The translations under genes were made by a program, and so were the position numbers. Source: Pseudomonadales bacterium (GTDB taxonomy: Bacteria > Pseudomonadota > Gammaproteobacteria > Pseudomonadales > JAUIET01). From it: a stretch of DNA of 64,000 bases. The stretch lies in the NCBI GenBank assembly GCA_045106985.1, contig JBGCFQ010000011.1, positions 131,890 through 195,889 on the forward strand, written 5' to 3'. Shown piece after piece: positions 1 through 64,000 of this stretch; the stretch's first letter is position 1; every line of letters begins with the position of its first letter. The notes under the pieces are model-generated. The model made no database searches. It was not told the DNA's origin and worked only from the letters and a program-made list of their open reading frames with translations.

Positions 1-263
1 AACACAACGCCGATGGCAGATCCCTTACCTTCCACCAGAGCATTGGTTGCCAGCGTGGTTGAAAGGGATACCAAGGATATATCGGCTGAGGATACTTGGC
101 CAACCGCCTCGTCTAGCACCTTCGCTAATGATGAAATAACGCCAATGCCTAGGTCACCGGTGGTTGTTACTGACTTTGCACTCGCCAACAGACATTGTTT
201 TTCAGTATCAACAATAACCGCGTCGGTGTAAGTTCCACCGGTATCAATTCCGATATTGAACAC
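1..263 (-). CDS. hydantoinase/oxoprolinase-family (ASKHA-fold) protein, N-terminal fragment; gene runs off the window start
   Basis: Absent from the ORF track because it has a GTG start and no in-window stop. Reverse translation from GTG (263-261) gives VFNIGIDTGGTYTDAVIVDTEKQCLLASAKSVTTTGDLGIGV...TLATNALVEGKG. This carries the IGIDTGGT(F/Y)TD N-terminal signature of hydantoinase A/oxoprolinase proteins. It begins 3 nt after the stop codon (267-269) of the upstream gene. Confidence 0.6.
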   Translation of the reverse strand, partial: MFNIGIDTGGTYTDAVIVDTEKQCLLASAKSVTTTGDLGIGVISSLAKVLDEAVGQVSSADISLVSLSTTLATNALVEGKGSAIGVV

Positions 264-266
264 GTC

Positions 267-2318
267 TTAGTCTCGTCGTCTTCTACGTCGCCTACCACCC
301 TCTCTCTCTGCGCTCACGGGTGTGGCTTTTGCAACGGGCCTATTTACAACTGAAAAGAGGTTTGGAAAATCGTCTGTTTTATGTGGAAACGCCATAGCGC
401 CAACAAAGTGTTCCTGGAACTTAGGCTCTACGGCCGTTTCAATTTTCTCTATGCGATCAACTAGGTCTTCTATCGTGCGTCGCGCTTGCTTATTTAACAG
501 CGCAATTCGCGCACCAGTGCCTGCAGCGTTGCCTGCGGAGGCAACTTTTTCCAAGGGGCAATCAGGAATCAATCCCAGAACCATCGCATGCTTGACGTCA
601 ATATGGCTACCAAAGGCACCGGCTAAACGAATACGATCAATTTGAGTAATCTCTAACTTTTCCATTAAGAGTTTTACACCGGCGTATAAAGCCGCCTTCG
701 CGAGCTGAATTTGACGCACATCATTTTGTGTCACCGAAATTACACGGTCGTCTTCGCCACTACCATCGTCGTACAAAACGTAAGACCAGGTCCGATCATT
801 GGGAATTACTCGAGCCGACTGGTGCTCTTCTTTACCAGCAAGGTCACCATCAATAACACCGTCTTCAGAAATTATTCCAGCAAGATACATCTCGGCAACT
901 ACCTCGATAATGCCAGACCCACATATTCCATTAACACCGAGCTTCTCAGCATGTTTTGCAAAACCCTCTTCATTAGACCAAAGCTCAGATCCTATGATAC
1001 TAAATCGCGGTTCCTTACTAACAGGATCAATACGAACACGTTCTATAGCGCCTGGGGCAGCTCTCTGTCCCGAGCTGATCTGTGCTCCTTCAAAAGCAGG
1101 ACCAGTAGGGCTGGAACAGGCTAACAATCTATCTTTGTTACCCAAAACAATTTCGGCATTGGTACCAACGTCAACCAACAAAGTGATTTCATCGAGCAAC
1201 TGCGGCTCTTCAGAAAGCACCATTGCAGCAGCATCAGCACCTACATGGCCAGCGATACATGGCAAGACGTAGGCCCGACCACCTGGATGAATCTCTAAGT
1301 CCAACTCACTGGCGTGAATATCCAGGGCATCATCAGTCGCTAGCGCAAAGGGCGCGCCGCCCAACTCCAACGGGCTTATACCTAGCAGTATATGATGCAT
1401 GACCGGATTGCCGACCAGTGTTAGCTCCAGTATCTCATTGCGCGCCGTATCGCTCTCCTCGGTTATCTGACCGATAAGCGCGTTCAAACCTTCGCGCACA
1501 ACATTTGTCATAGCCTCGGCGCCTTCTGGATGCATCATTACATACGAGACGCGGCTCATGAGGTCTTCGCCGAAACGAATCTGGGGGTTCATCATGCTGC
1601 CAGAGTGAACAACTTCGCCCGTTAACAAATTACACAAGTGTGCCGCTACCGTAGTAGACCCTACATCGACAGCCAGTCCGAAGGCACGCTCACGCAAACC
1701 TGGCCATAAGGCGATTATTTGAGTCTGTCGATACACCGCAGTAGTAACCGACCACTTTCCTTCACGAAGCGTCGGCTGCAAGGTTTTGAGTAAAGCAAAG
1801 TCGCAGCTCAGCCCAGTAAGCTGCCACTCGCGCTCGAGCGCTTCTTTAAGGCGCTGAAAATCACCTTTAGGCTCGTGCATATCGGCTTCAGCAACTTCAA
1901 CGTAGTGCAAACAAACGGCCGCGTCTAAAACGATATCTCGAAGGTCAGCGTCTTTTCGAACAATTTGCTTATGTACCTGACTGTCTGGCGGCACATCAAC
2001 GACTAAATCACCCTGTATCAACGATTGGCAACTGAGCCTGCGTCCTTTTCGCAGCTTCGACCGCCGCTCTTCAAAGCTCCGTTCGGTATCGGTAAAATCA
2101 TTAAGATGATCGAGGCTGGAGGTAAGACCGTGTTTTTGGAACTGCCCTTCGGAACATTCAATCTGACAGCGACCGCACAAACCACGGCCTCCGCAAATTG
2201 AGTCAATATCAACACCAAGATTCTGTGCCGCTTGCAAAACGGGTGTTCCCAACGCGAAGTTGCCACGCCGGCCTGATGGCATGAAAACTACTTTGGCTGT
2301 GTGCTCTGAGCTATTCAT
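267..2318 (-). CDS. corrinoid reductive activase (RACo/RamA-like): N-terminal plant-type 2Fe-2S ferredoxin domain plus ASKHA ATPase domain
   Basis: 683 aa. The N-terminus carries CGGRGLCGRCQIEC (2Fe-2S ferredoxin). The remainder looks like the COG3894/DUF4445 ASKHA domain (GLAVDVGSTT, LLVDVGTNAEIVLG). It ends in an Arg-rich tail, EREGGRRRRRRRD. The operon context is corrinoid methyltransferase genes. Confidence 0.8.
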   Translation of the reverse strand: MNSSEHTAKVVFMPSGRRGNFALGTPVLQAAQNLGVDIDSICGGRGLCGRCQIECSEGQFQKHGLTSSLDHLNDFTDTERSFEERRSKLRKGRRLSCQSLIQGDLVVDVPPDSQVHKQIVRKDADLRDIVLDAAVCLHYVEVAEADMHEPKGDFQRLKEALEREWQLTGLSCDFALLKTLQPTLREGKWSVTTAVYRQTQIIALWPGLRERAFGLAVDVGSTTVAAHLCNLLTGEVVHSGSMMNPQIRFGEDLMSRVSYVMMHPEGAEAMTNVVREGLNALIGQITEESDTARNEILELTLVGNPVMHHILLGISPLELGGAPFALATDDALDIHASELDLEIHPGGRAYVLPCIAGHVGADAAAMVLSEEPQLLDEITLLVDVGTNAEIVLGNKDRLLACSSPTGPAFEGAQISSGQRAAPGAIERVRIDPVSKEPRFSIIGSELWSNEEGFAKHAEKLGVNGICGSGIIEVVAEMYLAGIISEDGVIDGDLAGKEEHQSARVIPNDRTWSYVLYDDGSGEDDRVISVTQNDVRQIQLAKAALYAGVKLLMEKLEITQIDRIRLAGAFGSHIDVKHAMVLGLIPDCPLEKVASAGNAAGTGARIALLNKQARRTIEDLVDRIEKIETAVEPKFQEHFVGAMAFPHKTDDFPNLFSVVNRPVAKATPVSAEREGGRRRRRRRD

Positions 2319-2380
2319 AGACTTCTTCAGTGACTACTTCTTCAATGACCATATCTTCCATTATTGGAATAAAGAGACGA

Positions 2381-3286
2381 CTAACCGCGGCTGCGTCTTC
2401 TGCTTGAACGGCCACCACGTGCGCCGCTTTGATCTTCGGTCAATGGCTCACGATATTTTTTAATCCACTTTGAACAGTCCGGATCCCGTCCCATCATTAC
2501 GTCAGCTCCAAGAACGGCTTGCATAACCTCAGCATGCAGTGGGCTGGTAATTGCAGAGGTCATACCTGAAGAGATCGCCATTGTGAGAAACGCACTATTA
2601 ATGCCATTACGATTAGGCAGCCCGAAGCTTACGTTCGACGCCCCACAGGTAGTGTTAACCTTTAGTTCGTTGTGCAAACGACGGACTAGGTCCATGACTT
2701 GCACGCCCGATGTGTTAATAGCACCGATGGGCATAACCAACGGGTCAACGACAACTCGGTCACGCGAAATACCATAATCGGCAGCACGTTCTACAATTTT
2801 CTTTGCCACGTCGTAGCGAACATTGGGGTCTTGGGAAATTCCAGTCTCGTCATTTGAAATTGCAACCACCGAAGCTTCGTATTTCGCCACCAACGGTAGT
2901 ACACGATCCAAACTCTCGTCTTCACCCGTCACTGAATTTACTAGTGCTCGTCCCTGATACACAGAAAGCCCGCTTTCTAATGCCTCGATGATAGAAGAGT
3001 CTATACACAGTGGAACGTCGGTGATTGACTGAACCAGTTGTATCACCTCGGCAAGAATTCGAGGCTCGTCCGCAAGTGGAATACCGGCATTGATATCTAG
3101 CATTTGAGCACCAGCTTCAACTTGCGCAAGTGCATCTGCTTCCACACGACTGTAGTCACCGACCTTCATTTCTTCTGCTAATATTTTTCGGCCAGTAGGA
3201 TTGATACGTTCGCCAATTATTGTGAAACGTTCGTCAAAGCCAATTCTGACTTCTTTCGAAGGCGATGTGATTATAGTGGTTGTCAT
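2381..3286 (-). CDS. pterin-binding methyltransferase (methylcorrinoid:tetrahydrofolate methyltransferase, MtgA/AcsE-like)
   Basis: 301 aa. Shows the dihydropteroate-synthase-like pterin-binding fold pattern (IIGERINPTGRK, MLDINAG, ALVNSVTGE, CGASNVSFGLPNR). The C-terminus is basic: GARGGRSSRRRSRG. Confidence 0.8.
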   Translation of the reverse strand: MTTTIITSPSKEVRIGFDERFTIIGERINPTGRKILAEEMKVGDYSRVEADALAQVEAGAQMLDINAGIPLADEPRILAEVIQLVQSITDVPLCIDSSIIEALESGLSVYQGRALVNSVTGEDESLDRVLPLVAKYEASVVAISNDETGISQDPNVRYDVAKKIVERAADYGISRDRVVVDPLVMPIGAINTSGVQVMDLVRRLHNELKVNTTCGASNVSFGLPNRNGINSAFLTMAISSGMTSAITSPLHAEVMQAVLGADVMMGRDPDCSKWIKKYREPLTEDQSGARGGRSSRRRSRG

Positions 3287-3363
3287 AAAATTTCCTGCTG
3301 GGTGTTTTTAAGATTAATCTGATAGATGTCGATAATTTTCTAGAACATCTGCATTAAACCGCG

Positions 3364-4398
3364 CTATGCAACGGAAAGATCCGTAGGTTCATATAACCGT
3401 GGATGCCACGGAGTACGTCCCGCCAGAACTCCGGATCGCTCTACTATTTCAGGCACATTATGCTCTTGGCGGTACGCCATGATATGCACACCGTGCACAC
3501 CCTCTATTTCCTTTACTTCGTTGATGATATCGACGCATAGCTGAACACCCTCTTTAGCTTGGTCTTCGGCTCCTTTTAAGCGTTTAATCACAGCGTCAGG
3601 AATATGCACGCCGGCTACATTGGAACGTATCCATTCGGCTGTTCGTGCTGAGGCTAAAGGCCCCACTCCAACAAGAATAAACACCTTTTCATGCAGGCCC
3701 ATGTCACGGACTTTGTTCATATACGTTTTGAACATTTCAACATCAAAACAGTATTGAGTTTGAATAAACTGGGCACCCGCCTCTATTTTTTTCGCTAAAC
3801 GAAAAGGTCTGTAATCAAATGGAGGGGCAAATGGATTCGCAGCACCACCAAGAAACATATGCGGAGGGTGAGTCAGCTTGCGACCGCTAAGAAAGCGGCT
3901 CTCATCGCGCATCGTTCTTATCATTGACAGCGACGACATGCAGTCAAGATCGAACACGGGTTTGGCATCCGGGTGATCGCCACATTGAACGCCATCACCA
4001 CTCAGGCACAACACATTGGTCACACCCATTGCTGCGGCGCCCAAAACATCACCCTGGATGGCTATTCGGTTTCTATCGCGACCTGATATTTGAAGAACCA
4101 TTGCATAACCCTTACGAGTTAGCAGTGAACACATACCCACACTCGACATATGGCAATGCGCGCCAGACCCATCGGTGGCATTCATGGCGTCTACATAACC
4201 ATCAAAAATTTCAGCTCGTTCGTATACTTCAGCCGGATCGGCCGAGTCAGGTGGAGCAATTTCTGTTGTTACTGCGAAATGTCCTGCCCGCAAGACACGT
4301 TCTAGACGACCTGGCGATACATGCCCCGGAAGAATTGGCAGGGCATAGCCTGGAGGTGGCTCATCATCATAGATCGGAGAGCTTGGTACTTTGTTCAT
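3364..4398 (-). CDS. metF: methylenetetrahydrofolate reductase (MetF family)
   Basis: 344 aa. MetF-like TIM-barrel pattern (AVTTEIAPP, VDAMNATDG, ISGRDRNR, LCLSGDG, FLGGAANP, GAQFIQTQYCFD). Confidence 0.8.
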   Translation of the reverse strand: MNKVPSSPIYDDEPPPGYALPILPGHVSPGRLERVLRAGHFAVTTEIAPPDSADPAEVYERAEIFDGYVDAMNATDGSGAHCHMSSVGMCSLLTRKGYAMVLQISGRDRNRIAIQGDVLGAAAMGVTNVLCLSGDGVQCGDHPDAKPVFDLDCMSSLSMIRTMRDESRFLSGRKLTHPPHMFLGGAANPFAPPFDYRPFRLAKKIEAGAQFIQTQYCFDVEMFKTYMNKVRDMGLHEKVFILVGVGPLASARTAEWIRSNVAGVHIPDAVIKRLKGAEDQAKEGVQLCVDIINEVKEIEGVHGVHIMAYRQEHNVPEIVERSGVLAGRTPWHPRLYEPTDLSVA

Positions 4399-4443
4399 AC
4401 TTATCGAGTTCGTGGTAAAAGGACTAAGTAATAGAATTAATCG

Positions 4444-4899
4444 CTATAACGCATTTATTCGTTGTTCAACTGCACGTAGCCAGGCGGACTTGCCTTTAAG
4501 ACGAGAGTCCAACGGCGGCTGTATGATTTGAATGGCTTGGTCGTTTACAGGCAGGTTTTGTGTACCCTCCCAGGCAACAACCCATACACAATCCATCTCT
4601 GGCGTCACTTCGCACTTGCCATTGCTACGTACGCCGCCGCAGGGACCATTACGAATTGTCTTTGGGCAATTCATTGGGCAGGACATTCCAGTGGACCCTA
4701 AGGTGCATTGGCCGCAAGACTGTGAGTCGAACAACAGACTTTTAACGGGTTTTTCAATCGCAATTAGAATGCGATCTACGCGTTGCATGCCAATCTTTTC
4801 GAATAAAGGGTACAAACGGACCAACAAAGACTCCACGCCTTCGTAGACCGCGTGCATAAGCTTCGAGTGTCGAGCAGACCATTTTCTAGCTCGGTACAT
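4444..4899 (-). CDS. MetV-like Cys-rich protein (MTHFR C-terminal-domain family), probable small subunit of MetF
   Basis: The track ORF is 4444..5022. I trimmed it to the ATG at 4899 (MYRARKWSARH...), which overlaps the upstream stop by 14 nt. Contains a Cys cluster: CGQCTLGSTGMSCPMNCPKTIRNGPCGG...GKCEV...DCVW. Confidence 0.7.
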   Translation of the reverse strand: MYRARKWSARHSKLMHAVYEGVESLLVRLYPLFEKIGMQRVDRILIAIEKPVKSLLFDSQSCGQCTLGSTGMSCPMNCPKTIRNGPCGGVRSNGKCEVTPEMDCVWVVAWEGTQNLPVNDQAIQIIQPPLDSRLKGKSAWLRAVEQRINAL

Positions 4900-5227
4900 C
4901 GTCCCTCCCGGTTGCCACCGCAACGCCGCCATTCTTGACCATTTCATCCAAAACGGAATCTGGAAACTCGGCCTCAACCTTCGCCATTTCTTCCTGTGCA
5001 CAAGCATCAAGGTCGCCGTCACACTCTATGGGGGTCATCTCTTGACGCCACTGTTGTACATAAGAATCGGTATCACCCATGCCAGCGCGCATTGCAGCGC
5101 GGTCCACTGCCTCATGAAACCGTGCCGCGAACAGCGCCTTTCCTTTAGTGCGCCCGCGTTTTATATTTATTTGGGTAGGAATATCCCGCCAAAATACTGT
5201 AATTTTCTGAGCCCCGGATCGAGCCAT
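4886..5227 (-). CDS. small conserved protein, function unknown (resembles the family annotated 'virulence factor' domain that accompanies MetF/MetV; the name is from memory only)
   Basis: 113 aa. Operon position is between DUF1638 and the MetV-like gene, with a 14-nt overlap onto the next gene. N-terminus is ITVFWRDIPTQINIKRGR. Confidence 0.6.
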   Translation of the reverse strand: MARSGAQKITVFWRDIPTQINIKRGRTKGKALFAARFHEAVDRAAMRAGMGDTDSYVQQWRQEMTPIECDGDLDACAQEEMAKVEAEFPDSVLDEMVKNGGVAVATGRDDVPS

Positions 5228-5256
5228 AGTTACGCCCTACTCTATAATGTGTGCTG

Positions 5257-5877
5257 TTAGCCTTTCGCTATTAACGATTCAAGACTGGTTTGTAGCTCAC
5301 CGTAACCGGTGCGCTGGTATACATACTCAAGCTTTAATCTGTCAGCTGCTGCTTGCGCCTGCTTCTGTAAGTCCTGATCATCGGTTTGCGCGAGATAAAC
5401 AAGGCGTCGATAGTTCGCGAAGTACATCTCTTCCAATTCAGGATGCTTATCAATCTTCAAGCCACGAATCATTAGCCGATCAAAATGACGGGTTAAGAAA
5501 TCAGTCAGGTACAACGTACCCGGCTCTTGATCAGCCAATTCCAGAAAGTCTTGTTGCCCAGAAAAAAAAGAATAGCAGTGCGGACCAGGCAATCTCTCCA
5601 GGCCATACTCAGCTATTATTTTGTCGATTTCACCACCTGTTCCACAGTCTGCATAACCGACAAAGATTTGATCGTATTCATCACGATATTTACTTATCGC
5701 TTCACGCAATCGATCAGGAATCCATTCTGGGCGGTTATGCAACTCCGCTGGCAGGCACTGCAGTTTTAGATGCGACCAGCCATTCGATTTTTTTATTTGC
5801 TCTATTTCTTTAGCTATCGCGCCGCAGGCGATAATAAGAGTGTCTTGAGGCTTCTGAGCTGGATCGGCCATGGTCAA
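5257..5877 (-). CDS. DUF1638-family protein (commonly linked to corrinoid methyltransferase genes)
   Basis: 206 aa. Pattern: LIIACGAIAKEI...LHNRPEWIPDRL...YADCGTGGEID...PHCYSFF. Sits immediately downstream of the corrinoid protein. Confidence 0.7.
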   Translation of the reverse strand: MTMADPAQKPQDTLIIACGAIAKEIEQIKKSNGWSHLKLQCLPAELHNRPEWIPDRLREAISKYRDEYDQIFVGYADCGTGGEIDKIIAEYGLERLPGPHCYSFFSGQQDFLELADQEPGTLYLTDFLTRHFDRLMIRGLKIDKHPELEEMYFANYRRLVYLAQTDDQDLQKQAQAAADRLKLEYVYQRTGYGELQTSLESLIAKG

Positions 5878-5923
5878 GATCTTTCGGAGTAGCCTATGGC
5901 GAGTCAGACGAGCAACATCCGCG

Positions 5924-6628
5924 TCACGCGGACTGCTTCGTCTTCACCATAGCCAAACCCACGCTGGCTGCCGTTGCAGCATCTCGGCAATAGGCATCTG
6001 CGCCGACGGCTTCGCCGAACTCTTCGTTCAACGGCGCGCCGCCAACTAATACAATAAAGTCGTCGCGCATGCCCTTCTCTTTCAAGGTGTCAATCACTAC
6101 CTTCATATATGGCATCGTCGTGGTTAACAATGCAGACATGCCTAACACATCAGGCTTGTGTTCTTCGAGAGCATCGAGGTAGGAATCAACATCATTATTG
6201 ATTCCAAGATCAACAACCTCAAAGCCGTTGCCCTCCATCATCATGGTAACCAGGTTCTTACCGATATCATGAATATCACCTTTGACAGTACCGATGACCA
6301 TTTTGCCGATTGGCTTTGCGCCAGTTTCAGCAAGTAACGGCCGTAGAATACCCATTCCGCCTTTCATCGCGTTTGCCGAAAGCAACACTTCAGGCACAAA
6401 CAATATTCCATCGCGAAAATCGATACCAACAATTCGCATACCTTCAACTAGCGCATCTGCCAGCACCTTTTCCGGGCCCCAGCCTCTTGCTAGCAAGATG
6501 TTGGTACCTTCCATGATTTCATCTCGCATGCCATCATAAAGGTCGTCATGCATTTGTTCGACTAACTCGTCATCCGATAATTCTTCAAGATTGAGTTCTT
6601 CTTCGTCGTGGCCATCTTGTTCTGACAT
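5924..6628 (-). CDS. cobalamin-binding corrinoid protein (MtgC/MttC-like)
   Basis: 234 aa. Carries the B12-binding DxHxxG motif (GDIHDIGKN) followed by SALLTTT and GGAPLN. About 29 aa at the N-terminus form an acidic extension (MSEQDGHDEEELNLEELSDDELVEQMHDD). Confidence 0.85.
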   Translation of the reverse strand: MSEQDGHDEEELNLEELSDDELVEQMHDDLYDGMRDEIMEGTNILLARGWGPEKVLADALVEGMRIVGIDFRDGILFVPEVLLSANAMKGGMGILRPLLAETGAKPIGKMVIGTVKGDIHDIGKNLVTMMMEGNGFEVVDLGINNDVDSYLDALEEHKPDVLGMSALLTTTMPYMKVVIDTLKEKGMRDDFIVLVGGAPLNEEFGEAVGADAYCRDAATAASVGLAMVKTKQSA

Positions 6629-6690
6629 GGATTGATCCTCTTCTTATGATTGAGCTTAAGCAGCTCAGCCGATATTCTAGTAGTAAGTAT

Positions 6691-8247
6691 CTAGTATTCT
6701 TTATCTGGAAACGCTGACTTTCGTTGGTCGATAAATGCAATCAAAGCTTCATCTATAGCGGGGTCTAGTGCCGGCGCTTGGTAGTCCGACAACGCCGCTT
6801 TCCAGCGTTTATTCGCCAACTGCGCGCAATCAAGCGCCCCGTCTTCTTCCCATTGTTCAAAACTGTTATTGTCGGCTAAAGTCGAACGATAGAAAGCAGT
6901 CTCGAAATTTGCTTGCGTGTGTTCGGTGCCGAGGAAATGATTGCCCGGTTCAATCTCACGGAATGCACTCATCGCCTGGCCATTCTCAGACATATCCGGA
7001 CCTCGAAGCAATACACCAAGCATGTTAGCCTGATCAGCATCCATCATGAATTTTTCATAGCTCATGACCAAGCCGCCTTCAAGCCAGCCGGCCGTATGCA
7101 GCATAAAATTAACGCCAGCGAGAGCCGCTGTCTGTAAAGTGTTAGCCGCTTCATAGGCAGCTTGCGCATCGGGCAACTTCGAGGCGCACAAACCACCACC
7201 GCTCCTAAATGGTACACCTAGGCGACGCGCTAGTGCAGCGGCAATGTAAAGAATCATGCTGGGCTCAGGCACACCAAAGGTGGGCGCTCCGGACTGCATG
7301 GACACCGCGCTTGCAAATGTACCAAATACAACGGGGGCACCCGGGCGAACCATTTGAGCAAAGGCCATACCAGCCATTGCCTCTGCCAATATTTGAGTGG
7401 ATGTTCCGGCAACTGTCACCGGCGACATTGCGCCGGCAAGAATAAACGGCGATATTACAGTAGCCTGCATATTGCGCGCATACACCTTAAGCGCACCTAA
7501 CATCGTATCGTCAAACGTCATCGGTGAATTGGCGTTTATAAGGCTGGTGCAGACTGTGTTGTTTTCAACGAACTCATCGCCGAACACAATCTTAGCCATA
7601 TCAACTGTGTCCTGGGCTCGCTCTGGCGCGGTCACCGAACCCATAAATGGCTTGTCGCTGTATTTTATATGGCTATACACCATATCAAAGTGACGTTTGT
7701 TCACTGGAAGATCGACCGGCTCGCACACTGTGCCGCCTGAATGCTGCAGGCCATCGCTTAAGTAAGCCAATTTTACGAAGTTACGGAAATCTTCAATCGA
7801 TGCGTAGCGTCGACCTTTATCGAGATCTCTCACAAAGGGAGAACCGTAGGCCGGCACCATAACTGTGCGGCGGCCACCAATGATTGTACTTTTGGCGGGG
7901 TTACGAGCGTGCTGGGTGTATTCAGAGGGTGCAGACGCTTGAATTATGCTGCGACAAAGGCCACGTGGAAAACGAACACGTTCACCCTGAACGTCGGCGC
8001 CACCGGCTTTAAGAATATCGAGCGCTTCCTGGTCGTCGCGAAAATCGATACCTATTTCTTCTAATAAGGTATCAGCATTATGTTCAATTAAGGCCAATCC
8101 CGACTCATCGAGCATTTCGTAGTAAGGTATATTGCGATCGATGTAGGGCAAGTAATTGGTTTGATTGCCCTGCCGCGAAGCTTGTTTACCGCTTCGTCCA
8201 CCCGCTTTTCTTCGACTACGTCTTTCGCTCATAGGGCACAATTCCAA
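6691..8247 (-). CDS. MttB-superfamily (trimethylamine methyltransferase family) substrate:corrinoid methyltransferase, non-pyrrolysine type
   Basis: 518 aa, continuous ORF with no in-frame TAG. Family pattern: NIPYYEMLDESGLALIEHNADTLLEEIGIDF...FPRGL. The N-terminus is Arg/Lys-rich (SERRSRRKAGGRSGK). An alternative start is the ATG at 8232. Confidence 0.8.
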   Translation of the reverse strand: MELCPMSERRSRRKAGGRSGKQASRQGNQTNYLPYIDRNIPYYEMLDESGLALIEHNADTLLEEIGIDFRDDQEALDILKAGGADVQGERVRFPRGLCRSIIQASAPSEYTQHARNPAKSTIIGGRRTVMVPAYGSPFVRDLDKGRRYASIEDFRNFVKLAYLSDGLQHSGGTVCEPVDLPVNKRHFDMVYSHIKYSDKPFMGSVTAPERAQDTVDMAKIVFGDEFVENNTVCTSLINANSPMTFDDTMLGALKVYARNMQATVISPFILAGAMSPVTVAGTSTQILAEAMAGMAFAQMVRPGAPVVFGTFASAVSMQSGAPTFGVPEPSMILYIAAALARRLGVPFRSGGGLCASKLPDAQAAYEAANTLQTAALAGVNFMLHTAGWLEGGLVMSYEKFMMDADQANMLGVLLRGPDMSENGQAMSAFREIEPGNHFLGTEHTQANFETAFYRSTLADNNSFEQWEEDGALDCAQLANKRWKAALSDYQAPALDPAIDEALIAFIDQRKSAFPDKEY

Positions 8248-8453
8248 AACGCTGGCAAATCACTGTCAGCGGCAATAAAACAGCCACGCACAGGCTACTA
8301 CTAAGGTCGCCCAGCGACCAAAAAACGAAATATAGTGAGTGTTTACCCCGTGGTCAAATCACTTATTTTCTTTTAGCAAATGAATTATTTCGATATAAAG
8401 CCTCAGTTATAGCAATTTGCTTGGTATTAGCCGCTCGCGCTCTGCGACTGAAA

Positions 8454-9158
8454 TCATGAATTAGTATGCGCCCTAACAAAGGCTTGCATATGGAAAGCCG
8501 CATGCTCTGGGTGATACTGATACTCCTGAGCCACTGGACAGGCACGCCTAGCGAGGCAACCCCGCTTATTACACTCTGCGTCAGGTTTACTCTTCAGATA
8601 TGAAGCACACTTATCAACATCGTAGTGTCCTGGCGAAAATGCCTCAACAGGGCAAGCGCGCAAGCAAGGTTGTGAATAACATGTATCGCAACGGGATATA
8701 GCACGAGGGCGGGTAGTGTCTGACAAACCATATTCAACGTTGCTCGCAACCAAGGCAAATCGGTAAGCATGCCAAAGACCGTATTCTTTATGAATATGCA
8801 CCCCTAGTTGAGATGTCGCTGATAAGCCTGCCCGCTCAGCCCAGCTCAAAAACGGCCAATATGGCGGCCCCTCGGACGGAAAGAGCACTGAGCAACCGTG
8901 TTGTTCGGCAATAGACTCCCCTACTCTTTTGCTCCATCGATCTAAACTGTGCTGCTTGCCGTCAAGGCATTCATTTGAACAGCTGAAACCAGGCCAAAAT
9001 GTTGACCCAAAAGACCCTACTAAAATGATCGACGCTGGTTCGCGTAGGCCTAACCCTGCCAACTCGCTTCCTTCTGCTCGTACAACGGCCAACATATCCA
9101 AACCGAATACCTGAACTCGCTTACGTATATTTTGAAGCAGATCGCTTGTACTTGTCAT
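8454..9158 (-). CDS. 4Fe-4S cluster protein, QueG/reductive-dehalogenase-like C-terminal region
   Basis: 234 aa. Cys motifs: CDTCYSQPCLRACPVEAF and CASYLKSKPDAECNKRGCLARRACP. Same strand as the mttB-like gene and 206 nt upstream of it. Confidence 0.55.
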   Translation of the reverse strand: MTSTSDLLQNIRKRVQVFGLDMLAVVRAEGSELAGLGLREPASIILVGSFGSTFWPGFSCSNECLDGKQHSLDRWSKRVGESIAEQHGCSVLFPSEGPPYWPFLSWAERAGLSATSQLGVHIHKEYGLWHAYRFALVASNVEYGLSDTTRPRAISRCDTCYSQPCLRACPVEAFSPGHYDVDKCASYLKSKPDAECNKRGCLARRACPVAQEYQYHPEHAAFHMQAFVRAHTNS

Positions 9159-9682
9159 GGTGTACGCTTGCTACTTTAATTGAGTGACTATTGACTGGCA
9201 CAACACTGTTAGCCGCATGCCGCATGCATTGTAAATTCAGTGGTGATGGTAGACCTAAGTCTATGTCACAAGCAATGAGTGCGATCGAATCATGATTTAC
9301 AATCACGAATACGAAGTAAATAAGCACACAAATACAACAAACAAGCTCACATACCCCCAATTTAAAGGCCCTGACCCCTTTAGTAAGTCGATAACGGTCG
9401 GCAAGGCCGCCGAATGCGACACCAAAGTCCCCGTATGCGACGGTTTTACAATGGCTTACTTTTTTACCCTTTGAATATCCTTGATAAGTCTTTACCATGC
9501 ACGCGACCTAGAAACCTAATACTCATAAATTCTAGATCATTGTTACCTTTGGCTCCCAATGCAAGAAAAGTTAGCTGAGATAGCAAGCAGGTCGCGAACA
9601 ATTCGCGAACTTGATAAAGCGCCATGTGCGATTTGCATGTCTCGATATCTAACTAATTATATAAATTAACGAGGAATACCCT

Positions 9683-12499
9683 ATGTTTGAACGAAGCAAA
9701 CTTAGCGCGGCAGTGGCTTCTGCCTTGGCAGTAAGTATATCTGCCGGCACAGCCCAGGCGCAGATGCTCGAAGAAATTATTGTAACGGCTACAAAGCGTG
9801 CAGAAAGCATGCAAGACGTACCTATTTCAATTCAAGCACTGGGCGGCGAAAGCTTGAAAGAGCTTCGCGTAGAGACCTTCGATCGCTACGTAGCTTACTT
9901 ACCCAACGTGGTGAATGCAGGTAACGGACCAGGCAAGAAAGAAATTTACATTCGTGGTACAGCCACAGAGCAATCGTCGGTAACGGTTGGTCCCGCTCAG
10001 GGATCAGCGCCGGGTGTTGCACTCTACTTAGACGAAATGCCTGTTTCCTTCGGCGCACGTAACCTTGATATATACGCTGCTGATTTAGAAAGAATAGAAG
10101 TGTTGGCTGGACCACAAGGCACCTTGTTTGGCGCCAGCTCGCAGTCGGGTACTGTTCGCCTAATTACAAACAAGCCTTCGGTTGAAGGATTTGATGCAGG
10201 TTTTAACTCCAAGTTCTCTAGTACTTCAGGCGGCGGCGAAAGCGCTGCAGCCGATGTCTTTGTTAACATCCCTCTGTCCGATAAGTTGGCTGTGAGAGCA
10301 ACTATATACAGTGACAACCAAGGCGGCTGGATAGACAACGTTCCATCAACCTTTACACCTAGTGGCGCAGTTGTTGACCGCAACAGTCTTGGCTTCGGCC
10401 CCGCGCTCACCGGCGCTGACTCAGTGGCGACCGCTAGAAACGACACCATAGCGTCTGACGATTGGAATGATGCGTCTTATCGCGGTGTTCGTTTAGGCCT
10501 TAAGTACGATATCAATGATGATTGGGATATCTTGGTCCAACACACTGAACAAACCCTTGATGTTGATGGCAGCTTCCTGTCTGATCCAAGCTTGGGTGGC
10601 GATTCGAACGCAGCGAAGTTCATTCCTGAAACAAACAAAGATGAGTTTGGCCTAACGACGTGGACTTTAAATGGTCGTGTAGCAAACCTTGACATCGTTT
10701 ATACCGGGGGATTCCTCGACAGAGACGTAAGCAATAACATCGATTACACCCACTACAACAATGGTGGTGGTTACATAACTTATTACCTGTGTAGCGGTAA
10801 CGTTTACGATGCGACAGACGTTAACAACTGTTTCGACCCGACTAAGCAGTATGCTGAAACAACAACTAATGAGAGAACCACGCACGAATTCAGAATTTCA
10901 ACAGATCCTGATAACCGTTGGAGAGCAATTGGTGGCCTTTACTACAACGATGTTGAAACCACGCACATTGGTGAATTCCAATATCTATCAACTAACGCAG
11001 CTTTTGAAGAGCAAACCAACAGCTATTACAACGATAATCGTGGCGACGGCTTTTTATTGGGCAACACTACCATTCCCAATACTTCGGGCACGGTATCAGT
11101 AGGCCCAAGAAGTCCCGCTACCGTCTTCTTCAACGATTTCACTCGAACAGAAGATGAATTTGCAATTTTTGGTGAGTTTGCATTCGATTTCACTGACACA
11201 GTAAGTGCACGCGTAAGTGGCCGCTATTACAAGCTGACATCAGAATTGGAAGGCGCTTCGAACTTCTCGTTTGGCTGTCGATACGGCGCGGGCGGTTTCG
11301 GCAACTCTGACATAACAGCTGACGGCCGTTGCGATGGAACTGGTTTCAGCAACGACGTAACACAGCGACTGGAATTGTTAGGTCAAGCAAACGCGACTGG
11401 CGATCTAGCTCCAATACTGGCGGCAACGTCCCCGAACGGCGGACGTGATTTCTTCCGTGGTGGCGGTGGCGCATTCCCAGGCTCTAACCAGGCGATTGCT
11501 GATGCAATCACTAGTGGCGGACTGGACATCAGTAACATCGAAACTGATGGCTCTACTGAAGAAGATGACATCATCGTAAAGGCCACTATCGACTGGCGTG
11601 TAACCGACGACATCATGTTGTTTGGTACATATTCTGAAGGCTACCGACCTGCCACTCAGAACCGTAATGCTGGCAGACTAGCCGCCAACCAGACTGGTGT
11701 TTATCTCGGTTACAGAGTACCTACAGTGGCACTGACTGACACATTGACCAACTTTGAATTTGGCATGAAAGGTGAATTTCTTGAAGGCGCTCTTCGCTTG
11801 AACGCGACCCTGTTCTTCTCAGAAATTGATAACCTGCAGGTGTCACGCTTCGACCCATCAAACGTAGCGTTCTTGGTATTCATGGAGAACATTGGCGACG
11901 CAGAGATCACTGGTCTTGATGCTGACTTCCAGTGGGCTGCCACTGAAAACCTGACCATCACCGGTGCTTTTAGCATTCTGGATACTGAGTTGACTCGCTT
12001 AAACCCACAGCTTGATGGCGTAGCGGTTCCGGTTGGTAGCGAGCTGCCACTAAGTTCTGACTTCTCTGGCAACATACGCGCTCGATACGACTTTCCACTA
12101 ACCGCGCTTGGCGGTGACGGCTATGTTTCTGTTGGTGTTAACTATAAGGGCGACAGTGCTGCGGGGATCGTAGGAAGTGCTGCATTCCTTGAAGATACGT
12201 TGCTGTTAGCAACAGGTCGAAGCTCAGGACTGGAAATCCAGAACGAAGGTGGCAATTTTGGTACTGTTGACCTTTCAACGGGTGGCTTACCATCCAACTC
12301 GCGTTACGTGAACCCTGCGTCTACTACAATTAACCTCTCCGCCGGTGTCAACAAAGATTCCTGGACAGCTGAATTGTTCGTAGACAATGTTGGTGACGAG
12401 GAAGCTACCTTTGTACAAACTGCTGGTAAGTTCACGCCTGAGGTAACTAATCAGCGACCACGCACAGTTGGCTTACGTGTTTCATACGACTTTGAATAA
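9683..12499 (+). CDS. TonB-dependent outer-membrane receptor
   Basis: 938 aa. Signal peptide (…SAGTAQA/QM), plug-domain motif EEIIVTATKRAESMQDVPISIQAL and a C-terminal beta-barrel ending RTVGLRVSYDFE. Confidence 0.9.
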   Translation: MFERSKLSAAVASALAVSISAGTAQAQMLEEIIVTATKRAESMQDVPISIQALGGESLKELRVETFDRYVAYLPNVVNAGNGPGKKEIYIRGTATEQSSVTVGPAQGSAPGVALYLDEMPVSFGARNLDIYAADLERIEVLAGPQGTLFGASSQSGTVRLITNKPSVEGFDAGFNSKFSSTSGGGESAAADVFVNIPLSDKLAVRATIYSDNQGGWIDNVPSTFTPSGAVVDRNSLGFGPALTGADSVATARNDTIASDDWNDASYRGVRLGLKYDINDDWDILVQHTEQTLDVDGSFLSDPSLGGDSNAAKFIPETNKDEFGLTTWTLNGRVANLDIVYTGGFLDRDVSNNIDYTHYNNGGGYITYYLCSGNVYDATDVNNCFDPTKQYAETTTNERTTHEFRISTDPDNRWRAIGGLYYNDVETTHIGEFQYLSTNAAFEEQTNSYYNDNRGDGFLLGNTTIPNTSGTVSVGPRSPATVFFNDFTRTEDEFAIFGEFAFDFTDTVSARVSGRYYKLTSELEGASNFSFGCRYGAGGFGNSDITADGRCDGTGFSNDVTQRLELLGQANATGDLAPILAATSPNGGRDFFRGGGGAFPGSNQAIADAITSGGLDISNIETDGSTEEDDIIVKATIDWRVTDDIMLFGTYSEGYRPATQNRNAGRLAANQTGVYLGYRVPTVALTDTLTNFEFGMKGEFLEGALRLNATLFFSEIDNLQVSRFDPSNVAFLVFMENIGDAEITGLDADFQWAATENLTITGAFSILDTELTRLNPQLDGVAVPVGSELPLSSDFSGNIRARYDFPLTALGGDGYVSVGVNYKGDSAAGIVGSAAFLEDTLLLATGRSSGLEIQNEGGNFGTVDLSTGGLPSNSRYVNPASTTINLSAGVNKDSWTAELFVDNVGDEEATFVQTAGKFTPEVTNQRPRTVGLRVSYDFE

Positions 12500-12582
12500 A
12501 AACTGAGTTGTAGGATACTAGGGAGAGGACAGGTTCCGCTCTCTAGTCAACATGCCAGACTCTGGTAAGTAAATACAAGAAA

Positions 12583-12607
12583 GGCGAGCTTCGGGCTCGT
12601 CTTTTTT
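12583..12607 (+). terminator. rho-independent terminator after the TonB-dependent receptor
   Basis: GGCGAGC-ttcgg-GCTCGTC forms a 7-bp stem with one G-U pair. It is followed by TTTTTT at 12602-12607. Confidence 0.7.
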
Positions 12608-12641
12608 GCTTTAGCTTATACCTTATTACCACTCCTACTCG

Positions 12642-14675
12642 ATGTTGCGATCTCCAACTATGACTGAACACCAAACGCCCTCCTCACAAGAAGACAAATT
12701 AGCTCTCGCAAGAGAGTTACTCGGTAAGAAACAGTTTAGTGAGTCGGACGCGATAACCAGTGAACTGCTGGCTGAGGACCCTCAAAATATTGACGCCGCC
12801 TATGTGCGAGCCGTTTCGATGCGTTTACAGAAAAAATCGAACTCCAGTCTTGAACTACTTGAACAAGTACTCCAAGACAAACCCGACTATGGCCGCGCCT
12901 TTCAAGAACGCGGATTCAACTACTTAACTCTGAGAGATGTTGCCCAGGCAGGCACAGCATTTGAACGTGCAGTGGCCCTTGATCCGTCATTGCTTGCGAG
13001 CTGGAAGTCTTTAACCGGGTTATACAAGAAGGTTGGAAACAACTCACAAACTGAAAAAGCCCAAGAACAAGTGTCCTTTCTTGAGAAACTGCCAACTGAG
13101 CTACTAACTGTTATCAGCTATATTTCTGAAGGCAAACTTAACGACGCTGAAAGACTGTGCAAATACTATCTTCGCTCAGACAAGCTTAATGTAGAGGGCA
13201 TGCGCCTATTAGCCGAGATCGCAACAAGGCAGAAAGTACTAGATGATGCAGAGTTTCTGCTAGAGACTTGCATAGAGTTAGAACCTGATCATTTGAACGC
13301 CCAAATTCAGTTCATAAATATTCTTCTTAGAGTTCAGAAGTTCAGCAAGGCGTATCAGTACGCAACCGCATTGCTAGAAAAACATCCAGAAGATCGAGCT
13401 CTTGTATTGGCACTGTATGCCTCTGCTTGCACCGGTGTTGGTGAAAACAACAAAGCTATCAGTTGTTACCAAGAGCTCATCAGGGAAACACCAGACAACC
13501 ATTTTTATCAAGTGTCGCTTGCCCATGTCTACAAGTCTGATGGCGATTTTGCGCGTGCTGTAGAGCACTATCAGAAAGCCTACACCATCAGAGCCGATTA
13601 TGGCGACGCCTATTGGAGTTTAGCCAACACAAAGACCTATAAGTTCAGCGACGCAGAAATCGCGCAGATGACGGGTGAGGAACAAAAAGAAAGCACAAGT
13701 CCTGACGATAAAACCCAGCTCTGTTTCGCATTAGGTAAAGCAATGGAGGACAGCAGTAACTTTGAGCAATCATTTCAGTTTTATGAAAGGGGTAATGCAC
13801 TAAAGCTCTCAAGCGTGAAACATAATGCAGTGCAACTGCAGCGGCGAATAGACTCTCAAATTGAGACCTGTACGAAATCACTATTTGAGCAAAGAAAAGA
13901 CTGTGGATTTGACGATGAATCGCCAATATTCATCGTAGGCCTTCCTCGCGCGGGCTCTACCCTGATTGAACAGATTCTCTCCTCACACTCCTTGGTGGAT
14001 GGCACCATGGAGCTACACAACATCCTGAACCTGGCAAAACGCTTACGTGGTCGAGATGAAAGCCCCGGGAGTATGCCGAACTATCCGAAAATTCTGACCG
14101 AGCTAGACAGCGATTACTTCCGTCGCTTTGGCCAACAGTTCATAAATGACACTGCAGCATACAGGGAAAGTGGAACTTACTTTACAGATAAAATGCCCAA
14201 TAACTTTTTTCATGTGGGACTTATAAAATTGATTCTCCCAAATGCCAAAGTAATAGACGCTCGGCGAAACCCAATGGCCTGTTGCTTCAGTGGATTCAAA
14301 CAATTGTTTGGCGAAGGCCAGGAGTTTTCTTACGGCCTGGAAGAAATCGGTAATTACTATCGTCAGTACGTTAAGCTGATGCAACATTGGGACGAGGAAT
14401 TGCCCGGTTTTGTATTGCGAGTAAATCATGAGGATGTAGTTGCTAATCTTGAAACAGAAGTTCGACGGATCCTCGATTATTGTGGTCTCCCTTTCGAACA
14501 AGCATGTTTGGATTACCATAAGACTGAAAGGAATGTTCGAACGCCTAGTTCTGAACAAGTTCGCCAACCTATCTATACCAGCGGTTTAGATCAATGGCGT
14601 AATTTCGAACCCTTTTTGGAGCCATTAAAACAGGCCTTGGGCTCGGATATTCTGCAGAGTTACTCCATTGATTAA
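12642..14675 (+). CDS. TPR-repeat protein fused to a PAPS-dependent sulfotransferase domain (TPST-like Sulfotransfer_3 type)
   Basis: 677 aa. The N-terminal ~420 aa are TPR-like repeats. The C-terminal domain has the 5'-PSB loop GLPRAGSTLIEQIL and a 3'-PB-like segment RNPMACCFSGFKQLF. Confidence 0.8.
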   Translation: MLRSPTMTEHQTPSSQEDKLALARELLGKKQFSESDAITSELLAEDPQNIDAAYVRAVSMRLQKKSNSSLELLEQVLQDKPDYGRAFQERGFNYLTLRDVAQAGTAFERAVALDPSLLASWKSLTGLYKKVGNNSQTEKAQEQVSFLEKLPTELLTVISYISEGKLNDAERLCKYYLRSDKLNVEGMRLLAEIATRQKVLDDAEFLLETCIELEPDHLNAQIQFINILLRVQKFSKAYQYATALLEKHPEDRALVLALYASACTGVGENNKAISCYQELIRETPDNHFYQVSLAHVYKSDGDFARAVEHYQKAYTIRADYGDAYWSLANTKTYKFSDAEIAQMTGEEQKESTSPDDKTQLCFALGKAMEDSSNFEQSFQFYERGNALKLSSVKHNAVQLQRRIDSQIETCTKSLFEQRKDCGFDDESPIFIVGLPRAGSTLIEQILSSHSLVDGTMELHNILNLAKRLRGRDESPGSMPNYPKILTELDSDYFRRFGQQFINDTAAYRESGTYFTDKMPNNFFHVGLIKLILPNAKVIDARRNPMACCFSGFKQLFGEGQEFSYGLEEIGNYYRQYVKLMQHWDEELPGFVLRVNHEDVVANLETEVRRILDYCGLPFEQACLDYHKTERNVRTPSSEQVRQPIYTSGLDQWRNFEPFLEPLKQALGSDILQSYSID

Positions 14676-14710
14676 GCGACCCACATGCGCGCCTTGATAA
14701 GAATAGAATC

Positions 14711-15349
14711 TTGATTATTTCTCATCAGCACAAGTTTATTTTTTTCGCGGTTCCGAAAACCGCGACGCATTCGGTGCGAGAATTGCTTAGAATGCATATG
14801 GGCTCTAGCGACTGGGAGCAGCAAGCTCTTTATGGCAAGCAGGCTCTGCCGATTCCGGCGCTAGCCAAGCTTATTCACGGTCATATCAGTGTGCAGGAAA
14901 TCAAACCCCATTTGGACGCGGCGGCCTGGCAGAATTATGTCAAATTTGGTTTTGTGAGAAACCCTTACGATCGATTTATATCGGTTTGTTTTTTTCTTAA
15001 CAGAAACAATGAACAGTTTGCAGGCCAGGCCTTGAGTTGGATGAAAGCTGCCCTAAGTCGCGACCAATTTCGTCAGCGAATTCTGGTTAGGCCACAATAC
15101 CAGCAACTTATTGATCACAACGGCGATATAGCACTCGACTATGTCGCCAGGTACGAGAGTATTGACAAATCGCTGGTGGAGCTATCCGAATTACTGAAGC
15201 TGCCCTTCTCAGCCTTGCCAACTAAAAACAGTTCAGAGCATGGCGCCTACACTGCCTATTATGATGATGAGTTACGCGAGATGGTCAGCGAGTTCTATCA
15301 GGACGATTTCAAAATGTTCAACTACAGCTATAACTACAAAAGCGAGTAA
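14711..15349 (+). CDS. sulfotransferase family-2-like protein
   Basis: 212 aa with a TTG start. The N-terminal FIFFAVPKTATHSVRELL matches the PKT(A/G)(T/S) PAPS-binding loop of family-2 sulfotransferases. Confidence 0.65.
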   Translation: MIISHQHKFIFFAVPKTATHSVRELLRMHMGSSDWEQQALYGKQALPIPALAKLIHGHISVQEIKPHLDAAAWQNYVKFGFVRNPYDRFISVCFFLNRNNEQFAGQALSWMKAALSRDQFRQRILVRPQYQQLIDHNGDIALDYVARYESIDKSLVELSELLKLPFSALPTKNSSEHGAYTAYYDDELREMVSEFYQDDFKMFNYSYNYKSE

Positions 15350-15361
15350 GTTGAAGCGGCA

Positions 15362-16348
15362 TCAATCACCCTGATTCAAAAAATCATCGCTCAACTCTTT
15401 ATTCAGGGCCGCTCTCAGTATTCGCTGCATAATGATCGGATTTACGCCAAGCTTATTGCTATTAGTCACGAGTGCGCGCATTTCCGGATGCATTTTTGAT
15501 TTGGCTGTCTCTAATACCGATTGATACAGCGGCCAGCCAGATTTATGGTAGCCATGTAAAAGCCATACCTCTCTCCAATCCTTACATAAATCCAATAATA
15601 GAGTTTTGTAATGAAGAACAATTCTTTTGTCGTTCGCCGGGTTGGCCTCAAAATCTGCGATCAAACCTTGTGCTAAAGCGTCCATTTCTCCTGGCGCCAT
15701 TACTGGCGCGGAATTGAAACGCTCTGTACTAATGTCGACTTTCGCTCCTGGCTTATACGGTAACGTTTGAGGCTGTCGAATGTCGCTGCCCTCTTCTTGA
15801 GCCTGTCTAACCATGCCCCAAAACCTGGAAGAACCAGCGGTGTCTAACACCAAATGAGTACGATCGAAGTCACTGCTATTGATGACATTGTGATGTCTCC
15901 AGGAATCGAAAATCCAACACTCTCCAGCTTGCATATGCACTTGCTCATCACCACAATAAAACAGCACTTCGGGAAAGGTAACAATCGGGATGTGAATGCG
16001 TACTCGTGTGTACCAATGATAATTGAAGTCGACATGGCGACTTACTTCACTGCCGGCGGCCAACTTCATCAGACGTGAGCGGCCCAGCACCTCGCCGAAG
16101 CTAGCCAACACCTGTTGCAAGTACTCACACCGCTGCAAATGTCTAGTGGCTTGCATATGGCCAGAGAATTCGTTGTTGTCCTTGCCGTCTCGGGCAATTA
16201 GAGGGATAGCAGAATTGCCGACAAGACCCGAAGGATGAGCCATCCACTGAGTATCATCTAGGCTCGCGAGTTCATGCTGCAAGCGTTCAACATCAAACTG
16301 CAATGGAAGCTTGACGAATGGTTGGGTGAGTTCCATAAGGCTATCCAA
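15362..16348 (-). CDS. aspartyl/asparaginyl beta-hydroxylase-family (cupin, Fe/2OG-type) protein
   Basis: 328 aa. Core segment: LMKLAAGSEVSRHVDFNYHWYTRVRIHIPIVT...GECWIFDSWRHHNVIN, typical of the Asp/Asn beta-hydroxylase family. Confidence 0.7.
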   Translation of the reverse strand: MDSLMELTQPFVKLPLQFDVERLQHELASLDDTQWMAHPSGLVGNSAIPLIARDGKDNNEFSGHMQATRHLQRCEYLQQVLASFGEVLGRSRLMKLAAGSEVSRHVDFNYHWYTRVRIHIPIVTFPEVLFYCGDEQVHMQAGECWIFDSWRHHNVINSSDFDRTHLVLDTAGSSRFWGMVRQAQEEGSDIRQPQTLPYKPGAKVDISTERFNSAPVMAPGEMDALAQGLIADFEANPANDKRIVLHYKTLLLDLCKDWREVWLLHGYHKSGWPLYQSVLETAKSKMHPEMRALVTNSNKLGVNPIIMQRILRAALNKELSDDFLNQGD

Positions 16349-16560
16349 ATACCAACAAGGAGCAGTGCTCTATGATAGCAGTAGAACCCGATATTCGCGC
16401 ATTAATAAAGCGAGGCAAACATTGCATGCAGCAGCGTATGAGGGCAAACTTTGTTGCTAAGAAACCCATCTAAAGACGGCCATGAACGGTGAGCGGCAAG
16501 ATGTGCGACTGTAAACTTAAGTGCTCTAAGCCCTTGCAAATTTAACCGGATTTCATTGTT

Positions 16561-17877
16561 ATGCCGAGAAGAAAGGCAGAGAGCAAAATAACAAAAAGCA
16601 TACAAAGATCTAAAGCTGAAGTTAGCGCCGCTGGATCAGAGCTTCACCATCTAAATCTGGGGCCTGGAGAAGCTCTCGAAAAAGAATGGCAGGCCGCTGG
16701 ACTTACTCTGCCCAACTTGCCACAAATGCGTGAATACCGGCTACAGCGAGTCGTAGATCAGCTAAACAAAATGGGCTACGACGGCGCACTACTCTTCGAC
16801 CCAATGAACATTCGCTACGTCACCGATTCAACCAACATGCAATTGTGGGTAATGCATAACAACTCTCGTTATGTTTGGGTTGGAGCCGACGGCTCGGTTG
16901 TACTTTGGGACTACGTTGAGTGCGAGTTTCTCTCCGCACATAACCCTCTGATCAAAGACGTGCGTCCTGCTGTAAACACCATATTTTTTCTGGCAGGTAC
17001 CCGCTATGCAGAAAAAACTGACGCGTGGGCTGCCGATGTCTATAGCGTTATTGAACGGCACGCTGGCCGCAAACCTCGTATAGCCATCGATCAGTGCTGC
17101 TACCTCGGTTATAAAGCATTAGAGGGCTTTGGCGTGAGAATTGAGAGTGGCCAAGAGATGATGGAGTATGCCAGAGCAATAAAATCGCCTGATGAAGTCA
17201 ATGCTATGAAGTGCGCTGTTCACGCCTGTGAGGCGTCTATGGACGATATGTGGCGCGCCTTCCAGCCAGGTATGACTGAACGAGAGTTATGGTCAATACT
17301 CCACGCAGGTAATATCAAGCGTGCGGGCGAATGGATAGAAACACAATTACTATGTTCTGGACCAAGAACCAATCCCTGGATGCAAGAAGCTAGCAGTAGA
17401 GTGATTCAAGAAGGCGACGTAGTGGCTTACGATACGGACTTGATCGGCGCCTACGGTATGCTGGTCGACATTTCGCGAAGCTGGGTGGCCGGCAGCGTGT
17501 CGCCCTCTCCTTCGCAACAAGCTACTTATGACATGGCACGGCAACAGGTAGAGCTTAACGCCGAATTACTGACAGCTGGTAGGTCATTCAAAGAACTCAG
17601 CGATCTAGCCTGGTTCCCTGCAGTAGAAGACTATCGTCACTACGGCATGCTTTATCATGGCGCTGGGCAATGCGATGAATACCCAGAGATTCCGTTTCCG
17701 CATAATTGGGAGTCCGCCGGTTTCGACGGCGAGCTTGAGTCGGGGATGGTGTTAACCAGCGAAGCCTACGTTGGACCACGTGCAGGAGGAGAAGGAATTA
17801 AGCTGGAACAACAATACTTAGTCACTGAAAATGGGCCTGAACTGCTCAGCCATTATCCAATGGACTTTGTGCGCTAG
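16561..17877 (+). CDS. dddP: M24 metallopeptidase-fold protein, DddP-like (candidate DMSP lyase)
   Basis: 438 aa. Several long segments match my recollection of Roseobacter DddP: LLFDPMNIRYVTDSTNMQLW, AGEWIETQLLCSGPRTNPWMQE, YDTDLIGAYGMLVDISRSW, HGAGQCDEYP and IKLEQQYLVTENGPELL. The symbol is tentative. Confidence 0.6.
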   Translation: MPRRKAESKITKSIQRSKAEVSAAGSELHHLNLGPGEALEKEWQAAGLTLPNLPQMREYRLQRVVDQLNKMGYDGALLFDPMNIRYVTDSTNMQLWVMHNNSRYVWVGADGSVVLWDYVECEFLSAHNPLIKDVRPAVNTIFFLAGTRYAEKTDAWAADVYSVIERHAGRKPRIAIDQCCYLGYKALEGFGVRIESGQEMMEYARAIKSPDEVNAMKCAVHACEASMDDMWRAFQPGMTERELWSILHAGNIKRAGEWIETQLLCSGPRTNPWMQEASSRVIQEGDVVAYDTDLIGAYGMLVDISRSWVAGSVSPSPSQQATYDMARQQVELNAELLTAGRSFKELSDLAWFPAVEDYRHYGMLYHGAGQCDEYPEIPFPHNWESAGFDGELESGMVLTSEAYVGPRAGGEGIKLEQQYLVTENGPELLSHYPMDFVR

Positions 17878-17961
17878 CGTTTCGATTTCAAGCAAATCAA
17901 ATACCGACCGTCGAGTTCGAAATAAAAATGGGCCTTATGATGCCCTTTCGATATATGATGC

Positions 17962-19236
17962 GTGGTTTTGGATTCTGGGAAAATAGCTAAAGTGACTTAC
18001 GATGGCAGTGGCGATAACAGCAATGATGATGGTGAACCTCAATTTGAGCTTATCCCTCGACTGCAGCTAAACAAGGGCGCCGATCGGCGCTTGCGAAAAG
18101 GTCATCTCTGGATTTACTCAAACGAAGTAAATGTGAAAGCCACACCGCTTAAGCTGCTGCAGGCAGGGCAACAAGCTACAGTACTGTGCGATAAGGGCAA
18201 GTTTATAGGCATTGCGACAGTTAATCCTAATGGCTTGATTTGCGCGCGGCTTGTAAGTCGCCAGCCAGATCAGTTGTTGGATAAATCGTTGTTGGTGCAT
18301 AGAATCAAGCAAGCTCTTAGTTTGCGAGAGCGCTTTTACCCCGCCCCTTATTACAGACTGATCTATGGCGACTCGGACCTACTACCTGGACTGGTAGTTG
18401 ACCGCTTTGACGATATTCTCGTTGTACAAACATCTACAGCCGGAATGGACGCACTAAAGCAAGAATTGCTGGACGCATTGGATAAGTGTCTCAAACCGCG
18501 AGGCATCCTGTTTAAGAACGACCATTCCGGCCGAGAGTTAGAGGGCTTGCCTAGCGAACAAGATGCCTACGGTGCAGTACCCGATCGAGTAGAGTTGATT
18601 GAGAACGACACTCGGTTTTCTGCGCCTATCAAGGAAGGGCAAAAGACAGGATGGTTTTATGACCATCGTGACAATCGTGCAGTGCTGCAAAATTTGTGCA
18701 AAGACAAACGGGTGTTGGATGTTTTCTCGTATCTTGGCGGCTGGGGTATACAAGCTGCAAAAGCCGGCGCCAGTGACGTAATATGCGTAGACTCTTCAGC
18801 CCAGGCATTAGACTGGGCGCAGGAAAATGCAGAGCTAAATGGCGTTCAAGATAAGGTCACTATGGTTCAAGGCAAGGCCATACAGGTGCTCAAAAATTTG
18901 GTAGAAGCGAAACATCGCTTTGATATTGTGGTGCTCGACCCTCCCGCCTTTATTAAGCGACGCAAAGATCAAAAATCAGGTGAAGCTGCTTATCACCATA
19001 TCAATGAACTTGGCATGCGATTACTGGGCCGTGATGGATTGCTGGTATCTGCGTCTTGCTCCATGCACCTGCCGCAAGAAACACTCACTGACATAGTGCG
19101 CGGCTGCAGCCGAAAGTTAAACAGAAACGCTCAACTGGTTTATCAGGGAGGACAAGGTGCTGACCATCCTGTTCACCCCGCGATTCCAGAAACCGATTAT
19201 TTGAAAGCAGTATTCAGTCGGGTCTACCACGAGTAA
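17962..19236 (+). CDS. rlmI: 23S rRNA m5C1962 methyltransferase RlmI (PUA plus class I SAM methyltransferase)
   Basis: 424 aa with a GTG start; the exact start is uncertain. Pattern: LQLNKGADRRLRKGHLWIYSNEV, KTGWFYDHRDNR, VLDVFSYLGGWG, DIVVLDPPAF. Confidence 0.8.
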   Translation: MVLDSGKIAKVTYDGSGDNSNDDGEPQFELIPRLQLNKGADRRLRKGHLWIYSNEVNVKATPLKLLQAGQQATVLCDKGKFIGIATVNPNGLICARLVSRQPDQLLDKSLLVHRIKQALSLRERFYPAPYYRLIYGDSDLLPGLVVDRFDDILVVQTSTAGMDALKQELLDALDKCLKPRGILFKNDHSGRELEGLPSEQDAYGAVPDRVELIENDTRFSAPIKEGQKTGWFYDHRDNRAVLQNLCKDKRVLDVFSYLGGWGIQAAKAGASDVICVDSSAQALDWAQENAELNGVQDKVTMVQGKAIQVLKNLVEAKHRFDIVVLDPPAFIKRRKDQKSGEAAYHHINELGMRLLGRDGLLVSASCSMHLPQETLTDIVRGCSRKLNRNAQLVYQGGQGADHPVHPAIPETDYLKAVFSRVYHE

Positions 19237-19258
19237 GGTCAGACACTATGGTGCCAGC

Positions 19259-20023
19259 TCATGTTGCTAAATAGCCGCCATCTGCAACAATAGTAGCTCC
19301 GGTGGTAAAGCAGCCCATATCACTGACAAGATAAAGTACTGGCCCGAGTATTTCCTCGCTATCGGCTACCCGCTTTTGCAACGACGCATTTTTAGCGCCG
19401 TCTTCAAAGCCTGGTATTGCCGCCGCGGTAACATCAAAAAGATCCGAATGATAACTACCAGGGGCTATGGCGTTAACGCGAATATTTTTGCTAGCCCACT
19501 CAGCCGCCATTACTTTGGTTAAGGCTTCCAAGGCTGCTTTATTACTGGCATAAAACCCTTGATAAGCTGGCGGACGAAGTGCGGCAACCGAAATAAAATT
19601 AATGATGACACCGCCACCCGCTTCAGCCATTTTGGGCGCTAGACGCGACGCCAGATACCAAGGCCCTTTAACGTTCACGTTTGTCATTTTATCGAACAAG
19701 TCGGGTGACAAGGCGCTCAGTTCCCCCATTGCAGGGTTAATTGCTGCATTGTTAATGAGAATGTCGATCTTGCCGAAGCGTTGATAAGCCTGTTCTATCA
19801 AAGAATCGAGACTGTCAATCTCCCCTGTGTGGACCGAGACGGCTAGAGCTTGCCGCCCCTTCGCTTCCACCTCAGCGCAGACCTGCTGACAGTTTTCTAG
19901 CTTACGGCTGGCAACAATAATATCTGCGCCAGCATCAGCCAGCCCCAGCGACATAGCTTTACCAAGTCCACGACTGCCCCCGGTAATCAGAACGACCTTT
20001 CCGCTAAGATCAATTTCTAGCAT
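19259..20023 (-). CDS. SDR-family oxidoreductase
   Basis: 254 aa. Motifs: ITGGSRGLGKA, NNAA, YASNK. Confidence 0.85.
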   Translation of the reverse strand: MLEIDLSGKVVLITGGSRGLGKAMSLGLADAGADIIVASRKLENCQQVCAEVEAKGRQALAVSVHTGEIDSLDSLIEQAYQRFGKIDILINNAAINPAMGELSALSPDLFDKMTNVNVKGPWYLASRLAPKMAEAGGGVIINFISVAALRPPAYQGFYASNKAALEALTKVMAAEWASKNIRVNAIAPGSYHSDLFDVTAAAIPGFEDGAKNASLQKRVADSEEILGPVLYLVSDMGCFTTGATIVADGGYLAT

Positions 20024-20168
20024 AGGTATTACCTTCTAACTATTTTTCTTAGTAGATGTAACGCAAGATGTTGCGCCAAATACACGAAGCTCGCCTGGCG
20101 ACAATTTACAAAAAACATCTAGATTCTTTCATCTTTTGACGCGAGGTGAGCTGAATTGAGGACTATGT

Positions 20169-21047
20169 TCATTTTATCATCGTCTCAGGAGGCACCCCTG
20201 GCTCGCCCATAAACGGCGCGAATGACATTGGTTGTGTACCATCCACATCTTTGACCCCTAACTCCAGACCCAATTCAGCATTCCACCACGAGCGTCCGCT
20301 AAAGCGCATATAGTCATCGCATGAAGCTATGGCATCAATAATACGGCCTGGGAATTCTGGCGACTCCATGCCAGGCTTCAAAGGCTCATACTCTTCAGGA
20401 AGCGCATCGGCGTCTATCGCAGGCTGCAAGCGTTCGGTCTTCACAATGCCAGGCCAAATCGCCAGCGCAGCCACATTATGTTCTCGCAGCTCTTTACCCA
20501 TGTCGTGCATCATTTTGTCCGTGCCGGCTTTACCTATACCGTAAATAACAGAATGCAGATAAGCTTTGGCGCCGGGCGAGGAAATGTTCACTATCATGCC
20601 TCCGCCTTGCTCGACCATCTGAGGTGCAGCATAACAACTGGCAACATAGTGAGCTCTTAAGCCCAAGTCGATCATTTTGCCCCAATGGTCATTAATAGGG
20701 CGTTGCCAAAAGGGCTTCCATTCGAGAATGTCATCCGGCACCTGAAACACGTTGTTCACAAGTATATCCAGCCTGCCTTGCTCGCTCACGATTTTTGCAA
20801 TCAAAGCTTCAATCTGTGCGTCGTCAAAGTGATCACAGACAACCGCAACCGCAGTGGCGCCGCGCTGCTCAATCTCACTTGCCGTTAAATCGATTGTGCC
20901 AGGTAATGTGGAGGTTTGCCCTTCTGACTCAGAACGGCCGCTGATGTATATCGTCGTACCATTCTGCGCTAAAGCCAGCGCGACGCCTTTACCCACTCCT
21001 CGACTCGCGCCAGTCACCAAAATAACTCGATTCGATTGTAACGCCAT
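20169..21047 (-). CDS. SDR-family oxidoreductase
   Basis: 292 aa. Motifs: VTGASRGVGKG, NNV, YGIGK. Confidence 0.8.
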   Translation of the reverse strand: MALQSNRVILVTGASRGVGKGVALALAQNGTTIYISGRSESEGQTSTLPGTIDLTASEIEQRGATAVAVVCDHFDDAQIEALIAKIVSEQGRLDILVNNVFQVPDDILEWKPFWQRPINDHWGKMIDLGLRAHYVASCYAAPQMVEQGGGMIVNISSPGAKAYLHSVIYGIGKAGTDKMMHDMGKELREHNVAALAIWPGIVKTERLQPAIDADALPEEYEPLKPGMESPEFPGRIIDAIASCDDYMRFSGRSWWNAELGLELGVKDVDGTQPMSFAPFMGEPGVPPETMIK

Positions 21048-21102
21048 CGGTCTACCTCACAGCAAAAACACTGAACTGAAACACTAACACTGCAACAAAG
21101 CG

Positions 21103-22221
21103 CTATGGCGCTACAGCTTCCCAGCTATCAAAGCCCATTGGCGTGTATATACCGAACACGCAGTTTTCATGCATGCCATAGCCGATGTCGCCGTTCGACA
21201 ACTGCCAACGGCACAACATCTCATTCAAGCCCTGAATCTGGGCAAATTGCTCGGGATCCGTCATATCCCACTGCTGCCCTTCTACTTTAAGCGCACCTTG
21301 ATACACACCCAAGGAGTGCGGAGTGCCCGGCGAATAGCCTGAACCACCCAGAAGATAATTGGTTCGTAGCGGCGTGCCGGTAAGCACTAAGTCCGAGTGC
21401 GCAAAGGTGATAACCGTTTTTGCAATTTCCCGTGTGCCCGACTTGTATGTGAAATTGGCTTTGGGACTGCCCAGGTGAATCACGGGTTCATCAATTCCGA
21501 ACCGGGGAACTTTAACCGCCTCTTCTTGCATCCGATTGCCTTGCCCGTCTTCATCAAAATACACCTTAATCATGTAGTCATCGAATTGGGCTGGAATCCA
21601 GTTGTGGTAGTGACCGAAGGTTTCGTAATCGCGGTATTTCGCGTTAACACCAACTGGCTCCATTTCGCCAACATTAGGACGAATGCCCCAGGAATGGTCT
21701 CTGGCTCCCATCCATCGGTCAGGCGTAACATCGAATCGCTTGCCGTCTACATTGATATGACCCGTATAATTCCCGACTTGTGCGAATCGTTGGGTATGCT
21801 CCATAAGACGGTTGCCTGAACGCCTATAAGTAACCGGTTCTTCCAAGGCTGGAACGAAACCATCAAACACCAAATCAAAGTCCACACCATGCTCATTGGG
21901 TGCGCAACTGAGTTTTAATTTGCGTAAGCCTTCCAACACTTCAATTTTGAACGGTCCAACACTGGTATCCAGTCGATCTATGCCTAGTTCACGTGAGGCA
22001 CGAACGCAGTAATGCGTGTCGCGATAGGAGACCGTTACGAAGGCATCAATAACATCTAGGTTGGGATACTGGCCCATGCCAGTGACGATAAACAGTTCGT
22101 CATCGCAGCCGTGAATATTAAAATAATAGCGGTCGTAGAAGTTTCGATCGCCCGTGTATACGTGGTCAAATGTTTCAGGGGTTTGATGGGCTAATAAATC
22201 ATCTAAAGGACTGAGAGGCAT
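21103..22221 (-). CDS. conserved hypothetical protein (no family recognised)
   Basis: The track ORF is 21103..22329. I trimmed it to the ATG at 22221, which is preceded by AAGGAG at 5-nt spacing and removes the overlap with the MipA-like gene. It begins MPLSPLDDLLAHQTPETFDHV. Confidence 0.6.
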   Translation of the reverse strand: MPLSPLDDLLAHQTPETFDHVYTGDRNFYDRYYFNIHGCDDELFIVTGMGQYPNLDVIDAFVTVSYRDTHYCVRASRELGIDRLDTSVGPFKIEVLEGLRKLKLSCAPNEHGVDFDLVFDGFVPALEEPVTYRRSGNRLMEHTQRFAQVGNYTGHINVDGKRFDVTPDRWMGARDHSWGIRPNVGEMEPVGVNAKYRDYETFGHYHNWIPAQFDDYMIKVYFDEDGQGNRMQEEAVKVPRFGIDEPVIHLGSPKANFTYKSGTREIAKTVITFAHSDLVLTGTPLRTNYLLGGSGYSPGTPHSLGVYQGALKVEGQQWDMTDPEQFAQIQGLNEMLCRWQLSNGDIGYGMHENCVFGIYTPMGFDSWEAVAP

Positions 22222-22315
22222 GTTCGCTCCTTGTGGTTTTCTATGACTATTATGAGGAAAAGATCTTCGTTTGGACGAATTCTGGAAGGAACGTAACGAA
22301 GATCGATAATTGTAT

Positions 22316-23152
22316 CTATTCGCGGTCATCCTGCTCAGCAGTGACCATTCTTTTCGAGCGCTTCAAGATCCAAGAGACCGTTATGCCAGCGGAAATATTA
22401 TGTTCGCGCGCAAAAAGCGGGCTATCTTCATTCTCAGCACCTTGCATATTGAAGTAACGAAAAAATAGGTTCGTGTGCATGTTTTTAAAGTATCGATTCA
22501 GACTAAAACCCCAGTTCAAGCCCGTGTAACCGGCACTTGCTCTATATTCAGCACGACTGGCTGTGCTAAACGGTGCATCCACTCCATAGCTGTATTGATG
22601 ATACTTCTGGTCAGAGAAAATCAGTCCAAAGGAGCTCTTAAGATTCCAATCACCTACCGGCATATGAGCGCTCAATCTAGGGTTGCTTGTCCACCCCTCA
22701 TAGTTACCTGCGTCATCACCAAAAGCAAACGCGGCCCGAACGGGTAATTCAAACTGAAGATGCAGTGCAGCTGAGTCGACAATATCCATTTTAAGATTGG
22801 GCCCTAGCTCCGCAAGCACGTCCAGGTCCGGCATACCGGTGCGAAGCTCGTTGTCTTCGCTATCTACAGGGAAGGACCCGCCTCCACTTATACCCAAACT
22901 AAAACGTTCTGACTCAAATAGTCTGGCACGCAGTCCGTTCCTATCAGCTCGGAGAATTTTGCCTCTGTATTTGAAATAGGGTATGGGCAGTACATACACT
23001 CGGCTATCGTTGGCACCAAGATAATGTGGTTGGCTGAGTGCCGCTATTCCCACACCAAGCTCCCACGCTGGTAACTGCTCTTCGGCATGCAACAACCCGG
23101 CAGGTATAGTTAATAGAAACAAAAGAGAGAGGTAAGAACGTAGGGAGTGCAT
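22316..23152 (-). CDS. MipA/OmpV-family outer-membrane protein
   Basis: 278 aa. Has a signal peptide, then WELGVGIAALSQPHYLGANDSRVYVLPIPYFKYRGKILRADRNGLRARLF, typical of MltA-interacting protein family members. Confidence 0.75.
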   Translation of the reverse strand: MHSLRSYLSLLFLLTIPAGLLHAEEQLPAWELGVGIAALSQPHYLGANDSRVYVLPIPYFKYRGKILRADRNGLRARLFESERFSLGISGGGSFPVDSEDNELRTGMPDLDVLAELGPNLKMDIVDSAALHLQFELPVRAAFAFGDDAGNYEGWTSNPRLSAHMPVGDWNLKSSFGLIFSDQKYHQYSYGVDAPFSTASRAEYRASAGYTGLNWGFSLNRYFKNMHTNLFFRYFNMQGAENEDSPLFAREHNISAGITVSWILKRSKRMVTAEQDDRE

Positions 23153-23208
23153 AGATGCCTTAATACTTTGTTAATGCGGGCTACTTGCACCGATGTTACT
23201 CTTCTTCA

Positions 23209-24132
23209 ATGCAGCAAGAAGATACATTGCCAGAAAACTCATTGGTGAACAACAATAGCTTAGACCGCGATTTTCGCGAGCGCTACGGGCCTTGGGCTGT
23301 CATTGCCGGAGGCTCAGAGGGAACCGGAGAGTCATTCGCCCGTTTGTTAGGGGCGCAAGGGATCAATTTAATACTGTTAGCGCGGCGCGATGTTCCCTTA
23401 CAACGCCTTAAAAAATCTATAGAAAACGAACATGGAGTAATGGTTGAAGTCCTTGCTGTCGACCTCACGGCTGACCATGCTGTTGATTCAGTTATTGAAG
23501 TAAGCCGCAACAGGGAGGTTGGGTTGTTTATCTATAACCTAGGCTCCAATATTCACTACGACCGTTTCACAGAATGGCCCAGAGAATCCTTAGACTTCAT
23601 GATTCGAATGAACTGCGAGATGCCAGTGCATTTATCCCACCATTTTTCTCAGGGTATGAAGCAGCGTAAACGCGGCGGCATTGTGTTTCTCGGATCTATG
23701 GCTGGACTCGCAGGTGCGGCCTATATGAGCATTTACCCAGCGACCAAGGCGTACCTGCAAATACTTGCAGAAGGACTCTGGCACGATCTAAAACCTCTGG
23801 GAATTGACGTAATGTGTAGCGTTCTGGGGGCAACTAATACCCCCAGCCACCAGAACATGAAATTCGAAGAACTCGACGACACTGATAGCGAACCATCACA
23901 TTCTATGGCCATGGAATGTGATGATGTCGCAAGAGAAACCCTGGCTCGCTTAGGCTCAGGGCCAATCTGGGTAGTGGGAGCACACAATCGGGCGCTGTTA
24001 CCAGAAGGCTTTCTCGCTCAACGTCCTTGGGCGGTAGAAATGATGAGCATGAACACAGCGAAGATAGCGGGAATAAAGCATACGCCAATGCAGACCGAGG
24101 CACTCGTCGACAGCAACAAAAACGATGTGTAA
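23209..24132 (+). CDS. SDR-family oxidoreductase
   Basis: Motifs: AVIAGGSEGTGES and YPATK. The track start is a TTG at 23185; the first ATG is at 23209. The true start is uncertain. Confidence 0.75.
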   Translation: MQQEDTLPENSLVNNNSLDRDFRERYGPWAVIAGGSEGTGESFARLLGAQGINLILLARRDVPLQRLKKSIENEHGVMVEVLAVDLTADHAVDSVIEVSRNREVGLFIYNLGSNIHYDRFTEWPRESLDFMIRMNCEMPVHLSHHFSQGMKQRKRGGIVFLGSMAGLAGAAYMSIYPATKAYLQILAEGLWHDLKPLGIDVMCSVLGATNTPSHQNMKFEELDDTDSEPSHSMAMECDDVARETLARLGSGPIWVVGAHNRALLPEGFLAQRPWAVEMMSMNTAKIAGIKHTPMQTEALVDSNKNDV

Positions 24133-24389
24133 AGATGATTGCAACCGTCCGGGGCAACAGCACTAAAAGCACTTCTACCCAGTTTCGATTTCGCTCCTGA
24201 GATAACACATGTATAACACATGAGATGATGATGCAGATGACTGCAGAGACAACTAGCTCGCACAGCGTTGATAGAAGCGGCGCGTAATCAAGTAGTTATA
24301 AGGCCATCGGTGAGCTTGTAGCTCTCAAATTAATCTATACATATCAAAATATTAGGATCGAAATATAAAGCAGTTTAAGACCATGGTAA

Positions 24390-25241
24390 CTAGCCAGCTT
24401 TCACACCAGTATAGGTTTCTGTGGTCGCCAATGCTGAGATCCTTTGCATTATTCGTCGACCCTCAAAGTCCTGAACAGCGTAGTGTTGAACACACTGTTG
24501 ATCCCAAAGCACAAGCTCACCTTCCTGCCAACGGTGGCGGTAGGCATACTCCGGTTTTTGGATGTGCGCTAACAACATACGCAAAATCGCGTCCGCTTCA
24601 ATCGGATTCAATCCCTCAATATGACGCGTATAAGTGGAATTAACAGTCAGCCATTTGCGGCCCGTCTCTCGGTGCTCGCGAACTACCGGATGAGAATAAA
24701 GCAGCCCTTTGACAAGAGCATCCCCCATCATTTCAGCTAAGGGAATACCGCTTTGCCAGCCTAGCTCGTACAGATGACCATAATCATGCACTGCCGTCAG
24801 GCCATCCAGCAGCACTTTCATTTTATCAGACAGGCCATCAAATGCCGCCGCCGTACTAATAAAAGCGGTATCGCCGCCGTGTGCTGGTAGTTGCTTACAA
24901 TGCAACAAATTAACTAAAGGTGGGTGCTGTAAGAACGTTTCGTCGCAGTGCCACGAATCTGCTCGATCTCCCTTCTCGGAATCTATTACCGTCAAAAATG
25001 GGTATTCTTCATCAACACCAAACTGATCGGTTGCATTGTGCTCAAGCTCGCCAAACCGTCTCGCTAACTGAGCATGCTGCTCAGTGCTAAGCTCGCTAGC
25101 CTGCATTGATACAACTTGATGCTGAAACAAAGCGTGCGCAATTTGCTCAATAGTTTGATCACTAAGCGCTTGGGAAAAATCTACTCCTTCTATTCGAGCG
25201 CCGACCAGACCGCCGACTTTACGTATGTTCAAGTCACTCAC
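24390..25241 (-). CDS. TauD/TfdA-family Fe(II)/2-oxoglutarate dioxygenase
   Basis: 283 aa. WHCDETF supplies the HxD iron ligands, followed by GGDTAF. Overall pattern resembles taurine dioxygenase. Confidence 0.8.
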   Translation of the reverse strand: MSDLNIRKVGGLVGARIEGVDFSQALSDQTIEQIAHALFQHQVVSMQASELSTEQHAQLARRFGELEHNATDQFGVDEEYPFLTVIDSEKGDRADSWHCDETFLQHPPLVNLLHCKQLPAHGGDTAFISTAAAFDGLSDKMKVLLDGLTAVHDYGHLYELGWQSGIPLAEMMGDALVKGLLYSHPVVREHRETGRKWLTVNSTYTRHIEGLNPIEADAILRMLLAHIQKPEYAYRHRWQEGELVLWDQQCVQHYAVQDFEGRRIMQRISALATTETYTGVKAG

Positions 25242-25244
25242 TAT

Positions 25245-26726
25245 TTACACCCTTATCTCATTATGCGCCGCTGACCGTCCTGCTTGGCGGCCAAAAAATG
25301 TGGCGTCTCCAATACTCATTCCACTGGCGTAGCCTGCAGCACAGCGCGGTAAACCTGCGGAATTACGCCCGGCGGCGTACAGCCCCGATATTGTATTTCC
25401 TTCGACACTCAATACTTCACCAGTTGGCAAAGTGTCCAGCCCGCCAAAGGTCATTACTGCAAAATAACCTCCAGCACCTAAGGACAATTCAAATGCGGCG
25501 TAAGGTGGTTCATCTAGAGCATGCACGTATTTTTCTGCTTTGTGGAACGCTGGATCTTCGCCGTGCTCGGCATAGCGATTGTAAAAGCTCAGCGTATTAG
25601 CTAAGGCACCCTGAGGGATTTTGAGCTCTTGCTCCAACTCTTCAACTGTCTCACCGGTACCAGCGACCGGATAACCTCCTTGAGGCGGCCGTTCCAGCAC
25701 ATCAAAATAGCGGCTATCAATTATCAGATAGTAACGCTGTTCGTGACGATCGAGTATCGCACTGCCCAATCGGCCGTGATATACGTCTTCGTTAATAAAG
25801 CGTTGGCCGTTGCCATCAACAATAATCGAGTTAAGGAATTGTTTCGGTGGGTAATACGGCGTGCATATAAACCCTTCATGCATATTGATCGCCGCACCAC
25901 CGGCGCCCATTCCTATACGTATTCCGGCGCCCGTGTCGTTAGCGTTTCCGTTCGGGTAATTGCCCAGCGCCAAGCGCGGCGCGTATTTAGCTACCATAGG
26001 CTCGTTCATTATGAAGCCACCGCCGCATAGAACCACACCACAGCGCGCCTTGAAGCAACACTCTGTGCCATTAATTCGCACGACCAAACCAACTACTCGG
26101 CCCTGTTCTGAGATAGCGGTAAGCGCTCGTGCATCGCACACAATATCAACGCCTTTGTCCTTCGCACTGCGAATCAAATTTTCCATAAGCGGTATACCGC
26201 CATGGTCGCCCTTGATTAAAGGCTTGTGGCCGCGCGGCGCTGCTTTCGATGCCGCAGAATAAGGCCAGGCTTCTTCATTGCCTGATATCATCAAGCCCGC
26301 ATAGTTTGGCGTATTGGTATGCTTGCCAGCGTAATATTCAGCCTTAAATTCAATTCCTTGAGAGATTAGCCAATCATAGTGCTCCAGACTATGGTCGCAA
26401 TACAAACGCACCTTAGCCTTATCTGCATTAGGCCCAGAGGCCTCCAGCAAATACTTGTGCATTTCTTCTATATCATCGTCAAAACCGCAGGCTTTCTGGG
26501 TAGGCGTTCCACCACCCATATAAATCAACCCGCCGGCCATTGCAGTAGACCCGCCGGCATCGCTGGCGGCCTCTAGTACAATCACCTTGGCACCCGCATC
26601 GGCAGCCTCGATTGCAGCACTTATTCCAGCGCCGCCGCCGCCAAGAATTAGCACATCACATTTGGCATGCCACTCTTGTACATCTGCTGCAGCCAAAGGC
26701 TTATCCGAGAGAGATTTCTCACTCAT
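25245..26726 (-). CDS. FAD-dependent oxidoreductase (FAD_binding_2 type; 3-ketosteroid-delta1-dehydrogenase/fumarate-reductase-flavoprotein-like)
   Basis: 493 aa. Motifs: DVLILGGGGAGISAAIEAADAGAKVIVLE ... GLYAAGR. Its stop lies 3 nt before the start of the TauD-like gene. Confidence 0.75.
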   Translation of the reverse strand: MSEKSLSDKPLAAADVQEWHAKCDVLILGGGGAGISAAIEAADAGAKVIVLEAASDAGGSTAMAGGLIYMGGGTPTQKACGFDDDIEEMHKYLLEASGPNADKAKVRLYCDHSLEHYDWLISQGIEFKAEYYAGKHTNTPNYAGLMISGNEEAWPYSAASKAAPRGHKPLIKGDHGGIPLMENLIRSAKDKGVDIVCDARALTAISEQGRVVGLVVRINGTECCFKARCGVVLCGGGFIMNEPMVAKYAPRLALGNYPNGNANDTGAGIRIGMGAGGAAINMHEGFICTPYYPPKQFLNSIIVDGNGQRFINEDVYHGRLGSAILDRHEQRYYLIIDSRYFDVLERPPQGGYPVAGTGETVEELEQELKIPQGALANTLSFYNRYAEHGEDPAFHKAEKYVHALDEPPYAAFELSLGAGGYFAVMTFGGLDTLPTGEVLSVEGNTISGLYAAGRNSAGLPRCAAGYASGMSIGDATFFGRQAGRSAAHNEIRV

Positions 26727-26993
26727 TATCTGCTCTACCCGCCGTGCTCATCTTCGCCATTAACCCTACTGTATTCCCAACAGATTTTAACCGATTTTCT
26801 GCAGCATACGATCGGACACCGGGCTTGTCCATCCAGCTAAAGTTGCCATTGGTTTAGCTGTCTTCCTCCGACAGCAAAGTTTGCTTAGAATGGCCTATAA
26901 CATACGCGGGTAGCTGTCGCGCTCACGGTCAAACAAGTTTCTTGATCCTGATGCCGCAATGCTAACCCATGACGAACCCCCTACGGACCCATT

Positions 26994-27728
26994 ATGAGCT
27001 TTGAATCAATTGCCAGTTGGTTTGCAGAAAATTACAACTGGGCTGCGTCGATCATTTGGCTAATTGTTGCAATAGCGTTAACCAAGATTGGCAAATGGCT
27101 AGCGTTTCGAAATAGCGACGTGCGACGCATGCGTGATTGGAATGACGAAGAAGATAAGCCAAAGATGGCTAATCCTAAATGGAGACCCATCGCAAAGGCA
27201 AACACCAAGGTTGGTAGTGCCGCGCATCTATTTCTTATATTTGTGGCCGCGCCATTAACCTTAACTCTAGCAACTATGCCTGCATGGCGATATCTGCTCG
27301 ATATTGTCGTTCTATTACTGGTTTACGATTTTATCTATTATTTCGCACATCGATTTTGGTTTCATGGCAGCTGGATGCCAATGCGAAAGGCACACGCTTT
27401 GCACCATCAGGCACGTGACCCAAGTTGGTCTGACTCGCTTTTCGTTCATCCTGTTGAAACTGTGATTGGACTTTCAATATTTATGATTTCGCTGTTTATT
27501 GCCAGCGCGATCATGGGTGACATTCACGCCGTCGTGGCGGGAATTGCCTACGTTATCTGGACACAGATAAACACAATCAACCACACAAAATTCAACCTGG
27601 ATAAATTCCCGTTTAAGACCCTAGATTATCTAACCGACAAACATCATATCCACCATATTGACATGCATCACGGTAACTACAGCTCGATAACCCCCCTGTT
27701 TGACTGGATGTTCGGGACCCTTGATTAA
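26994..27728 (+). CDS. fatty-acid hydroxylase/sterol desaturase-family membrane protein
   Basis: 244 aa with several TM helices. His boxes: HRFWFH, HALHHQ, HHIHHIDMHH. Confidence 0.8.
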   Translation: MSFESIASWFAENYNWAASIIWLIVAIALTKIGKWLAFRNSDVRRMRDWNDEEDKPKMANPKWRPIAKANTKVGSAAHLFLIFVAAPLTLTLATMPAWRYLLDIVVLLLVYDFIYYFAHRFWFHGSWMPMRKAHALHHQARDPSWSDSLFVHPVETVIGLSIFMISLFIASAIMGDIHAVVAGIAYVIWTQINTINHTKFNLDKFPFKTLDYLTDKHHIHHIDMHHGNYSSITPLFDWMFGTLD

Positions 27729-27729
27729 C

Positions 27730-28440
27730 ATGTCGCGAGCTATGTGCGTGCGCAAGACTCAGCTACATCTCGCTGCTCGAAACGATAGTATTGATAACCT
27801 ATGTGATGCACTGACGAGTATCGCCAATCAGTTAGCCGAAGAAATAACGCTAGCAAAAGTCACTGTTCTTAGAGCGCACAGTGACGACAAAATGCGTGGT
27901 ACCGGAAACATGCAGCCCCTGGCAGCAGCGTTCGACGCAAGTCTAGAGATACTAAACTCGCCGGCTGACATAGACGCAATTCTGAAAGGCCTTTTTAATG
28001 AAGCGGATCTGGACGAGTACGTTCATCTTGATCTCAGCGCATCGCTGACAGGCGAGAATAAAGTGTTCGTACAATCAAAGCCAACGCCCATCCGCTTTCA
28101 GTACTGCATGCGGCGCAGAGCCGATTTCAGCAGCAAACAATATCTGGAATACTATGAGCAACAGCATGCGAAGTTCGGCATAGGAATGCGCGGCATTGAG
28201 GGCTATGCGCAATTCCATGTTGAACCGTTAAACAGTCAGCTCTTGGCAAGCTCAATAAGTTTTGGGGTTCACAATGTCAGCAGCGTGTCCGAATTACACA
28301 TCGCTGATATGGACACTTTCTTCACCGGTATGGCACAAGGCATAGACGCTGGCAATCCGGGAGAAGACGAAGACCGTTTTGTTGATAGACTGCGTTCGGT
28401 TATGTGGGTGTCTGATGAGATATACCGAGCCGGTTTCTAG
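27730..28440 (+). CDS. hypothetical protein, possibly EthD/Dabb-like
   Basis: The ATG lies 1 nt after the upstream stop codon. The segment FQYCMRRRADFSSKQYLEYYEQQHAKFG...YAQFHVEP resembles EthD domains. This is a weak assignment. Confidence 0.4.
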   Translation: MSRAMCVRKTQLHLAARNDSIDNLCDALTSIANQLAEEITLAKVTVLRAHSDDKMRGTGNMQPLAAAFDASLEILNSPADIDAILKGLFNEADLDEYVHLDLSASLTGENKVFVQSKPTPIRFQYCMRRRADFSSKQYLEYYEQQHAKFGIGMRGIEGYAQFHVEPLNSQLLASSISFGVHNVSSVSELHIADMDTFFTGMAQGIDAGNPGEDEDRFVDRLRSVMWVSDEIYRAGF

Positions 28441-28461
28441 CGCTAGCGCATACACTAACTT

Positions 28462-28764
28462 TCAAACACAGCTTTCAATAAAGTCCGCCAGCTCAAAATC
28501 TTTATGGCTAATGCCATTGGCATCATGTGTTGTTAGCTGAATATCCACTCTGTTGTAGACGTTGAACCATTCGGGGTGGTGGTCTTTCTTTTCCGTATAC
28601 AAAGCGACTGCAGTCATAAAAGCCCACGCTTGATTGAAGTTTTTGAAGCGAAAGGATTTAGCTAACTTACCCGATTGGTCAACAACCCACGCTTTATCGC
28701 AGCTGTTATTCAGCTGCGATAAAGCGGCGCTTAGCTCATCTGGGCTCAACGCTAAGGTAGCCAT
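28462..28764 (-). CDS. phhB: pterin-4a-carbinolamine dehydratase
   Basis: 100 aa. [42 protein letters not shown] is the PCD/DCoH signature. Confidence 0.85.
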
Positions 28765-28778
28765 CTACTGATTCCTCA

Positions 28779-29546
28779 CTATAGTTCCGGCAAGCCGGCC
28801 TGACGCAAACCTGCGGACCAACCACCTTCTGCTTTAAATTCGGCCCCCGTGCTAAAACTCGCCTCATCGGTGGCGAGAAACAAGGTGACGTTGGCTACCT
28901 CATGAGGCAGGCCAACGCGTGGCAATGCTTGATCTTTATAGGTTTCGTTGGCTTGCTCTACGGTCATAAAGTCTTTGCCATGCATATGGGTATAAACGCC
29001 GCCAGGATGCACCGAGTTCACTCGAACGTTGTACTTGCCCATTTCTATAGCGGCTACCTTGGTCATACCTCTTACGGCCCATTTACTGCCAGCGTAAGCA
29101 ATCAAGCCATTCTTAGCCTGCAAACCGTCGATAGAGGAAATATTAATAATCGAACCACCGCCACTGTCCTTCATGCTAGGAAAAACGGCCTGCATTCCAA
29201 GAAAAGGCCCGAGCTGGTTGATGCTAACAATTCGCATGAACTTCTCTTCTGTCATGTCCATGATGTTGTCGGCTTCCATAATCGCCGCATTATTTACTAG
29301 AACCTGTAACTTTCCGAGATCATTAGCTGCGTCTACTACTGCTTTCCAATTCTCTGAATCGCGAACATCCAGCTTCTTAAACACAACTCCGTCGCCAAGC
29401 TCGGCCGCCAGCGCTTCGCCCTCTTCTACCAGAACGTCTGCAATCACTACTTTTGCGCCATTATCCACAAAGGCGCGAACCGTCGCTTCGCCCATTCCTC
29501 GTGAACCACCCGTTACAATTGCGGTTTTTCCTGCCAATCTGGTCAT
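28779..29546 (-). CDS. SDR oxidoreductase, 3-alpha(or 20-beta)-hydroxysteroid dehydrogenase-like
   Basis: 255 aa. LAGKTAIVTGGSRGMGEATVRAFVDNGAKVVIADVLVEEGEALAAELG..., plus YAGSK. It resembles the Streptomyces/Mycobacterium 3alpha,20beta-HSD type, judged from memory. Confidence 0.75.
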   Translation of the reverse strand: MTRLAGKTAIVTGGSRGMGEATVRAFVDNGAKVVIADVLVEEGEALAAELGDGVVFKKLDVRDSENWKAVVDAANDLGKLQVLVNNAAIMEADNIMDMTEEKFMRIVSINQLGPFLGMQAVFPSMKDSGGGSIINISSIDGLQAKNGLIAYAGSKWAVRGMTKVAAIEMGKYNVRVNSVHPGGVYTHMHGKDFMTVEQANETYKDQALPRVGLPHEVANVTLFLATDEASFSTGAEFKAEGGWSAGLRQAGLPEL

Positions 29547-29720
29547 CTGCTACTCATTCTTGAAAACTAAGGTCTCAGTATTTTAACTGAGATCGAAGGC
29601 CCGCCCTAGTTATTAACGCTTTGCTAATAGTTCTGCGTGCAAAATTTTCAATGCCGCTGAGCATGAACCCGTAATCTGGCATAAAATAGCCCGGTCTACA
29701 AAAAATGCGAGAAATTATTT

Positions 29721-30860
29721 ATGCTCAGAGCTCTGAAGCGCTTCGGCTTAGGCTTACTTATCCTAATTGCCATAATCGCTATTCTGCTAGTGATCAATCC
29801 CCAGTTTGCGCCGTCTCATGACAGCCCTTACTTGAATTTGGTCAACGAGAAAACTGGCGGCGCGCCCTCTGAGGAAGATCTTCTCCAGCGCGTAATTCTG
29901 TATGGTGACGCAGGCTCGTCAAGCCTCGAGCCCTGGCAGGCAAGCCTGGCAAAAATAGCGGCGAGAGCCTCGATTTCGCCTGACAAAACAGCCGTGGTCG
30001 CTCTCGGCGACAACATCTACTACAAGGGATATCCGAACAAAGAGGAAGATCAAGATGAATGGAAAGAGGGCCAGTTAGAAGATATCTCTCATCTTGATGC
30101 GCAGCTGAAAATGGCAGATGTAAGTCAGGCGCGCTTCTACTTTGTGCCGGGCAACCACGATTGGTACGCTGGCGCATTGGATGACATACGCGAACACGTG
30201 AGCAAGTACGCCAATGAGAAAGATGTGTCAGCCGAGTTCAGGCCCCTACCCTCAAACATTTTGGGCGCAGTCGACGCGATTAACTTACCCGGTGTTAGCC
30301 TGGTGTTTGTTGACTCTTCAGCATTACTGACGACTAATGACGAAGAACTAAGCGATGCCATGAAAACAATGACCGCCGCGTTTGACAGTATTCGCAGTAC
30401 TTACCCGGAAAACCTGATTGTCGTAAATCAACATCACCCACTTGAAACAATGGGTCAGCACGCCGGCTACATGACACACTTTGCCTATTGGCTAATTATT
30501 AACGGGCTTGATCTATTCACAGATGTTGCCGCCGAGGACACCTACCACCCCAACTACCAGCGGATTATTCAAGCATTGGATAGCACCATAGCTCCATACC
30601 AGAACGTTATTCACGCCGCTGGCCACGATCACAGCTTGCAAGTATTCAGGCGACCGCACAGTCATGGCCCTGAATACACAATAGTTAGCGGTGCAGGGAA
30701 CACTAGCAAACTGAGCGGTGTAGGCGATTCTGAAAATTCTCGATTCGCATTATCACAAGAAGGATTTGTAGAATTAAACGTAACGTCTAACGGTACCTAC
30801 TTACAGGTGTTTGACATAAATCATGACGAAGCGCAGGCCGGCTTCTGGCTAGCCTTCTAG
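29721..30860 (+). CDS. membrane-anchored metallophosphoesterase
   Basis: 379 aa with an N-terminal TM helix. Motifs: GDAGSS, GDNIY, GNHDW, GHDH. Confidence 0.75.
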   Translation: MLRALKRFGLGLLILIAIIAILLVINPQFAPSHDSPYLNLVNEKTGGAPSEEDLLQRVILYGDAGSSSLEPWQASLAKIAARASISPDKTAVVALGDNIYYKGYPNKEEDQDEWKEGQLEDISHLDAQLKMADVSQARFYFVPGNHDWYAGALDDIREHVSKYANEKDVSAEFRPLPSNILGAVDAINLPGVSLVFVDSSALLTTNDEELSDAMKTMTAAFDSIRSTYPENLIVVNQHHPLETMGQHAGYMTHFAYWLIINGLDLFTDVAAEDTYHPNYQRIIQALDSTIAPYQNVIHAAGHDHSLQVFRRPHSHGPEYTIVSGAGNTSKLSGVGDSENSRFALSQEGFVELNVTSNGTYLQVFDINHDEAQAGFWLAF

Positions 30861-30891
30861 CTAGGTGCTGCTTTAACAGAATTAGGCGGCT

Positions 30892-31689
30892 TCACATTTC
30901 GTGACCGTCCATGCTGGCAGCCCCCGTGTTGAGTTCAGCACTTTTACCGCCGTCAACCACAAGTTCTGTGCCGGTAATGTAAGAAGCTTCATCCGACGCT
31001 AGAAAAAGAATAGCGTTGGCAATCTCTGACGCCTCCGCGATGCGTTTTATGGGCACAGTAGCGGCTGTAAAGGCTAGGCTAGCTTCATCAGGAATGGCCA
31101 CCTGAGTAGCCGGCGTCATGACAACCCCCGGTATCACAACATTTACTCTCACATTACTTGACGCACCTTCTATAGCAGCAGTGCGCGAAAGACCGATCAC
31201 TCCTGCCTTGGCAGCCGCATAGGCCCCTGTGTATGGAGTGCCAAGTAGACCACACACTGATGACAAATTAACGATTGCACCGCCACCCTGCGCTGACATT
31301 AGTTTCATTGCGGCGCGTGTGCCATAAAACAGACCGTCCAAGGTCACACTGAAAGTCCCGCGCCACTCATCGGTAGGCGTGTCGCTGATTAAGCTACCTC
31401 CGGCTATTGATGCCGCATTGTTCACTAGAATATCAAGCCGACCACAATCTGCGACAACAGACTGGATCAATTCAGCAAAAGCAAATTCATCACCAGCATC
31501 CGATACGTATGTCTGAACGCGACCGCCCGAATCTGCGATTAGCGTCGCTACCTCATTGAGAGGTTGCTCACGTCGACCAGAGATACACACCAATGCACCC
31601 TCTTGCGCAAAACGTAATGCCGTGGCGGCACCAATACCGGATCCACCTCCAGTGATAAGCGCAACTTTGTTTTCTAGACGTTCACCCAT
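30892..31689 (-). CDS. SDR-family oxidoreductase
   Basis: Trimmed to the ATG at 31689, which has AAGGAG upstream. Motifs: ITGGGSGIGAA, NNAA, YAAAK. Confidence 0.85.
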   Translation of the reverse strand: MGERLENKVALITGGGSGIGAATALRFAQEGALVCISGRREQPLNEVATLIADSGGRVQTYVSDAGDEFAFAELIQSVVADCGRLDILVNNAASIAGGSLISDTPTDEWRGTFSVTLDGLFYGTRAAMKLMSAQGGGAIVNLSSVCGLLGTPYTGAYAAAKAGVIGLSRTAAIEGASSNVRVNVVIPGVVMTPATQVAIPDEASLAFTAATVPIKRIAEASEIANAILFLASDEASYITGTELVVDGGKSAELNTGAASMDGHEM

Positions 31690-31805
31690 TTTTTTATTCT
31701 CCTTAGAGTTTCGTAATTTCAATTTATGCCGCGGCTTTCAATGTAAAATTCTTGCTAACCTACAGCCAAGCCGCGGCTCACCTCTTAACTTTCGCAGTAA
31801 CACCT

Positions 31806-32663
31806 ATGCTTCTCCCCGACATTCTAGAATCATTCACACTTGAGCGCACCTTCGAGTCGGAATCCCAGGCCATTTTTGCAGGCCTAGCAGCCGACAGCAC
31901 TGGAGAGCGGGTGTATGGCGGGCAGCTAATGGCGCAAGCTCTGAGCGCCGTGCAGCAAACAGTGGACTCACGCTTTGTCGTGCATTCGATGCAATCCAAC
32001 TTCTATAGGCCATGTTTCCCTGACGCCACTGTAGAATACAGCGTTGATATTCTGCGTACAGGAAGATCATTCGCTACCCGATCAGTACTATTGAAGCAAA
32101 ATGATAAACCTATTTTTAACGCGACATTCTCGCTGCATACCGAAGAACAAGGGTTCGAGCATTCCACTGATATGCCCGCAGCTCCAGATCCCAACACACT
32201 CATAAATGATGAAATTCGCGTAAACGCGCACTTTGAAAAGCAAGGTATAAAACACTCCTACGCTTGGCCAATTGATGTACGCTTTGTTGAACCAGCTGAA
32301 CTTGAATCTCCGGAGGTGAAGCCACCATACGATTTAGTCTGGGTAAAGGCCAATGGCCCGCTACCGAATGAAGCGACTATTCATACTCAAATGCTCGCCT
32401 ATGCATCTGACAACCCAATTAGCAGCCCTGCATTCAACATTCATGGCGAGAACCCTTTTGTTCCAGGAGTGCAAAGCGTTACCTTGAGTCACGCCCTATG
32501 GTTTCACCGCCCTGTACGAATGGACGAATGGGTGTTGTTTGAATTGAATAGTGATATCACGTACGGTGGACGTGGCTTGTGTCATGCCCGCGTCTTCGCT
32601 CAAAGTGGTGAATTAGTAGCAAGTGCAGTGCAAGAAATAGTTATGCGGAAGCGACGAGCCTAG
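31806..32663 (+). CDS. tesB: acyl-CoA thioesterase II
   Basis: Trimmed to MLLPDILESFTLERT.... Double-hotdog TesB pattern: VYGGQLMAQAL, RTGRSFATR, ...LWFHRP. Confidence 0.8.
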   Translation: MLLPDILESFTLERTFESESQAIFAGLAADSTGERVYGGQLMAQALSAVQQTVDSRFVVHSMQSNFYRPCFPDATVEYSVDILRTGRSFATRSVLLKQNDKPIFNATFSLHTEEQGFEHSTDMPAAPDPNTLINDEIRVNAHFEKQGIKHSYAWPIDVRFVEPAELESPEVKPPYDLVWVKANGPLPNEATIHTQMLAYASDNPISSPAFNIHGENPFVPGVQSVTLSHALWFHRPVRMDEWVLFELNSDITYGGRGLCHARVFAQSGELVASAVQEIVMRKRRA

Positions 32664-32761
32664 AGCACAGAAAGTAGATAGAAAGTGCATTGGATGTGTA
32701 TTATTAACTCCCTTGCGGTGCTCTAACGTCAGTCCTGATTTGTTCAAAGAGGAATACGCTC

Positions 32762-33235
32762 ATGATTCCAATCACAAAACGCCCCTTAGACTTAGCGTTG
32801 ATTGCGTTCTTTTCTATATCGGTATGCTACGGCTTACTATTCAGTTTGCCGGAAGGTTTGGGTGTCCCTGTGTCCGCCGACAGTCCTTGGCCTCCATTGC
32901 AGGCGCTGCATAGTTGGGCGGTAGCCGAGGAGCCTGCTCATTTAGACCCGCCACCCAATCTAATCGCCGCCACTTTGTTTGACGGGCTTTTCCAATCGCC
33001 AGCTCTACTGTTTGTGATGTTCGGGTTAATCAAACAGCGGGCCTGGTTGCGACCTCTCGGTCTGTTCTATGCCGGTGCAGCAATAACCAATATGTTTTTC
33101 TATTTCGTGCAGACCTTTCTTGGGCCGCATCCTCCACCCAATACTTTTTACTATCTATTGTTTAATTTACCTTGGCTAATTGCGCCGATGGCTCTCGGTG
33201 TACGCGTGCTGGTGTCAAAAGATCTTGTGACTTAA
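32762..33235 (+). CDS. EXPERA-domain (TMEM97/sigma-2 receptor/EBP-like, DUF2781) membrane protein
   Basis: 157 aa with 4 predicted TM helices. By eye it aligns to human TMEM97: DPPPNLIAATLFDGLFQSPALLF against [21 protein letters not shown], and LIKQRAWLRPLGLFYAGAAITNM against LKGSCKWIRTPAIIYSVHTMTT. Confidence 0.55.
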   Translation: MIPITKRPLDLALIAFFSISVCYGLLFSLPEGLGVPVSADSPWPPLQALHSWAVAEEPAHLDPPPNLIAATLFDGLFQSPALLFVMFGLIKQRAWLRPLGLFYAGAAITNMFFYFVQTFLGPHPPPNTFYYLLFNLPWLIAPMALGVRVLVSKDLVT

Positions 33236-33628
33236 GGCCCTGCGGGTCTCTTACCACACCTTCACACGATCCTCAGGCCTCAGATATGCTTCGAAGGCAA
33301 CGCTCTTTCTGTTTTTCCAAACCTTGTAAATTGCAGCCGTATAAGTCGAATCGCTTACTAGCGAAGCGCTTCGTCAGATAGAGCGACGAGTCCGGAATTA
33401 CGCGCAAGCTAAAATAGTCCTTCGAAGTATCCAGCGGCGTCTCATCAATAACGCCTTGAGATCTCTTTCAGCTCGCTCTGTAAGCAAAACGAAAGTGCCA
33501 TACTCTGACGGAATTTCAGTTTGCTTAAGCCAAGCGCCGTTAGTATCGGAATGGAAATCATCTTGATACTGATCAACAATGATTGTACTGACATAACCAA
33601 TTATCTATCATCGCAGGCAATCGACCAA

Positions 33629-34339
33629 ATGGTGAAAAATATGCGCAGCAATAACTACCCTATTCTTTTCGCGGCCCTGCTGGCCATTAGCTTCGCGCTG
33701 CAAGGCTGCGCGGAGAAAGAAAGTGAAGTGTCGGTTTCAGTGGCCGTCGCAGAACCAAAGAAGTTTGATATAGCTGCGCTAGATGGCCTTGGTGTGAATG
33801 AAAATGGCAAGGGCATGAGCGTTGGCGAACATCCAGTCGACATTACGATTAAGGACATGCAAGGTAAGGACTTTGCTGTAAGCAGCGCCTGGGCAGAGCA
33901 ACCAGCACTCATCGTGTTTTATCGCGGCGGGTGGTGTCCGTATTGCAATGGCCAAGTTAGAGAGCTAACTGAGAGCTACTCAAAATTTGAAGCGGCGGGC
34001 ATTCAACCAGTATTGATCAGTGTTGATACACCCGACAAATCTGCAATGGTCCAGGCCAAGTACGACATTCCCTTCCCTGTGTTGAGCGACCCTGGTTTAA
34101 AAGCACACAAGGCATTCAATGTAGTTCTTGAATTAGACTCTAAAACACAAGCTCAATACCAGGAATACGGCATAGACCTACAAAAGTGGAGCGGCGAACA
34201 GCACGCTTCTATCGCAGTAGCTTCAGCGTTCATCGTGGATATGAGAGGCCACGTGGTTTTCTCGCACGCACCAGCCGATTTTAAAACCAGACCCAGCGCT
34301 GAACAGCTGCTTGGCCTGATTCAAAATCTGGAAATATAG
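33629..34339 (+). CDS. redoxin/AhpC-TSA-family thiol peroxidase-like lipoprotein
   Basis: Start is the ATG at 33629 or 33641. Lipobox FALQGC; thioredoxin-fold motif YRGGWCPYCNGQ. Confidence 0.75.
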   Translation: MVKNMRSNNYPILFAALLAISFALQGCAEKESEVSVSVAVAEPKKFDIAALDGLGVNENGKGMSVGEHPVDITIKDMQGKDFAVSSAWAEQPALIVFYRGGWCPYCNGQVRELTESYSKFEAAGIQPVLISVDTPDKSAMVQAKYDIPFPVLSDPGLKAHKAFNVVLELDSKTQAQYQEYGIDLQKWSGEQHASIAVASAFIVDMRGHVVFSHAPADFKTRPSAEQLLGLIQNLEI

Positions 34340-34366
34340 CGTTTTTGCGTTAGGGAAGATAAGGCT

Positions 34367-35326
34367 ATGGCCACAACATTTAAAAAAGGCCTGCAGGATT
34401 TGGGCAACGGCATTTATGCCTATTTGCAACCTGATGGTTCCTGGGGCTGGAGCAACGCCGGCCTCGTTGTTGATGGGGATCAATCTCTATTAGTGGATAC
34501 TTTATTTGACGAGAAGCTTACGGCTGAAATGCTTAGCACCATGACCGATATTGCCGGGCCTAAGGCTGAGTGCATTAATTGGTTGGTAAACACGCACGCT
34601 AATGGTGATCACTGCCATGGCAATCATTTAGTGAGTAACGCCGAAATTATCGCTTCTTCTACAGCAGCGCGTGAGATGGATGATTTGACGCCAGAAATGA
34701 TGGCTGAGCTAATGCGAGCTGCTTCGGGACTTGGGGACCTGGGTGAATACTTAATTCACTGTTTTGGCGCATTCGACTTTGAACAAATCACTCATACTCC
34801 ACCAACTCAAACTTTCGACGGCGAAAAAACCCTCAAGGTGGGTGATAAAACAGTGCAACTGATCGAAGTGGGGCCTGCGCATACAGGCGGAGACGTTCTC
34901 GCTTGGGTGCCAGATGACAGGACGGTGTTTACAGGCGACATTTTGTTTATCGACGGCACACCGATTATTTGGGCCGGACCAGTTAGCAACTGGATTGCGG
35001 CTTGCGATAGAATTTTGCAGATGGACGCTGAACATATTGTCCCAGGTCATGGACCAATCACCGACAAAAAAGGTGTTCAAGCGGTAGCAAGCTACCTCCA
35101 GCACATTGAACAGCAAGCAAGAATTCGTTTTGACGGCGGCATGGCACTAGCAGAAGCCGTGCACGACATCCCTCTAAATGAATTCGCGGACTGGCTAGAC
35201 CCCGAGCGAATTGCGATTAATGTAGCGACCTTATATCGTGAATTCTCAGGCGAAAAATCACAGGGCGATCCGATTCAGACGCTCACTCTTGCCGCCGAAG
35301 TGTGGAAACGCAGCCTTAAAAAGTAA
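34367..35326 (+). CDS. MBL-fold metallo-hydrolase
   Basis: 319 aa. NTHANGDHCHGN supplies the HxHxDH-type motif, with a later PGHG. Confidence 0.75.
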   Translation: MATTFKKGLQDLGNGIYAYLQPDGSWGWSNAGLVVDGDQSLLVDTLFDEKLTAEMLSTMTDIAGPKAECINWLVNTHANGDHCHGNHLVSNAEIIASSTAAREMDDLTPEMMAELMRAASGLGDLGEYLIHCFGAFDFEQITHTPPTQTFDGEKTLKVGDKTVQLIEVGPAHTGGDVLAWVPDDRTVFTGDILFIDGTPIIWAGPVSNWIAACDRILQMDAEHIVPGHGPITDKKGVQAVASYLQHIEQQARIRFDGGMALAEAVHDIPLNEFADWLDPERIAINVATLYREFSGEKSQGDPIQTLTLAAEVWKRSLKK

Positions 35327-35353
35327 GCCGCGAAAAGTAGTTGAAGGCCCAAA

Positions 35354-35728
35354 CTAGCTTTCGGTCTTGGCTACGAAATTCATCGAAACGGAATTAACGC
35401 AGTGACGGATGTTATTGTCGGTCAGACGCTCGCCTTCAAACACATGACCCAAGTGGCCATCACAGGCCGCGCATAGTATCTCGACCCGACGACCATCAGC
35501 ATCGGCATCACGTTTTATAGCGCCGGGAATTTCGTCGTCAAAACTTGGCCAACCGCAGTGCGAAGGAAATTTATGTTCCGACTTGTACAGTGGCGCATCG
35601 CATTGCTTACAGATGTAATGGCCATCAGCAAAGAAGTCATCGTACTTACCGGTGAAGGGTCGCTCTGTCCCTTTATCGAGAATAATGTACTTCTCTTCGG
35701 CGCTTAGGTCATTGCGTGTTTCAGGCAT
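35354..35728 (-). CDS. msrB: peptide-methionine (R)-S-oxide reductase
   Basis: 124 aa. Two CxxC zinc motifs, GWPSF and RHCVNS. Confidence 0.9.
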
Positions 35729-35841
35729 TGTGAATACTCATTGGAATGGTGTGTTAATAAGGTTGAGCATAATGTATCGAGGATACTTTGAGCAACCGCT
35801 TCTGCACTAGTGAATTTACAGGTTGAATTGTGGTTTGCTGC

Positions 35842-37071
35842 TTAAGTAGGCGCCAGTATGTTCTGGCCGCCCCTTCCGAGAAAGCACCAAGCCAAGGCAA
35901 ATACAGCGGCCAGCAGAACATAGCTGCCAACAATCAAGACAGAATTAGGAGGAGCCAGATAGGCAAGATAAGCGATCAATATCAATATCCCCAGGCGCCG
36001 AGCCCATGCTGTAAAAGCTGGCTCTTTGCGCTCTCCCGCTTCAAGAACACAGCTCGCATCCAACAACACTAAAACGATGAAGACTAAACCTGCAAACCGG
36101 TCCATCCAGGTCGCTGTTAAAAAGGCGAAAATATAATAACTGCCCCACACATACATTGCTGCAAGCGCCGCTAAAGAATACTGTTTAGCAAAACCAGTGC
36201 ATTGGGGGTCATACTTAGCCGGTGTTTCAGGCAGGTCTATCGCTGGTAAGTCATCAGGCCGCCACCCGGTTCTAGCCGTCAATACACTCAGTTTGCGTGC
36301 CACTCCTTTTGTGGCGAACATGTCCTGCAACATGCCCTGAAAAATATGCAGGTTCGCGCGTAGCGGATTCCAACTGTGCAGTGGTTTGCGAATGCCGAAC
36401 TCAACAGGCAGTTCTTTGCGCTCATCTTCAAAGGTACCGAACCATTTATCCCACAAGATAAAAACACCACCATAATTGCGATCAAGATAAGTAACATTAC
36501 GCGCATGGTGTACGCGGTGGTTCGACGGGCTAACGAACACGTGATCAAACCAACCCAGCCTATCTATGTGGCGCGTGTGCACCCAGAACTGATACAGCAA
36601 ATTAACTGACGCAACAGTAAAAAACATCTCGCCGGGTACACCCATTAGAAAACAAGGAATAAAGAACAGCCAGGAGTAGAAGAACGACATACTGGTTTGT
36701 CGCAGTGCGGTGGTCAGGTTGAACTCTTCGCTCTGATGGTGAGCTACGTGTGCTCCCCAGAACAACTGTCGCTCATGACTTAGGCGATGGAACCAGTAGT
36801 AAAGGAAATCGTACGCTATAAAGGTAACGACCCAGGCCAATGGGTCGGCCACCGATATCGTGAGCAGTCCGTAGCGGTCGCCAATGGTTAGAAGCACTAA
36901 GGCGCCCAGGTCGAAAATAACCAATTTGGACCCGGTACTTAAAATCCCCAGGCTCAGGCTACTGACACTGTCATTCAGACGATAATATCCAGTACCCTGT
37001 CTGCGGTCCCACCAAAGTTCCAGAAAAATAAACAGCGCAAAGAACGGTCCAGCGTAAGCAATTAAGCTCAT
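35842..37071 (-). CDS. fatty-acid-hydroxylase-superfamily membrane protein, alkylglycerol monooxygenase (AGMO/TMEM195)-like, with an extra C-terminal 4-TM region
   Basis: 409 aa. FHRLSHERQLFWGAHVAHHQSEEFNLTTALRQ resembles the AGMO-subfamily HHSSE-YNLSTALRQ motif, and HRVHH follows later. Its start overlaps the upstream stop (ATGA, 37068-37071). Confidence 0.65.
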   Translation of the reverse strand: MSLIAYAGPFFALFIFLELWWDRRQGTGYYRLNDSVSSLSLGILSTGSKLVIFDLGALVLLTIGDRYGLLTISVADPLAWVVTFIAYDFLYYWFHRLSHERQLFWGAHVAHHQSEEFNLTTALRQTSMSFFYSWLFFIPCFLMGVPGEMFFTVASVNLLYQFWVHTRHIDRLGWFDHVFVSPSNHRVHHARNVTYLDRNYGGVFILWDKWFGTFEDERKELPVEFGIRKPLHSWNPLRANLHIFQGMLQDMFATKGVARKLSVLTARTGWRPDDLPAIDLPETPAKYDPQCTGFAKQYSLAALAAMYVWGSYYIFAFLTATWMDRFAGLVFIVLVLLDASCVLEAGERKEPAFTAWARRLGILILIAYLAYLAPPNSVLIVGSYVLLAAVFALAWCFLGRGGQNILAPT

Positions 37072-38846
37072 GTTCTTGTTTTTGCCTCTCTGTTTAACCT
37101 GAATAAAGTGCCTGGACGTGCGCCAGTATCAGTATCATCTATAAAAGTGGCTTGCCCGCCGACCATCGTCATCTTGTAACCGCTCGCTCGCTGCATTAAT
37201 CGAGGAGCACCAGAAGGTAAGTCGTTAATAACCCGAGGCGCCTTCATACATAGCTTGGGCAAATCTATAACGTTCAGATCAGCACGCTTACCCTTTTCGA
37301 TCGTACCGCGATCACTTAAGCCATAGAGAGTAGACGGGTCCTGGGTCATCATTTTCACGACCAGCTCAAGGGGCAGCTTCATACCGCGATCGCGATCGCG
37401 TACCCAGTGCTGGAGCATAAAGCTGGGGTAGCTGGCATCACAAATAACATTAACATGCGCTCCTCCATCTGATGATCCTATAACTGTACTGCTGTTCTGC
37501 AATAACTGTTCAGTGGCTCGAAAGTCTCCACCTTTATAGCCAGACATGAACACTTTCAGAAAACCAGGGTTACCATTTTCCGGGTCTGAGTCCAACGTTG
37601 CTTCACAGAGGCTGTCGTAAATGGCGGTATCAGCATTCTCGCCGGTACGTTCCATCCGATGTGCGAGAGAAGCACTTGGCTCTGGTTCAAACACCGGCAC
37701 ATTGCCCCAGGCAAAAGTGCAGTCCAGGCTAGACATTAATATCATACGAGCGTTCAACAACATGGGAGCGGTCGTTGGCTCAGCAATAATTTTGGCCCTG
37801 CGTGCTGGCGTACACAACTCCTTTATTCGCTCAATAAGGGGCAAGTGCGCCACTTCGATATAACTTGGTCGATCAGCAAATGGATTGAAAGTGTCCCAGC
37901 TCATTAACAAACCCCCGCCACCGGGGGAAATAGAGGGACAGAGCCGTGCGCCTTGAGCATTCGCCTTTTCGGTTTCCTCTAAAACAAGATGGTACATTTC
38001 GGGGTTAACGTGATTCTGGCCCGTTAGAAACGCAATTGCGCAACCTGTTTCCAAACTGAGTTGACGATACAATTCCAATTCTCGTAGCGGCGCATCTGGG
38101 TCCTCACCCATTAAGCCGGCTGGCACCACTTGCACCAAACCACTTCCGGCTCGTTTTACCGCGTGAAGTATTTCGACTAATTCTCCGGCTTCTGCAAAAG
38201 TACCTGGTACTGGTTCGCCTGTGACGGATGTGTGCATTGGTATTCTATTGGTAGAGAAAGACAATGCCCCGGCCTCAACCGCTTCGCCCGCCAAATCAGC
38301 CATTGTCGCTATTTGTTTAGCCGTTGCCGGCGCATTTACATCCGCGTCATCACCAAACACATAGGCTCGCAAAGCACCGTGTGGAATCTGCGCTGCGATA
38401 TTAATAGCGCGGTTATCGCGGTCCAATGCATCAAGATATTCGGGAAAAGTTTCCCAGGACCATTTTATGCCGTCGGCTAAAGCTGAACCGGGAATATCCT
38501 CAACACCTTCCATCAAATCAACAAGAAACTGGTGCGAATCAGGCCGAACCGGTGCAAAGCCAACACCGCAGTTGCCCATAATGGCGGTCGTTACTCCGTG
38601 GTAGGCTGAGGGAGCCAACAAATTATCCCACGTGGCCTGGCCGTCGTAATGCGTATGCACATCCACAAAACCAGGAGTGGTCAGCTCACCTTGTGCGTCA
38701 ATTGTCTTGCTGGCGGTTACATTGCTTGGCGCTTGCCCATCGAATATCTCGGCAATCAGACCGTCTTGTATTGCAAGATCTGCCGGCCTTGCTTTAGCTC
38801 CAGTACCATCTACTAAATTGCAATTCTTTATCAGCTTGTCAAACAT
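37068..38846 (-). CDS. amidohydrolase, N-acyl-D-amino-acid deacylase (D-aminoacylase)-family
   Basis: 592 aa. MFDKLIKNCNLVDGTGAKARPADLAIQDGLIAEI...TPGFVDVHTHYDG is the typical D-aminoacylase family N-terminus. Confidence 0.7.
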   Translation of the reverse strand: MFDKLIKNCNLVDGTGAKARPADLAIQDGLIAEIFDGQAPSNVTASKTIDAQGELTTPGFVDVHTHYDGQATWDNLLAPSAYHGVTTAIMGNCGVGFAPVRPDSHQFLVDLMEGVEDIPGSALADGIKWSWETFPEYLDALDRDNRAINIAAQIPHGALRAYVFGDDADVNAPATAKQIATMADLAGEAVEAGALSFSTNRIPMHTSVTGEPVPGTFAEAGELVEILHAVKRAGSGLVQVVPAGLMGEDPDAPLRELELYRQLSLETGCAIAFLTGQNHVNPEMYHLVLEETEKANAQGARLCPSISPGGGGLLMSWDTFNPFADRPSYIEVAHLPLIERIKELCTPARRAKIIAEPTTAPMLLNARMILMSSLDCTFAWGNVPVFEPEPSASLAHRMERTGENADTAIYDSLCEATLDSDPENGNPGFLKVFMSGYKGGDFRATEQLLQNSSTVIGSSDGGAHVNVICDASYPSFMLQHWVRDRDRGMKLPLELVVKMMTQDPSTLYGLSDRGTIEKGKRADLNVIDLPKLCMKAPRVINDLPSGAPRLMQRASGYKMTMVGGQATFIDDTDTGARPGTLFRLNREAKTRT

Positions 38847-38904
38847 TACTCAATCCCTTTGCGAAGTCTGTTGTCATAGTCGAGAGTGTTAGACCATTGT
38901 GCGC

Positions 38905-40107
38905 CTACTCTTGAGGCAACTCTAGCGAGCGTTTCGCTATCAGATTTAGCTGAACCTCAGAGCTACCGCCGGCAATGGTATAGCCTCTGGCATTCATCCA
39001 GTCAGCTGCGCGTTGCGTCTCGTCATAGTATGCGTCTGCATCCCACCTAGTGCCAGAAAGGCCAAGCACGTCCACTAACAATTCCGTTTTTTCCTTTAGG
39101 TTTTCCGTGCCTGCCAGTTTGAAGATAGACGTCATTCGCATATCCAATACCCCAGCCATTCCCTCTTCAAAAGCGCGAGCCTGGGTTAAATCCAGAGCCG
39201 CTTTATTCATCATTTGATCTACCACTCGGGCTCGAAGGTCCGCGTCTTGTAAGCGACCATTATCGTCGACCCCAACATACTCTATTGCGTATTCAAGAAG
39301 CGATTTGGGCGGAGCGGGCATGGTGTCGTCCATAGAGCTCATCATTTTGCGCTCGTGCACAAGCAAAGCCTTGGCGATTGTCCACCCCTGGCCCTCCTCG
39401 CCCACTAGATTGGCTTTGGGCACAACAACATTCTCTAGAAACGAATCGCAGAAATGCGATTCGCCCGTTAGCAAAGGTACTGGTCGAACCGCCACTCCTG
39501 GAGTGTCCATAGGAAACAACACAAAACTTATACCCTGCTGCTTAGCACCTGTGTCGTCTGTACGCACCAAGCAAAACATCCAGTCGGCTTTATCACCGTC
39601 ACTGGTCCAACATTTTTGCCCGTTTACTAGGTAGTGATCTCCTTGGTCCTCGGCCTTGCATCGCAGACTCGCAAGATCGGATCCTGACCCCGGTTCACTG
39701 TACCCCTGGCACCAGCGAATAGATCCATTCACGATATTGGGGATATGCTGCTGTTTCTGCTCCTCGCTGCCAAATTCCAGTAAAGCGGGCCCCAGCATCC
39801 AAATACCATGACCTATCAAGGGGTCGCGGCAATTCAAGCGTTGCATTTCTTTCTTCAAGATTTTGGCTTGTTTTGAATCCAGACCTCCTCCGCCATATTT
39901 GCTGGGCCACTCAGGCACGGTCCACCCGCGTTCAGCCATGCGATCCAGCCATAGCTTTTGATCTTCTGACTTGAAGACAAACTTGCTACCACCCATAACA
40001 TTGTCACTTCGATCAGTAGCCGCAGGGGTACGCATGGATGCTGGGCAGTTGGCTTCTAACCAAGTACGCGTTTCTTCACGAAAGGCGTCGTAATCTATTT
40101 CAGACAT
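38905..40107 (-). CDS. acyl-CoA dehydrogenase family protein (one subunit of an adjacent pair)
   Basis: 400 aa. Motifs: CQGYSEPGSGSDLASL and a C-terminal GGSSEVQLNLIAKR. The expected QxHGGxG region reads LGLSGTRW. Confidence 0.8.
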   Translation of the reverse strand: MSEIDYDAFREETRTWLEANCPASMRTPAATDRSDNVMGGSKFVFKSEDQKLWLDRMAERGWTVPEWPSKYGGGGLDSKQAKILKKEMQRLNCRDPLIGHGIWMLGPALLEFGSEEQKQQHIPNIVNGSIRWCQGYSEPGSGSDLASLRCKAEDQGDHYLVNGQKCWTSDGDKADWMFCLVRTDDTGAKQQGISFVLFPMDTPGVAVRPVPLLTGESHFCDSFLENVVVPKANLVGEEGQGWTIAKALLVHERKMMSSMDDTMPAPPKSLLEYAIEYVGVDDNGRLQDADLRARVVDQMMNKAALDLTQARAFEEGMAGVLDMRMTSIFKLAGTENLKEKTELLVDVLGLSGTRWDADAYYDETQRAADWMNARGYTIAGGSSEVQLNLIAKRSLELPQE

Positions 40108-40154
40108 ATTTCTACTTAATCTCTATGCATTCTAACGAAAAGGTTTTTCTTCGG

Positions 40155-41294
40155 TTAGAAATTGTTCAGTAATGCGAAACGGTTTTTATGAAAACCGCTG
40201 TTGCCTAGCAGTTGCAGCGAAACGCGGCAGCGTTTGAAATACAAACCCACATCAAGTTCATCGGTTACACCAATGCCCCCATGCATTTGCACAGCTTCGT
40301 TTGCAATCAATTGAAAGGTATCGTTGGCACGGCATTTAGCGGTGCTGACGCACGCAGCGGACGTATTGCGTTCTTCGTCAATTGCTGACAAAGCGTCTAC
40401 CACGGCGCTACGAGTTAGCTCTAGCTCAACATACATTTTGGCAGCACGGTGCTGCAGCGCCTGAAAGGAACCTATTTTTGCGCCAAACTGTTCTCGCTCC
40501 TTTAGATACGCAACGGTACGATCAAAAAGATGCTGTGCGCCGCCCAGCATTTCTGCGGCCAGGCAGGCACGAGCACGATCCAGTGCCGCATCTAACGCAG
40601 GAAAGGCATCATCTCTATTCCCCAGCAAAGCACTGTTGGAAACAGCTACGTCACTTAGCTCTATATCCGCATAATCTCGGCTATCAACCAGCTTACTTCT
40701 GTTGCGCTGCAGGCCCTCAACTACTGAGTCGAGTACAAAGAGCGACAAACCATGCTGCTCACCAGCCTCGCCAGATGTACGAGCTAACACAATCACTTTG
40801 TCCGCAGACATACCATCAATCACAAATGCTTTGCAGCCGTTGAGAATATACTGGTCGCCCTCTTGCCGAGCAATAAGCGCTGTCGCCAAGGGTGAATGAT
40901 GGGGACCTTCATCTATTGCTGAAGCGATTATTGACTCGCCAGCCGTAATTGAGGGTAGCAAGGCTTCTTTTTGCTCTTCGTTCCCCGCTAACTCAATCAA
41001 AGAGCCGCTTAGCACAACGCTAGAAAGCATTGGTGTTGCCGTCAACAACTGACCGCATTCTTCAAAAACAGATCCTAAGGCGAGATAGCCAAATGCCAGG
41101 CCGCCATATTGCTCCGGCGCGGTAATGGCCGATAAGCCCAGTTCTGCCATGCGAGCCCACGTCTCAGGATCACAGGCCTGCCTTGTGTCGCTGTCACGCA
41201 ATGCACGGAAATGTTGGGTATTGGCATTATCACGAAGAAAATCACGGGTGCTGTCACGCAGCATTCGTTGTTCTTCGTTAAGAACAAGTGGCAT
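40155..41294 (-). CDS. acyl-CoA dehydrogenase family protein (second subunit of the adjacent pair)
   Basis: 379 aa. VQMHGGIGVTDE is retained, but the C-terminal signature is degenerate (LLGNSGFHKN in place of GxSE(I/V)Q). Confidence 0.8.
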   Translation of the reverse strand: MPLVLNEEQRMLRDSTRDFLRDNANTQHFRALRDSDTRQACDPETWARMAELGLSAITAPEQYGGLAFGYLALGSVFEECGQLLTATPMLSSVVLSGSLIELAGNEEQKEALLPSITAGESIIASAIDEGPHHSPLATALIARQEGDQYILNGCKAFVIDGMSADKVIVLARTSGEAGEQHGLSLFVLDSVVEGLQRNRSKLVDSRDYADIELSDVAVSNSALLGNRDDAFPALDAALDRARACLAAEMLGGAQHLFDRTVAYLKEREQFGAKIGSFQALQHRAAKMYVELELTRSAVVDALSAIDEERNTSAACVSTAKCRANDTFQLIANEAVQMHGGIGVTDELDVGLYFKRCRVSLQLLGNSGFHKNRFALLNNF

Positions 41295-41496
41295 TTAGTA
41301 GCTCCTGGAGCAAGTGTCGTTAAAAGAGCCGAATTATACCTTTTGAAACCCGTTTTGGCGTTTGCATTTCCGAATGGTATGCATGATTAAGAAACGGTAT
41401 AGGATCGAGTTACGTTTTCTTAATTGCTCACTGTAAAAGAGGGCGAAATCGACCTGATAACGATAGAATTAGCCGCACATTCTGTGGAGCAAAATA

Positions 41497-42399
41497 ATGA
41501 GAGTATTGATTGTTGGTGGTACTGGGCTAGTTGGTGGTCATGCAGCTATTCATCTTCGGCAACAAGGTCATGATGTAAGCATTATGGCTCGCAGCGCCCC
41601 AACAGCGACAGATCTTCAGAATATCCCATTCATAGCCGGAAATTACATTGAAGATGATGTGACCGATGGCCGGCTGGAGGGCTTCGATGCTTTAGTATTT
41701 GCGGCGGCACAGGATATACGCCAGATGCCTATGGATGGATCAGTGACGCCCGATGAATTCTTCCAACGTGTGAATGACCATGCTGTTCCCCGCTTTTTTG
41801 AGGCTGCCAAGGCATCCGGTATGCGACGAGCAGTGTACATAGGCAGTTTTTATCCCCAAATTGCGCCCGAGCAAATTGATAAAAGTCCCTATGTTCACTC
41901 GCGTCATGTTACCGATGAAGCGGTTCGAGCACTCAGCTGCGATGAGTTTAATGTATGCAGCGTGAACGCGCCCTTCATTCTTGGGCATCTGCCTGGCTTA
42001 GACATTCCTCACATAGCTGGGCTCGTTGCCTACGTTAGCGGTCATCTCCCCGACCTACCCTTATTTGCCCCACAAGGTGGAACCAACCATATTAGTGCCC
42101 GTTCCGTAGCGCAGGCCGTCAAAGGTGCATTAGAGCGCGGTGAATCAGCTAAGGCATACTTGGTAGGTGACGTAAATATGACTTGGAAGGAATACTTAGA
42201 GTCTTGGGCCAGAGCCGCTGGCGCCTCAACTGTGCTTGAGGTAAAAGAAGATGACCATCCTATTTTGCCTAATGTAATTATGTTCGCCGGCGCTGGCGCT
42301 TTAGTGAGCTATGAGCCAGATGCGGCGGAAACAGCATTGCTGGGTTATAGCCGCGATCAAATTGCCGAAGAAATACGTGCCGTTGTAGCGTCGGCATAA
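41497..42399 (+). CDS. NAD(P)-dependent epimerase/dehydratase (extended SDR) family protein
   Basis: 300 aa. MRVLIVGGTGLVGGH Rossmann motif. Confidence 0.75.
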   Translation: MRVLIVGGTGLVGGHAAIHLRQQGHDVSIMARSAPTATDLQNIPFIAGNYIEDDVTDGRLEGFDALVFAAAQDIRQMPMDGSVTPDEFFQRVNDHAVPRFFEAAKASGMRRAVYIGSFYPQIAPEQIDKSPYVHSRHVTDEAVRALSCDEFNVCSVNAPFILGHLPGLDIPHIAGLVAYVSGHLPDLPLFAPQGGTNHISARSVAQAVKGALERGESAKAYLVGDVNMTWKEYLESWARAAGASTVLEVKEDDHPILPNVIMFAGAGALVSYEPDAAETALLGYSRDQIAEEIRAVVASA

Positions 42400-42531
42400 T
42401 AAAGTTATCGCCCTAGCCCTGAGCAGGGACAGGTTACGCAATACCTACTAAGCAATATCCACGCCCTCTGCCGGAGAAACCCTGCAGAGGACGTGATATA
42501 TTTACAGGCCCAACTAGAAACCGTTCGCGCT

Positions 42532-44370
42532 ATGACTCATATGACTCAGTACACCGCTCCCGTAAAAGACATGATGTTCACCCTGACAGATATCCTTGGC
42601 ATGGAGGATTATTGCGGAACTGCAGGCTTGGAAGAATTCACCCCGGAAACCCTTGAGGCCGTGTTTAGTGAAGGTGGCAAGCTTATAGACAACAAGGTAG
42701 CACCCTTCAATCTTGAGGCAGACAATGAAGGAGCCAAGTTCTGCAATGACAGTGGTGACGGTGTTGTGGAATTTCCGCAAAGTCTAGTCGATGCTTGGAA
42801 GGATTACTCAGCCGGTGGTTGGGCAGGCTTGGCTTTTCCAAGCGAATACGGCGGTCAGGGATTTGGCCAGCTAGGTTATGTACCCTTTCACGAAATGATG
42901 ACCTCAGGAAGCATGAGTTTCGTGCAGGCACCGGGCCTAACCTTAGGCGCAATGGAGGCTATAAAAGCGCATGGCACTGAAGAAATGCGTGCCATGTACT
43001 TTCCAAAAATGGCTAGCGGTGAATGGACCGGCACAATGAACTTGACCGAACCTCACGCCGGTTCGGATGTTGGGGCACTCAGAACCAAGGCGGTAGCGAA
43101 CGATGATGGCACCTACAAAATAAGTGGCAACAAAATCTACATCACCTGTGGTGATACCAACTTTTCCGAGAATATCGTACATCTTGTATTAGCTCGCCTA
43201 GAGGGAGCGCCCTCCGGCTCGCGCGGGATATCGTTGTTCCTGGTACCCAAATTCATTCCAAATACTGATGGTTCTCCCAGCGCTGATGGCTCCATCGGCG
43301 AACGTAATGATCTTCGTGTAACGGGTATAGAACATAAGCTAGGCCTTCGAGGATCGGCTGCTTGCGCGATGAGTTATGGCGATAATGGCGGCGCAACCGG
43401 CTGGCTGATTGGAGAGGAAAACAAAGGGCTCGCATGCATGTTCACGATGATGAACACTGCACGTCTGCACGTCGGCTTACATGGTGTTGGCATCGCCGAA
43501 CGCGCCTATCAAATGGCGGTCAGCTACTCACGAGAGCGCGTGCAAGGCGTTCCTGTCGGAAGTAAAACTGGAACAGAAGAAACCATTGTAAATCACGCCG
43601 ACGTTCGCAGAATGTTGTTAGAAGTACGCGCAAAAACTGCCGCTTCCCGCGCCATTTGTTACCTCTTGGCAAAGGCTATGGATATGGCTCATGCCTTACC
43701 TGAGCAAAGCGAAGAGCAACTCTACTGGAAAGGCCTGAGTGATTTGATCACGCCTTTGGCGAAAGCCTACTCTTCGGACATTGGAGTAGAATGCGCTTCA
43801 GAAGTAGTGCAGATTTTTGGTGGCATGGGTTTTATCGAAGAAACCGGTGCGGCACAACTCTACCGCGATGCACGTATTGCGCCTATCTATGAAGGCACCA
43901 ACGGCATTCAAGCCTGGGACTTAGCAAATCGAAAACTTAAGATGAATGGCGGTCAGCATTGGCAGATGTTGCTCAACGATATCGAGCAGTTTTCCGAAGG
44001 TCTGGAAGGAGAACTGCAAGAGACCGGCCAACAGCTTGGTTTAGCCACAGCGGCTTGTCGCAGTACGGCTGAGTACTTTTTAGCGAGCCATTCAGAAGGA
44101 AAGAGTCGAGATGTTGCAGCAGGCAGCGTAATGTTTCAGCGTTTGCTGTCAGAAACAGTCGGCGCCTGGTTGCTTGCAAGAGGGGCGAAAAGCGCTGCCG
44201 CGAGAATTGCCAGCGGTGACAGTGACCGCGACTACTTGAGAACGAAAATCACCATAGCTCGGTTTTTTGCTGGGCAATTCTTGCCGGCAAGCATTGCGTC
44301 TGCTCAATCGGCTTGCGCGGGCGACGAGTTATTGTTTGCAGACGATGAGAGTATGCTCTCATCGTTCTGA
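42532..44370 (+). CDS. long-form acyl-CoA dehydrogenase (N-terminal AcdH_N-type and C-terminal extension; FadE/DmdC-like architecture)
   Basis: Trimmed to the ATG at 42532; 42541 is also possible. Pattern: TQYTAPVKDMMF, MNLTEPHAGSD, IYEGTNGIQAWD, followed by a ~150-aa C-terminal domain. Confidence 0.8.
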   Translation: MTHMTQYTAPVKDMMFTLTDILGMEDYCGTAGLEEFTPETLEAVFSEGGKLIDNKVAPFNLEADNEGAKFCNDSGDGVVEFPQSLVDAWKDYSAGGWAGLAFPSEYGGQGFGQLGYVPFHEMMTSGSMSFVQAPGLTLGAMEAIKAHGTEEMRAMYFPKMASGEWTGTMNLTEPHAGSDVGALRTKAVANDDGTYKISGNKIYITCGDTNFSENIVHLVLARLEGAPSGSRGISLFLVPKFIPNTDGSPSADGSIGERNDLRVTGIEHKLGLRGSAACAMSYGDNGGATGWLIGEENKGLACMFTMMNTARLHVGLHGVGIAERAYQMAVSYSRERVQGVPVGSKTGTEETIVNHADVRRMLLEVRAKTAASRAICYLLAKAMDMAHALPEQSEEQLYWKGLSDLITPLAKAYSSDIGVECASEVVQIFGGMGFIEETGAAQLYRDARIAPIYEGTNGIQAWDLANRKLKMNGGQHWQMLLNDIEQFSEGLEGELQETGQQLGLATAACRSTAEYFLASHSEGKSRDVAAGSVMFQRLLSETVGAWLLARGAKSAAARIASGDSDRDYLRTKITIARFFAGQFLPASIASAQSACAGDELLFADDESMLSSF

Positions 44371-44396
44371 GAATATCTACGCTCATTTGTGGTCTC

Positions 44397-44822
44397 TTAC
44401 AGAGAGACCAAACGCTCTTCTTTCCAGTCAATAATTAGCTCGCGGCGCATGAACAACCACTTGCCATCATGGCGCTCAAGTTTGTCCTGATATCGGATCG
44501 ACCATTCGTCAACTACGCCTTTGCCGTCGCGTCGTTCCTTTAGCAAATGCGCTGCCACGCAGTAACACTCCCCTTCAGCAAGGTCACCATCCACCGCATA
44601 GTGACACTGAGAAATACGATGTTGGGTAAGTTCGAACATATCGGTCAAAATGCCGACGGTTGTTGCAGCTTGATCTGGGCCACCCATAGGAGGCAAGTTT
44701 GGTACGACCATTTCTAACTGTGGGTGCAAACAGCTCGCTAATAGGGTTTGATCTAAACGATCACAGCCACGCGCATAGCGATAGACCGCATCACGAATTT
44801 GCTCCAGATCTGACATGCTCAT
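44397..44822 (-). CDS. SnoaL-like/NTF2-fold protein
   Basis: Trimmed to the ATG at 44822, which has GAGAGGAAG upstream. Pattern: IRDAVYRYARGCDRLD...ITQHRISQCHY... Confidence 0.6.
   Translation of the reverse strand: MSMSDLEQIRDAVYRYARGCDRLDQTLLASCLHPQLEMVVPNLPPMGGPDQAATTVGILTDMFELTQHRISQCHYAVDGDLAEGECYCVAAHLLKERRDGKGVVDEWSIRYQDKLERHDGKWLFMRRELIIDWKEERLVSL
44718..44733. promoter_or_regulatory. possible LexA (SOS) box upstream of polB
   Basis: CTGTGGGTGCAAACAG fits CTGT-N8-ACAG and lies 107 nt upstream of the polB ATG, inside the SnoaL-like CDS. The central 8 nt are GC-rich, unlike the AT-rich consensus. About one such match is expected by chance in 64 kb. Confidence 0.25.
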
Positions 44823-44839
44823 GATATTCTTCCTCTCAT

Positions 44840-47260
44840 ATGTCCTCTCCCCCACCAATTGAAACATCGATATTATCAGGCTTCCTGCTGAGCCGCCATT
44901 GGCGCGATACCGACGCAGGCGTTGAGCTAAGCTACTGGGCAAGTACGGATAGCGGCCCACTGCAGATTCTGATTACCGGCCAAGAGGCCTTATGTTTTTG
45001 TGAGCGAGAAAAGGAGTTACCTACTGCGGTCGAAAGCGGCATTCGCCGAGTGCCACTGGCACTGCGCAGCCTGCAAGGGCAAACAATAGACGGGCTTTAC
45101 TCTAAATCACAGCGTTCGCTAACCGAGTTCTCTAACACGAACAATGATTTATTCGAATCAGATATTCGCTTAGTAAATCGGTACCTGATGGAACGGTTTG
45201 TTAGTGCTTCATTTAGGCTTTCTGGCGAACTAGAGCAAAAGAATGGTTACTTACTAAGCCGCAATCCGAAGTTAGCCAATACGAATTACCAACCAGTGCT
45301 AACGGCTGCATCTCTTGATATTGAAACTGATGGCTTTGGCGACACACTTTATTCGATTGCAGTGGCACACACCAAAGAATCGGTTGTGTTTATGCAGGGC
45401 GATAATAACCAAGGAGCCCACAGCACAGACAACACCGACAGCCAACACGAAAAATACTCTGTGCGCTATTTTTCAAATGAACGTACGCTTCTAAGAGCTT
45501 TCTTTTTATGGTGGCGAAAACTCGACCCAGACTTGATCATCGGCTGGAACGTTGTGGGCTTTGATTTGTATTTTTTGCAGAACAAGTGTCGCCAACTCAA
45601 CATTCCCTACGCTTTGGGCCGGGCGGATAAAATTGCATACGTAATGCCGCGAGACAAAACTGACCGAGGCATTCAGGCGCCGGCGAGAGCGCGTATACCC
45701 GGGCGGGCTACTCTGGACGGAATCGATCTTTTGCGAGCAGGATTTTGGTCGTTTGAAAGTTTCTCGCTTGAGAATGTCGCCAGTAAAATGCTTGGCAAGG
45801 GCAAGATAATCAAGCAAAGCGGAGCTGAAAAAGTTCATGAAATCAATCGCCAGTTTCGAGAAGATAAAGAGCAACTAGCGGCGTACAACATTGAAGATTG
45901 TTTCCTCGTGCAAGAAATTTTCGAACACGCCGATTTATTTAACTTCGCCATACAGCGAGCACAAATGACGGGGCTAGACATCGATCGTATGGGCGGCTCA
46001 GTTGCAACTTTCGATAACGTTTACTTGCCGCGCCTGCATCGCCAAGGTTTTGTCGCGCCCGACATCAAGCCGGATCGAGGCACAGGGCTTGGCAGCCCCG
46101 GTGGTTATGTGCTCGACTCGCAACCTGGCTTGTATCGCGATGTTTTAGTGCTGGATTTTAAATCGCTGTATCCAAGTATAATCCGTACATTTTTAATCGA
46201 TCCATTGGGCCTGCACATAGCCGACTTGAGCAAGCATAGTCTGGAAAAGGATGATGGCAAAAGTGTTGATAGAACGACTACAGAGAATGTACAGGGTTTT
46301 CTTGGCGCTGAATTTTCTCGCGAAAACTCCATACTTCCCGACCTCGTTGGCGAGCTCTGGAACCAGCGGGACAAAGCAAAAGCGTCAAACAATGCAGCGC
46401 TATCGCAGGCTATTAAGATCATTATGAATTCCTTCTACGGTGTACTGGGCACACCAGCCTGCCGTTTCTACGACCCCAAGCTCGCCTCCAGTATTACGCT
46501 AAGAGGGCATGAAATAATCACTAAAAGTTTGCAGCTTATCGAGCAACAGGGCTTTAAAGTTATCTATGGCGATACCGATTCGCTATTTGTTTTGTTGCCT
46601 GAGAATAGCAGCGAAAAACAGGCGAATGACGCCGGCACGACGCTAGCGGCATCGCTTAATACTTATTGGCGAGAGACGTTGAAAAGTACCCAAAAACTAC
46701 AAAGCTATTTAGAAGTTGAGTTCGAAACGCATTTTCTGAAATTTCTGATGCCAACCATTCGCGGTGAGAGTACCGGCAGTAAAAAGCGCTATGCTGGTCT
46801 AATTCGCAACGCGGATAATAGCGTCGAAATTCAATTCAAAGGGCTTGAGGCGGCGCGCACAGACTGGACGCCGCTAGCACGTGAATTTCAGCGCGAACTG
46901 TACTGGCTGGTGTTTCACGATGAGGACCACAAGACACTGGTAAACAGCGCTGCTGAACAACTCTTGGCCGGAGAGCTGGATGACAAGCTAGTGTATCGCA
47001 AACGACTGCGTCGAAAGCTGGAGGACTATACAAAGAATGTTCCCCCGCACGTGCAAGCTGCACGCAAACTGGACAAGCCCGGCTCTTATATTGAATACGT
47101 TATAACATTAAACGGCCCAGAACCAGTTGAACAACAAAGATCAGCAATCGACTACCAGCATTATCTAGACCGGCAACTTGCACCGGCAGCCGATGGCATA
47201 CTTCACTTTTTAGGGGATAGCTTCGCGGAACTTACGAGTACGCAACTCGACATGTTTTGA
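44840..47260 (+). CDS. polB: DNA polymerase II (family B)
   Basis: 806 aa. The N-terminus GFLLSRHWRDT...GPLQI parallels E. coli PolB. Exonuclease motif LDIETDG and polymerase motifs DFKSLYPSII and YGDTDSLFV are present. Confidence 0.9.
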   Translation: MSSPPPIETSILSGFLLSRHWRDTDAGVELSYWASTDSGPLQILITGQEALCFCEREKELPTAVESGIRRVPLALRSLQGQTIDGLYSKSQRSLTEFSNTNNDLFESDIRLVNRYLMERFVSASFRLSGELEQKNGYLLSRNPKLANTNYQPVLTAASLDIETDGFGDTLYSIAVAHTKESVVFMQGDNNQGAHSTDNTDSQHEKYSVRYFSNERTLLRAFFLWWRKLDPDLIIGWNVVGFDLYFLQNKCRQLNIPYALGRADKIAYVMPRDKTDRGIQAPARARIPGRATLDGIDLLRAGFWSFESFSLENVASKMLGKGKIIKQSGAEKVHEINRQFREDKEQLAAYNIEDCFLVQEIFEHADLFNFAIQRAQMTGLDIDRMGGSVATFDNVYLPRLHRQGFVAPDIKPDRGTGLGSPGGYVLDSQPGLYRDVLVLDFKSLYPSIIRTFLIDPLGLHIADLSKHSLEKDDGKSVDRTTTENVQGFLGAEFSRENSILPDLVGELWNQRDKAKASNNAALSQAIKIIMNSFYGVLGTPACRFYDPKLASSITLRGHEIITKSLQLIEQQGFKVIYGDTDSLFVLLPENSSEKQANDAGTTLAASLNTYWRETLKSTQKLQSYLEVEFETHFLKFLMPTIRGESTGSKKRYAGLIRNADNSVEIQFKGLEAARTDWTPLAREFQRELYWLVFHDEDHKTLVNSAAEQLLAGELDDKLVYRKRLRRKLEDYTKNVPPHVQAARKLDKPGSYIEYVITLNGPEPVEQQRSAIDYQHYLDRQLAPAADGILHFLGDSFAELTSTQLDMF

Positions 47261-47385
47261 CTGATGGCATTCATAGATTATTGTGCGGTTGATCGACCTG
47301 CATTCTCATCATGGCTCGGCTACAATGCGGCTTGATTTAAAAGAATGATTCCACCACTTCATTTAGCACGAGGTTTTCGGCAACT

Positions 47386-48150
47386 GTGAATTTACTATTA
47401 GCAAACAAAGTCGCACTGGTTACAGGCAGTGATCGCCGTACGGGTGAAATTATTGCAGATACGCTCGCCGCGGAAGGTGCCACCGTTATCTATCATGGCA
47501 ATACCGAAGCGCCGAACAAAACCTTGGCGGTTAAAGGGGATGTTGCAAGCGAAGAAGGTTGCGCAGAACTTGTTACTGCAGTGAGAAACTTGGGCCTCAG
47601 CGTTGACATCTTAATCAATAACTATGGCACAGCTGACATGCACTCATGGTCAAATAGTAGTACCGAAAAGTGGCTAGAAATGTACCAGGTAAATGTGCTT
47701 TCGGCCGCCCGAATGGTGCAAGCTTTTGTTCAGGAAATGAAAGATTCCGGCTGGGGAAGGATAATAAACCTAGGAACAATTGGTTCACACCAGCCAAACA
47801 ACATTATGCCAGCTTACTACGCCGCAAAAGGTGCGCTTGCAACTATGGGCGTGAGCTTGGCGAAGGAGTTAAGTAGCACCGGCATTACAGTAAACACAGT
47901 GGCACCGGGTTTAATCCGCACAGAGCAAGTTGAACAAGGCTTTCGAAAACGAGCTGCCAAACATGGCTGGGGAGAGGATTGGGATACAATCGTGAGCAAT
48001 GTAGTCGCCAAAGACTACCCTAACCCCTGTGGTCGCATTGCGGAGCGTGAAGAAGTAGCTGATCTTGTGGCATTTCTATGCAGCCCGAGGGCCGATTTCA
48101 TAAACGGACAGAACATCCGGATTGACGGTGGTGCAGTGAGTTACGTTTAA
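47386..48150 (+). CDS. SDR-family oxidoreductase
   Basis: 254 aa with a GTG start. Motifs: VTGSDRRTGEII, NNYG, YYAAK. Confidence 0.8.
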   Translation: MNLLLANKVALVTGSDRRTGEIIADTLAAEGATVIYHGNTEAPNKTLAVKGDVASEEGCAELVTAVRNLGLSVDILINNYGTADMHSWSNSSTEKWLEMYQVNVLSAARMVQAFVQEMKDSGWGRIINLGTIGSHQPNNIMPAYYAAKGALATMGVSLAKELSSTGITVNTVAPGLIRTEQVEQGFRKRAAKHGWGEDWDTIVSNVVAKDYPNPCGRIAEREEVADLVAFLCSPRADFINGQNIRIDGGAVSYV

Positions 48151-48170
48151 AAAGATATTCTATCTATATA

Positions 48171-48196
48171 AAAGGGCGCTCATTGCGCCCTCTTTT
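48171..48196. terminator. bidirectional rho-independent terminator between convergent genes
   Basis: AAAAGGGCGC-tcatt-GCGCCCTCTTTT. A GC-rich 7-bp stem is flanked by an A-run and a T-run, between the SDR stop (48150) and the cysC stop (48224). Confidence 0.75.
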
Positions 48197-48223
48197 ATAT
48201 ACCCAACAAGCGCAACAAAATGC

Positions 48224-48844
48224 CTACTCGGAAATTATTCCCCTCTTGCGCAACTCAGCCAGTAAAACATCTACTTCTTCTTCCAGCGACATGGTCGCGC
48301 TATTTATCACAATCTCTGCGTTGTCGGGTGCCTCATAAGGGTCGTCAATCCCTGTAAAGTTTTTTATTTCACCTGCACGGGCTTTCTTGTATAGACCCTT
48401 TGGGTCACGACTTTCAGCAACGTCTAAAGGCACGTCAACAAACACCTCGATAAACTCCATGCCAGATGCTTCATGCAAAGCACGAACCTGGTCACGATCG
48501 GCGCGATAAGGACTGACAAAACTGGATAACGCAATCACTCCTGTATCAACAAAAAGCTTAGCAATTTCGCCGATGCGTCGAATATTTTCGGTGCGATCTT
48601 CGGCAGTAAATCCAAGATTCTTATTGATCCCTAGTCGAACGTTATCACCGTCCAATCGATAACTAAGACGCCCAGCTTCGTGCAGAACTCCCTCCAGCGC
48701 GACAGCCACTGTACTTTTGCCACTGCCCGACAAGCCTGTGAACCAAATTGTTGCGCCTTTCTGGCCAAGTAGCTTATTGCGATGGTCTCTGGTGATATCA
48801 CCCTCATGCCAAGTAACATTCGTCGCCTTCTGCTTTGCCATCAC
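48224..48844 (-). CDS. cysC: adenylyl-sulfate (APS) kinase
   Basis: 206 aa. Motifs: WFTGLSGSGKST P-loop, LDGDNVR, FVSPYRADR. Confidence 0.9.
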   Translation of the reverse strand: MMAKQKATNVTWHEGDITRDHRNKLLGQKGATIWFTGLSGSGKSTVAVALEGVLHEAGRLSYRLDGDNVRLGINKNLGFTAEDRTENIRRIGEIAKLFVDTGVIALSSFVSPYRADRDQVRALHEASGMEFIEVFVDVPLDVAESRDPKGLYKKARAGEIKNFTGIDDPYEAPDNAEIVINSATMSLEEEVDVLLAELRKRGIISE

Positions 48845-49044
48845 TATCTCCTGCTTGTTGATTGAGGTGTGTTAACCGCGCTTAGCTCTTTTTGCCTAAA
48901 GCCAGCGACTAAGCAGAGTATTATACTCGATTAGTGCACAAATAAGCTGCCTCTCTGTCTTTGGTAAGCTATGCCTAAAACCACATGCATTGTCTCGGCG
49001 GCGACCGCTAATTGCCGCAATCGCAAGCTATGGCATTCAGTCTT

Positions 49045-49887
49045 CTACTGCAATAGCGATTCAGCTTTTAGCAAGCCTAGCTCTTTAGCTATGGACGGCC
49101 CCTTTAGTATCTCAGCTGGCAGCCAACTCGGATCAGCTTCGTTATCAGCCAACCAAGCTACTACAGCCGCAATGCTTTGCGGTGTGCACGTTTTGTATTG
49201 CGCCAAAGCTGCTTCATCAATGCCCGCTGAACGCATGACCTCTGTAATAACCGTTCCAGGCTCTATGTTAAAAAAGCGTAAACCGCTATCTGGATGCTCC
49301 ACTCGCAGGGCGCCAGCCATTCTACCCAAGGCCGCCTTTGATGACGGGTACACGAATCCCCACCCTCCTTTGTCCGCTGGCGCTGGCGGATTGTGTAGAG
49401 CAGTGTATGACAACATATTGATTATTGTTCCCACCCCCCTTTTTAACATACCCGGAAGAAAGTTCTGAACCAATGCTAAAGGGGTGAAAACATTACCTTG
49501 GTACATGGCCTCAAGATGCGCCCTCGTGGTTGCAAGCACTGGCGTAAGGTTGCCAGGACCTTGATAAATTGCATTGTTAAAAAGAAGATCTATTCGGCCA
49601 AAATGACTTAGGGCTTGGTCAGCCGCTGCCTGAACAGCATTTGCTTGCAGAATGTCGGCTTTTAAACACAGCGCTTCTCGCCCATAGCTACTAATCGCAT
49701 GCGCGGTTGCTTCCAAGCTGCCCGCCAGAGGCATATTGCCCGCAACGTAGTCCTGACTTTCACCTTCACTTAGAGTACGGGCGCTGATCGCTACATCGTA
49801 GCCGTTTCTTGCTAGCGCAACGGCTGTTTCTGCACCTATACCTCTACTCGCTCCGCTAACGAAGGCTACTTTAGTATGGTTGGACAT
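49045..49887 (-). CDS. SDR-family oxidoreductase
   Basis: 280 aa. Motifs: VSGASRGIGAE, NNA, YPSSK. Confidence 0.8.
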   Translation of the reverse strand: MSNHTKVAFVSGASRGIGAETAVALARNGYDVAISARTLSEGESQDYVAGNMPLAGSLEATAHAISSYGREALCLKADILQANAVQAAADQALSHFGRIDLLFNNAIYQGPGNLTPVLATTRAHLEAMYQGNVFTPLALVQNFLPGMLKRGVGTIINMLSYTALHNPPAPADKGGWGFVYPSSKAALGRMAGALRVEHPDSGLRFFNIEPGTVITEVMRSAGIDEAALAQYKTCTPQSIAAVVAWLADNEADPSWLPAEILKGPSIAKELGLLKAESLLQ

Positions 49888-50046
49888 GGACCTCTCCGAA
49901 GAAACTGAGCAACAAATGCTACCAGCTCGGAGTGATTGAATGGATTACAAGATTATCGGAAAACAGAACTGTCGGCTTAGGTCTGACTCTGGAGACCGCT
50001 ATATCGAAGACAGATAGATAGGGGGGTTCTTGTTTAGTATGTAAAA

Positions 50047-50415
50047 TCAGGCCATCTGGCCTGGCTTATCCATCCAGCAATCACCGTTCTCTAAATACGC
50101 CGGGCTACGCTTCTCATCAACACCGCGGGCTGCCGAGGGGCGCAATTTCAAATCATCGACACCGAAAATACAAAAGCGAGAGCTTTTTACCAATGCAGGC
50201 TTCGTCTCTTCCACGCTTTTCTCAACACCCCTATTCACTGACTGGTCCGCGATTGCACCAAAAGCCAAGCCACAAGCCAACAAAAGCATAAACATGGCCG
50301 CGTAAAATTGGGCAGCGGAGGCGCGCTGCTGACCACTCTTGCGTTGCAGCAGTGCAGCGCCCTGTTCGGCGATCTGCTCTGTAGTGTCTGTTCTATTAGC
50401 GATGCTGTGTGACAT
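50047..50415 (-). CDS. hypothetical single-pass membrane protein
   Basis: 122 aa with one hydrophobic helix (FYAAMFMLLLACGLAFGAIA). No family recognised. Confidence 0.4.
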   Translation of the reverse strand: MSHSIANRTDTTEQIAEQGAALLQRKSGQQRASAAQFYAAMFMLLLACGLAFGAIADQSVNRGVEKSVEETKPALVKSSRFCIFGVDDLKLRPSAARGVDEKRSPAYLENGDCWMDKPGQMA

Positions 50416-50426
50416 AACGATCCAAC

Positions 50427-50494
50427 TGTGAACTGGGTTTGCTGCTTATAACCTAAGTATCAAACTTTGTTTGTGAACTCAGGTTTTGCTTATA
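50427..50494. repeat. imperfect ~23-nt direct repeat pair in the leader/promoter region
   Basis: TGTGAACTGGGTTTGCTGCTTATA (50427-50450) and TGTGAACTCAGGTTTTGCTTATA (50472-50494). GCTGCTTAT and ATAAGCAGC also form an inverted pair. Confidence 0.5.
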
Positions 50495-50634
50495 ATAAGC
50501 AGCGCCAACCCTTATCAACAATGCCGTTTATCCAGTAACGCCTATAAAATCATCATTTACAGGTGCACTATCAAAAATATCGACTACCAACACTACCGGA
50601 TATCGGGCAGAGCAGCTGCAGAAGTGCAGTGTCG

Positions 50635-51348
50635 CTATCGATAAGTAATCAACTTTTCGCCAAGTTGATGTCCAAGAACATCCAGAAAAGAGTGGTCATT
50701 GAAATACGAAAGCGAGGTTCGACTGCCAGCTCCACTGTAAAATATCTGAGTAACAGAACAATTAATCACTGGCTCATAGAACTGATAGGTTTGTGCACCT
50801 CCTAGACCGAGAACTTGGGCAACAACGGTGGCTATCGTGCCACCAGATGCAAATATACCTATGGTTTTGCCCGAACCATGGATCTGCATAACGTTCGCCA
50901 TCGCTTGGCGGACACCGCTGGAGTAGTCAGCCCAACTTTGAATTGCCTCGTTGCTGCACTCTGGCGACACCCAGTGGTTAAAAGAAGCTTCAACAATCTT
51001 CTGAAAGTTCTTGCTGACGCCCAACCCCGATTCCACTATTTCTTTGATTGCTGGCTGTTGTTCAATAATCACCGGCAACAGCTGCTCTATTTGCTCATCG
51101 TTACGGATTTCATTGAACCTGGCATCAATATGATGAACTGGGACGGTGGGCTGAGAAGCGATCGCCAGCGCTGCGGTCTTCTTTTGGCGCTCTAAATTGC
51201 CGCTGTAGACTGCATCAAACTGAATGTTGCAATCACGCAAATAGTGGCCCAATACTTCAGCCTGCCGACAACCAAGTCCTGAAAGCTCATCATAGTTGGC
51301 CGCCCCAAATGAAGCCTGCCCGTGTCTTATCAGATAGATTGTCGCCAT
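50635..51348 (-). CDS. histidine phosphatase (phosphoglycerate mutase-like) family protein
   Basis: 237 aa. IYLIRHGQ carries the catalytic RHG motif. Confidence 0.8.
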   Translation of the reverse strand: MATIYLIRHGQASFGAANYDELSGLGCRQAEVLGHYLRDCNIQFDAVYSGNLERQKKTAALAIASQPTVPVHHIDARFNEIRNDEQIEQLLPVIIEQQPAIKEIVESGLGVSKNFQKIVEASFNHWVSPECSNEAIQSWADYSSGVRQAMANVMQIHGSGKTIGIFASGGTIATVVAQVLGLGGAQTYQFYEPVINCSVTQIFYSGAGSRTSLSYFNDHSFLDVLGHQLGEKLITYR

Positions 51349-51475
51349 AATGCCAGTCCTTTTGTTCTGTCTTCAAATCAGCCTGCCATCATACAAGTGG
51401 GTCGCTTACAGGTATACTCTGCGCCTGGAAACAATCGTTCACAGAAGGGATCACGCAAGTGATCAAAGAAGGACA

Positions 51476-52633
51476 ATGACACAGTATCAGTTCAGTACCA
51501 CACCCGACATTTGCATAGGGGCCGGCAGCTCCAAACGTACTGGGGAGTTAGCTAGCGCTCTGGGGATGAAGCACGCCCTTATTGTTTGCGACCCCGATAT
51601 TAAGAGTTTGGGCCTACTAGACCAAGCCCTTGAAAGCCTTGAAAATCAAAAGGTTAAGATTAGTATCTACAGTGACGTAATAGCCGATCCGCCTGAACAT
51701 ATAGTGACAGCGGCGGCAGCCGAAGCGCGAATGGCAGGCTGCGATGGTGTGATTGGGCTAGGCGGCGGCAGCTCATTAGACACGGCTAAACTTGTAGCGG
51801 CACTCATCATAGGCGATCAGACTCTAAGCGAGATGTACGGTGTTGATCAGGTACGCGGTAAGCGTGCGCCACTGATTCAAATTCCCACTACGGCCGGTAC
51901 CGGCTCCGAAGTTACTATGGTGGCGATTGTTACCACCGGTGGAACCACTAAAGCCGGCGTTGTTAGCCGAACCCTGTTAGCCGACAAAGTCATTCTCGAC
52001 CCCGTTTTAACGAAGGGCTTGCCGCCTCACATAACAGCAGCGACCGGCATAGATGCGATGGTGCATGCCATAGAAGCCTACACCAGTGTTCGACTCAAGA
52101 ACCCTTTATCAGACATGCTCGCCAGGCAGGCATTAGAGCTGATGTGTGGCAGCATCCAGCTCGCGGTCAAAGATGGTAGTGACATGCGCGCCCGAGAGGC
52201 GATGCTGCTTGGTGCAATGCTCGCTGGCCAGGCCTTTGCCAACGCTCCAGTTGCCGCTGTTCATGCCCTAGCCTACCCGTTGGGCGGTAATTACCATATT
52301 GCCCACGGACTCAGTAACTCGCTGGTGTTGCCGCATGTATTGCGATTCAATGCCAAAGGCGCTGCCGAGCTTTACCATCAGCTTGCCCCGATTATCCTAG
52401 GAGATGCTCCGTTAGCAGGCAACGCGCGTGCAGTGACCGAGCAGTTAGCGCAGCATTTTCACGCCTTAGCCGCTGAGCTTGGCTTGCAGACAAGTCTGCG
52501 GGAAATGAATATTGCTGAAAGCGATCTCGATATGCTGGCTGGCGAAGCCATGCTACAGGAACGACTTCTCATCAATAACCCTCGACCTATGACCCATGCC
52601 GATGCTTTGGGGATATACCAACAAGCCTATTGA
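51476..52633 (+). CDS. iron-containing (group III) alcohol dehydrogenase
   Basis: Trimmed to the ATG at 51476 (MTQYQFSTTPDICIGAG). Motifs: GLGGGSSLDTAK and the His cluster AMVHAIEAYT ... HALAYPLGG..HIAHG. Confidence 0.8.
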   Translation: MTQYQFSTTPDICIGAGSSKRTGELASALGMKHALIVCDPDIKSLGLLDQALESLENQKVKISIYSDVIADPPEHIVTAAAAEARMAGCDGVIGLGGGSSLDTAKLVAALIIGDQTLSEMYGVDQVRGKRAPLIQIPTTAGTGSEVTMVAIVTTGGTTKAGVVSRTLLADKVILDPVLTKGLPPHITAATGIDAMVHAIEAYTSVRLKNPLSDMLARQALELMCGSIQLAVKDGSDMRAREAMLLGAMLAGQAFANAPVAAVHALAYPLGGNYHIAHGLSNSLVLPHVLRFNAKGAAELYHQLAPIILGDAPLAGNARAVTEQLAQHFHALAAELGLQTSLREMNIAESDLDMLAGEAMLQERLLINNPRPMTHADALGIYQQAY

Positions 52634-52649
52634 CCGTTAATTACCGCCT

Positions 52650-53087
52650 ATGAAAGACCCACTCTCGCGACGTACTGAATATAACTGGTTTACTGATATC
52701 TCCACCCGCTGGATGGATAACGATATCTATGGCCACATCAACAACGTGGTCTATTACAGCTACTTTGATAGCATCGCCAATAAGTTTCTGATTGAAGAAG
52801 GCGGGCTGGATATACACAACGCCAGTACTGTCGGCTTCGTTGTCGCCTCATCTTGCCAGTATCTCTCGCCGCTCGCCTACCCTATGGCTCTGGAAGGAGG
52901 CTTTCGTGTGAACAAGTTGGGGAACAGCTCGGTGGAATATGGCTTAGCGATTTTCGAACAAGGCCGCACCGAAGCGTCAGCTCATGGTACGTTCACGCAT
53001 GTGTTTGTAGAGCAAGCGAGCAACAAGAGTACAGCGATACCAGCACGTATACGCTCTGCATTGGAAGCGTTGAATCCCGAAAGATAA
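52650..53087 (+). CDS. acyl-CoA thioesterase (4HBT/YbgC-like hotdog)
   Basis: 145 aa. RWMDNDIYGHINNVVYYSYFD carries the catalytic Asp/His-region pattern. Confidence 0.75.
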   Translation: MKDPLSRRTEYNWFTDISTRWMDNDIYGHINNVVYYSYFDSIANKFLIEEGGLDIHNASTVGFVVASSCQYLSPLAYPMALEGGFRVNKLGNSSVEYGLAIFEQGRTEASAHGTFTHVFVEQASNKSTAIPARIRSALEALNPER

Positions 53088-53155
53088 AAGAAAACAAAAT
53101 CCCCTCGAAAAACCAAATTCCTGAGGGAAAGATGCGCGTCTATGGCGCATTCAGC

Positions 53156-53971
53156 TTATTTATCAGCGGCGTCTACGTTATGGAGTGCCGTAATGTCGAA
53201 GGAAGGAATGTACATCTGCGGCGTTTTACCACCATCAACCGGCAAGATAACACCCGTTATAAATGACGCTTGGTCGGAGGCCAGAAAACAGATAGCTTCT
53301 GATATTTCTTCGGCCTGAGCATGACGCTGCATGGGTATTGAACCGGCCACCAAATTGCTCATTTCTTCGCTTTTACGAAACGCAGCCTGTTGGCCTGGCG
53401 TTACGACGGATCCTGGTGCGACTACATTTAACCTTACGTTGTGGGGAGCAGCCTCCATAGCGGCACAGCTGGTAAACTGGTTCACAGCTGCTTTCGAGCC
53501 TGAATAAGCACTAGCAGCAATGCCCGCTCGTAGGCTGCTAACAGAACTGACATTGATAATTGAGCCCGAACCCTGAGCTATCATAAGCTTCATTGCTTCC
53601 TTACAACCAACAAATACACTATCAACCGACGCAGTGAAATTCGCCCGCCAATTTTCTATGGTCTGGTCAACAACCATGCCGCCGACAACCGAGGGTGCAT
53701 TGTTAACCAGCACATCAAGCCGGCCATGTTTCTCGTGTGTTTCTTGAATAAGACTGGCAAAGCCCTCGAGGTCATTAACATCCAAGGCAACGGCTGTTAT
53801 CCCTCCAGCAGCGCCCTTTAACTCGTCTACTAGCTCATCAAGTTTTGGCTTTCTACGAGCACAAGCAATCACATGCGCACCTTCATTAACAAGCTGCCGG
53901 ACCACTGCTCGGCCTATGCCCAAGCTACCACCGGTAACAATTGCGACCTTACCCTCGAATCGACTAGTCAT
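53156..53971 (-). CDS. SDR-family oxidoreductase
   Basis: 271 aa. Motifs: VTGGSLGIGRA, NNA, YSGSK. Confidence 0.85.
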   Translation of the reverse strand: MTSRFEGKVAIVTGGSLGIGRAVVRQLVNEGAHVIACARRKPKLDELVDELKGAAGGITAVALDVNDLEGFASLIQETHEKHGRLDVLVNNAPSVVGGMVVDQTIENWRANFTASVDSVFVGCKEAMKLMIAQGSGSIINVSSVSSLRAGIAASAYSGSKAAVNQFTSCAAMEAAPHNVRLNVVAPGSVVTPGQQAAFRKSEEMSNLVAGSIPMQRHAQAEEISEAICFLASDQASFITGVILPVDGGKTPQMYIPSFDITALHNVDAADK

Positions 53972-54018
53972 TCGTAAACCTTATAAAACAATATGTTGCA
54001 ACAAATAGTTAATGTGCT

Positions 54019-55185
54019 TTACAGCTTGCCTAATAGCGCACCACCAGTAGGAACACCCACACCGGAAGTAACGAGCACGTTATTAATGTTCTTCTTAGGC
54101 TGATTAACAGACGATCCGCGAACCAGTTTGGCAGCTTCAACGATTCCGTTTACCCCATGAATGTAAGCTTCGCTGAGCTGTCCTCCATGAGTGTTGGTCG
54201 GCAAGCGGCCGTCTGCTCGCAGCTCTCCATCGAGCACAAACTGGGGGGCTTTGTATGGCTCACAAAAACCCCAGCTTTCAAGTTGCCACAACACGATAGG
54301 CGTAAAGGCGTCGTAAATGATCGCAGCGTCTATATCATCCGGGGTAAGCCCACTTTGTTTGTAAGCTTCTTTTGCCGCAATATCCATCGACGGGATGGCT
54401 GCAATCTCGGGGCGATAAAAACTGGTCATAGACTCCATATTAGCCGCGGCTGCTTGTCCCACTCCTTTTATAGCGACAGGAGTTTGTTTCAGATCCTTAG
54501 CTCGCTCGGCCGTTGTAACAATCACTGCACTGCCGCCGTCGCTTTCAAGACAACAATCAAGCAGCTTCAGTGGAGACACGATTTTACGGGCCGTGTCGTA
54601 CGTTTCACGGTCAAACGGCTGCTCGTAAAACAACGCCGCTGGATTCTTAGATGCAAATTCGCGCTGAAGGTGGGCAATCTCAAACATTGCGTCCTGACAA
54701 TCTTCGGTTAGATGCATATAGCGCTGCGAATACATCGCCACCCAACTAGCCGGCGTCATCAAGCCATAGGGCGTATACCACCCCCAATGAATAGCGTCCG
54801 CTGTGAGCAATGGGCCAGAAACGCCAGAACTATAACGATGGCCGGATCGTCCATTCAACGATCGATAGCAAACAACGCATTCAGCCATACCGCTGGCAAC
54901 CGCCATAACGGCCTGGTGGATAAGGCCTGTAGCCGCGCCACCGCCATGCGGAACTCGAGAGTAAAAAGTAAGGTCGCCAATGCCGACCGCTCTCGCTAAT
55001 TCAATTTCGTCTGTATTGTCCAGGGTGAAGGTCGTCATACCATCGACATCTGACGGCTTCAGCCCCGCATCATCGAGCGCATCTCGCACTGCCTCGGCCG
55101 CCAGCTGAAGCTCAGAACGCCCCGAATTCTTTGAAAACTCAGTGTTAGCCAGACCTACAATGGCCGATTTATCACAAATACTCAT
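54019..55185 (-). CDS. thiolase-fold lipid-transfer protein (SCP-x/Ltp2-like; candidate retro-aldolase)
   Basis: 388 aa. Thiolase-like fold with a C-terminal NTHGGQLSEAYIHGVNGI. It occupies the position that ltp2 holds after chsH2-chsH1 in M. tuberculosis. Confidence 0.7.
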   Translation of the reverse strand: MSICDKSAIVGLANTEFSKNSGRSELQLAAEAVRDALDDAGLKPSDVDGMTTFTLDNTDEIELARAVGIGDLTFYSRVPHGGGAATGLIHQAVMAVASGMAECVVCYRSLNGRSGHRYSSGVSGPLLTADAIHWGWYTPYGLMTPASWVAMYSQRYMHLTEDCQDAMFEIAHLQREFASKNPAALFYEQPFDRETYDTARKIVSPLKLLDCCLESDGGSAVIVTTAERAKDLKQTPVAIKGVGQAAAANMESMTSFYRPEIAAIPSMDIAAKEAYKQSGLTPDDIDAAIIYDAFTPIVLWQLESWGFCEPYKAPQFVLDGELRADGRLPTNTHGGQLSEAYIHGVNGIVEAAKLVRGSSVNQPKKNINNVLVTSGVGVPTGGALLGKL

Positions 55186-55234
55186 TCAATAACCTCTTGC
55201 TGATTCCGCTGTATGACTGTGCTTATCGCTGCTC

Positions 55235-55654
55235 CTAAGGAAGCGCCACACTCACGGAACCCTCCATATGCATGCCCCAAACGTTGTTTTCGCCCACAAC
55301 ATTCACCTTAACCACATTATTCTCGGCGTCCAGTTCTGTAATTTCACCACTAACACTCATAATCATCCCGGGTACGTTAGGCGCTCCTAATTTTACCTTC
55401 AGCGCTTTCATGACGGCTTCCGGCCCAGACCAATCAGTGACATAGCGAGCCATTAATGCCTGGCTAGTTAAAATATTCATAAAAACGTCGGGTAGCCCCA
55501 TATCTTGAGCCACCTTTGGCACATGATGACAAGGCTCAAAGTCACGCGTCGCCAAAGCGCCGCAACTAATAAGCGAACTGGTTATATCGATATCAAGCTG
55601 AGGTAGCTTGTCGCCGACCTTAACGGCAGCGAAATTCATTGTTTCAAAACTCAT
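55235..55654 (-). CDS. MaoC-like (R)-hydratase hotdog subunit (ChsH1-like)
   Basis: 139 aa, single hotdog fold. Pattern: ATRDFEPCHH. Confidence 0.7.
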   Translation of the reverse strand: MSFETMNFAAVKVGDKLPQLDIDITSSLISCGALATRDFEPCHHVPKVAQDMGLPDVFMNILTSQALMARYVTDWSGPEAVMKALKVKLGAPNVPGMIMSVSGEITELDAENNVVKVNVVGENNVWGMHMEGSVSVALP

Positions 55655-55669
55655 AATCTGGTCACCTAC

Positions 55670-56644
55670 TTAGCCTTCAACCGGATAAAACTGCGGCAAC
55701 ATGGTTTTTGCATCCACCTGTTCTACCTTGCCTTTCACTTTCATGCCTATTTTGACGTCATCGGCATCAATGCCCACCACGTTTGAAATGATGCGTGTGC
55801 CCTCTTGCAGATCAATTACGGCAACAACGAGCGGGTATTTATAACCTGGAAACTTCGGATGATGCATTTCCACAAAGCTGAACACTTCACCGTCTAAGCT
55901 CGACTCAATCGAGTCCCATTCTGTAGACTGGCATTCACCGCACATCGGTCGCGGTGGGTGTCTCAATGTTTGACAACCGCTGCAACGCTGAATAAGAACC
56001 CTGCCCTCATCACAAGCATCCCACCACCAGCCATTATCTTGGCCACGCGGCGATTGCGCCCTAGTCGGAATCTCCAACTCTTCTGAACCGCTAGTCGCAG
56101 CTTTCTCAGGCGCCTCTGGAGGAATGAACTTGAACACCCGGAAACGCTGCGTGCCTATCAGCTCACCATCTTGATTCGTAAACTTGGCTAAGGTCTGCAA
56201 AAAGTAGCCCACACCCCGCCCTGTCGCTTTCTGTTCTGAGATTTCTTCGATGATCGCGTCTTCAAATAGCGCATCTCCGAGCTTCGCTTCAGCAAAATAT
56301 TCCTGGTCAACATTGGTACCCAGCGACCCACTAAAGCCGTGCTTATCAAAAAATGCGACCAAGTTTGAAAGACCGTCGCCGGGGCGCCCTGTAGAGGCCA
56401 CTGCGTAGCCTTCCTGATTCCAGGCATACATCATTGCCGGCGGTGCAACGACTTGCCCTCGGCTGCTGTTAGCGGCCCATTCGCGGTCTGTATAAGCGGG
56501 GTTCTGGTCACCCATCACTTCGGTCCAATGACGAATCATAGCTTCATTAACGGTGTCGTAGGAGCGCTTCGGTTCGGGGTGCAACGGAGTGCCAACAAAG
56601 GTCCGTAGCTCCTCCTCAAACGCTTGTCGTTCTTCAGGAGTCAT
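55670..56644 (-). CDS. MaoC N-terminal hotdog domain fused to a DUF35 Zn-ribbon/OB-fold domain (ChsH2-like)
   Basis: 324 aa. The N-terminal half is hotdog (MIRHWTEVMGDQNPAYTD). The C-terminal half has CSGCQTLRHPPRPMCGECQSTEW followed by an OB fold, which is the DUF35 pattern. Confidence 0.75.
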   Translation of the reverse strand: MTPEERQAFEEELRTFVGTPLHPEPKRSYDTVNEAMIRHWTEVMGDQNPAYTDREWAANSSRGQVVAPPAMMYAWNQEGYAVASTGRPGDGLSNLVAFFDKHGFSGSLGTNVDQEYFAEAKLGDALFEDAIIEEISEQKATGRGVGYFLQTLAKFTNQDGELIGTQRFRVFKFIPPEAPEKAATSGSEELEIPTRAQSPRGQDNGWWWDACDEGRVLIQRCSGCQTLRHPPRPMCGECQSTEWDSIESSLDGEVFSFVEMHHPKFPGYKYPLVVAVIDLQEGTRIISNVVGIDADDVKIGMKVKGKVEQVDAKTMLPQFYPVEG

Positions 56645-56818
56645 TGTTAAAACTTCCAGTGGTTAAATGGTAGATCTGGTTTAAATGTGCGGCCGCATGC
56701 TAAATGATGGGTGCAACTAAATAGCTTAGGGCGAAGGATAAACTAGGCGGGTTTAGGTTTCCATGAAGATACCGACACCCGAATCGCTCGATCGGCAGTA
56801 AACTGTATATTCAACTCG

Positions 56819-58897
56819 CTAAAAGCTGCCTTCTATCTGAAATTCAAATACAGTGCCGTATGCACGATCACGATCCTCAACAAATTCTAACTCGCCCTCT
56901 CTGGAGCCGGTAAAGACCGAACGGGTTAATTGATCTGTGTCGGCGATAAGATTTCTAGCCAGAAAGGTAGCCTTTAGACCGAAGACATTTTTGTGTTCAA
57001 TGAACAAACGCAATTCTCCGCGAGTTTGCGCCACATGAAGGATTTGCTTGCGCCTATAGGTATCAGATTTATTTAGAATTCTATGATTCAAACCCCAAGC
57101 CCACTCAGTAGCCTCTATATCATGACGCAATTCCACAAAGAGATAACTTATGGTGTCACCGTTAATTCGTCGCTGTTGATTCGTTAGTGGGTCATCCAGC
57201 ACACTGCGTTGCAGGCTTAGATCAATGGTGACTTGGGCACCAGACCAACCGAGCGCATCAAGATAGCTGGTCGACACCCATTGAGTGCCATAGCGTGTCG
57301 CTTTGTCTAAATTACCAACGGCCTCTTCGCCATTAGCCGTAGGAATGTACTCTACTATATCGTCTATGCTTTCACCCCAAAAACGCCAAGACAGGTTCCC
57401 ATGAGCACCAAACCCTTGCTCTAGCTTGAGTTCAAGCTGCCATGTTTGCGGAGGAACGAGCTGCGGATTACCAGCCGCTGAGTTCTGCTCATCAAGATTC
57501 ACTGACGAGATAAAGTCAAAGAAGTCGAGCTGCCCCACTTCCCTGGAAAGTTTCGCACTGACAGTGGTCTCGGAGCCGAACGCCTTGCTGGCACTGAGAA
57601 ACCCCTTTGGCCTGGTGAATTCCCGACTAAGCCCCAAAAGGCCCGATTGCTGAATCTGAGAAAATTCTCCACCCAAAGACAGCTGAAAATTGACAGCACT
57701 GATTGTCCGACCGTAGGTCAACATCGACTCAAATCGGTACTCTTCAACCTTTGAGCTGCCATTGTTCAAAGTTGACTCAAGCAATGGGCTGCCATTTTCA
57801 CTTTGCAACAAGCGAGACTCAGCATCAACGAAATTGTAAACCCCCTCTAAGGTTAACTGCCAACTCGCCAATTCTTTCGTCAACCAACTGTATTCGCCCC
57901 TCAAAATCGTTTCACCAATGTCTGAATCACGAAGAAACTGCTGCTTATTCAGCTCTGCGTCCAGAAGACTGCGTACCACGGTTACATCAGACAACGATTC
58001 ATTTTCTATGCGTTGATAGGCTATTAGTTTCAATCGTCCCTGCCCTGCATCAAACTCATAATCAGCGCTAAGTTCGCCAACCCTTTTAGGTAGGTCAATG
58101 TCCAGAAAACGATTGCGCGGCGGCTCAGTCGAGAGCAGTCGCCGAAACGAATTTTCATCATCGTCTTTGCGTTGACGTTCGTAAGACAACGATAGGTTGC
58201 CGATATTGCCAGTGGGCGGGTGCCAACTCAACAAAACGGACCCGCCGGGCTTATCTGAGTTATAGGTCGCAAATTCGTTGCGCTCCTCTGTTATTACGCC
58301 AACGCTGTCAGTAACTCGCTCTAGCCCCCAGTGCCCATAGCGGTCTTGCCTATTGTTGAGATTAGCCTTCCAGGTTAGAGAATTGTGCTTGCCACTCAAT
58401 GACAAATCGAAGCGGTACCATACTGGGTCGATACGAGCGCGTTGGTGTGTTCGCCATAACCACGTCCCGGTAAATGCTTGTTCGTCGATAATAACGTCGG
58501 CAACATCTCCATTTAAGCCAGGAATCCCCAGGCTGGCGCCATCCCGAATAACGATCATTCGAACAGAGGACGCTGGAACACGGCCTAACACAGTCAGCGC
58601 ACTGTCTCGCTTACCAGACACTCGCGCGCCATTAATTAGAACGTTACTGCTGGCTTGTCCCAGTCCGCGAACATTGTCGAGCTCTCGAGCAAAGAAACCC
58701 GGGACTAAATCGATCATTTCCTTGGCCGTACGTGGTGCAAACTTACTAAAGAAAGCGGCTGAGAACTCAGTGTGTTCTACCCCTGACGACTTCGATTGCC
58801 CACTCAACTCATCAGCAAGCCCTGCGTTGGGCAGCGTTGCCAGCAGGAGAGCCGCAATGAGAATTTTAGATGAGAGCTGAGACATTACATTGAACAA
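56819..58897 (-). CDS. TonB-dependent outer-membrane receptor
   Basis: 692 aa. Signal peptide, plug region (LGQASSNVLINGARVSGK) and a terminal aromatic residue (…FQIEGSF). Confidence 0.85.
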   Translation of the reverse strand: MFNVMSQLSSKILIAALLLATLPNAGLADELSGQSKSSGVEHTEFSAAFFSKFAPRTAKEMIDLVPGFFARELDNVRGLGQASSNVLINGARVSGKRDSALTVLGRVPASSVRMIVIRDGASLGIPGLNGDVADVIIDEQAFTGTWLWRTHQRARIDPVWYRFDLSLSGKHNSLTWKANLNNRQDRYGHWGLERVTDSVGVITEERNEFATYNSDKPGGSVLLSWHPPTGNIGNLSLSYERQRKDDDENSFRRLLSTEPPRNRFLDIDLPKRVGELSADYEFDAGQGRLKLIAYQRIENESLSDVTVVRSLLDAELNKQQFLRDSDIGETILRGEYSWLTKELASWQLTLEGVYNFVDAESRLLQSENGSPLLESTLNNGSSKVEEYRFESMLTYGRTISAVNFQLSLGGEFSQIQQSGLLGLSREFTRPKGFLSASKAFGSETTVSAKLSREVGQLDFFDFISSVNLDEQNSAAGNPQLVPPQTWQLELKLEQGFGAHGNLSWRFWGESIDDIVEYIPTANGEEAVGNLDKATRYGTQWVSTSYLDALGWSGAQVTIDLSLQRSVLDDPLTNQQRRINGDTISYLFVELRHDIEATEWAWGLNHRILNKSDTYRRKQILHVAQTRGELRLFIEHKNVFGLKATFLARNLIADTDQLTRSVFTGSREGELEFVEDRDRAYGTVFEFQIEGSF

Positions 58898-59107
58898 AAT
58901 AAATGGTGCTATAGGTAGAGTTAATGCGCATTGCTTGAATCATCGTAACTGAGGCGAAACAGGCGCTCTGCGCAGCTTTTTCAGCAGGTTCACTCTTATT
59001 GCACAGCATGTACTAATAATAGTGGGCGGCGCCAGAATAGCCACTGGCGGCTTAGCTAGCCAGCACCTACAACAACGCCTGGAGAAGCTTACAAAATAAT
59101 AGAATGC

Positions 59108-59156
59108 CGGTGTTGCCACCGAGGGATTTTAAGTCCCTTGCGTCTACCACAACGCC
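59108..59156 (-). pseudogene. tRNA-Leu(UAA) gene fragment (D-arm to variable arm only)
   Basis: 59108-59149 is an exact 42-nt copy of 59212-59253, which lies inside the intact tRNA-Leu. The fragment lacks the T-arm and the acceptor 3' strand. Confidence 0.7.
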
Positions 59157-59182
59157 GCCCTGACATTGTCATAAAAATAAGA

Positions 59183-59269
59183 TGGTGCCCGGACCCGGAC
59201 TTGAACCGGGACGGTGTTGCCACCGAGGGATTTTAAGTCCCTTGCGTCTACCAATTTCGCCATCCGGGC
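59183..59269 (-). tRNA. leuZ: tRNA-Leu (anticodon UAA)
   Basis: The reverse complement is GCCCGGATGGCGAAATTGGTAGACGCAAGGGACTTAAAATCCCTCGGTGGCAACACCGTCCCGGTTCAAGTCCGGGTCCGGGCACCA. It has a long variable arm, anticodon loop CTTAAAA and an encoded CCA. Confidence 0.9.
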
Positions 59270-59372
59270 GTACAGATGAATGACTTGCCTGCCTCATACT
59301 TCAACCACAACGCCATCCGGGCGGTAAAAACAATGGCTGATGTTCAGGGCTGTGCCGAACAATACATGTTAA

Positions 59373-59446
59373 TGGAGGCGCGGGTCGGAATCGAACCGGC
59401 GTTAACGGAGTTGCAGTCCGCTGCATAACCACTCTGCCACCGCGCC
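59373..59446 (-). tRNA. cysT: tRNA-Cys (anticodon GCA)
   Basis: The reverse complement is GGCGCGGTGGCAGAGTGGTTATGCAGCGGACTGCAACTCCGTTAACGCCGGTTCGATTCCGACCCGCGCCTCCA. Anticodon loop CTGCAAC. Confidence 0.9.
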
Positions 59447-59561
59447 TAAAAACAAAACGTCCTTATCAATAACGCGAAACCTCGGTTGTACCGAGGTTTC
59501 ATCTTCCCGCGCATTCTTCTGCGTGGGTCTTGCAAGAGCGAACTCTGTAGCAAGCATATAT

Positions 59562-59637
59562 TGGAGCGGGAAACCGGGTTCGAACCGGCGACCTCAACCT
59601 TGGCAAGGTTGCGCTCTACCAACTGAGCTATTCCCGC
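59562..59637 (-). tRNA. glyW: tRNA-Gly (anticodon GCC)
   Basis: The reverse complement is GCGGGAATAGCTCAGTTGGTAGAGCGCAACCTTGCCAAGGTTGAGGTCGCCGGTTCGAACCCGGTTTCCCGCTCCA. Confidence 0.9.
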
Positions 59638-59751
59638 GATATCTACGATTTCGAAACCTTCAATGTGATGGCATGAAATCGAGGCGCTTATTCTATTGTC
59701 TGAATCGCGTCTGTCAAGAAACAATAGCGGGTGATATCTCGCTTGAACAAT

Positions 59752-60306
59752 CTATTTTTGCAAACGTAGATCAGGTGCGGCCGCTTTTAGGTAAATAAAC
59801 ATCGACCAGAGGGTCAAAAGAGCCGCTGCGTACAATAAAAAATATCCTAGATAAGCCAGCTCTAAGAGTAGGTTTTCACCGACCGCCAAGAGGATGGAGA
59901 TAGAAATCATCTGAAAAGCTGTCTTAATCTTGCCGACGTAGGACACCGCAACGCTGGTACGCTTACCAAGGTCTGCCATCCACTCGCGCAGCGCCGAGAC
60001 CAGAATCTCCCGACATATAATGATACACGCTGGCACCGCAAACCATGGACTAGCATGCAACTCCACCAACAGAACCAAGGCAACGGCCACCATCAACTTA
60101 TCGGCCACTGGGTCCAGAAAAGCGCCAAATGGCGTGCTTTGATCCAGTTTACGGGCAAGATAGCCATCCAGCCAGTCGGTAATCGCGGCAAGCACAAAAA
60201 TTGATGTGGCCACGAGATAGTGCCATTTAAAAGGCCAATAAAACACCAGCACTAACAGCGGTATTAACGCTATTCGAAGCATAGTCAGTGCGTTGGGTAT
60301 GTTCAT
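59752..60306 (-). CDS. pgsA: CDP-diacylglycerol--glycerol-3-phosphate 3-phosphatidyltransferase
   Basis: Trimmed from the track ORF (..60525) to the ATG at 60306 (MNIPNALTMLRIALIP...). The motif DWLDGYLARK...G..LDP.ADK is the CDP-alcohol phosphatidyltransferase signature. Confidence 0.9.
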   Translation of the reverse strand: MNIPNALTMLRIALIPLLVLVFYWPFKWHYLVATSIFVLAAITDWLDGYLARKLDQSTPFGAFLDPVADKLMVAVALVLLVELHASPWFAVPACIIICREILVSALREWMADLGKRTSVAVSYVGKIKTAFQMISISILLAVGENLLLELAYLGYFLLYAAALLTLWSMFIYLKAAAPDLRLQK

Positions 60307-60379
60307 TGCTTTTTGTCTTACTCGTTTAGGCCTATGCCCTGTTGGTGCCTGGATAGGGTCAGAGCTGGCTAAGCCTAGT

Positions 60380-62203
60380 TTAGTCGCTGTGCAGGCTGTT
60401 ATAAATGTCGTTAGCTGTTTTTTCACTAATACCGGGCACTTTGCCCAACTCTTGGGAACTGGCTCGCTGAATTTCCTGCAAACCGCCAAAATGACGTAAG
60501 AGAGCCTGGCGACGCTTGGCTCCAACGCCGTCTATAGACTCAAGTACCGAGGTATTCCTTTTCTTCGAACGCCGCGCTCGGTGACCGGTAATAGCGAAGC
60601 GATGCGATTCATCACGCACCTGCTGTATCAAATGCAATGCAGGCGCATCTGACGCCAAAACCAGTTCTTCTCGACTACCTCCCTCAATGATTTGCTCCAT
60701 ACCGGCCTTACGGGTTGGTCCCTTCGCCACAGCGAGCACCCGTATATCCTCAATGCCAAGCTCATGCAGCACCTGTTCGGCTTCTGAAAGCTGGCCTTTA
60801 CCCCCATCAATTAGCAAAACATCTGGCTTGCGGCCTTCGCCTTTCTTTAGCCTTAAAAAACGGCGTCGCAATGCCTGAGCCATTGCAGCATAGTCATCTC
60901 CCGCTTGCACGCCTTCAATATTGAAGCGCCTATAGTCAGTTTTGCGCGCACCGGACAAATCAAACACCACGCAGGATGCTACGGTGGCCTCACCCGAGCT
61001 GTGACTTATATCAAAACACTCTATGCGCTGCGGCAGCTCCGTTAGCTGCAAGGCTTCCTGCAGGTTTTCGAATCGACTGGCAATACTTTGTCGATTAGCT
61101 AGCCGGGCCTCTAGATTTTGCTGGGCCGCGACCGTCGCTAACTTGATCCACTCGGCTCGACTTGAACGTGCTTTAGCGCTTACGGTGATCTTACGACCGG
61201 CTACTTCCGTTAACGCCGCTTCAAGCACATCCTCGTCTTCTATGGCCTGATCAATGACTATTTCTCTGGGCGTCTCCTTTGCAAGCCCTCCGACATAATA
61301 CTGACTTATGAACGAGAAAAGCACCTCGGCACTGCCCTCTTCGAGGCGTGGCGCCGGGAAGTAGCTGCGGCTCCCTAGAATACGACCACCTCGAACAAAC
61401 AAAACATGAACGCAAGCGATGCCGGATGACTGCACTGCCGACAGAATATCAATGTCGCCGCGCTTGCCCTCAATGAATTGTGAGTCTTGCATGCGTCGCA
61501 AATCGGACAGCTGATCTCTTATTGTGGCGGCGCGTTCGAACTCCAGCTCAGCCGAGGCTGCTTCCATAGAATCGGCCAGTTCTTTGAGTAGCAGCCTGTC
61601 CTGCCCGGCAAGAAACATCCGCGTGAACCGCACACTCTCCTCATATTCTTTGTCGTCGACCATGCCGACACACGGTCCGGAACAGCGGTGTATCTGATAT
61701 TGCAAGCAAGGACGAGAACGATTTCTATAGACACTGTCTTGGCATTGCCTTACGCGAAATATTTTCTGTAATAGATGCAAACTCTCACGCACCGAGCCCG
61801 CATTTGGAAAAGGACCAAAATACTCGCCTTTGCGACTCTTCGCGCCACGGTGGAAACCAAGGCGCGGGTGTTTGTGATCCGTCATTAGAATGTAGGGGTA
61901 GGACTTATCGTCACGGAGCAAAATATTGTACTGCGGGCGATGAGCTTTAATTAGGTTCTGCTCGAGAATCAGAGCTTCCGCTTCGCTATTGGTTATGGTG
62001 ACCTGAACGCTGGCAATCTTATTAACCAGAGCCACAGTTTTAGAGTTAAGGCCGCGACTGCGAAAATAACTGGAGACCCGGTTCCTCAGGTTCTTGGCTT
62101 TGCCGACATACAGCACGTCACCATCCGTGTCGAGCATCAGGTAAACGCCAGGGCGGCGGGTGAGTGCTTTTAAAAAAGTGGCAGAATCAAATTCTTCCTG
62201 CAT
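60380..62203 (-). CDS. uvrC: excinuclease ABC subunit C
   Basis: 607 aa. GIY-YIG N-terminus (PGVYLMLDTDGDVLYVGKAKNLRNR), the UvrBC-interaction region and a C-terminal HhH. Confidence 0.95.
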   Translation of the reverse strand: MQEEFDSATFLKALTRRPGVYLMLDTDGDVLYVGKAKNLRNRVSSYFRSRGLNSKTVALVNKIASVQVTITNSEAEALILEQNLIKAHRPQYNILLRDDKSYPYILMTDHKHPRLGFHRGAKSRKGEYFGPFPNAGSVRESLHLLQKIFRVRQCQDSVYRNRSRPCLQYQIHRCSGPCVGMVDDKEYEESVRFTRMFLAGQDRLLLKELADSMEAASAELEFERAATIRDQLSDLRRMQDSQFIEGKRGDIDILSAVQSSGIACVHVLFVRGGRILGSRSYFPAPRLEEGSAEVLFSFISQYYVGGLAKETPREIVIDQAIEDEDVLEAALTEVAGRKITVSAKARSSRAEWIKLATVAAQQNLEARLANRQSIASRFENLQEALQLTELPQRIECFDISHSSGEATVASCVVFDLSGARKTDYRRFNIEGVQAGDDYAAMAQALRRRFLRLKKGEGRKPDVLLIDGGKGQLSEAEQVLHELGIEDIRVLAVAKGPTRKAGMEQIIEGGSREELVLASDAPALHLIQQVRDESHRFAITGHRARRSKKRNTSVLESIDGVGAKRRQALLRHFGGLQEIQRASSQELGKVPGISEKTANDIYNSLHSD

Positions 62204-62308
62204 AGCTTACTCATAGTTCCTGCGCAGGTCTTGTATAGATATGTGCAGCATAGGTCTTCGGGGTGTCTGGGCTAACTAGGCTACGTCTGGGATAAATAGA
62301 CAATTCGC

Positions 62309-62959
62309 CTATCTATCCAACCCTTCTTCGATCAAACCGTGGCGCACGGCCAGCAGAGCTAACTCAACGTCGCCTTTGATCTCAAGCTTTTCAAACAAGC
62401 GGTAGCGATAGCTGTTAACAGTTTTGGTGGAGATGCTGAGCTTCTCGGCAATGTCCGGCACCTTGTCGCAAGATATAATCATCATTGCAATCTGTAGCTC
62501 TCGTTCTGACAGTTGATTGAAAGGAGATTCGTCCTTGCCCGATGTAAAGGGCTTCAACGCCATATCTTGGGCAACTTCAGGGCTTATGTAACGCTGCCCG
62601 CTTTCAACTTTGCGTACCGCGTCCAACATCTGATCGGGAGTAGAGCCCTTGGTAATAAAACCTTTGGCGCCTGCCTGAATGAGTTTTGCTGGAAAAGGGT
62701 CGTCCGTATAGGCCGTTAAGGCAATCACTTTGATAGATGAGTCGTGAGCTACAATTTTTCTCGTTGCCGCCAAGCCGCCTATTCCCGGCATACGCACGTC
62801 CATTAAAACGATATCTGGTTGTAGCTGCCGGCACAACTTAACAGCTTCTTCTCCAGTAGCGGCCTGCGCAACTACTTCTACATTTGGCGCATCGGAGAGC
62901 ATTCTCACTATGCCCATTCGTACTAGATCATGATCATCAGCCACTAAAACGGTGATCAT
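62309..62959 (-). CDS. uvrY: two-component response regulator, UvrY/GacA (NarL/FixJ) family
   Basis: Trimmed to MITVLVADDHDLVRMG. REC domain (DIVLMDVRMPG) plus a LuxR-type HTH (LSERELQIAMMI...STKTVNSYR). Confidence 0.9.
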   Translation of the reverse strand: MITVLVADDHDLVRMGIVRMLSDAPNVEVVAQAATGEEAVKLCRQLQPDIVLMDVRMPGIGGLAATRKIVAHDSSIKVIALTAYTDDPFPAKLIQAGAKGFITKGSTPDQMLDAVRKVESGQRYISPEVAQDMALKPFTSGKDESPFNQLSERELQIAMMIISCDKVPDIAEKLSISTKTVNSYRYRLFEKLEIKGDVELALLAVRHGLIEEGLDR

Positions 62960-63141
62960 TTGGTTCTCTCCATCTCTAACTACCTGGTTCTCAATGGCAC
63001 TAGGCAACACTTATAGTGTTCAACCAAGTATCCATTACGGCGCCTTCCCTGTGCGATTATTCTTATGAAAAACTTATTGTATGGTGGCAACCTTCTTGTC
63101 GAGCTGCCTCTTTTCAGACTACCACTGCTACTCCGTGGTTA

Positions 63142-64000
63142 CTAGTAGATTCTGGGCTCAAAGTGTAGTTGAACTGTAAACATATCAAATACCGAGAGCT
63201 GCACTTTCTCAGCAAACTTCAGAAGCTGCTTTCCAGACGCGCCACCACGATTTACCAGCACTAAAGCCTGCTCGCTATGCATGCCTAGAACGCCTTCGTT
63301 GCGACCCCGCCACCCGGCTTTATCAATCAACCACGCAGCCGCCAATTTGAACTGAGATGGGTCAGTTGTTGGATAAAAAACAATACCACTGTGCCGCACG
63401 CGCAAGTCTTTTAACTGCTCGGCACTCACGATGGGGTTCTTGAAAAAACTGCCGGCATTCGGCAACACTTTTGGATTCGGTAGCTTCGCCTCACGTATGC
63501 GAACAACAGCGTCCTTCACTTCTAACGGAGTCGGTTTTACAATGTGCTCAAGCGCTTCTGCAAGCGCAGCGTATTCTGCGTTCACTCTTGGCTTCTTCCA
63601 CAACTTGAAACGCACTGATTCAATGACTGTGGCGTCGCGCAGAGTAGTTTTAAACACGCTGTCCCTGTAAGCAAACAAGCACTGAGCCCGATCATAAGTA
63701 ACGCGTTCAGCAGACTCCAACACTCGAAAGACAACATGCTGAACGAACTCGCTTAGCTCCACACCGTAAGCCCCAATATTCTGCACTGGCGCGGCGCCTA
63801 CCGTGCCAGGAATGAGCGCCAAGTTTTCAAGCCCAAAATAACCAGCCGCAACGCTGTGGTTTACTAGCGAGTTCCAGTTTTCTCCAGCACCCACATCTAA
63901 AACGATACTATGCCTGTCTTCAGAAACTATCGTCACCCCTGCTAACGCTATTTTAAGGCATGCTGGCACTTCCGCGCTGTGAAAAACAATATTGCTGCCC
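63142..64000 (-). CDS. murB: UDP-N-acetylenolpyruvoylglucosamine reductase, N-terminus beyond the window end
   Basis: The reading frame stays open past the track's ATG (63969) to the window edge. The C-terminal region (NAGSFFKNP, AAWLIDKAGWRG, QALVLVN) matches MurB. Confidence 0.85.
   Translation of the reverse strand, partial: GSNIVFHSAEVPACLKIALAGVTIVSEDRHSIVLDVGAGENWNSLVNHSVAAGYFGLENLALIPGTVGAAPVQNIGAYGVELSEFVQHVVFRVLESAERVTYDRAQCLFAYRDSVFKTTLRDATVIESVRFKLWKKPRVNAEYAALAEALEHIVKPTPLEVKDAVVRIREAKLPNPKVLPNAGSFFKNPIVSAEQLKDLRVRHSGIVFYPTTDPSQFKLAAAWLIDKAGWRGRNEGVLGMHSEQALVLVNRGGASGKQLLKFAEKVQLSVFDMFTVQLHFEPRIY

What the first reader, a model, noticed from the sequence alone, without database searches (positions are those of the whole stretch)
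267..8247. Charge-complementary termini: three partners with Arg-rich tails, corrinoid shuttle with an acidic tail
This is read directly from the translations. The corrinoid protein starts with a ~29-aa extension in which 14 residues are Asp or Glu (MSEQDGHDEEELNLEELSDDELVEQMHDD). Each of the three proteins that must dock on it carries an Arg-rich, probably disordered terminus:
- the MttB homologue at its N-terminus (SERRSRRKAGGRSGK);
- the methyl-THF methyltransferase at its C-terminus (GARGGRSSRRRSRG);
- the reductive activase at its C-terminus (EREGGRRRRRRRD).

This suggests electrostatic tethering of the shuttle protein to its methyl donor, methyl acceptor and repair enzyme. I am not aware that such a tethering mechanism has been described for these systems.
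Basis: seen in the sequence. Interest (0 to 1): 0.65.

Follow-up and report, generated by a model that had tools for sequence, protein, structure and literature searches.

The report
Opposite-charge tails on B12 shuttle partners
In a known bacterial vitamin-B12 methyl-transfer system, the small B12-carrying shuttle protein has an acidic N-terminal tail and every enzyme that must dock on it ends in a short arginine cluster; this pairing is conserved across several bacterial phyla and probably holds the separate proteins together, though no binding experiment exists.

Summary
The minus-strand operon (267-8247) is the aerobic MtgB/MtgC/MtgD-type corrinoid methyl-transfer system, with a RACo/RamA-type activase, DUF1638, PF13769 and MetF2.

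- **In the window:** of about 112 protein termini, only three have at least 5 Arg in 20 residues. They are exactly MttB-N, MtgD-C and RACo-C. The only strongly acidic terminus is the corrinoid N-terminus.
- **In orthologues:** across 160 loci from Actinomycetota, Chloroflexota and Alpha/Beta/Gammaproteobacteria, 85/85 MtgD and 71/71 RACo orthologues end in an Arg cluster. MttB orthologues carry an Arg-rich N-terminus, and all corrinoid orthologues carry the acidic extension.
- **New tests passed:** a fourth docking partner outside this operon, the homocysteine methyltransferase MtgE, has the tail in 28/28 close orthologues. A second MttB subfamily has it at the C-terminus instead (112/120).
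- **Outgroups:** anaerobe operons and solved structures have none of the tails.
- **Against:** charge counts do not co-vary within the clade, MtgE of a sister clade lacks the tail, and binding is untested.

Verdict: an undescribed, conserved charge-tail feature of a known system. Electrostatic tethering is the best explanation but remains an inference.

The parts
6691..8232 (-). MttB-superfamily (non-pyrrolysine) methyltransferase, the methyl donor-side enzyme (MtgB-like). The probable start is ATG 8232; the listed TTG 8247 is an upstream in-frame alternative.
   Evidence: PF06253 E=1.6e-223. Closest solved structure is 4YYC, E=1e-227. Orthologues start MSE/MSD just before the Arg region.
8170..8232 (-). 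Arg-rich N-terminal tail of MttB: MSERRSRRKAGGRSGKQASRQ (6 R, 2 K, 1 E).
   Evidence: Translation. It lies N-terminal to where D. hafniense MtgB (2QNE/9YCE) begins, and about 20 residues beyond the N-terminus of M. barkeri MttB. It is conserved as RRxGGRxxRxxxR-like in orthologues and in 35-50% paralogues.
5924..6628 (-). Corrinoid (B12) shuttle protein, MtgC-type: cap domain plus Rossmann B12-binding domain.
   Evidence: PF02607 and PF02310. 100% identical to a Pseudomonadales MAG protein. 72-85% identical across phyla. AF2 model with pLDDT 85.
6563..6628 (-). Clade-specific acidic N-terminal extension, MSEQDGHDEEELNLEELSDDEL. Residues 1-11 (6596-6628) form the free acidic run. Residues 12-17 (6578-6595) form the conserved hydrophobic (L/I/F)x-L-x-x-L anchor. 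An S-D-D-E helix cap follows.
   Evidence: homologues at 55% identity or more have a 25-32 aa N-region with 8-15 acidic and 0 basic residues; those at 55% or less have 12-14 aa with 2-3 acidic. L14 and L17 are invariant. AF2 gives residues 1-8 pLDDT below 50 and residues 11-20 pLDDT 91.
5257..5877 (-). DUF1638 protein (B12 reactivation helper in Phaeobacter genetics). No charged tail.
   Evidence: PF07796; termini; PMC5764234.
4886..5227 (-). PF13769 small protein of unknown function. No Arg tail.
   Evidence: It co-occurs with the tail-bearing clades.
4444..4899 (-). DUF5981 (MetF-associated, MetV-like) protein. The probable start is ATG 4899.
   Evidence: PF12225. Orthologues start MYxVRxWSVRHARGL.
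3364..4398 (-). Methylene-THF reductase paralogue (MetF2). No Arg tail.
   Evidence: PF02219; termini; MetF2 role in PMC12478193.
2381..3286 (-). Pterin-binding methyl-THF:corrinoid methyltransferase (MtgD-like).
   Evidence: PF00809; NF005719 E=4e-108, covering residues 21-285.
2384..2446 (-). C-terminal tail of MtgD: PLTEDQSGARGGRSSRRRSRG (6 R, 0 K).
   Evidence: 85/85 complete orthologues have at least 4 R in the last 30 aa, with a mean of 7.3 R and 0.4 K. MeTr structures end at query residue 280.
267..2318 (-). RACo/RamA-type ATP-dependent reductive activase of the corrinoid protein (2Fe-2S domain plus ASKHA domain).
   Evidence: PF00111, PF17650, PF17651, PF14574; AcsV model E=2e-121. 3ZYY E=7e-94.
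270..368 (-). C-terminal tail of RACo: FPNLFSVVNRPVAKATPVSAEREGGRRRRRRRD. The Arg cluster occupies 270-299.
   Evidence: 71/71 complete orthologues have at least 5 R in the last 30 aa. C. hydrogenoformans RACo ends 9 residues after query position 647.

Best explanation
The operon encodes the aerobic, split corrinoid methyl-transfer system described as MtgBCD. It has an MttB-family donor-side methyltransferase, the MtgC-type B12 shuttle, the pterin-binding MtgD, a RACo/RamA-type reductive activase, and DUF1638, PF13769 and MetF2 with its small partner.

**The shuttle.** It carries a clade-specific N-terminal extension with three parts:
- a short free poly-acidic run;
- a conserved hydrophobic x-L-x-x-L anchor that packs on the protein;
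- the very acidic first helix of the cap domain.

**The partners.** Every enzyme that must take turns on the shuttle carries a low-complexity linker ending in a cluster of about 5-9 arginines. These are MttB, MtgD, the activase and, elsewhere in related genomes, the homocysteine methyltransferase MtgE.

**Most likely mechanism.** The arginine clusters make long-range, low-specificity electrostatic contacts with the acidic N-terminal region of the shuttle. This would raise encounter rate and local concentration while allowing fast exchange between competing partners. It would be a non-covalent substitute for the interdomain linkers of single-chain methionine synthase (MetH).

**Shown here:**
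- the tails exist and are restricted to the docking partners;
- charge is conserved while sequence and linker length vary;
- the tails occur in the same clade as the acidic extension;
- they were acquired on several unrelated protein families, at either terminus.

**Inferred, not shown:** that the tails bind the shuttle, that the N-extension is the receptor, and that this affects kinetics.
For: 1. **Specificity in the window.** Only 3 of about 112 termini have at least 5 Arg in 20 aa, and they are the three docking partners. The only strongly acidic terminus is the shuttle's.
2. **Conservation across phyla in 160 loci.** MtgD 85/85 and RACo 71/71 carry Arg clusters, with almost no Lys, while linker length and sequence vary. 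MttB has an Arg-rich N-terminus. The shuttle's acidic extension is present in all orthologues.
3. **Out-of-sample prediction.** MtgE, found with the E. coli MetH homocysteine domain as probe, ends in RERRGRRRA-like clusters in 28/28 orthologues at 53% identity or more.
4. **Unbiased scan.** Among 1718 ORFs of at least 200 aa, the only real families with C-terminal Arg clusters are MtgD, RACo and MtgE. The N-terminal scan returns only MttB.
5. **Position independence.** A second MttB subfamily lacks the N-tail and has a C-terminal Arg cluster in 112/120 members.
6. **Other operon proteins.** Those not expected to dock on the cofactor face (DUF1638, PF13769, DUF5981, MetF2) have no such tails.
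7. **Outgroups.** Solved MtgB, MttB, MeTr, RACo and corrinoid proteins, and three Firmicutes Pterin-Cor-RACo operons, have neither the acidic extension nor Arg tails. The acidic extension appears as a step at about 55% identity.
8. **Location of the extra charge.** Net charge of the whole protein is -26, of which -14 lies in the first 30 residues. Residues 1-8 are predicted disordered.
9. **Precedent.** An N-terminal add-on of a corrinoid protein stabilises a complex: the MtaC N-terminal domain sits in a groove of MtaB (PMC9842639).
Against: - There are no binding or structural data of any kind.
- Within the clade, the number of acidic residues does not track the number of Arg. Spearman rho is 0.31 for MtgD (p = 0.04, uncorrected for phylogeny), -0.04 for RACo and 0.02 for MttB.
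- The acidic extension probably arose once, so its co-occurrence with Arg tails is phylogenetically close to a single event on the shuttle side.
- In a sister clade (shuttle N-terminus MSDEIDITQLETSE...), the in-operon MtgE has no Arg tail, although RACo, MtgD and MttB there do.
- In the more distant P0245-type clade, the RACo tail keeps 4-5 Arg although the shuttle N-region is only weakly acidic.
- AF2 suggests only about 8-10 acidic residues are free. In Rhizobiales the free run is only MSDDE.
- PF13769 shows the same clade distribution, so it could be the real receptor.
Confidence: 0.55

Rival explanations
1. The Arg tails do bind the shuttle, but not its free N-terminal run. They bind the conserved acidic face of cap helix 1 (DDELVEQMHDD), or help pull the cap off the cobalamin. 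Their role would be cap displacement or orientation rather than simple tethering.
For: The DDELxxQMHDDLY segment is nearly invariant across phyla, whereas the free acidic run varies from 3 to more than 10 residues. AF2 orders residues 11-32. In the MttB-MttC complex the cap domain forms the main protein-protein interface (PMC9842639).
Against: No structural test was possible. The free acidic run, though variable, never contains a basic residue and is always present.
Confidence: 0.17
2. The Arg tails dock on a different common partner or polyanion. Candidates are the co-conserved PF13769 protein or DUF1638 acting as a scaffold, or RNA, polyphosphate or anionic membrane. This would co-localise the enzymes independently of the shuttle's N-extension.
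For: PF13769 is in the operon in the main, sister and P0245-type clades and is absent from the Firmicutes outgroup operons. Its C-terminal half is acidic. Arg-only clusters are typical nucleic-acid or phosphate binders (general knowledge).
Against: By hand count from the translation, PF13769 has a net charge of only about -4. DUF1638 also occurs in outgroup operons without tails. This rival does not explain why the shuttle gained a 14-acidic-residue extension in the same clade.
Confidence: 0.12
3. The tails act within their own protein: in solubility or charge balance of very acidic enzymes, in autoinhibition, in oligomer contacts, or in controlling stability or translation. They have nothing to do with docking.
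For: The enzyme bodies are acidic, with net charges of -7 to -25. In M. barkeri MttB the N-terminal strands mediate oligomer contacts (PMC9842639). The Arg runs use some rare codons, AGA, AGG and CGA.
Against: Five different families or subfamilies, related only by sharing the shuttle, have the same feature at either terminus. Other acidic proteins in the operon and the window lack it. The MttB tail lies beyond the region that forms strands in MttB.
Confidence: 0.1
4. This is compositional noise: Arg-rich low-complexity ends produced by high G+C content or mis-called gene ends, with no function.
For: Many orthologues come from high-G+C genomes, where Arg-rich spurious ORFs abound.
Against: The window has 46-52% G+C and shows the same tails. 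The C-terminal ends are fixed by stop codons. Presence is 85/85 and 71/71 across phyla at 49-88% body identity. Arg is strongly preferred over Lys.
Confidence: 0.02

Closest known systems
MtgBCD(E) glycine-betaine demethylase / split methionine synthase of aerobic bacteria (Mausz et al. 2025, PMC12478193; Price et al. 2018, PMC5764234)
   Same: It has the same parts list: a PF06253 MttB-family enzyme, an MtgC-type corrinoid protein, the pterin-binding MtgD, a RamA-like activase, DUF1638 and MetF2. It has the same taxa, including marine Gammaproteobacteria, and operon-type organisation.
   Different: Neither paper mentions terminal charge tails. Substrate was not tested here. No MtgE was found in this 64-kb window.
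MtaC-MtaB methanol methyltransferase complex (PDB 2I2X, as discussed in PMC9842639)
   Same: An N-terminal addition on the corrinoid protein stabilises the complex with its methyltransferase.
   Different: There the addition is a folded domain fitting a groove of one dedicated partner. Here it is a short acidic segment, and the complementary element is an Arg tail on each of several exchanging partners.
Single-chain cobalamin-dependent methionine synthase MetH
   Same: The same four functions (Hcy-binding, pterin-binding, B12 cap plus Rossmann, reactivation) and the same need for the B12 domain to visit each module in turn.
   Different: In MetH the modules are held together by covalent linkers. 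Here they are separate proteins, and the charge tails are proposed to replace the linkers.
RACo-CoFeSP activation complex (PDB 3ZYY, 4C1N) and MeTr (1F6Y, 2YCI)
   Same: Homologous activase and pterin-binding methyltransferase folds.
   Different: These proteins end within about 0-9 residues of the conserved domain. They have no Arg tail, and their corrinoid partner has no acidic extension.
Hub proteins that use acidic elements to recruit many partners: SSB C-terminal acidic tip and acyl carrier protein (own knowledge); GPIHBP1 acidic disordered N-tail binding LPL (PMC11869522)
   Same: One small acidic hub or tail serves many partners with basic complementary elements. Charge is conserved rather than sequence.
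   Different: The proteins and pathway are unrelated. In those systems the basic element is usually a surface patch, not a terminal poly-Arg tail. This is an analogy only, not a test.

Membership tests
Aerobic MtgBCD-type corrinoid methyl-transfer system | MttB-superfamily (PF06253) methyltransferase without reliance on the pyrrolysine-type TMA enzyme | tested here: met
   PF06253 E=1.6e-223. It scores far below the cut-off of the Pyl-type TIGR02369 model (248 against 525 bits). The ORF is uninterrupted.
Aerobic MtgBCD-type corrinoid methyl-transfer system | Stand-alone corrinoid protein with B12 cap plus B12-binding domains, of the proteobacterial MtgC clade | tested here: met
   PF02607 and PF02310. 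It is 72-85% identical to homologues in Rhodobacteraceae, Mesorhizobium, Puniceispirillum and others. Direct comparison with R. pomeroyi SPO2160 was not possible because that sequence was not held.
Aerobic MtgBCD-type corrinoid methyl-transfer system | Separate pterin-binding methyltransferase (MtgD) with adjacent MetF2 | tested here: met
   PF00809/NF005719 and PF02219, adjacent in the operon.
Aerobic MtgBCD-type corrinoid methyl-transfer system | RamA-like (DUF4445/RACo) activase and DUF1638 | tested here: met
   PF14574, PF17651, PF17650, PF00111 and PF07796.
Aerobic MtgBCD-type corrinoid methyl-transfer system | Glycine betaine as the methyl donor, and a dual role in methionine synthesis | not testable with these tools
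   Substrate specificity of MttB paralogues cannot be read from sequence here. No MtgE is present in the window.
Electrostatic tether between oppositely charged disordered tails | Terminal low-complexity segments of opposite net charge on the interacting proteins | tested here: met
Electrostatic tether between oppositely charged disordered tails | Charge and composition conserved while sequence and length drift | tested here: met
   Linkers of 15-55 residues with variable sequence, but 4-11 Arg always present. The acidic run ranges from 3 to more than 10 residues and never includes a basic residue.
Electrostatic tether between oppositely charged disordered tails | Segments are disordered | tested here: inconclusive
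   AF2 gives shuttle residues 1-8 pLDDT below 50, but residues 11-20 are ordered. The partner tails were judged only by G/S/P/A/R composition and were not modelled.
Electrostatic tether between oppositely charged disordered tails | Quantitative co-variation of opposite charges between partners | tested here: not met
   Spearman rho is 0.31, -0.04 and 0.02. Only presence/absence co-occurs at clade level.
Electrostatic tether between oppositely charged disordered tails | Direct, salt-sensitive binding of the tails to each other | not testable with these tools
   No multimer prediction or experiment is available.
Twin-arginine (Tat) signal peptide (considered for the MttB N-terminus) | RR motif followed by a hydrophobic h-region and an AxA cleavage site | tested here: not met
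   MSERRSRRKAGGRSGKQASRQGNQTNY has no hydrophobic stretch. The equivalent cluster is C-terminal in other partners.

The most novel reading that the evidence does not exclude
The poly-Arg tail and acidic N-extension form a modular 'address code' that defines which enzymes belong to the MtgC shuttle's interactome. The code evolved when methionine synthase-like machinery was split into separate proteins, and it can be moved to either terminus. It could be used to find new MtgC-dependent methyltransferases by scanning genomes for Arg-tailed TIM-barrel enzymes. With oligomeric, multivalent partners it may assemble a dynamic metabolon.
Probability: 0.35. Interest if true: 0.75.

Novelty: new variant of a known kind. 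Interest (0 to 1): 0.62.

Why it matters
The MtgBCD(E) system is a major route of glycine-betaine demethylation and methionine synthesis in abundant marine and soil bacteria (PMC12478193). How one small B12 shuttle is shared among a methyl donor enzyme, two acceptor enzymes and a repair enzyme is not known.

A conserved charge-tail pairing gives a concrete hypothesis that can be tested cheaply by tail deletion or charge swap. It would explain how a split enzyme compensates for lost covalent linkers. It offers a sequence signature for finding further partners of the shuttle. It also matters for reconstituting or engineering these B12 methyltransferase systems, because tagging or truncating the termini could destroy activity.

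Tried and rejected
1. **Quantitative charge co-variation within the clade.** No convincing correlation.
2. **A single shared motif 'RR(R)xGGR' in all tails.** Present in only 34/63 MtgD, 3/51 RACo and 9/37 MttB tails, so this is a composition feature and not one motif. 'RRVNRRR' does recur in some MtgD and MttB-subfamily-2 tails.
3. **Tat signal for the MttB N-terminus.** Rejected, because there is no hydrophobic region.
4. **Natural fusion proteins to stand in for a complex model.** P0001 (386 aa) is an assembly duplication, and P0080 and P0103 are upstream mis-starts.
5. **Multimer or chimeric structure prediction.** Not available under the tool rules. A single-sequence chimera would have been uninformative, so it was not submitted.
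6. **Riboswitch or other RNA near the operon.** None; there are only three tRNAs at 59.2-59.6 kb.
7. **Several outgroup look-ups gave corrinoid genes without informative neighbours** (L085-L089, L174, L176).
8. **My first automatic classification called 22 MttB orthologues 'no tail'.** Inspection showed this came from start-codon picking and from a criterion that was too strict for the dispersed Rhizobiales pattern GRRGRGxxGGAAARRAAR.

Full report
**What is in the window.** Coordinates 267-8247 hold one minus-strand operon. In order it encodes:
- an MttB-superfamily methyltransferase (PF06253, E=1.6e-223);
- a stand-alone corrinoid protein (B12 cap PF02607 plus B12-binding PF02310);
- DUF1638;
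- a PF13769 small protein;
- a DUF5981 protein;
- a methylene-THF reductase paralogue;
- a pterin-binding methyl-THF:corrinoid methyltransferase (NF005719, E=4e-108);
- a RACo/RamA-type reductive activase (Fer2, RACo linker, middle and C-terminal domains).

The shuttle protein is 100% identical to one from a Pseudomonadales MAG. This is the parts list of the aerobic MtgBCD glycine-betaine demethylase / split methionine synthase described in Ruegeria and Phaeobacter (PMC12478193; PMC5764234). The system itself is therefore known.

**Checking the observation.** All four quoted termini are there.
- The MttB protein most likely starts at ATG 8232 (MSERRSRRKAGGRSGK...) rather than at the upstream TTG. 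Orthologues begin MSE/MSD immediately before the Arg-rich stretch.
- In a crude gene call of the whole 64-kb window (about 56 genes, 112 termini), only MttB-N (5 R), MtgD-C (6 R) and RACo-C (8 R) have at least 5 Arg in 20 residues.
- The only terminus with net charge of -6 or lower is the shuttle's N-terminus, at -10.
- The tails contain 21 Arg and 3 Lys, whereas the bodies of the same three proteins have 80 Arg and 49 Lys.
- The window is 46-52% G+C, so this is not a high-GC artefact.

**Anatomy of the acidic end.** Pfam's cap domain starts at residue 23, and solved corrinoid proteins (1Y80, MttC, MtmC) align from query residues 23-27.
- Across about 270 homologues the N-region changes in a step. 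At 55% identity or less it is 12-14 residues with 2-3 acidic residues. At 55% or more it is 25-32 residues with 8-15 acidic and no basic residues.
- The extension has structure: a variable poly-acidic run, then an invariant hydrophobic pattern (L14 and L17 invariant; (I/L/F)-x-L-x-x-L), then S/x-D-D-E-L leading into QMHDDLY.
- AlphaFold2 with a 60-sequence alignment (mean pLDDT 85) leaves residues 1-8 unstructured (below 50). It places residues 11-20 confidently (pLDDT 91) and starts helix 1 at residue 19.
- So the free acidic tail is about 8-10 residues, followed by an acidic helix face.
- Of the protein's net charge of -26, -14 lies in the first 30 residues.

**Orthologous operons.** A scan of one genome per species with a shuttle alignment found at least 595 species. 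The best 80 loci span Acidimicrobiia and other Actinomycetota, Chloroflexota, and Alpha-, Beta- and Gammaproteobacteria. A metagenome scan added 80 more loci. The core order Cor-DUF1638-PF13769-(DUF5981-MetF2)-MtgD-RACo is widely kept, with MttB in variable positions.

Tails in these orthologues:
- **MtgD:** 85/85 complete orthologues have at least 4 Arg in the last 30 residues (mean 7.3 Arg, 0.4 Lys). The cluster follows a P/A/G-rich linker of very variable length and sequence.
- **RACo:** 71/71 have at least 5 Arg.
- **MttB:** orthologues and paralogues at 35-50% identity carry an Arg-rich N-terminus such as GRRSGGRAGRQAAR or GRRGRGxxGGAAARRAAR.
- **Shuttle:** every orthologue has the acidic extension.
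- **Other operon proteins:** DUF1638, PF13769, DUF5981 and MetF2 have no such tails.

**Two new tests.**
- *MtgE.* If Arg tails mark enzymes that dock on the shuttle, the homocysteine-binding subunit MtgE should have one. Using the E. coli MetH homocysteine domain as probe, I found MtgE in 15 genome loci, and all 15 end in clusters such as EARRERRRSRA, RERRGRRRA or PRRRGRRG. With the metagenome loci the count is 28/28 for orthologues at 53% identity or more. An unbiased scan of 1718 ORFs of at least 200 aa for C-terminal Arg clusters returned only MtgD, RACo and MtgE as real families. The rest were off-frame ORFs of high-GC genomes. The N-terminal scan returned only MttB.
- *A second MttB subfamily.* An MttB paralogue about 25% identical to the window's enzyme lies directly upstream of the shuttle gene in L009. 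It lacks the N-tail but ends ...ASRRRRTARSVAL. In 120 members of that subfamily, from Rhodobacteraceae, Rhizobiales, Chloroflexi, Gammaproteobacteria and others, 112 have a C-terminal Arg cluster and none has an N-terminal one.

The same feature has therefore been placed on at least five families or subfamilies, at either end. What they share is the shuttle.

**Outgroups.**
- D. hafniense MtgB (2QNE/9YCE) starts at about query residue 33. M. barkeri MttB aligns with a 20-residue offset, so the Arg stretch is an add-on.
- The close structural-genomics homologue 4YYC does contain the Arg stretch.
- MeTr structures end at query residue 280.
- RACo 3ZYY ends 9 residues after the conserved domain.
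- The curated family models also stop where the tails begin.
- Three Firmicutes Pterin-Cor-RACo operons and several other corrinoid neighbourhoods have no acidic extension and 0-1 Arg at the relevant ends.

Intermediate clades are less tidy.
- A sister clade (shuttle N-terminus MSDEIDITQLETSE..., 6-8 acidic) keeps Arg clusters on RACo, MtgD and MttB, but its in-operon MtgE has none.
- A more distant clade (P0245 type; MSSDIVLNDLTNDDLL) has a RACo tail with only 4-5 Arg.

**Interpretation.** The comparative pattern argues strongly that the Arg tails are functional and tied to use of this shuttle. The pattern has five elements:
- restriction to docking partners;
- conservation of charge rather than sequence;
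- preference for Arg over Lys;
- convergent acquisition at either terminus;
- clade-level co-occurrence with a uniquely acidic shuttle N-terminus.

I would frame this as a non-covalent replacement for the interdomain linkers of single-chain MetH, permitting rapid exchange among four or five competitors. A precedent for N-terminal add-ons stabilising corrinoid-protein complexes exists in MtaC-MtaB (PMC9842639).

What is not shown is any physical contact, or which acidic element is the receptor: the free run, the helix-1 face, or another protein such as PF13769.

Points against:
- there is no quantitative charge co-variation;
- the sister-clade MtgE lacks a tail;
- the acidic extension has essentially a single origin.

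I put 0.55 on tethering to the N-terminal region, and about 0.7 on 'the tails bind the shuttle somewhere'.

**Novelty.** Full-text searches found no paper linking corrinoid proteins with arginine-rich or acidic tails. The three papers on this system do not mention them. The library is limited to open-access papers and bioRxiv. The system is known and the general principle of electrostatic tethering is known, but this application appears undescribed. That makes it a new variant of a known kind, of moderate-to-good interest because it can be tested immediately and concerns an ecologically important pathway.

Noticed in passing
window 5924-6628; loci L001-L080: The corrinoid shuttle is 72-85% identical between Actinomycetota, Chloroflexota and Proteobacteria. 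Its partner enzymes in the same loci are 49-88% identical. This suggests unusually strong constraint on a multi-partner hub, or wide horizontal transfer.
   Followed up: partly
L009:492-2018 and proteins P0390-P0509: A second, widespread MttB subfamily is about 25% identical to the window's enzyme. It carries its Arg cluster at the C-terminus (112/120) instead of the N-terminus.
   Followed up: yes
loci L094, L095, L096, L154 (sister clade): These loci have a different operon order, RACo-Cor-MtgE-DUF1638-PF13769-DUF5981-MetF2-MtgD. MtgE sits in the operon but has no Arg tail in the three loci where its C-terminus is complete (L094, L095, L154); in L096 the gene is cut by the contig end. The shuttle N-terminus is less acidic.
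   Followed up: partly
window 4444-5022: The DUF5981 gene probably starts at ATG 4899 (MYRARKWSARHSK...), overlapping the end of the PF13769 gene, and not at the GTG at 5022. Orthologues start MYxVRxWSVRHARGL, a conserved basic N-terminal helix-like motif.
   Followed up: partly
window 4886-5227 and orthologues: The PF13769 ('Virulence_fact') small protein is conserved in this operon in the main, sister and P0245-type clades. It is absent from the Firmicutes outgroup operons, and its function is unknown. It is a possible alternative receptor for the Arg tails.
   Followed up: no
window 8454-9158 (-): A 234-aa Cys-rich protein lies just upstream of the operon on the same strand. It has no Pfam hit and only a weak QueG-like (TIGR00276) match, so it may be an Fe-S redox protein.
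   Followed up: no
window 9683-15349 (+): A TonB-dependent receptor is followed by a TPR-sulfotransferase and a second sulfotransferase. These appear unrelated to the operon.
   Followed up: no
window 59186-59637 (-): Three tRNA genes are the only Rfam matches in the window. No cobalamin riboswitch lies near the B12-dependent operon or the TonB receptor.
   Followed up: no
L082, L084 (P0245-type clade): A compact PF13769-RACo-Cor-DUF5981-MTHFR cluster sits beside a glycine-betaine-type ABC transporter (OpuAC). There is no MttB or MtgD nearby.
   Followed up: no
Chloroflexota MtgD tails (L007, L012, L042, L056, L170) and MttB subfamily-2 tails: The same short pattern RR-V-N-RRR recurs in the tails of unrelated partner enzymes. 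This hints at more than bare charge in some lineages.
   Followed up: partly

Follow-up and report, generated by a model that had tools for sequence, protein, structure and literature searches.

A TonB-dependent receptor paired with a TPR-fused, TPST-like sulfotransferase in betaine catabolic islands of Proteobacteria

Results

The window, by which we mean the whole 64,000-nucleotide stretch of Pseudomonadales DNA analysed here, contains four adjoining genes that encode a TonB-dependent receptor (TBDR), a sulfotransferase fused to TPR repeats (TPR-ST), a family-2 sulfotransferase (ST2) and an Fe(II)/2-oxoglutarate oxygenase (Table 1). All four open reading frames named in a preliminary description of the locus are present and each family assignment is backed by Pfam; the translations also contain the loops quoted there, GLPRAGSTL in TPR-ST and AVPKTATHS in ST2. 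The database copies of TPR-ST (P0001, 671 aa, starting at Met7) and of the oxygenase (P0121, 324 aa, starting MELTQ) are slightly shorter than the longest open reading frames. The receptor has a Sec signal peptide, a TonB-box-like sequence (EEIIVTATKR), a plug and a beta-barrel, and no signal peptide was found in the translations of TPR-ST, ST2 or the oxygenase. A full-text literature search returned no published function or characterisation of the receptor/TPR-ST pair and, as had been supposed, no characterised member of the larger gene combination.

Table 1. Location of the genes, domains and other features discussed, in window coordinates
Feature	Position	Strand	Description
Corrinoid-dependent quaternary-amine demethylation system	267-8247	-	Complete; divergent from TBDR, immediately upstream; Pfam
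TonB-dependent receptor (TBDR)	9683-12499	+	938 aa; Pfam Plug E 1e-13, TonB_dep_Rec_b-barrel E 1e-25
Tyr-rich, Cys-bracketed loop motif of receptor	10742-10840	+	Residues 354-386
Terminator-like hairpin	12576-12608	+	Scan: 15 pairs and a run of T; in the 142-nt TBDR/TPR-ST spacer
TPR + TPST-like sulfotransferase (TPR-ST)	12642-14675	+	677 aa; multiple TPR families; Sulfotransfer_3 E 8e-47, residues 428-619
N-terminal TPR superhelix of TPR-ST	12642-13892	+	About 11-12 repeats, ORF residues ~16-417; Pfam TPR families
TPST-like PAPS sulfotransferase domain of TPR-ST	13926-14675	+	Sulfotransfer_3 E 8e-47
Family-2 sulfotransferase (ST2)	14711-15349	+	212 aa; Pfam Sulfotransfer_2 E 2e-18; accessory gene
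Fe(II)/2-oxoglutarate oxygenase, Asp_Arg_Hydrox family	15362-16348	-	328 aa; PF05118 E 5e-15; accessory gene
DddP-like M24 metallohydrolase	16561-17877	+	463 bits against NCBIfam DddP (cut-off 600, not reached)

The neighbourhood is strongly conserved across relatives, and the four-gene combination is far from a chance arrangement because it recurs in many genomes. Within it the receptor and TPR-ST form the core. A TBDR gene lies immediately 5' of TPR-ST, on the same strand, in 77 of 80 TPR-ST-anchored genome loci from Gamma- and Alphaproteobacteria, and reciprocally TPR-ST lies immediately 3' of the receptor in 65 of 68 evaluable TBDR-anchored metagenome loci, at receptor identities down to 31%. 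Four loci carry two independent receptor/TPR-ST pairs. Over its whole length TPR-ST shares 47-62% identity between Alpha- and Gammaproteobacteria, while the receptors drop to ~33%. ST2 and the hydroxylase, which had been described as part of one four-gene cluster, are only accessories, found next to the pair in 15-16 of the 80 genome loci and within one sub-clade, to which the window belongs (ST2 also adjoins the pair in twelve further loci). Neither the neighbour clusters nor a small-ORF search revealed a conserved third gene or small ORF accompanying the pair, and the search for small ORFs as potential substrates that had been suggested gave no conserved candidate precursor peptide nearby. 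We conclude that TBDR and TPR-ST are a widespread, almost obligatory two-gene module of marine and soil Proteobacteria.

The preliminary description cautioned that a terminator separates the receptor from the sulfotransferase genes. The hairpin is indeed there, but it is no argument against linkage given the adjacency above and the fact that 42 of 74 homologous TBDR/TPR-ST spacers (median ~100 nt) contain a similar hairpin and T-run. A scan of the window spacer found no promoter-like site between the two genes. Its frequent recurrence makes it look less like an operon boundary than like an attenuator; an attenuator or a 3' structure that stabilises the transcript is its probable role.

The TPR superhelix of TPR-ST is modelled with pLDDT above 90 across helices 10-411 (AF2), its best fold matches are the TPR domains of OGT and SPINDLY, and its invariant polar residues cluster in repeats 3, 5-6 and 10-11. 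OGT, SPINDLY and HMW1C have the same design, a TPR (or all-alpha) domain followed by a nucleotide-donor transferase, although the catalytic domain of TPR-ST is a P-loop sulfotransferase and not GT41, making this a likeness of design and not catalytic homology; those enzymes modify unfolded proteins, whereas protein modification by TPR-ST is a proposal. That the sulfotransferase domain is TPST-like was borne out. Its profile finds TPST1/TPST2 as the best solved matches (E 2e-12 to 9e-9), with CurM-type and related polyketide-synthase sulfotransferases close behind (E 6e-10 to 8e-9). The motifs PRAGST, GT-E-L, DKMPNNF, DARR..S and RTPSSEQVRQPI are invariant in TPR-ST and align with TPST residues, such that all TPST catalytic residues (the 5'-PSB Arg, the catalytic Glu, Lys and Ser) and the 3'-PB motif are invariant; judged by residue conservation, the catalytic site is intact. 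TPR-ST shares the Sulfotransfer_3 family with human TPST1/TPST2 and with RaxST of Xanthomonas oryzae and, like RaxST, is bacterial and cytoplasmic, whereas the TPSTs are Golgi type-II membrane proteins. It differs from all of these in being fused to a ~400-aa TPR superhelix and paired with a TonB-dependent receptor, and from RaxST in that no RaxX-like precursor gene or RaxA/RaxB exporter adjoins it.

Turning to the accessory genes, the oxygenase had been regarded as AspH-like, of a kind that usually modifies proteins. It does share the PF05118 family with AspH and LpxO, yet it is nearer to free L-proline 3-/4-hydroxylases than to any solved AspH: it matches the Streptomyces proline 3-hydroxylase 1e5r (E 2e-4) and the Mesorhizobium cis-4-hydroxylase 4p7w (E 0.045), both weakly, while no solved AspH chain matches at E <= 1. 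Modification of proteins therefore does not follow for this enzyme. Its H101-x-D103, H149 and R159 do not vary among 20 homologues and align with the His-x-Asp, His and Arg of 1e5r; we take them to be the His-x-Asp...His iron triad and the Arg that binds 2OG. A conserved ~150-aa C-terminal helical extension sets it apart from proline hydroxylases, AspH and LpxO. Three genomes encode a fusion of a hydroxylase-like domain with a Sulfotransfer_3 domain. The family of ST2 (Sulfotransfer_2) is known mostly from carbohydrate and small-molecule sulfation.

The receptor carries a distinctive loop, residues 354-386, that reads D-Y-T-H-Y-N-N-G-G-G-Y-I-T-Y-Y-L-C ... C-F-D-P. Among 41 partner receptors of 33-69% identity D354, Y355, Y358, G362 and Y368 are invariant and Y367, C370, C383 and P386 recur in 90% or more, and D354-Y355, Y358, G362 and Y367-Y368 form the densest cluster of invariant residues among the extracellular loops. 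By strand counting in an AF2 model of modest quality (pLDDT 63, plug unmodelled, barrel strands seen) the motif, flanked by strands 336-354 and 388-407, is extracellular loop 4. A receptor variant with an extra tyrosine, 'GG[GA]Y', co-occurs with ST2/hydroxylase (20 / 3 / 1 / 64; Fisher 1e-15, kinship ignored), a correlation that probably reflects one or few clades. The plug region is most similar to those of siderophore and colicin receptors. Upstream of the receptor no Fur box was found above chance, the best match (12/19) being commonly reached by shuffles.

The module lies within islands whose genes serve to take up and degrade betaines and other quaternary ammonium compounds, a setting that the preliminary description had passed over. 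The demethylation system divergent from the window receptor comprises genes for a RACo activase, a pterin-binding methyltransferase, a two-part MTHFR, DUF1638, a B12-binding corrinoid protein and a non-Pyl MttB-family methyltransferase; MttB/B12 genes also flank the pair in five other loci. Relatives of the DddP-like metallohydrolase recur in three loci, and in one more an M24 peptidase, known by its Pfam label only, lies near the pair. Overall the neighbours include BCCT carriers (26/80 genome and 30/68 metagenome loci), the MttB and corrinoid system, and DMGDH-, GbcA-, GBBH- and BetA-like enzymes of betaine, choline and carnitine uptake or catabolism, with quaternary-amine markers in 51 of 80 genome loci; most score under the NCBIfam equivalog cut-offs, so that exact substrates may differ. 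They are members or close paralogues of described systems (BetT/BCCT, BetA/BetB, GbcAB, DgcAB/DMGDH, SoxBDAG, MtgB-type MttB, carnitine dehydrogenase/BKACE), to which the pair adds a TonB-dependent receptor and a sulfotransferase; to our knowledge no described betaine, choline or carnitine locus has a dedicated one of either. Both the inner-membrane carrier (BCCT, MFS or none found) and the catabolic enzymes (MttB-corrinoid, Rieske, GMC/ALDH, GBBH-like, carnitine DH/BKACE or HAL-like) differ between loci, leaving the receptor as the sole invariant partner of TPR-ST. Several loci resemble glycine-betaine to dimethylglycine routes (MttB with two DMGDH-like genes). From these neighbours only, we infer that the receptor's cargo is a trimethylammonium-type nutrient.

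Discussion

We tentatively propose that the receptor itself is the substrate of the cytoplasmic TPR-ST, which would modify its Tyr-rich 'DY' loop before export. This reading is favoured because the receptor is the only constant partner while carriers and catabolic enzymes vary, because several loci suggest glycine betaine, which by its structure has no sulfatable hydroxyl, because a TPST-like catalytic site joined to an OGT/SPINDLY-like TPR design looks protein-modifying, because the tyrosine cluster of loop 4 offers a candidate acceptor, and because no conserved small ORF was found that could be a separate peptide substrate. Also in its favour are the near-constant adjacency of the two genes, the conserved polar patches of the TPR, the higher conservation of TPR-ST than of the receptors, the co-occurrence of the GG[GA]Y variant with the accessory genes and the lack of signal peptides on the three enzymes. 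An Asp at position -1 is a determinant common to RaxST, plant and animal TPST sites, and HMW1C provides a precedent for a cytoplasmic, OGT-like glycosyltransferase that modifies a Sec-exported adhesin of its own operon. Sulfation of the receptor is nevertheless the speculative step, whereas the module, its pairing, its setting and the intact catalytic sites are observed. We know of no sulfotyrosine on a bacterial outer-membrane protein, which counts against it, and the loop motif can be explained otherwise, since a loop rich in unmodified tyrosines can itself cage trimethylammonium by cation-pi contacts; the motif may also be a simple clade hallmark. Three likenesses weaken the proposal further: the sulfotransferase domain is nearly as close to the CurM-type and related polyketide-synthase enzymes, whose substrates are carrier-bound small molecules, as to the TPSTs; the oxygenase is similar to hydroxylases of free amino acids; and the family of ST2 is known mostly for carbohydrate and small-molecule sulfation.

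These last observations would fit the main alternative, a role in processing the cargo, which we consider possible but rather doubtful. Here the cytoplasmic sulfotransferases would O-sulfate a hydroxyl-bearing quaternary amine (choline, carnitine, hydroxyproline betaine or homoserine betaine) imported by the receptor with a BCCT or MFS carrier, the proline-hydroxylase-like oxygenase of the accessory sub-clade hydroxylating it first; the product might serve as an osmolyte or sulfur store resembling choline-O-sulfate, or sulfation might turn the hydroxyl into a leaving group, as CurM chemistry does. Enzymes adjoining TonB-dependent receptors usually act on the cargo, and the consistent betaine/choline/carnitine setting agrees with this. 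Against it, the 400-aa, highly conserved TPR domain would have no role, the sulfotransferase is tied to the receptor and not to the variable carrier or catabolic enzymes, and several contexts indicate glycine betaine. It would also spend PAPS within a catabolic route, for which we know of no precedent; the pathways known for choline, carnitine and betaine need no sulfotransferase to be complete, and no sulfatase appears among the recurrent gene clusters or Pfam-labelled neighbours of the loci. The hydroxylase-sulfotransferase fusions do suit the 'hydroxylate then sulfate' logic put forward for metabolites (Iyer et al. 2010, PMC2938197).

It is unlikely that TPR-ST instead sulfates a protein or peptide encoded elsewhere, such as part of the energising TonB/ExbBD complex, a regulator or some secreted peptide, on which the receptor depends indirectly. 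The catalytic site and TPR architecture would suit such a target, and a TPR-ST far more conserved than the receptor is what a universally conserved partner would lead one to expect, but this leaves unexplained that every TPR-ST paralogue adjoins a receptor of its own, also in loci with two pairs, and no third gene or small ORF is conserved with the pair.

A secreted, sulfated or hydroxylated siderophore-like metabolite, made here and re-imported by the receptor, is more improbable still. Iyer, Abhiman, de Souza and Aravind (2010, PMC2938197) proposed this reading for neighbourhoods of TonB-type receptor, dioxygenase, halogenase and SapC genes; related neighbourhoods in that paper, like the window cluster, combine a receptor with a double-stranded beta-helix (2OG) oxygenase and sulfotransferases, and the similarity of the plug to siderophore receptors points the same way. 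In contrast to those neighbourhoods, however, halogenase, SapC, JmjC, NRPS and collagen-like substrate genes are not apparent among the labels of recurrent neighbours here, and NRPS, NIS, halogenase, SapC and exporter genes were not seen among the recurrent clusters and Pfam-labelled neighbours of 80 + 80 loci. Most loci have only the receptor and one sulfotransferase, the neighbours are catabolic and not biosynthetic, and the receptor lacks an upstream Fur box above chance. Finally, that the receptor and enzyme genes are mere neighbours across a terminator, as the strong hairpin might imply, is scarcely credible in view of their conserved adjacency and orientation in two proteobacterial classes, the recurrence of the hairpin itself and the lack of a promoter-like site 5' of TPR-ST in the window spacer.

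In the proposed scheme, a trimethylammonium-type nutrient would pass the outer membrane through the receptor and the inner membrane through a BCCT or MFS carrier, after which the MttB-corrinoid, DMGDH-, GbcA-, GBBH- or BetA-like enzymes encoded nearby would demethylate or oxidise it. TPR-ST, made at a lower level through read-through of the intergenic hairpin, would act on the cytoplasmic receptor precursor and not on the nutrient: its TPR groove would grip the unfolded chain, as in OGT or SPINDLY, while the TPST-like domain would O-sulfate at least one tyrosine of the 'D-Y-x-x-Y...Y-Y-x-C' motif that later becomes extracellular loop 4. In the sub-clade with the extra loop tyrosine (GGGY), the hydroxylase and ST2 may contribute further modifications. 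After Sec export and BAM insertion, the loop would form an anionic, aromatic cage for permanently cationic substrates.

The four genes and their products

The four ORFs lie where the preliminary description had placed them, and for each Pfam agrees with the family it had assigned: a TonB-dependent receptor, a TPST-like sulfotransferase fused to TPR repeats (TPR-ST), a family-2 sulfotransferase (ST2) and an Asp/Asn beta-hydroxylase-family protein (the hydroxylase). The loops that it had read, PRAGST in TPR-ST and PKTAT in ST2, are both present in the translations. The database copy of TPR-ST begins at Met7 of the longest ORF, and that of the hydroxylase likewise starts a few codons inside its longest ORF. 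Inspection of the translations found no signal peptide in TPR-ST, ST2 or the hydroxylase, so all three should be cytoplasmic, where PAPS is.

Features of the window discussed in the text
Feature	Coordinates	Strand	Length	Evidence
Corrinoid methyl-transfer system	267-8247	-		Complete; divergent from receptor
Cys-rich ORF	8454-9158	-	234 aa	No Pfam match
TonB-dependent receptor	9683-12499	+	938 aa	Pfam Plug and TonB-dependent barrel
Hairpin with T-run	12576-12608			
TPR-ST	12642-14675	+	677 aa	Pfam many TPR families and Sulfotransfer_3 (PF13469, E 8e-47)
ST2	14711-15349	+	212 aa	Pfam Sulfotransfer_2 (E 2e-18)
Hydroxylase	15362-16348	-	328 aa	Pfam Asp_Arg_Hydrox (PF05118, E 5e-15); Fe/2OG oxygenase
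DddP-like M24 hydrolase	16561-17877	+		NCBIfam DMSP-lyase DddP 463 bits, below 600 cut-off
ORF adjoining MipA-family gene	21103-22329	-	408 aa	No Pfam match
TauD-family dioxygenase and FAD-dependent oxidoreductase	24390-26726	-		Taurine-dioxygenase model 230 bits, cut-off 313
Three tandem tRNA genes	59186-59637	-		Rfam tRNA, 58-71 bits

The receptor and TPR-ST form a conserved pair

Using an alignment of 24 TPR-ST homologues, 80 loci were retrieved from one-genome-per-species contigs of Gammaproteobacteria (Pseudomonadales, Cellvibrionales, Halieaceae, Porticoccaceae, Arenicella, Alteromonadales, Woeseiaceae, Steroidobacteraceae) and Alphaproteobacteria (Sphingomonadales, Parvularculaceae, Hellea, Emcibacter, Rhodothalassium). 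TPR-ST is directly preceded by a TonB-dependent receptor gene on the same strand in 77 of these 80 genome loci, and in two of the three exceptions the contig end falls just before TPR-ST. The reverse set, anchored on the receptor, comprised 80 metagenome loci with receptors 31-63% identical to that of the window; here TPR-ST lies directly 3' of the receptor in 65 of the 68 loci having at least 700 nt downstream. Whichever of the two genes is taken as the anchor, its partner is thus almost invariably present. The neighbourhood comparison proposed in the preliminary description thus came out clearly for these two genes, and its treatment of all four as equals did not hold, since just 15 of the 80 genome loci contain ST2 and 16 contain the hydroxylase, all of them closer relatives. 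The terminator-like hairpin that it had reported between the receptor and TPR-ST was found again; the caution about the receptor link that it drew from this hairpin underestimated the association.

The spacer between the paired genes is short (median near 100 nt), and in 42 of 74 spacers it contains a stable hairpin followed by a T-run. No promoter-like site was found between the two genes in the window. A recurrent hairpin between two such consistently paired, co-oriented genes is most readily interpreted as a putative attenuator or 3'-stabiliser, which would yield much receptor transcript and little enzyme transcript. Upstream of the receptor, comparison of related loci showed no shared regulatory element, these regions being too diverged, and no riboswitch was detected; the Rfam families in the window are limited to tRNA, including three tandem genes.

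Two separate receptor/TPR-ST pairs are present in some related loci (L012, L054, L068, L153), and cultured carriers of the pair include Colwellia, Glaciecola, Paraglaciecola, Alteromonas, Endozoicomonas and Rhodothalassium. Second pairs in L012, L038, L054, L068 and L076 have shorter TPR-ST paralogues (~520 aa, fewer repeats) beside TonB-dependent receptors, sometimes in the reversed order with TPR-ST first. Because these paralogues are also paired with receptors, the theme reaches beyond the orthologous group studied.

TPR-ST has a TPST-type active site

The TPR-ST family is very large: at E ≤ 1e-30 it takes in 12,444 cluster representatives (clusters of 50% identity). An AF2 model (pLDDT 80.9) contains 11-12 TPR repeats with pLDDT above 90 and, C-terminal to them, a catalytic domain of lower confidence. 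Searches of solved structures with the full sequence returned only TPR proteins, as did Foldseek with the full model, the best matches being the TPR superhelices of SPINDLY and O-GlcNAc transferase (OGT). The catalytic domain was therefore searched alone as a profile, and its top matches were TPST1 and TPST2 (E 2e-12 to 9e-9), which together with the repeats seen by Pfam and AF2 bears out the earlier assignment as a TPR-fused, TPST-like enzyme. Next came CurM-type and related polyketide-synthase sulfotransferases (E 6e-10 to 8e-9), which act on non-peptide acceptors and are almost as similar to TPR-ST as the TPSTs.

The invariant segments PRAGST, G-T-x-E-L, D-K-M-P-N-N-F, D-A-R-R...S and R-T-P-S-S-E-Q-V-R-Q-P align with the TPST 5'-phosphosulfate-binding loop, catalytic Glu, Lys, 3'-phosphate-binding motif and Ser, respectively. 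The 5'-phosphosulfate-binding loop (P-R-x-G-S/T-T) reads GLPRAGSTL against GVPRSGTTL in TPST, with P19, R20, G22, S23 and T24 invariant in 20 sequences. The 3'-phosphate-binding motif (R...S) reads DARR-P-x-x-CCFS against RDGRA...S; R125, R126, C131, C132 and F133 are invariant in the same number of sequences and S134 is conserved in at least 90%. The positions of the catalytic Glu, Lys and Ser lie in the invariant segments G-T-x-E41-L, D-K101-M-P and T218-x-S220-x-x-Q-V, aligned with GEET, NKDP and RSTDQV of TPST; in TPST2 the catalytic residues are E99, K158 and S285. Since these segments align with the TPST catalytic motifs, TPR-ST is in all likelihood catalytically active, a sulfotransferase that uses PAPS and has a TPST-type active site.

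Invariant polar residues of the TPR part are concentrated in repeats 3, 5-6 and 10-11, clusters that would fit a specific macromolecular ligand. Several TPR-ST-related cluster representatives (P0362 of 2492 aa, P0368, P0375, P0381, P0385 and others) run to 1,100-2,500 aa and align with the query over 2-6 separate segments, as if TPR-sulfotransferase units were arranged in tandem within a single chain; they may be eukaryotic or assembly artefacts.

Partner receptors share a tyrosine-rich loop motif

The receptor has a Plug domain (Pfam, E 1e-13, residues 43-157), whose region matches FyuA, CirA and FpvA chains, and a C-terminal barrel, a structure of 22 strands in this receptor class (Pfam, E 1e-25). 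Its signal peptide and TonB box were read by eye as MFERSKLSAAVASALAVSISAGTAQA and QMLEEIIVTATKR, and the VTA of the TonB box is invariant in 41 homologues. An AF2 model built from database homologues is mediocre (pLDDT 63, plug unmodelled) and gives long antiparallel strands over residues 171-935, their number being inexact at the C-terminal end.

Partner receptors share the motif D354-Y355-[TSA]-x-Y358-x3-G362-x4-Y367-Y368-x-C370 ... C383-x-[DA]-P386; NIDYTHYNNGGGYITYYL is one peptide from this loop. D354, Y355, Y358, G362 and Y368 are invariant in 41 receptors of 33-69% identity, and the motif recurs in most metagenome receptors. No other extracellular loop of the receptor has invariant residues packed so densely. 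In the AF2 model it falls between strands 336-354 and 388-407, which, counted from the first barrel strand, makes it the predicted extracellular loop 4. TPR-ST is unusually well conserved and retains 47-62% full-length identity between Alpha- and Gammaproteobacteria, whereas partner receptors fall to about 33%; the enzyme is conserved at the level of the loop motif, unlike the variable remainder of the receptor.

Of the 21 loci with ST2 or the hydroxylase, 20 have a motif variant with one more tyrosine, GG[GA]Y, as do 3 of the 67 loci with neither gene (Fisher 1e-15, a test that ignores shared ancestry), and this correlation may reflect a single clade. Elsewhere in the receptor, residues ~524-624 form a very long loop (~100 aa) between strands 507-523 and 625-639, with two helices and with Cys532 and Cys550 invariant among close homologues.

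The accessory genes

H101, D103, H149 and R159 of the hydroxylase (His-x-Asp, distal His and 2OG-binding Arg) are invariant in 20 homologues, and a C-terminal extension of ~150 aa is conserved. By sequence its only solved relatives are Streptomyces proline 3-hydroxylase 1e5r (E 2e-4), proline cis-4-hydroxylase 4p7w (E 0.045) and two small 'beta-hydroxylase' chains (E ~0.3), the match to the proline hydroxylases being weak and covering ~110 residues with the triad aligned. The NCBIfam model 'nonproteinogenic amino acid hydroxylase' scored 21.7 bits against a cut-off of 300, and no solved AspH chain matched at E ≤ 1. AspH acts on Asp/Asn of EGF-like domains with the consensus C-x-D/N-x4-F/Y-x-C. 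No EGF-like protein occurs in the neighbourhood of the hydroxylase, and the receptor loop has part of this consensus, N359-x4-Y364.

The Pfam PF03567 match of ST2 spans all 212 aa and includes, besides PKTAT, the motif RNPYDRFIS; no solved relative was found by sequence. In one Pseudomonadales MAG and two Arenicella MAGs, single ORFs of ~624-645 aa directly 3' of TPR-ST (L009:12191-14065, L020:12001-13890, L026:11995-13926) match the window hydroxylase with 200-226 bits (phmmer; L026 219 bits). Asp_Arg_Hydrox is joined to Sulfotransfer_3 by Pfam in L009 and L020, L026 being recognised by the phmmer hydroxylase match only. Such hydroxylase-sulfotransferase fusions indicate that hydroxylation is tied functionally to sulfation. 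A homologue fusing TPR-ST to ST2 (P0072) was discounted; it comes from a long-read contig of 2.36x coverage and may be an assembly error.

The pair lies among genes of betaine-type catabolism

The corrinoid system divergent from the receptor encodes an RACo activase, a pterin-binding methyltransferase, a split MTHFR (two parts), a DUF1638 protein, a B12-binding protein and MttB, an uninterrupted (non-Pyl) member of its family. Its substrate may be glycine betaine, proline betaine, carnitine or another compound. The system is complete in an apparently aerobic gammaproteobacterial MAG. The Cys-rich ORF between MttB and the receptor shows a faint match (21 bits) to the epoxyqueuosine reductase QueG, a B12/Fe-S enzyme, and may serve the corrinoid genes as an Fe-S accessory protein. 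B12 uptake by the receptor, a reading prompted by the corrinoid genes, was rejected: Rfam finds no cobalamin riboswitch in the window, and the BtuB model TIGR01779 scores 36 bits against a cut-off of 600.

On the other side, relatives of the DddP-like hydrolase stand beside the pair in L004, L031 and L163, with an M24 peptidase, by Pfam label only, nearby in L081; this enzyme may act on a betaine- or sulfonium-type compound other than DMSP. The ORF beside the MipA-family gene and the TauD-family/FAD-dependent genes may belong to further organosulfur or amine catabolism.

Recurrent neighbours of the pair in the 80 genome loci, by cluster
Neighbour	Loci	Remark
BCCT carrier	26	Usually flush with the pair
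Aldehyde dehydrogenase	18	Betaine-aldehyde-DH-like
MR/MLE enolase-superfamily enzyme	14	
GMC oxidoreductase	13	Choline-dehydrogenase-like, 565 bits
HIBADH-like dehydrogenase	13	
MarR regulator	13	
MFS carrier	12	
DAO-type oxidase	11	
PurU	8	
TauD-family enzyme	6	Best matches gamma-butyrobetaine and trimethylaminoethylphosphonate dioxygenases
HAL/PAL-type lyase	4	
Rieske oxygenase	3	

The preliminary description had missed the betaine-type neighbours that run through the related loci. At least one such quaternary-amine marker lies within 10 kb in 51 of the 80 loci (phmmer, 1e-20). Genomes carry few BCCT genes by our own estimate, so finding one flush with the pair in between a quarter and a half of loci greatly exceeds expectation, the expectation itself being an estimate. 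In L082 the four genes are surrounded by a GBBH-like dioxygenase, BKACE, a carnitine-dehydrogenase-type 3HCDH, a Rieske oxygenase and SoxA/SoxG (Pfam). L084 and L085 have MttB and two DMGDH-type genes, the former with a B12-binding protein and the latter with ETF and BCCT, and in L081 an AspH-like gene is followed by the receptor, TPR-ST, ST2, BCCT and PhyH, adjoined by DMGDH-type and Rieske genes. Because the catabolic enzymes differ between loci, the receptors probably take up trimethylammonium-type nutrients in general, with a specificity that changes from clade to clade. In Steroidobacteraceae-type loci (L054, L058, L068, L076) an aromatic-amino-acid-lyase (HAL/PAL-family) gene follows the receptor; ergothionase is a member of this family, which makes a histidine-betaine or ergothioneine-type substrate conceivable in these loci.

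No conserved peptide gene accompanies the pair

The small conserved ORFs that had been suggested as candidate substrates were not found near the pair. Stop-to-stop ORFs from the intergenic regions of the window gave no tblastn match in related loci L001-L166, and the regions themselves gave no nucleotide match there. When 1,805 small intergenic ORFs from all loci were clustered, the widest family reached 7 loci, and the largest families appear to be tRNA genes mistaken for ORFs. No exporter of the peptidase-type ABC kind, as in RaxST-RaxX, occurs among the recurrent neighbours. In the RaxST-RaxX system a small precursor-peptide gene and an ABC exporter are adjacent, whereas neither recurs beside the present pair; a RaxX-like precursor was rejected, there being no conserved intergenic ORF of the window in L001-L166 and no widely common small-ORF family.

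What does the sulfotransferase modify?

Our preferred model, held tentatively and with confidence short of even, is that TPR-ST modifies the receptor. The TPST-type active site and OGT-like design would favour a protein substrate, and the receptor, as the only gene always accompanying TPR-ST, would be the favoured one. The parallel conservation of TPR-ST and the loop motif and the lack of a separate peptide gene would both count in the same direction, as would the opening of the motif with Asp-Tyr, a determinant that known sites of tyrosine sulfation have in common. A precedent is HMW1C, which in the cytoplasm modifies a surface protein that is encoded in the same operon and exported by Sec.

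More specifically, and rather doubtfully, the cytoplasmic, OGT-like TPR-ST would sulfate the Tyr cluster of its cognate receptor before Sec export. Loop 4 would then form a sulfotyrosine/aromatic cage that captures scarce quaternary-ammonium osmolytes, binding them at very low concentrations, and in one clade the hydroxylase and ST2 would elaborate this site. Against modification of the receptor, we know of no sulfated bacterial outer-membrane protein, and the Tyr-rich loop, even unmodified, could plausibly act as a cation-pi cage.

Sulfation of the cargo is an unlikely but serious competitor. Enzymes beside TonB-dependent receptors normally process cargo; the near-equal similarity of CurM-type enzymes to TPR-ST and the resemblance of the accessory oxygenase to a free-amino-acid hydroxylase would likewise weigh against the receptor model. 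Several contexts look like catabolism of glycine betaine, which has no sulfatable group and would thus argue against cargo. That TPR-ST acts on some other protein would suit its TPST-type site and OGT-like design; with the receptor as its one constant companion, we consider this quite unlikely.

Neighbourhoods combining a TonB-type receptor, 2OG dioxygenase, halogenase and SapC, sometimes with a sulfotransferase, have been predicted to make siderophore-like metabolites, and a 'hydroxylate then sulfate' scheme has been proposed for collagen-like proteins (Iyer et al. 2010, PMC2938197). The recurrent neighbours of the present module differ from those loci in having no halogenase, SapC or NRPS, and in their catabolic context. 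A secreted siderophore-like metabolite is accordingly improbable here, as the best Fur-box match upstream of the receptor (12/19) lies within the shuffle range and is not above chance, and no synthetase-like gene, of NRPS or NIS type, is among the recurrent clusters of 160 loci; a siderophore locus was rejected on the same grounds. That the near-obligatory partners are functionally unlinked is very improbable indeed. A small share of the probability is given to none of these readings.

In summary, the parts of this module belong to known families, and the module is a new and very widespread variant of the TonB-dependent uptake locus, to which a sulfotransferase is tightly coupled. A full-text literature search found no paper on the receptor/TPR-sulfotransferase pair, in keeping with the earlier statement that the combination is uncharacterised, and none on a betaine TonB-dependent receptor. 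Betaines, choline, carnitine and DMSP-like compounds are major carbon, nitrogen and methyl-group currencies of the sea. To our knowledge, their uptake has been described at the inner membrane, through BCCT and ABC carriers, whereas a step of their own at the outer membrane has not.

Looking forward, both readings, of receptor or cargo as substrate, are directly testable because cultured strains carry the pair. The analysis indicates a large receptor clade devoted to betaine-type compounds, each receptor locked to a TPST-like enzyme. If the cargo is modified, this would be an unrecognised bacterial route to sulfated osmolytes; if the receptor is, tyrosine sulfation would be a maturation step for bacterial surface proteins. 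In the latter case the receptor would be the first sulfated bacterial outer-membrane protein and the first outer-membrane entry route dedicated to betaines; the family comprises more than 12,000 sequence clusters.

Follow-up and report, generated by a model that had tools for sequence, protein, structure and literature searches.

A lipid-metabolism gene string of uncultured marine Pseudomonadales, best read as a lineage-specific mosaic around an acyl-CoA dehydrogenase pair

Described relatives and the encoded proteins

Among described enzymes, the closest counterparts of the 409-aa membrane protein considered here are animal AGMO/TMEM195 (EC 1.14.16.5) and PRUB680 of Pseudoalteromonas rubra, an AGMO-like prodigiosin cyclase (de Rond et al. 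2017, cited in PMC6667630). PRUB680 is described as a membrane di-iron oxygenase performing C–H activation on an alkyl chain, with its gene lying away from its pathway genes, much as members of the AGMO-like family are usually found alone. Because PRUB680, as described there, carries out an oxidative cyclisation, membership in the AGMO family does not fix the substrate; in the literature, as far as it was covered, we found no other bacterial AGMO-like enzyme with a reported function. The likeness to PRUB680 is one of description rather than of sequence comparison, and the window (the whole 64,000-nt stretch of DNA analysed) differs in holding no prodiginine genes.

Comparison with human AGMO places the 409-aa protein (35842..37071, minus strand; Pfam FA_hydroxylase, E 4e-28) in this family well beyond its motif HHQSEEFNLTTALRQ at residues 111–125. 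All nine essential His of the human enzyme (132, 136, 145, 148, 149, 201, 221, 224 and 225) are present, as are six further essential residues (Q162, D233, N235, Y236, W243 and D244), which gives 15/15 at a constant offset of 37/36. As a control, the other FA_hydroxylase protein of the window retains only 3/6 of the additional residues and lacks the C-terminal domain. The nine predicted transmembrane (TM) helices of the AlphaFold2 model match human TM1–9 at offset 37; the C-terminal hydrophobic block (about residues 293–398) is modelled as four helices and is normal AGMO architecture, corresponding to human TM6–9. The window protein differs from human AGMO in being bacterial and in lacking the first ~37 human residues, and its C-terminal domain has no match to Pfam AGMP_C, for which two homologues fall just under threshold. 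JGI annotates many homologues as alkylglycerol monooxygenase, and NCBI one. The only NCBIfam match of the protein is to the ornithine-lipid hydroxylase OlsE (NF052566), a bacterial enzyme of the FA_hydroxylase superfamily whose substrate is an amide-linked aminolipid; membership was rejected, as the score of 76 bits falls below the cutoff of 475 and the match is confined to the His-box core.

The second group of relatives comprises heteromeric acyl-CoA dehydrogenases (ACADs) encoded by two adjacent genes, represented by PDB 4X28, 6WY8/6WY9 (Tcur3481–Tcur3483) and PimCD of Rhodopseudomonas. We take 4x28 and 6wy8/6wy9 to be steroid side-chain ACADs. The window pair resembles these systems in that one of its subunits carries a Glu matching E247 of 4x28_A together with an intact nucleotide loop, and the other lacks both. 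Both window proteins, the 379-aa beta-type subunit (40155..41294, minus strand) and the 400-aa alpha-type subunit (38905..40107, minus strand), have Pfam ACAD N/M/C domains. The top PDB matches of the alpha-type subunit are 4x28_A (E 8e-39, full length) and 6wy9_A/6wy8_B (Tcur3483), and its E252 ('VHER') aligns to E247 of 4x28_A ('NHER'). The beta-type subunit, whose PDB matches include 6wy8_A (Tcur3481) and 4x28_D, has Ala at the position of its partner's catalytic Glu and reads 'LLGNSG' where an MCAD-type Glu would lie; its nucleotide loop is degenerate (AIDEGPHHSPLA versus GYSEPGSGSDLA). This asymmetry points to a heteromeric alpha2beta2-type enzyme with a predicted non-catalytic beta and a catalytic alpha subunit. 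The pair, a predicted heterotetramer, differs from the solved heteromeric ACADs in its low identity to them, and from PimC/PimD in lying far under the equivalog cutoffs of its top NCBIfam matches (PimC large subunit for alpha, 273 bits versus 624; PimD small subunit for beta, 222 bits versus 653).

The 592-aa amidohydrolase (37068..38846, minus strand; Pfam Amidohydro_3, E 9e-43) shares the fold of the D-aminoacylase subfamily (1M7J, 1V4Y, 3GIP, 9G5M) and of the carbohydrate deacetylase PpOngB (9KB1), with Foldseek E 1e-30. Its AlphaFold2 model (pLDDT 84) retrieves 1v4y/1m7j (target TM 0.77), 3gip, 9g5m and 9kb1 as top matches, and phmmer aligns it to 1m7j at E 1e-28. It shares with the subfamily the N-terminal beta-sandwich, the C-terminal segments and the metal-ligand motifs, H64/H66 (HxH) and C93 (GNCG) aligning with those of D-aminoacylase. 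Unlike the D-aminoacylases, it is ~100 residues longer, is only 19–23% identical to them and lacks a sequence alignment over the central ~200–450, where two further His ligands remain unplaced. It belongs to a large uncharacterised ~580-aa subfamily, with thousands of members at 55–58% identity.

The earlier note on this DNA had recognised a paired ACAD, a D-aminoacylase-family amidohydrolase and an AGMO-like His-box enzyme; all three calls proved correct, whereas the C-terminal four-TM region that it regarded as extra is not an addition.

Arrangement of the gene string

By ORF calls, the four genes are adjacent on the minus strand of this uncultured marine bacterium, beginning with ACAD-beta, with gaps of 47 nt between the two ACAD genes and 58 nt between ACAD-alpha and the amidohydrolase gene. 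The amidohydrolase stop and the AGMO-like start share an ATGA overlap (37068..37071), read directly as ...ACA AGA ACA TGA / ATG AGC..., and its ATG corresponds to the conserved N-terminus of the AGMO-like family. The coordinates, gaps and overlap described in the earlier note are thus borne out. At least three of the genes (the first, third and fourth) have a plausible Shine–Dalgarno sequence upstream, AGGAG lying 8 nt before the ACAD-beta ATG. The run extends further, into msrB (35354..35728, minus strand; SelR, E 3e-42), which lies 113 nt downstream of the AGMO-like gene and is a possible fifth member of the transcription unit. No terminator-like site was detected in any intergenic gap of the string, including that before msrB.

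Upstream, a 202-nt divergent intergenic region (41295..41496), presumed from its position to hold the promoters, separates the string from a plus-strand gene for an NAD-dependent epimerase/dehydratase-family protein (41497..42399; Epimerase, E 6e-12). A sigma-70 consensus scan of 35000–41700 returned no sites, and hence no promoter was identified. The tight co-directional arrangement is ordinary for its window, in which 39 of the 55 pairs of neighbouring genes share a direction (17 of them with gaps of at most 60 nt and 4 with overlaps) and co-directional runs of four to nine genes are common. As judged from the layout, the four genes are probably co-transcribed, possibly together with msrB.

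Distribution among close relatives and beyond

The beta–alpha ACAD pair is retained in every relative examined for it (L001, L089, L090, L171 and L172), and the epimerase gene adjoins it divergently in L001, L089, L090 and L171. Only L001 repeats all four genes intact, with the amidohydrolase and AGMO-like genes separated by a 16-nt gap and no overlap. In L088, whose amidohydrolase is 91% identical, the AGMO-like gene is cut to 137 aa by a deletion that leaves ~100 bp in place of ~830 bp between still syntenic flanks, removing the C-terminal domain and, of the nine essential His, the final four (H165, H185, H188 and H189); this deletion is seen in one metagenome contig and may be an artefact of assembly or a variant carried by a minority. 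The overlap geometry persists there (ORFs overlapping at 2349–2352), with Leu rather than ATG as the first codon of the remnant ORF. L089 and L090 (amidohydrolase 82% and 77% identical) show the epimerase gene divergent from ACAD–ACAD–amidohydrolase, with neither an AGMO-like gene nor a remnant. Of the four closest relatives that carry the amidohydrolase, three thus have the AGMO-like gene missing or truncated by deletion. L171 (ACAD-alpha 74%) lacks both genes and passes directly from the ACAD pair to msrB, a gene that lies behind the string in L001 and L088. L172 has a related ACAD pair without the amidohydrolase. The amidohydrolase lies beside the ACAD pair only where it is at least 77% identical, in a clade of five sampled loci with no intermediates between 77% and 58%; at 40–58% identity its neighbours are unrelated.

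Wider surveys gave the same picture. The amidohydrolase was found within 8 kb of AGMO-like homologues in 0/80 AGMO-anchored genome loci, and an AGMO-like gene near amidohydrolase homologues in 0/80 amidohydrolase-anchored metagenome loci, of which only 8/80 had any ACAD-like match. Seven hand-inspected loci agreed in showing no wider linkage, and elsewhere the neighbours of AGMO-like genes reflect only genus-level housekeeping synteny. Co-conservation of the four-gene set, proposed earlier as a check, therefore fails for the AGMO-like gene in three of those four close relatives as in all 160 distant loci, which leaves the suggestion of a single pathway for amide- or ether-lipid cleavage followed by beta-oxidation unsupported.

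Competing readings of the locus

It strikes us as unlikely that the string encodes a young but genuine four-enzyme catabolic route. Such a route would act on a lipid with an ether and/or amide linkage (an alkylglycerol, lipoamino acid, N-acyl amino acid or conjugated bile salt), with the AGMO-like enzyme and the amidohydrolase detaching the fatty chain and the ACAD pair starting its beta-oxidation. The shared strand, short gaps, ATGA coupling and absence of terminators are in its favour, as are the intact set in L001, the abundance of lipid and acyl-CoA genes in the window (which encodes a 625-aa ACAD, thioesterases, a ChsH2-like hydratase, an Ltp2-like protein and many SDRs) and, AGMO being pterin-dependent, a pterin-4a-carbinolamine dehydratase gene ~7 kb away. 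However, this dehydratase is linked to AGMO-like genes in 0/172 loci, and the string contains no acyl-CoA ligase, transporter or aldehyde dehydrogenase, the last needed after AGMO-type cleavage. Moreover, L088, L089 and L090 retain the amidohydrolase and ACAD genes but have the AGMO-like gene deleted or missing, L171 lacks both the amidohydrolase and the AGMO-like gene, and neither wider survey found co-occurrence. We are similarly doubtful of a unit confined to the ACAD pair and the amidohydrolase, along with the divergent epimerase gene, that acts on a steroid-like or bulky N-acylated compound (for example, deconjugating taurine- or glycine-conjugated bile acids ahead of side-chain dehydrogenation) and carries the AGMO-like gene as an unrelated passenger. 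The same genes recur together in L001, L089, L090 and, within the limits of its contig, L088, and the solved ACADs most closely related to the pair are heteromeric (4x28 and 6wy8/6wy9) and taken to be steroid side-chain enzymes. The L089 amidohydrolase gene abuts a block of Rieske, FA_hydroxylase/EthD, KstD-like flavoprotein and TauD genes that also occurs in the window (24390–28440), which further encodes a 3alpha,20beta-HSD-like SDR (E 7e-61) and a ChsH2/Ltp2-like module. Yet none of the steroid-specific NCBIfam models attains its cutoff (KstD, 174 versus 789), the ACADs fall far under the IpdE2 as well as the PimC/PimD cutoffs, and ring-cleavage genes are absent from the window. Shared ancestry alone explains the link between the ACAD pair and the amidohydrolase, because it is seen only in the narrow clade of at least 77% identity; unrelated neighbours at 40–58% and the ACAD pairs of L171 and L172 without the amidohydrolase also speak against such a unit.

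That the AGMO-like gene is instead a decaying passenger under relaxed selection, functionally irrelevant or inactive in the window lineage, we consider very improbable. The nearest relative has a truncated copy and others have none, and the window and L001 copies share 68% identity (43% in the C-terminal domain), compared with 81–84% for the amidohydrolase, ACAD-alpha and msrB. ACAD-beta is, however, equally divergent at 67%, the C-terminal half varies throughout the family and not just between these two loci, and the window ORF is intact, with every essential residue and a conserved N-terminus. Intact genes in the window and L001, with catalytic halves 78% identical, indicate purifying selection there for some time.

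We somewhat favour the reading of the four genes as a lineage-specific mosaic rather than a dedicated pathway. A stable core of the heteromeric ACAD and the divergently transcribed epimerase-family gene would be followed by a variable slot between ACAD-alpha and msrB, holding the amidohydrolase in a narrow clade of uncultured marine Pseudomonadales and additionally the AGMO-family gene in only part of it. The ACAD pair would catalyse alpha,beta-dehydrogenation of a bulky or unusual acyl-CoA at one active site per alpha–beta dimer, and the amidohydrolase metal-dependent hydrolysis of an N-acyl bond in a small-molecule substrate. The AGMO-like protein would be a membrane di-iron, O2-dependent C–H hydroxylase acting on the alkyl chain of a lipid, either beside an ether oxygen or at another position; as its family mostly stands alone in genomes, it may have its own substrate, independent of the other three. 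The ATGA overlap would couple translation in the window genome while reflecting gene position rather than a conserved functional partnership. Counted against the mosaic are the 4-nt overlap as a classic sign of co-expression, with its geometry kept in L088, the implied purifying selection on the AGMO-like gene, and the fact that a gene newly acquired by an operon may have been recruited for its function. The small sample of the clade (five loci, with the gap between 77% and 58% identity) and the uncertain status of the L088 deletion also weigh against it, so that a young but real pathway retains some probability despite the lack of wider co-conservation. Overall, the string is best read as a recent patchwork restricted to very close relatives, not as a conserved new pathway, built on an ACAD pair that is itself widely conserved.

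Organization and family membership of the four-gene string

The string consists of four minus-strand genes that encode, in the order of reading, ACAD-beta (379 aa; 40155-41294) and ACAD-alpha (400 aa; 38905-40107), each with three Pfam acyl-CoA dehydrogenase (ACAD) domains, an amidohydrolase (592 aa; 37068-38846; Pfam Amidohydro_3, E 9e-43) and a membrane protein resembling alkylglycerol monooxygenase (AGMO; 409 aa; 35842-37071; Pfam FA_hydroxylase, E 4e-28). All ORFs lie exactly where the earlier note had placed its four co-directional, closely spaced genes; the two gaps measure 47 and 58 nt, and an ATGA overlap (...ACA AGA ACA TGA / ATG AGC TTA...) of the amidohydrolase and AGMO-like genes follows. 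The overlap behind the proposed coupling can be read directly in the sequence, and it is real because the 409-aa ORF opens at the N-terminus that the AGMO-like family conserves. The shared strand, gaps of at most 58 nt, the 4-nt overlap and the absence of terminator-like sites from every gap between string genes are indirect signs of a single transcript, and the four genes are probably co-transcribed in the source genome, an uncultured Pseudomonadales MAG. The msrB gene (35354-35728, same strand), which begins 113 nt after the AGMO-like gene, may share that transcript. A scan of 35000-41700 for sigma-70-like promoters returned no sites against 7.7 expected by chance, a null that is uninformative. 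The layout is statistically ordinary for the window, in which co-directional neighbors make up 39 of the 55 adjacent gene pairs, with gaps no longer than 60 nt in 17 of these 39, four overlaps occur, and co-directional runs of four to nine genes are common.

Human AGMO has nine essential histidines (132, 136, 145, 148, 149, 201, 221, 224 and 225; PMC7911779, Figure 2 legend), further essential residues at Q162, D233, N235, Y236, W243 and D244, and nine transmembrane (TM) segments (PMC7911779). The histidines map onto the 409-aa protein as H95, H99, H108, H111 and H112 at an offset of 37 and as H165, H185, H188 and H189 at an offset of 36, with no variation in 20 homologues. The six further residues are likewise present (Q125, D197, N199, Y200, W207 and D208), so that all 15 positions are retained, invariant or nearly so across the same homologues. 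An AlphaFold2 model (pLDDT 78) contains nine long helices (residues 2-25, 32-67, 77-100, 119-142, 147-164, 293-317, 322-344, 352-372 and 378-398) that match human TM1-9 shifted by 37 residues, the last four (293-398) corresponding to TM6-9. The C-terminal four-TM region, previously described as extra, is therefore normal AGMO architecture and not an addition, and the likeness to AGMO extends well beyond the single motif first pointed out, to 15 of 15 essential residues and nine of nine TM segments. As a specificity control, the other FA_hydroxylase protein of the window (26994-27728, 244 aa) retains the His boxes but only three of the six further residues, and it lacks the C-terminal domain.

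The 409-aa protein has no match to Pfam AGMP_C (PF24858) even at E <=10, and two of its homologues, P0069 and P0080, score just under the cutoff (27.3 and 24.8 bits vs 28.3); the poor conservation of the C-terminal half across the AGMO-like family fits this missing match. JGI names many of the homologues 'alkylglycerol monooxygenase', as NCBI does for one. Foldseek of the model against the PDB gave nothing significant (best E 0.94), and phmmer against PDB sequences gave no match; the family assignment thus rests on the mapping of residues and topology to the published human positions. By family membership, the enzyme would perform an O2-dependent di-iron hydroxylation of a lipid alkyl C-H, cleaving an ether if the hydroxylated carbon adjoins the ether oxygen.

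For the amidohydrolase, phmmer aligned residues 2-201 and 449-581 with the D-aminoacylase 1m7j (E 1e-28), and Foldseek of its AlphaFold2 model (pLDDT 84) likewise placed D-aminoacylase first (1v4y/1m7j; E 1e-30, target TM 0.77, 22% identity), followed by the N-acyl-D-Glu deacylase 3gip (E 1e-30 to 1e-29 for 1v4y, 1m7j and 3gip together), the Klebsiella D-acylase 9g5m and the carbohydrate deacetylase PpOngB. The modeled fold, a TIM-barrel with a beta-sandwich, is nearest to D-aminoacylase, and the D-aminoacylase-family label given to this protein is correct. H64/H66 and C93 (GNCG) align with the D-aminoacylase HxH and bridging Cys motifs, and the C-terminal region carries an invariant D460-G-G-A-H464. 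The central ~250 residues have no alignment to PDB sequences, even by family profile, which leaves the two further His ligands unplaced. No NCBIfam equivalog is reached at cutoff, and identity to characterized enzymes is 19-23%. The protein belongs to a very large uncharacterized subfamily of ~580-aa proteins; thousands of these, found in Myxococcota, Deltaproteobacteria and Gammaproteobacteria, are 55-58% identical to it. A metal-dependent N-deacylation would be expected from the family.

The closest solved structures of ACAD-alpha are 4x28 chain A (E 8e-39, full length) and Tcur3483 (6wy8/6wy9), and ACAD-beta matches Tcur3481 and 4x28 chain D. The top NCBIfam models are the PimC large subunit for alpha and the PimD small subunit for beta, with scores far short of the equivalog cutoffs for PimCD pimeloyl-CoA dehydrogenase (TIGR03204/TIGR03203; 273 vs 624 bits and 222 vs 653 bits). 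In the HMMER alignment, E252 of ACAD-alpha ('VHER') corresponds to E247 of 4x28_A ('NHER'), which, from the ChsE4-ChsE5 literature, we take to be the catalytic base. ACAD-beta has Ala at the equivalent position and 'LLGNSG' where MCAD-type enzymes have Glu, and its nucleotide (FAD) loop is degenerate (AIDEGPHHSPLA vs GYSEPGSGSDLA), the intact loop being confined to one subunit. Adjacent two-subunit genes and a catalytic Glu and FAD loop in one subunit, as in heteromeric alpha2beta2 ACADs, are both present here, and at the level of sequence this asymmetry marks the pair as a predicted alpha2beta2 heteromer in which one subunit is catalytic. Two distinct adjacent ACAD genes also occur in the related loci L001, L089, L090, L171 and L172. 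Such a heteromer would, going by its family, catalyze the alpha,beta-dehydrogenation of an unusual acyl-CoA. The family calls of the earlier note are thus borne out throughout, by Pfam domains, the D-aminoacylase fold and the AGMO residue and topology mapping.

Phyletic distribution of the string and its variable slot

Two surveys addressed how often these genes occur together. The first was anchored on AGMO-like homologues (40-54% identity, +/-8 kb) in 80 loci from species-representative genomes; none carried an amidohydrolase homologue, and a minority had a single generic ACAD several kb away. The second was anchored on amidohydrolase homologues (40-53% identity) in 80 metagenome loci; none carried an AGMO-like gene or the upstream ACAD pair, and eight had any ACAD-like match, in agreement with the loci inspected by hand.

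Closer relatives, the most informative of the comparisons, show how the string varies. L001 (amidohydrolase 81%, ACAD-alpha 84%) retains all four genes, and 16 nt separate its amidohydrolase and AGMO-like genes where the window has the ATGA overlap. L088, the closest relative (amidohydrolase 91%), is syntenic on both flanks, but only 137 aa remain of its AGMO-like gene. Identity to the window is 96% over codons 1-131, after which ~100 bp (2742-2842 of L088) stand in for ~830 bp of the window (36678-35847), a replacement that takes out H165, H185, H188, H189 and the entire C-terminal domain. Between its AhpC-like and EXPERA genes, L088 also carries an M13 peptidase gene (5138-7204) that the window lacks. 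L089 (82%) and L090 (77%) share an epimerase gene divergent from ACAD-ACAD-amidohydrolase, followed by other genes with no AGMO-like remnant. In L171 (ACAD-alpha 74%), PolB-SnoaL-epimerase is divergent from the ACAD pair, which is followed directly by msrB, without the amidohydrolase or the AGMO-like gene; in L172 (62%) the ACAD pair sits among other ACADs. The stable element is therefore the ACAD pair with the divergent epimerase-family gene (41497-42399, plus strand, in the window), and the stretch from ACAD-alpha to msrB is a variable slot, either empty or occupied by the amidohydrolase, alone or together with an intact or degraded AGMO-like gene. The earlier note had named a lack of co-conservation as grounds against its own proposal, and this is what both surveys returned, together with the loss or absence of the AGMO-like gene in L088, L089, L090 and L171.

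Pterin-, possible steroid- and sulfur-related genes in the window

A pterin-4a-carbinolamine dehydratase gene (28462-28764, minus strand; Pterin_4a, E 1e-31) lies 14 nt downstream of a short-chain dehydrogenase/reductase (SDR) gene (28779-29546, minus strand) whose product is closest to 3alpha,20beta-hydroxysteroid dehydrogenase (2hsd, E 7e-61). The pair adjoins the second FA_hydroxylase gene, and ~7 kb separate it from the AGMO-like gene. Its surroundings contain no aromatic amino-acid hydroxylase, and no dihydropteridine reductase is among the 60 best matches listed for the SDR. The dehydratase was considered as a marker of AGMO-like genes and rejected, as it occurs near them in none of 172 loci. 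The second FA_hydroxylase gene (244 aa; 26994-27728, plus strand) overlaps an EthD-domain gene (246 aa; 27700-28440, plus strand) by 29 nt; neither product matches an NCBIfam model. L089 keeps this pair (80% and 58% identity), with a Rieske oxygenase (Ring_hydroxyl_A) immediately upstream on the same strand at 4 nt.

Genes for a KstD-like FAD_binding_2 flavoprotein (NF005510, 602 bits) and, 3 nt downstream, a TauD-family dioxygenase (230 vs a cutoff of 313 for the taurine dioxygenase model) occupy 24390-26726 on the minus strand; L089 keeps them close to its amidohydrolase (TauD-family 81%, KstD-like 80%). At 54019-56644 (minus strand), an Ltp2-like 'lipid-transfer protein' thiolase (NF005892, 565 bits, over cutoff), a 139-aa HadB/MaoC-like protein and a ChsH2-like hydratase (FAS1_DH_region, zf-ChsH2 and OB_ChsH2_C) form a trio resembling the actinobacterial hydratase/aldolase module for steroid or branched side chains. 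Directly upstream, a 692-aa ORF (56819-58897, minus strand) has no Pfam or NCBIfam match at E <=1e-5. A steroid or bile-salt reading was set aside, since the families are suggestive only and none reaches a steroid-specific NCBIfam cutoff; it is kept as a low-confidence rival.

Several other loci merit separate mention. A nine-gene run at 267-8247 (minus strand) encodes an MttB-family methyltransferase (743 bits), a B12-binding corrinoid protein, DUF1638, MTHFR with a C-terminal partner, a pterin-binding methyltransferase and a RACo-type corrinoid activase, a set resembling a demethylation system for quaternary amines (glycine-betaine-type) that would feed methyl-tetrahydrofolate. Two sulfotransferases, one TPR-fused (12642-15349, plus strand), are found beside a TonB-dependent receptor (9683-12499), with an APS kinase elsewhere in the window (48224-48844, minus strand); sulfotransferases also flank the amidohydrolase homologues of L005 and L007. 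A member of the Rv3169 family (21103-22329, minus strand; 379 bits vs a cutoff of 150), named after a Mycobacterium tuberculosis protein and here in a gammaproteobacterial MAG, overlaps the upstream MipA-family gene (22316-23152, minus strand) by 14 nt. At 32762-33235 (plus strand) lies a gene for a 157-aa membrane protein of the EXPERA/EBP superfamily (sterol isomerase/TM6SF family, mostly eukaryotic), kept in L088 beside acyl-CoA thioesterase II.

A local juxtaposition and the bacterial AGMO family

Each gene of the string adds a member to a family already known, and their combination is a local, recent juxtaposition. The most economical reading, which we favor with reasonable though incomplete confidence, is a lineage-specific mosaic, probably co-transcribed in the source genome, that forms no dedicated four-enzyme pathway. 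The proposal of one pathway that would cleave an amide- or ether-linked lipid and beta-oxidize the released chain finds no support in co-conservation. A young yet genuine four-gene pathway would account for the ATGA coupling and for the retention of the set in two genomes, but the gene losses in relatives and a string without an aldehyde dehydrogenase, acyl-CoA ligase or transporter make it unlikely. We are similarly doubtful of a three-gene module acting on a bulky, possibly steroid-like, N-acylated compound: the solved ACAD relatives and the nearby KstD-like, ChsH2/Ltp2-like, 3alpha,20beta-HSD-like and TauD genes hint at it, whereas the linkage runs no deeper than 77% identity and steroid-specific NCBIfam models stay below cutoff.

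That the AGMO-like gene is a decaying passenger seems quite improbable, as it is intact in the window with every essential residue kept. There is also a slim chance that a small clade recruited an AGMO orthologue, via translational coupling, into an amidohydrolase/heteromeric-ACAD operon, creating a new catabolic route for marine lipids with both ether (or alkyl) and amide linkages, with the nearby pterin-4a-carbinolamine dehydratase recycling the cofactor. Its substrates would include, for example, ether-linked aminolipids, N-acyl taurines, N-acyl amino acids and alkylglycerols, and in such a route, if real, a bacterial AGMO would for the first time have a physiological part in degrading ether lipids.

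The string itself is of little import, a patchy and recent bringing together of members of known enzyme families; the general value lies in the role of the large bacterial AGMO family, a question independent of this locus. In a search limited to 8,000 AGMO-like candidates, nearly all scored at E <=1e-10, with homologues in marine Gammaproteobacteria and other bacteria, across Halieaceae, Porticoccaceae, SAR86, Pseudomonas and others. Going by the residue and helix mapping, the bacterial proteins are colinear with animal AGMO, with all catalytic residues and nine predicted TM segments common to both. AGMO-like genes normally stand alone: conserved partner genes were sought by clustering the neighbors of 69 usable loci and rejected, as the clusters reflect genus-level synteny with housekeeping genes only, resembling DedA/Ppk/HemB in Pseudomonas and Ogt/Ada in Halieaceae, as judged from member sequences without a family search. 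Among bacterial enzymes of this kind, PRUB680, a prodigiosin cyclase (PMC6667630), is the only one for which we found a reported function; membership in the AGMO family therefore does not fix the substrate. According to a review, no enzyme other than AGMO is known to cleave the ether bond of alkylglycerols, and the animal enzyme is labile and has resisted purification (PMC7911779). A stable bacterial orthologue could prove more tractable than its labile animal counterpart.
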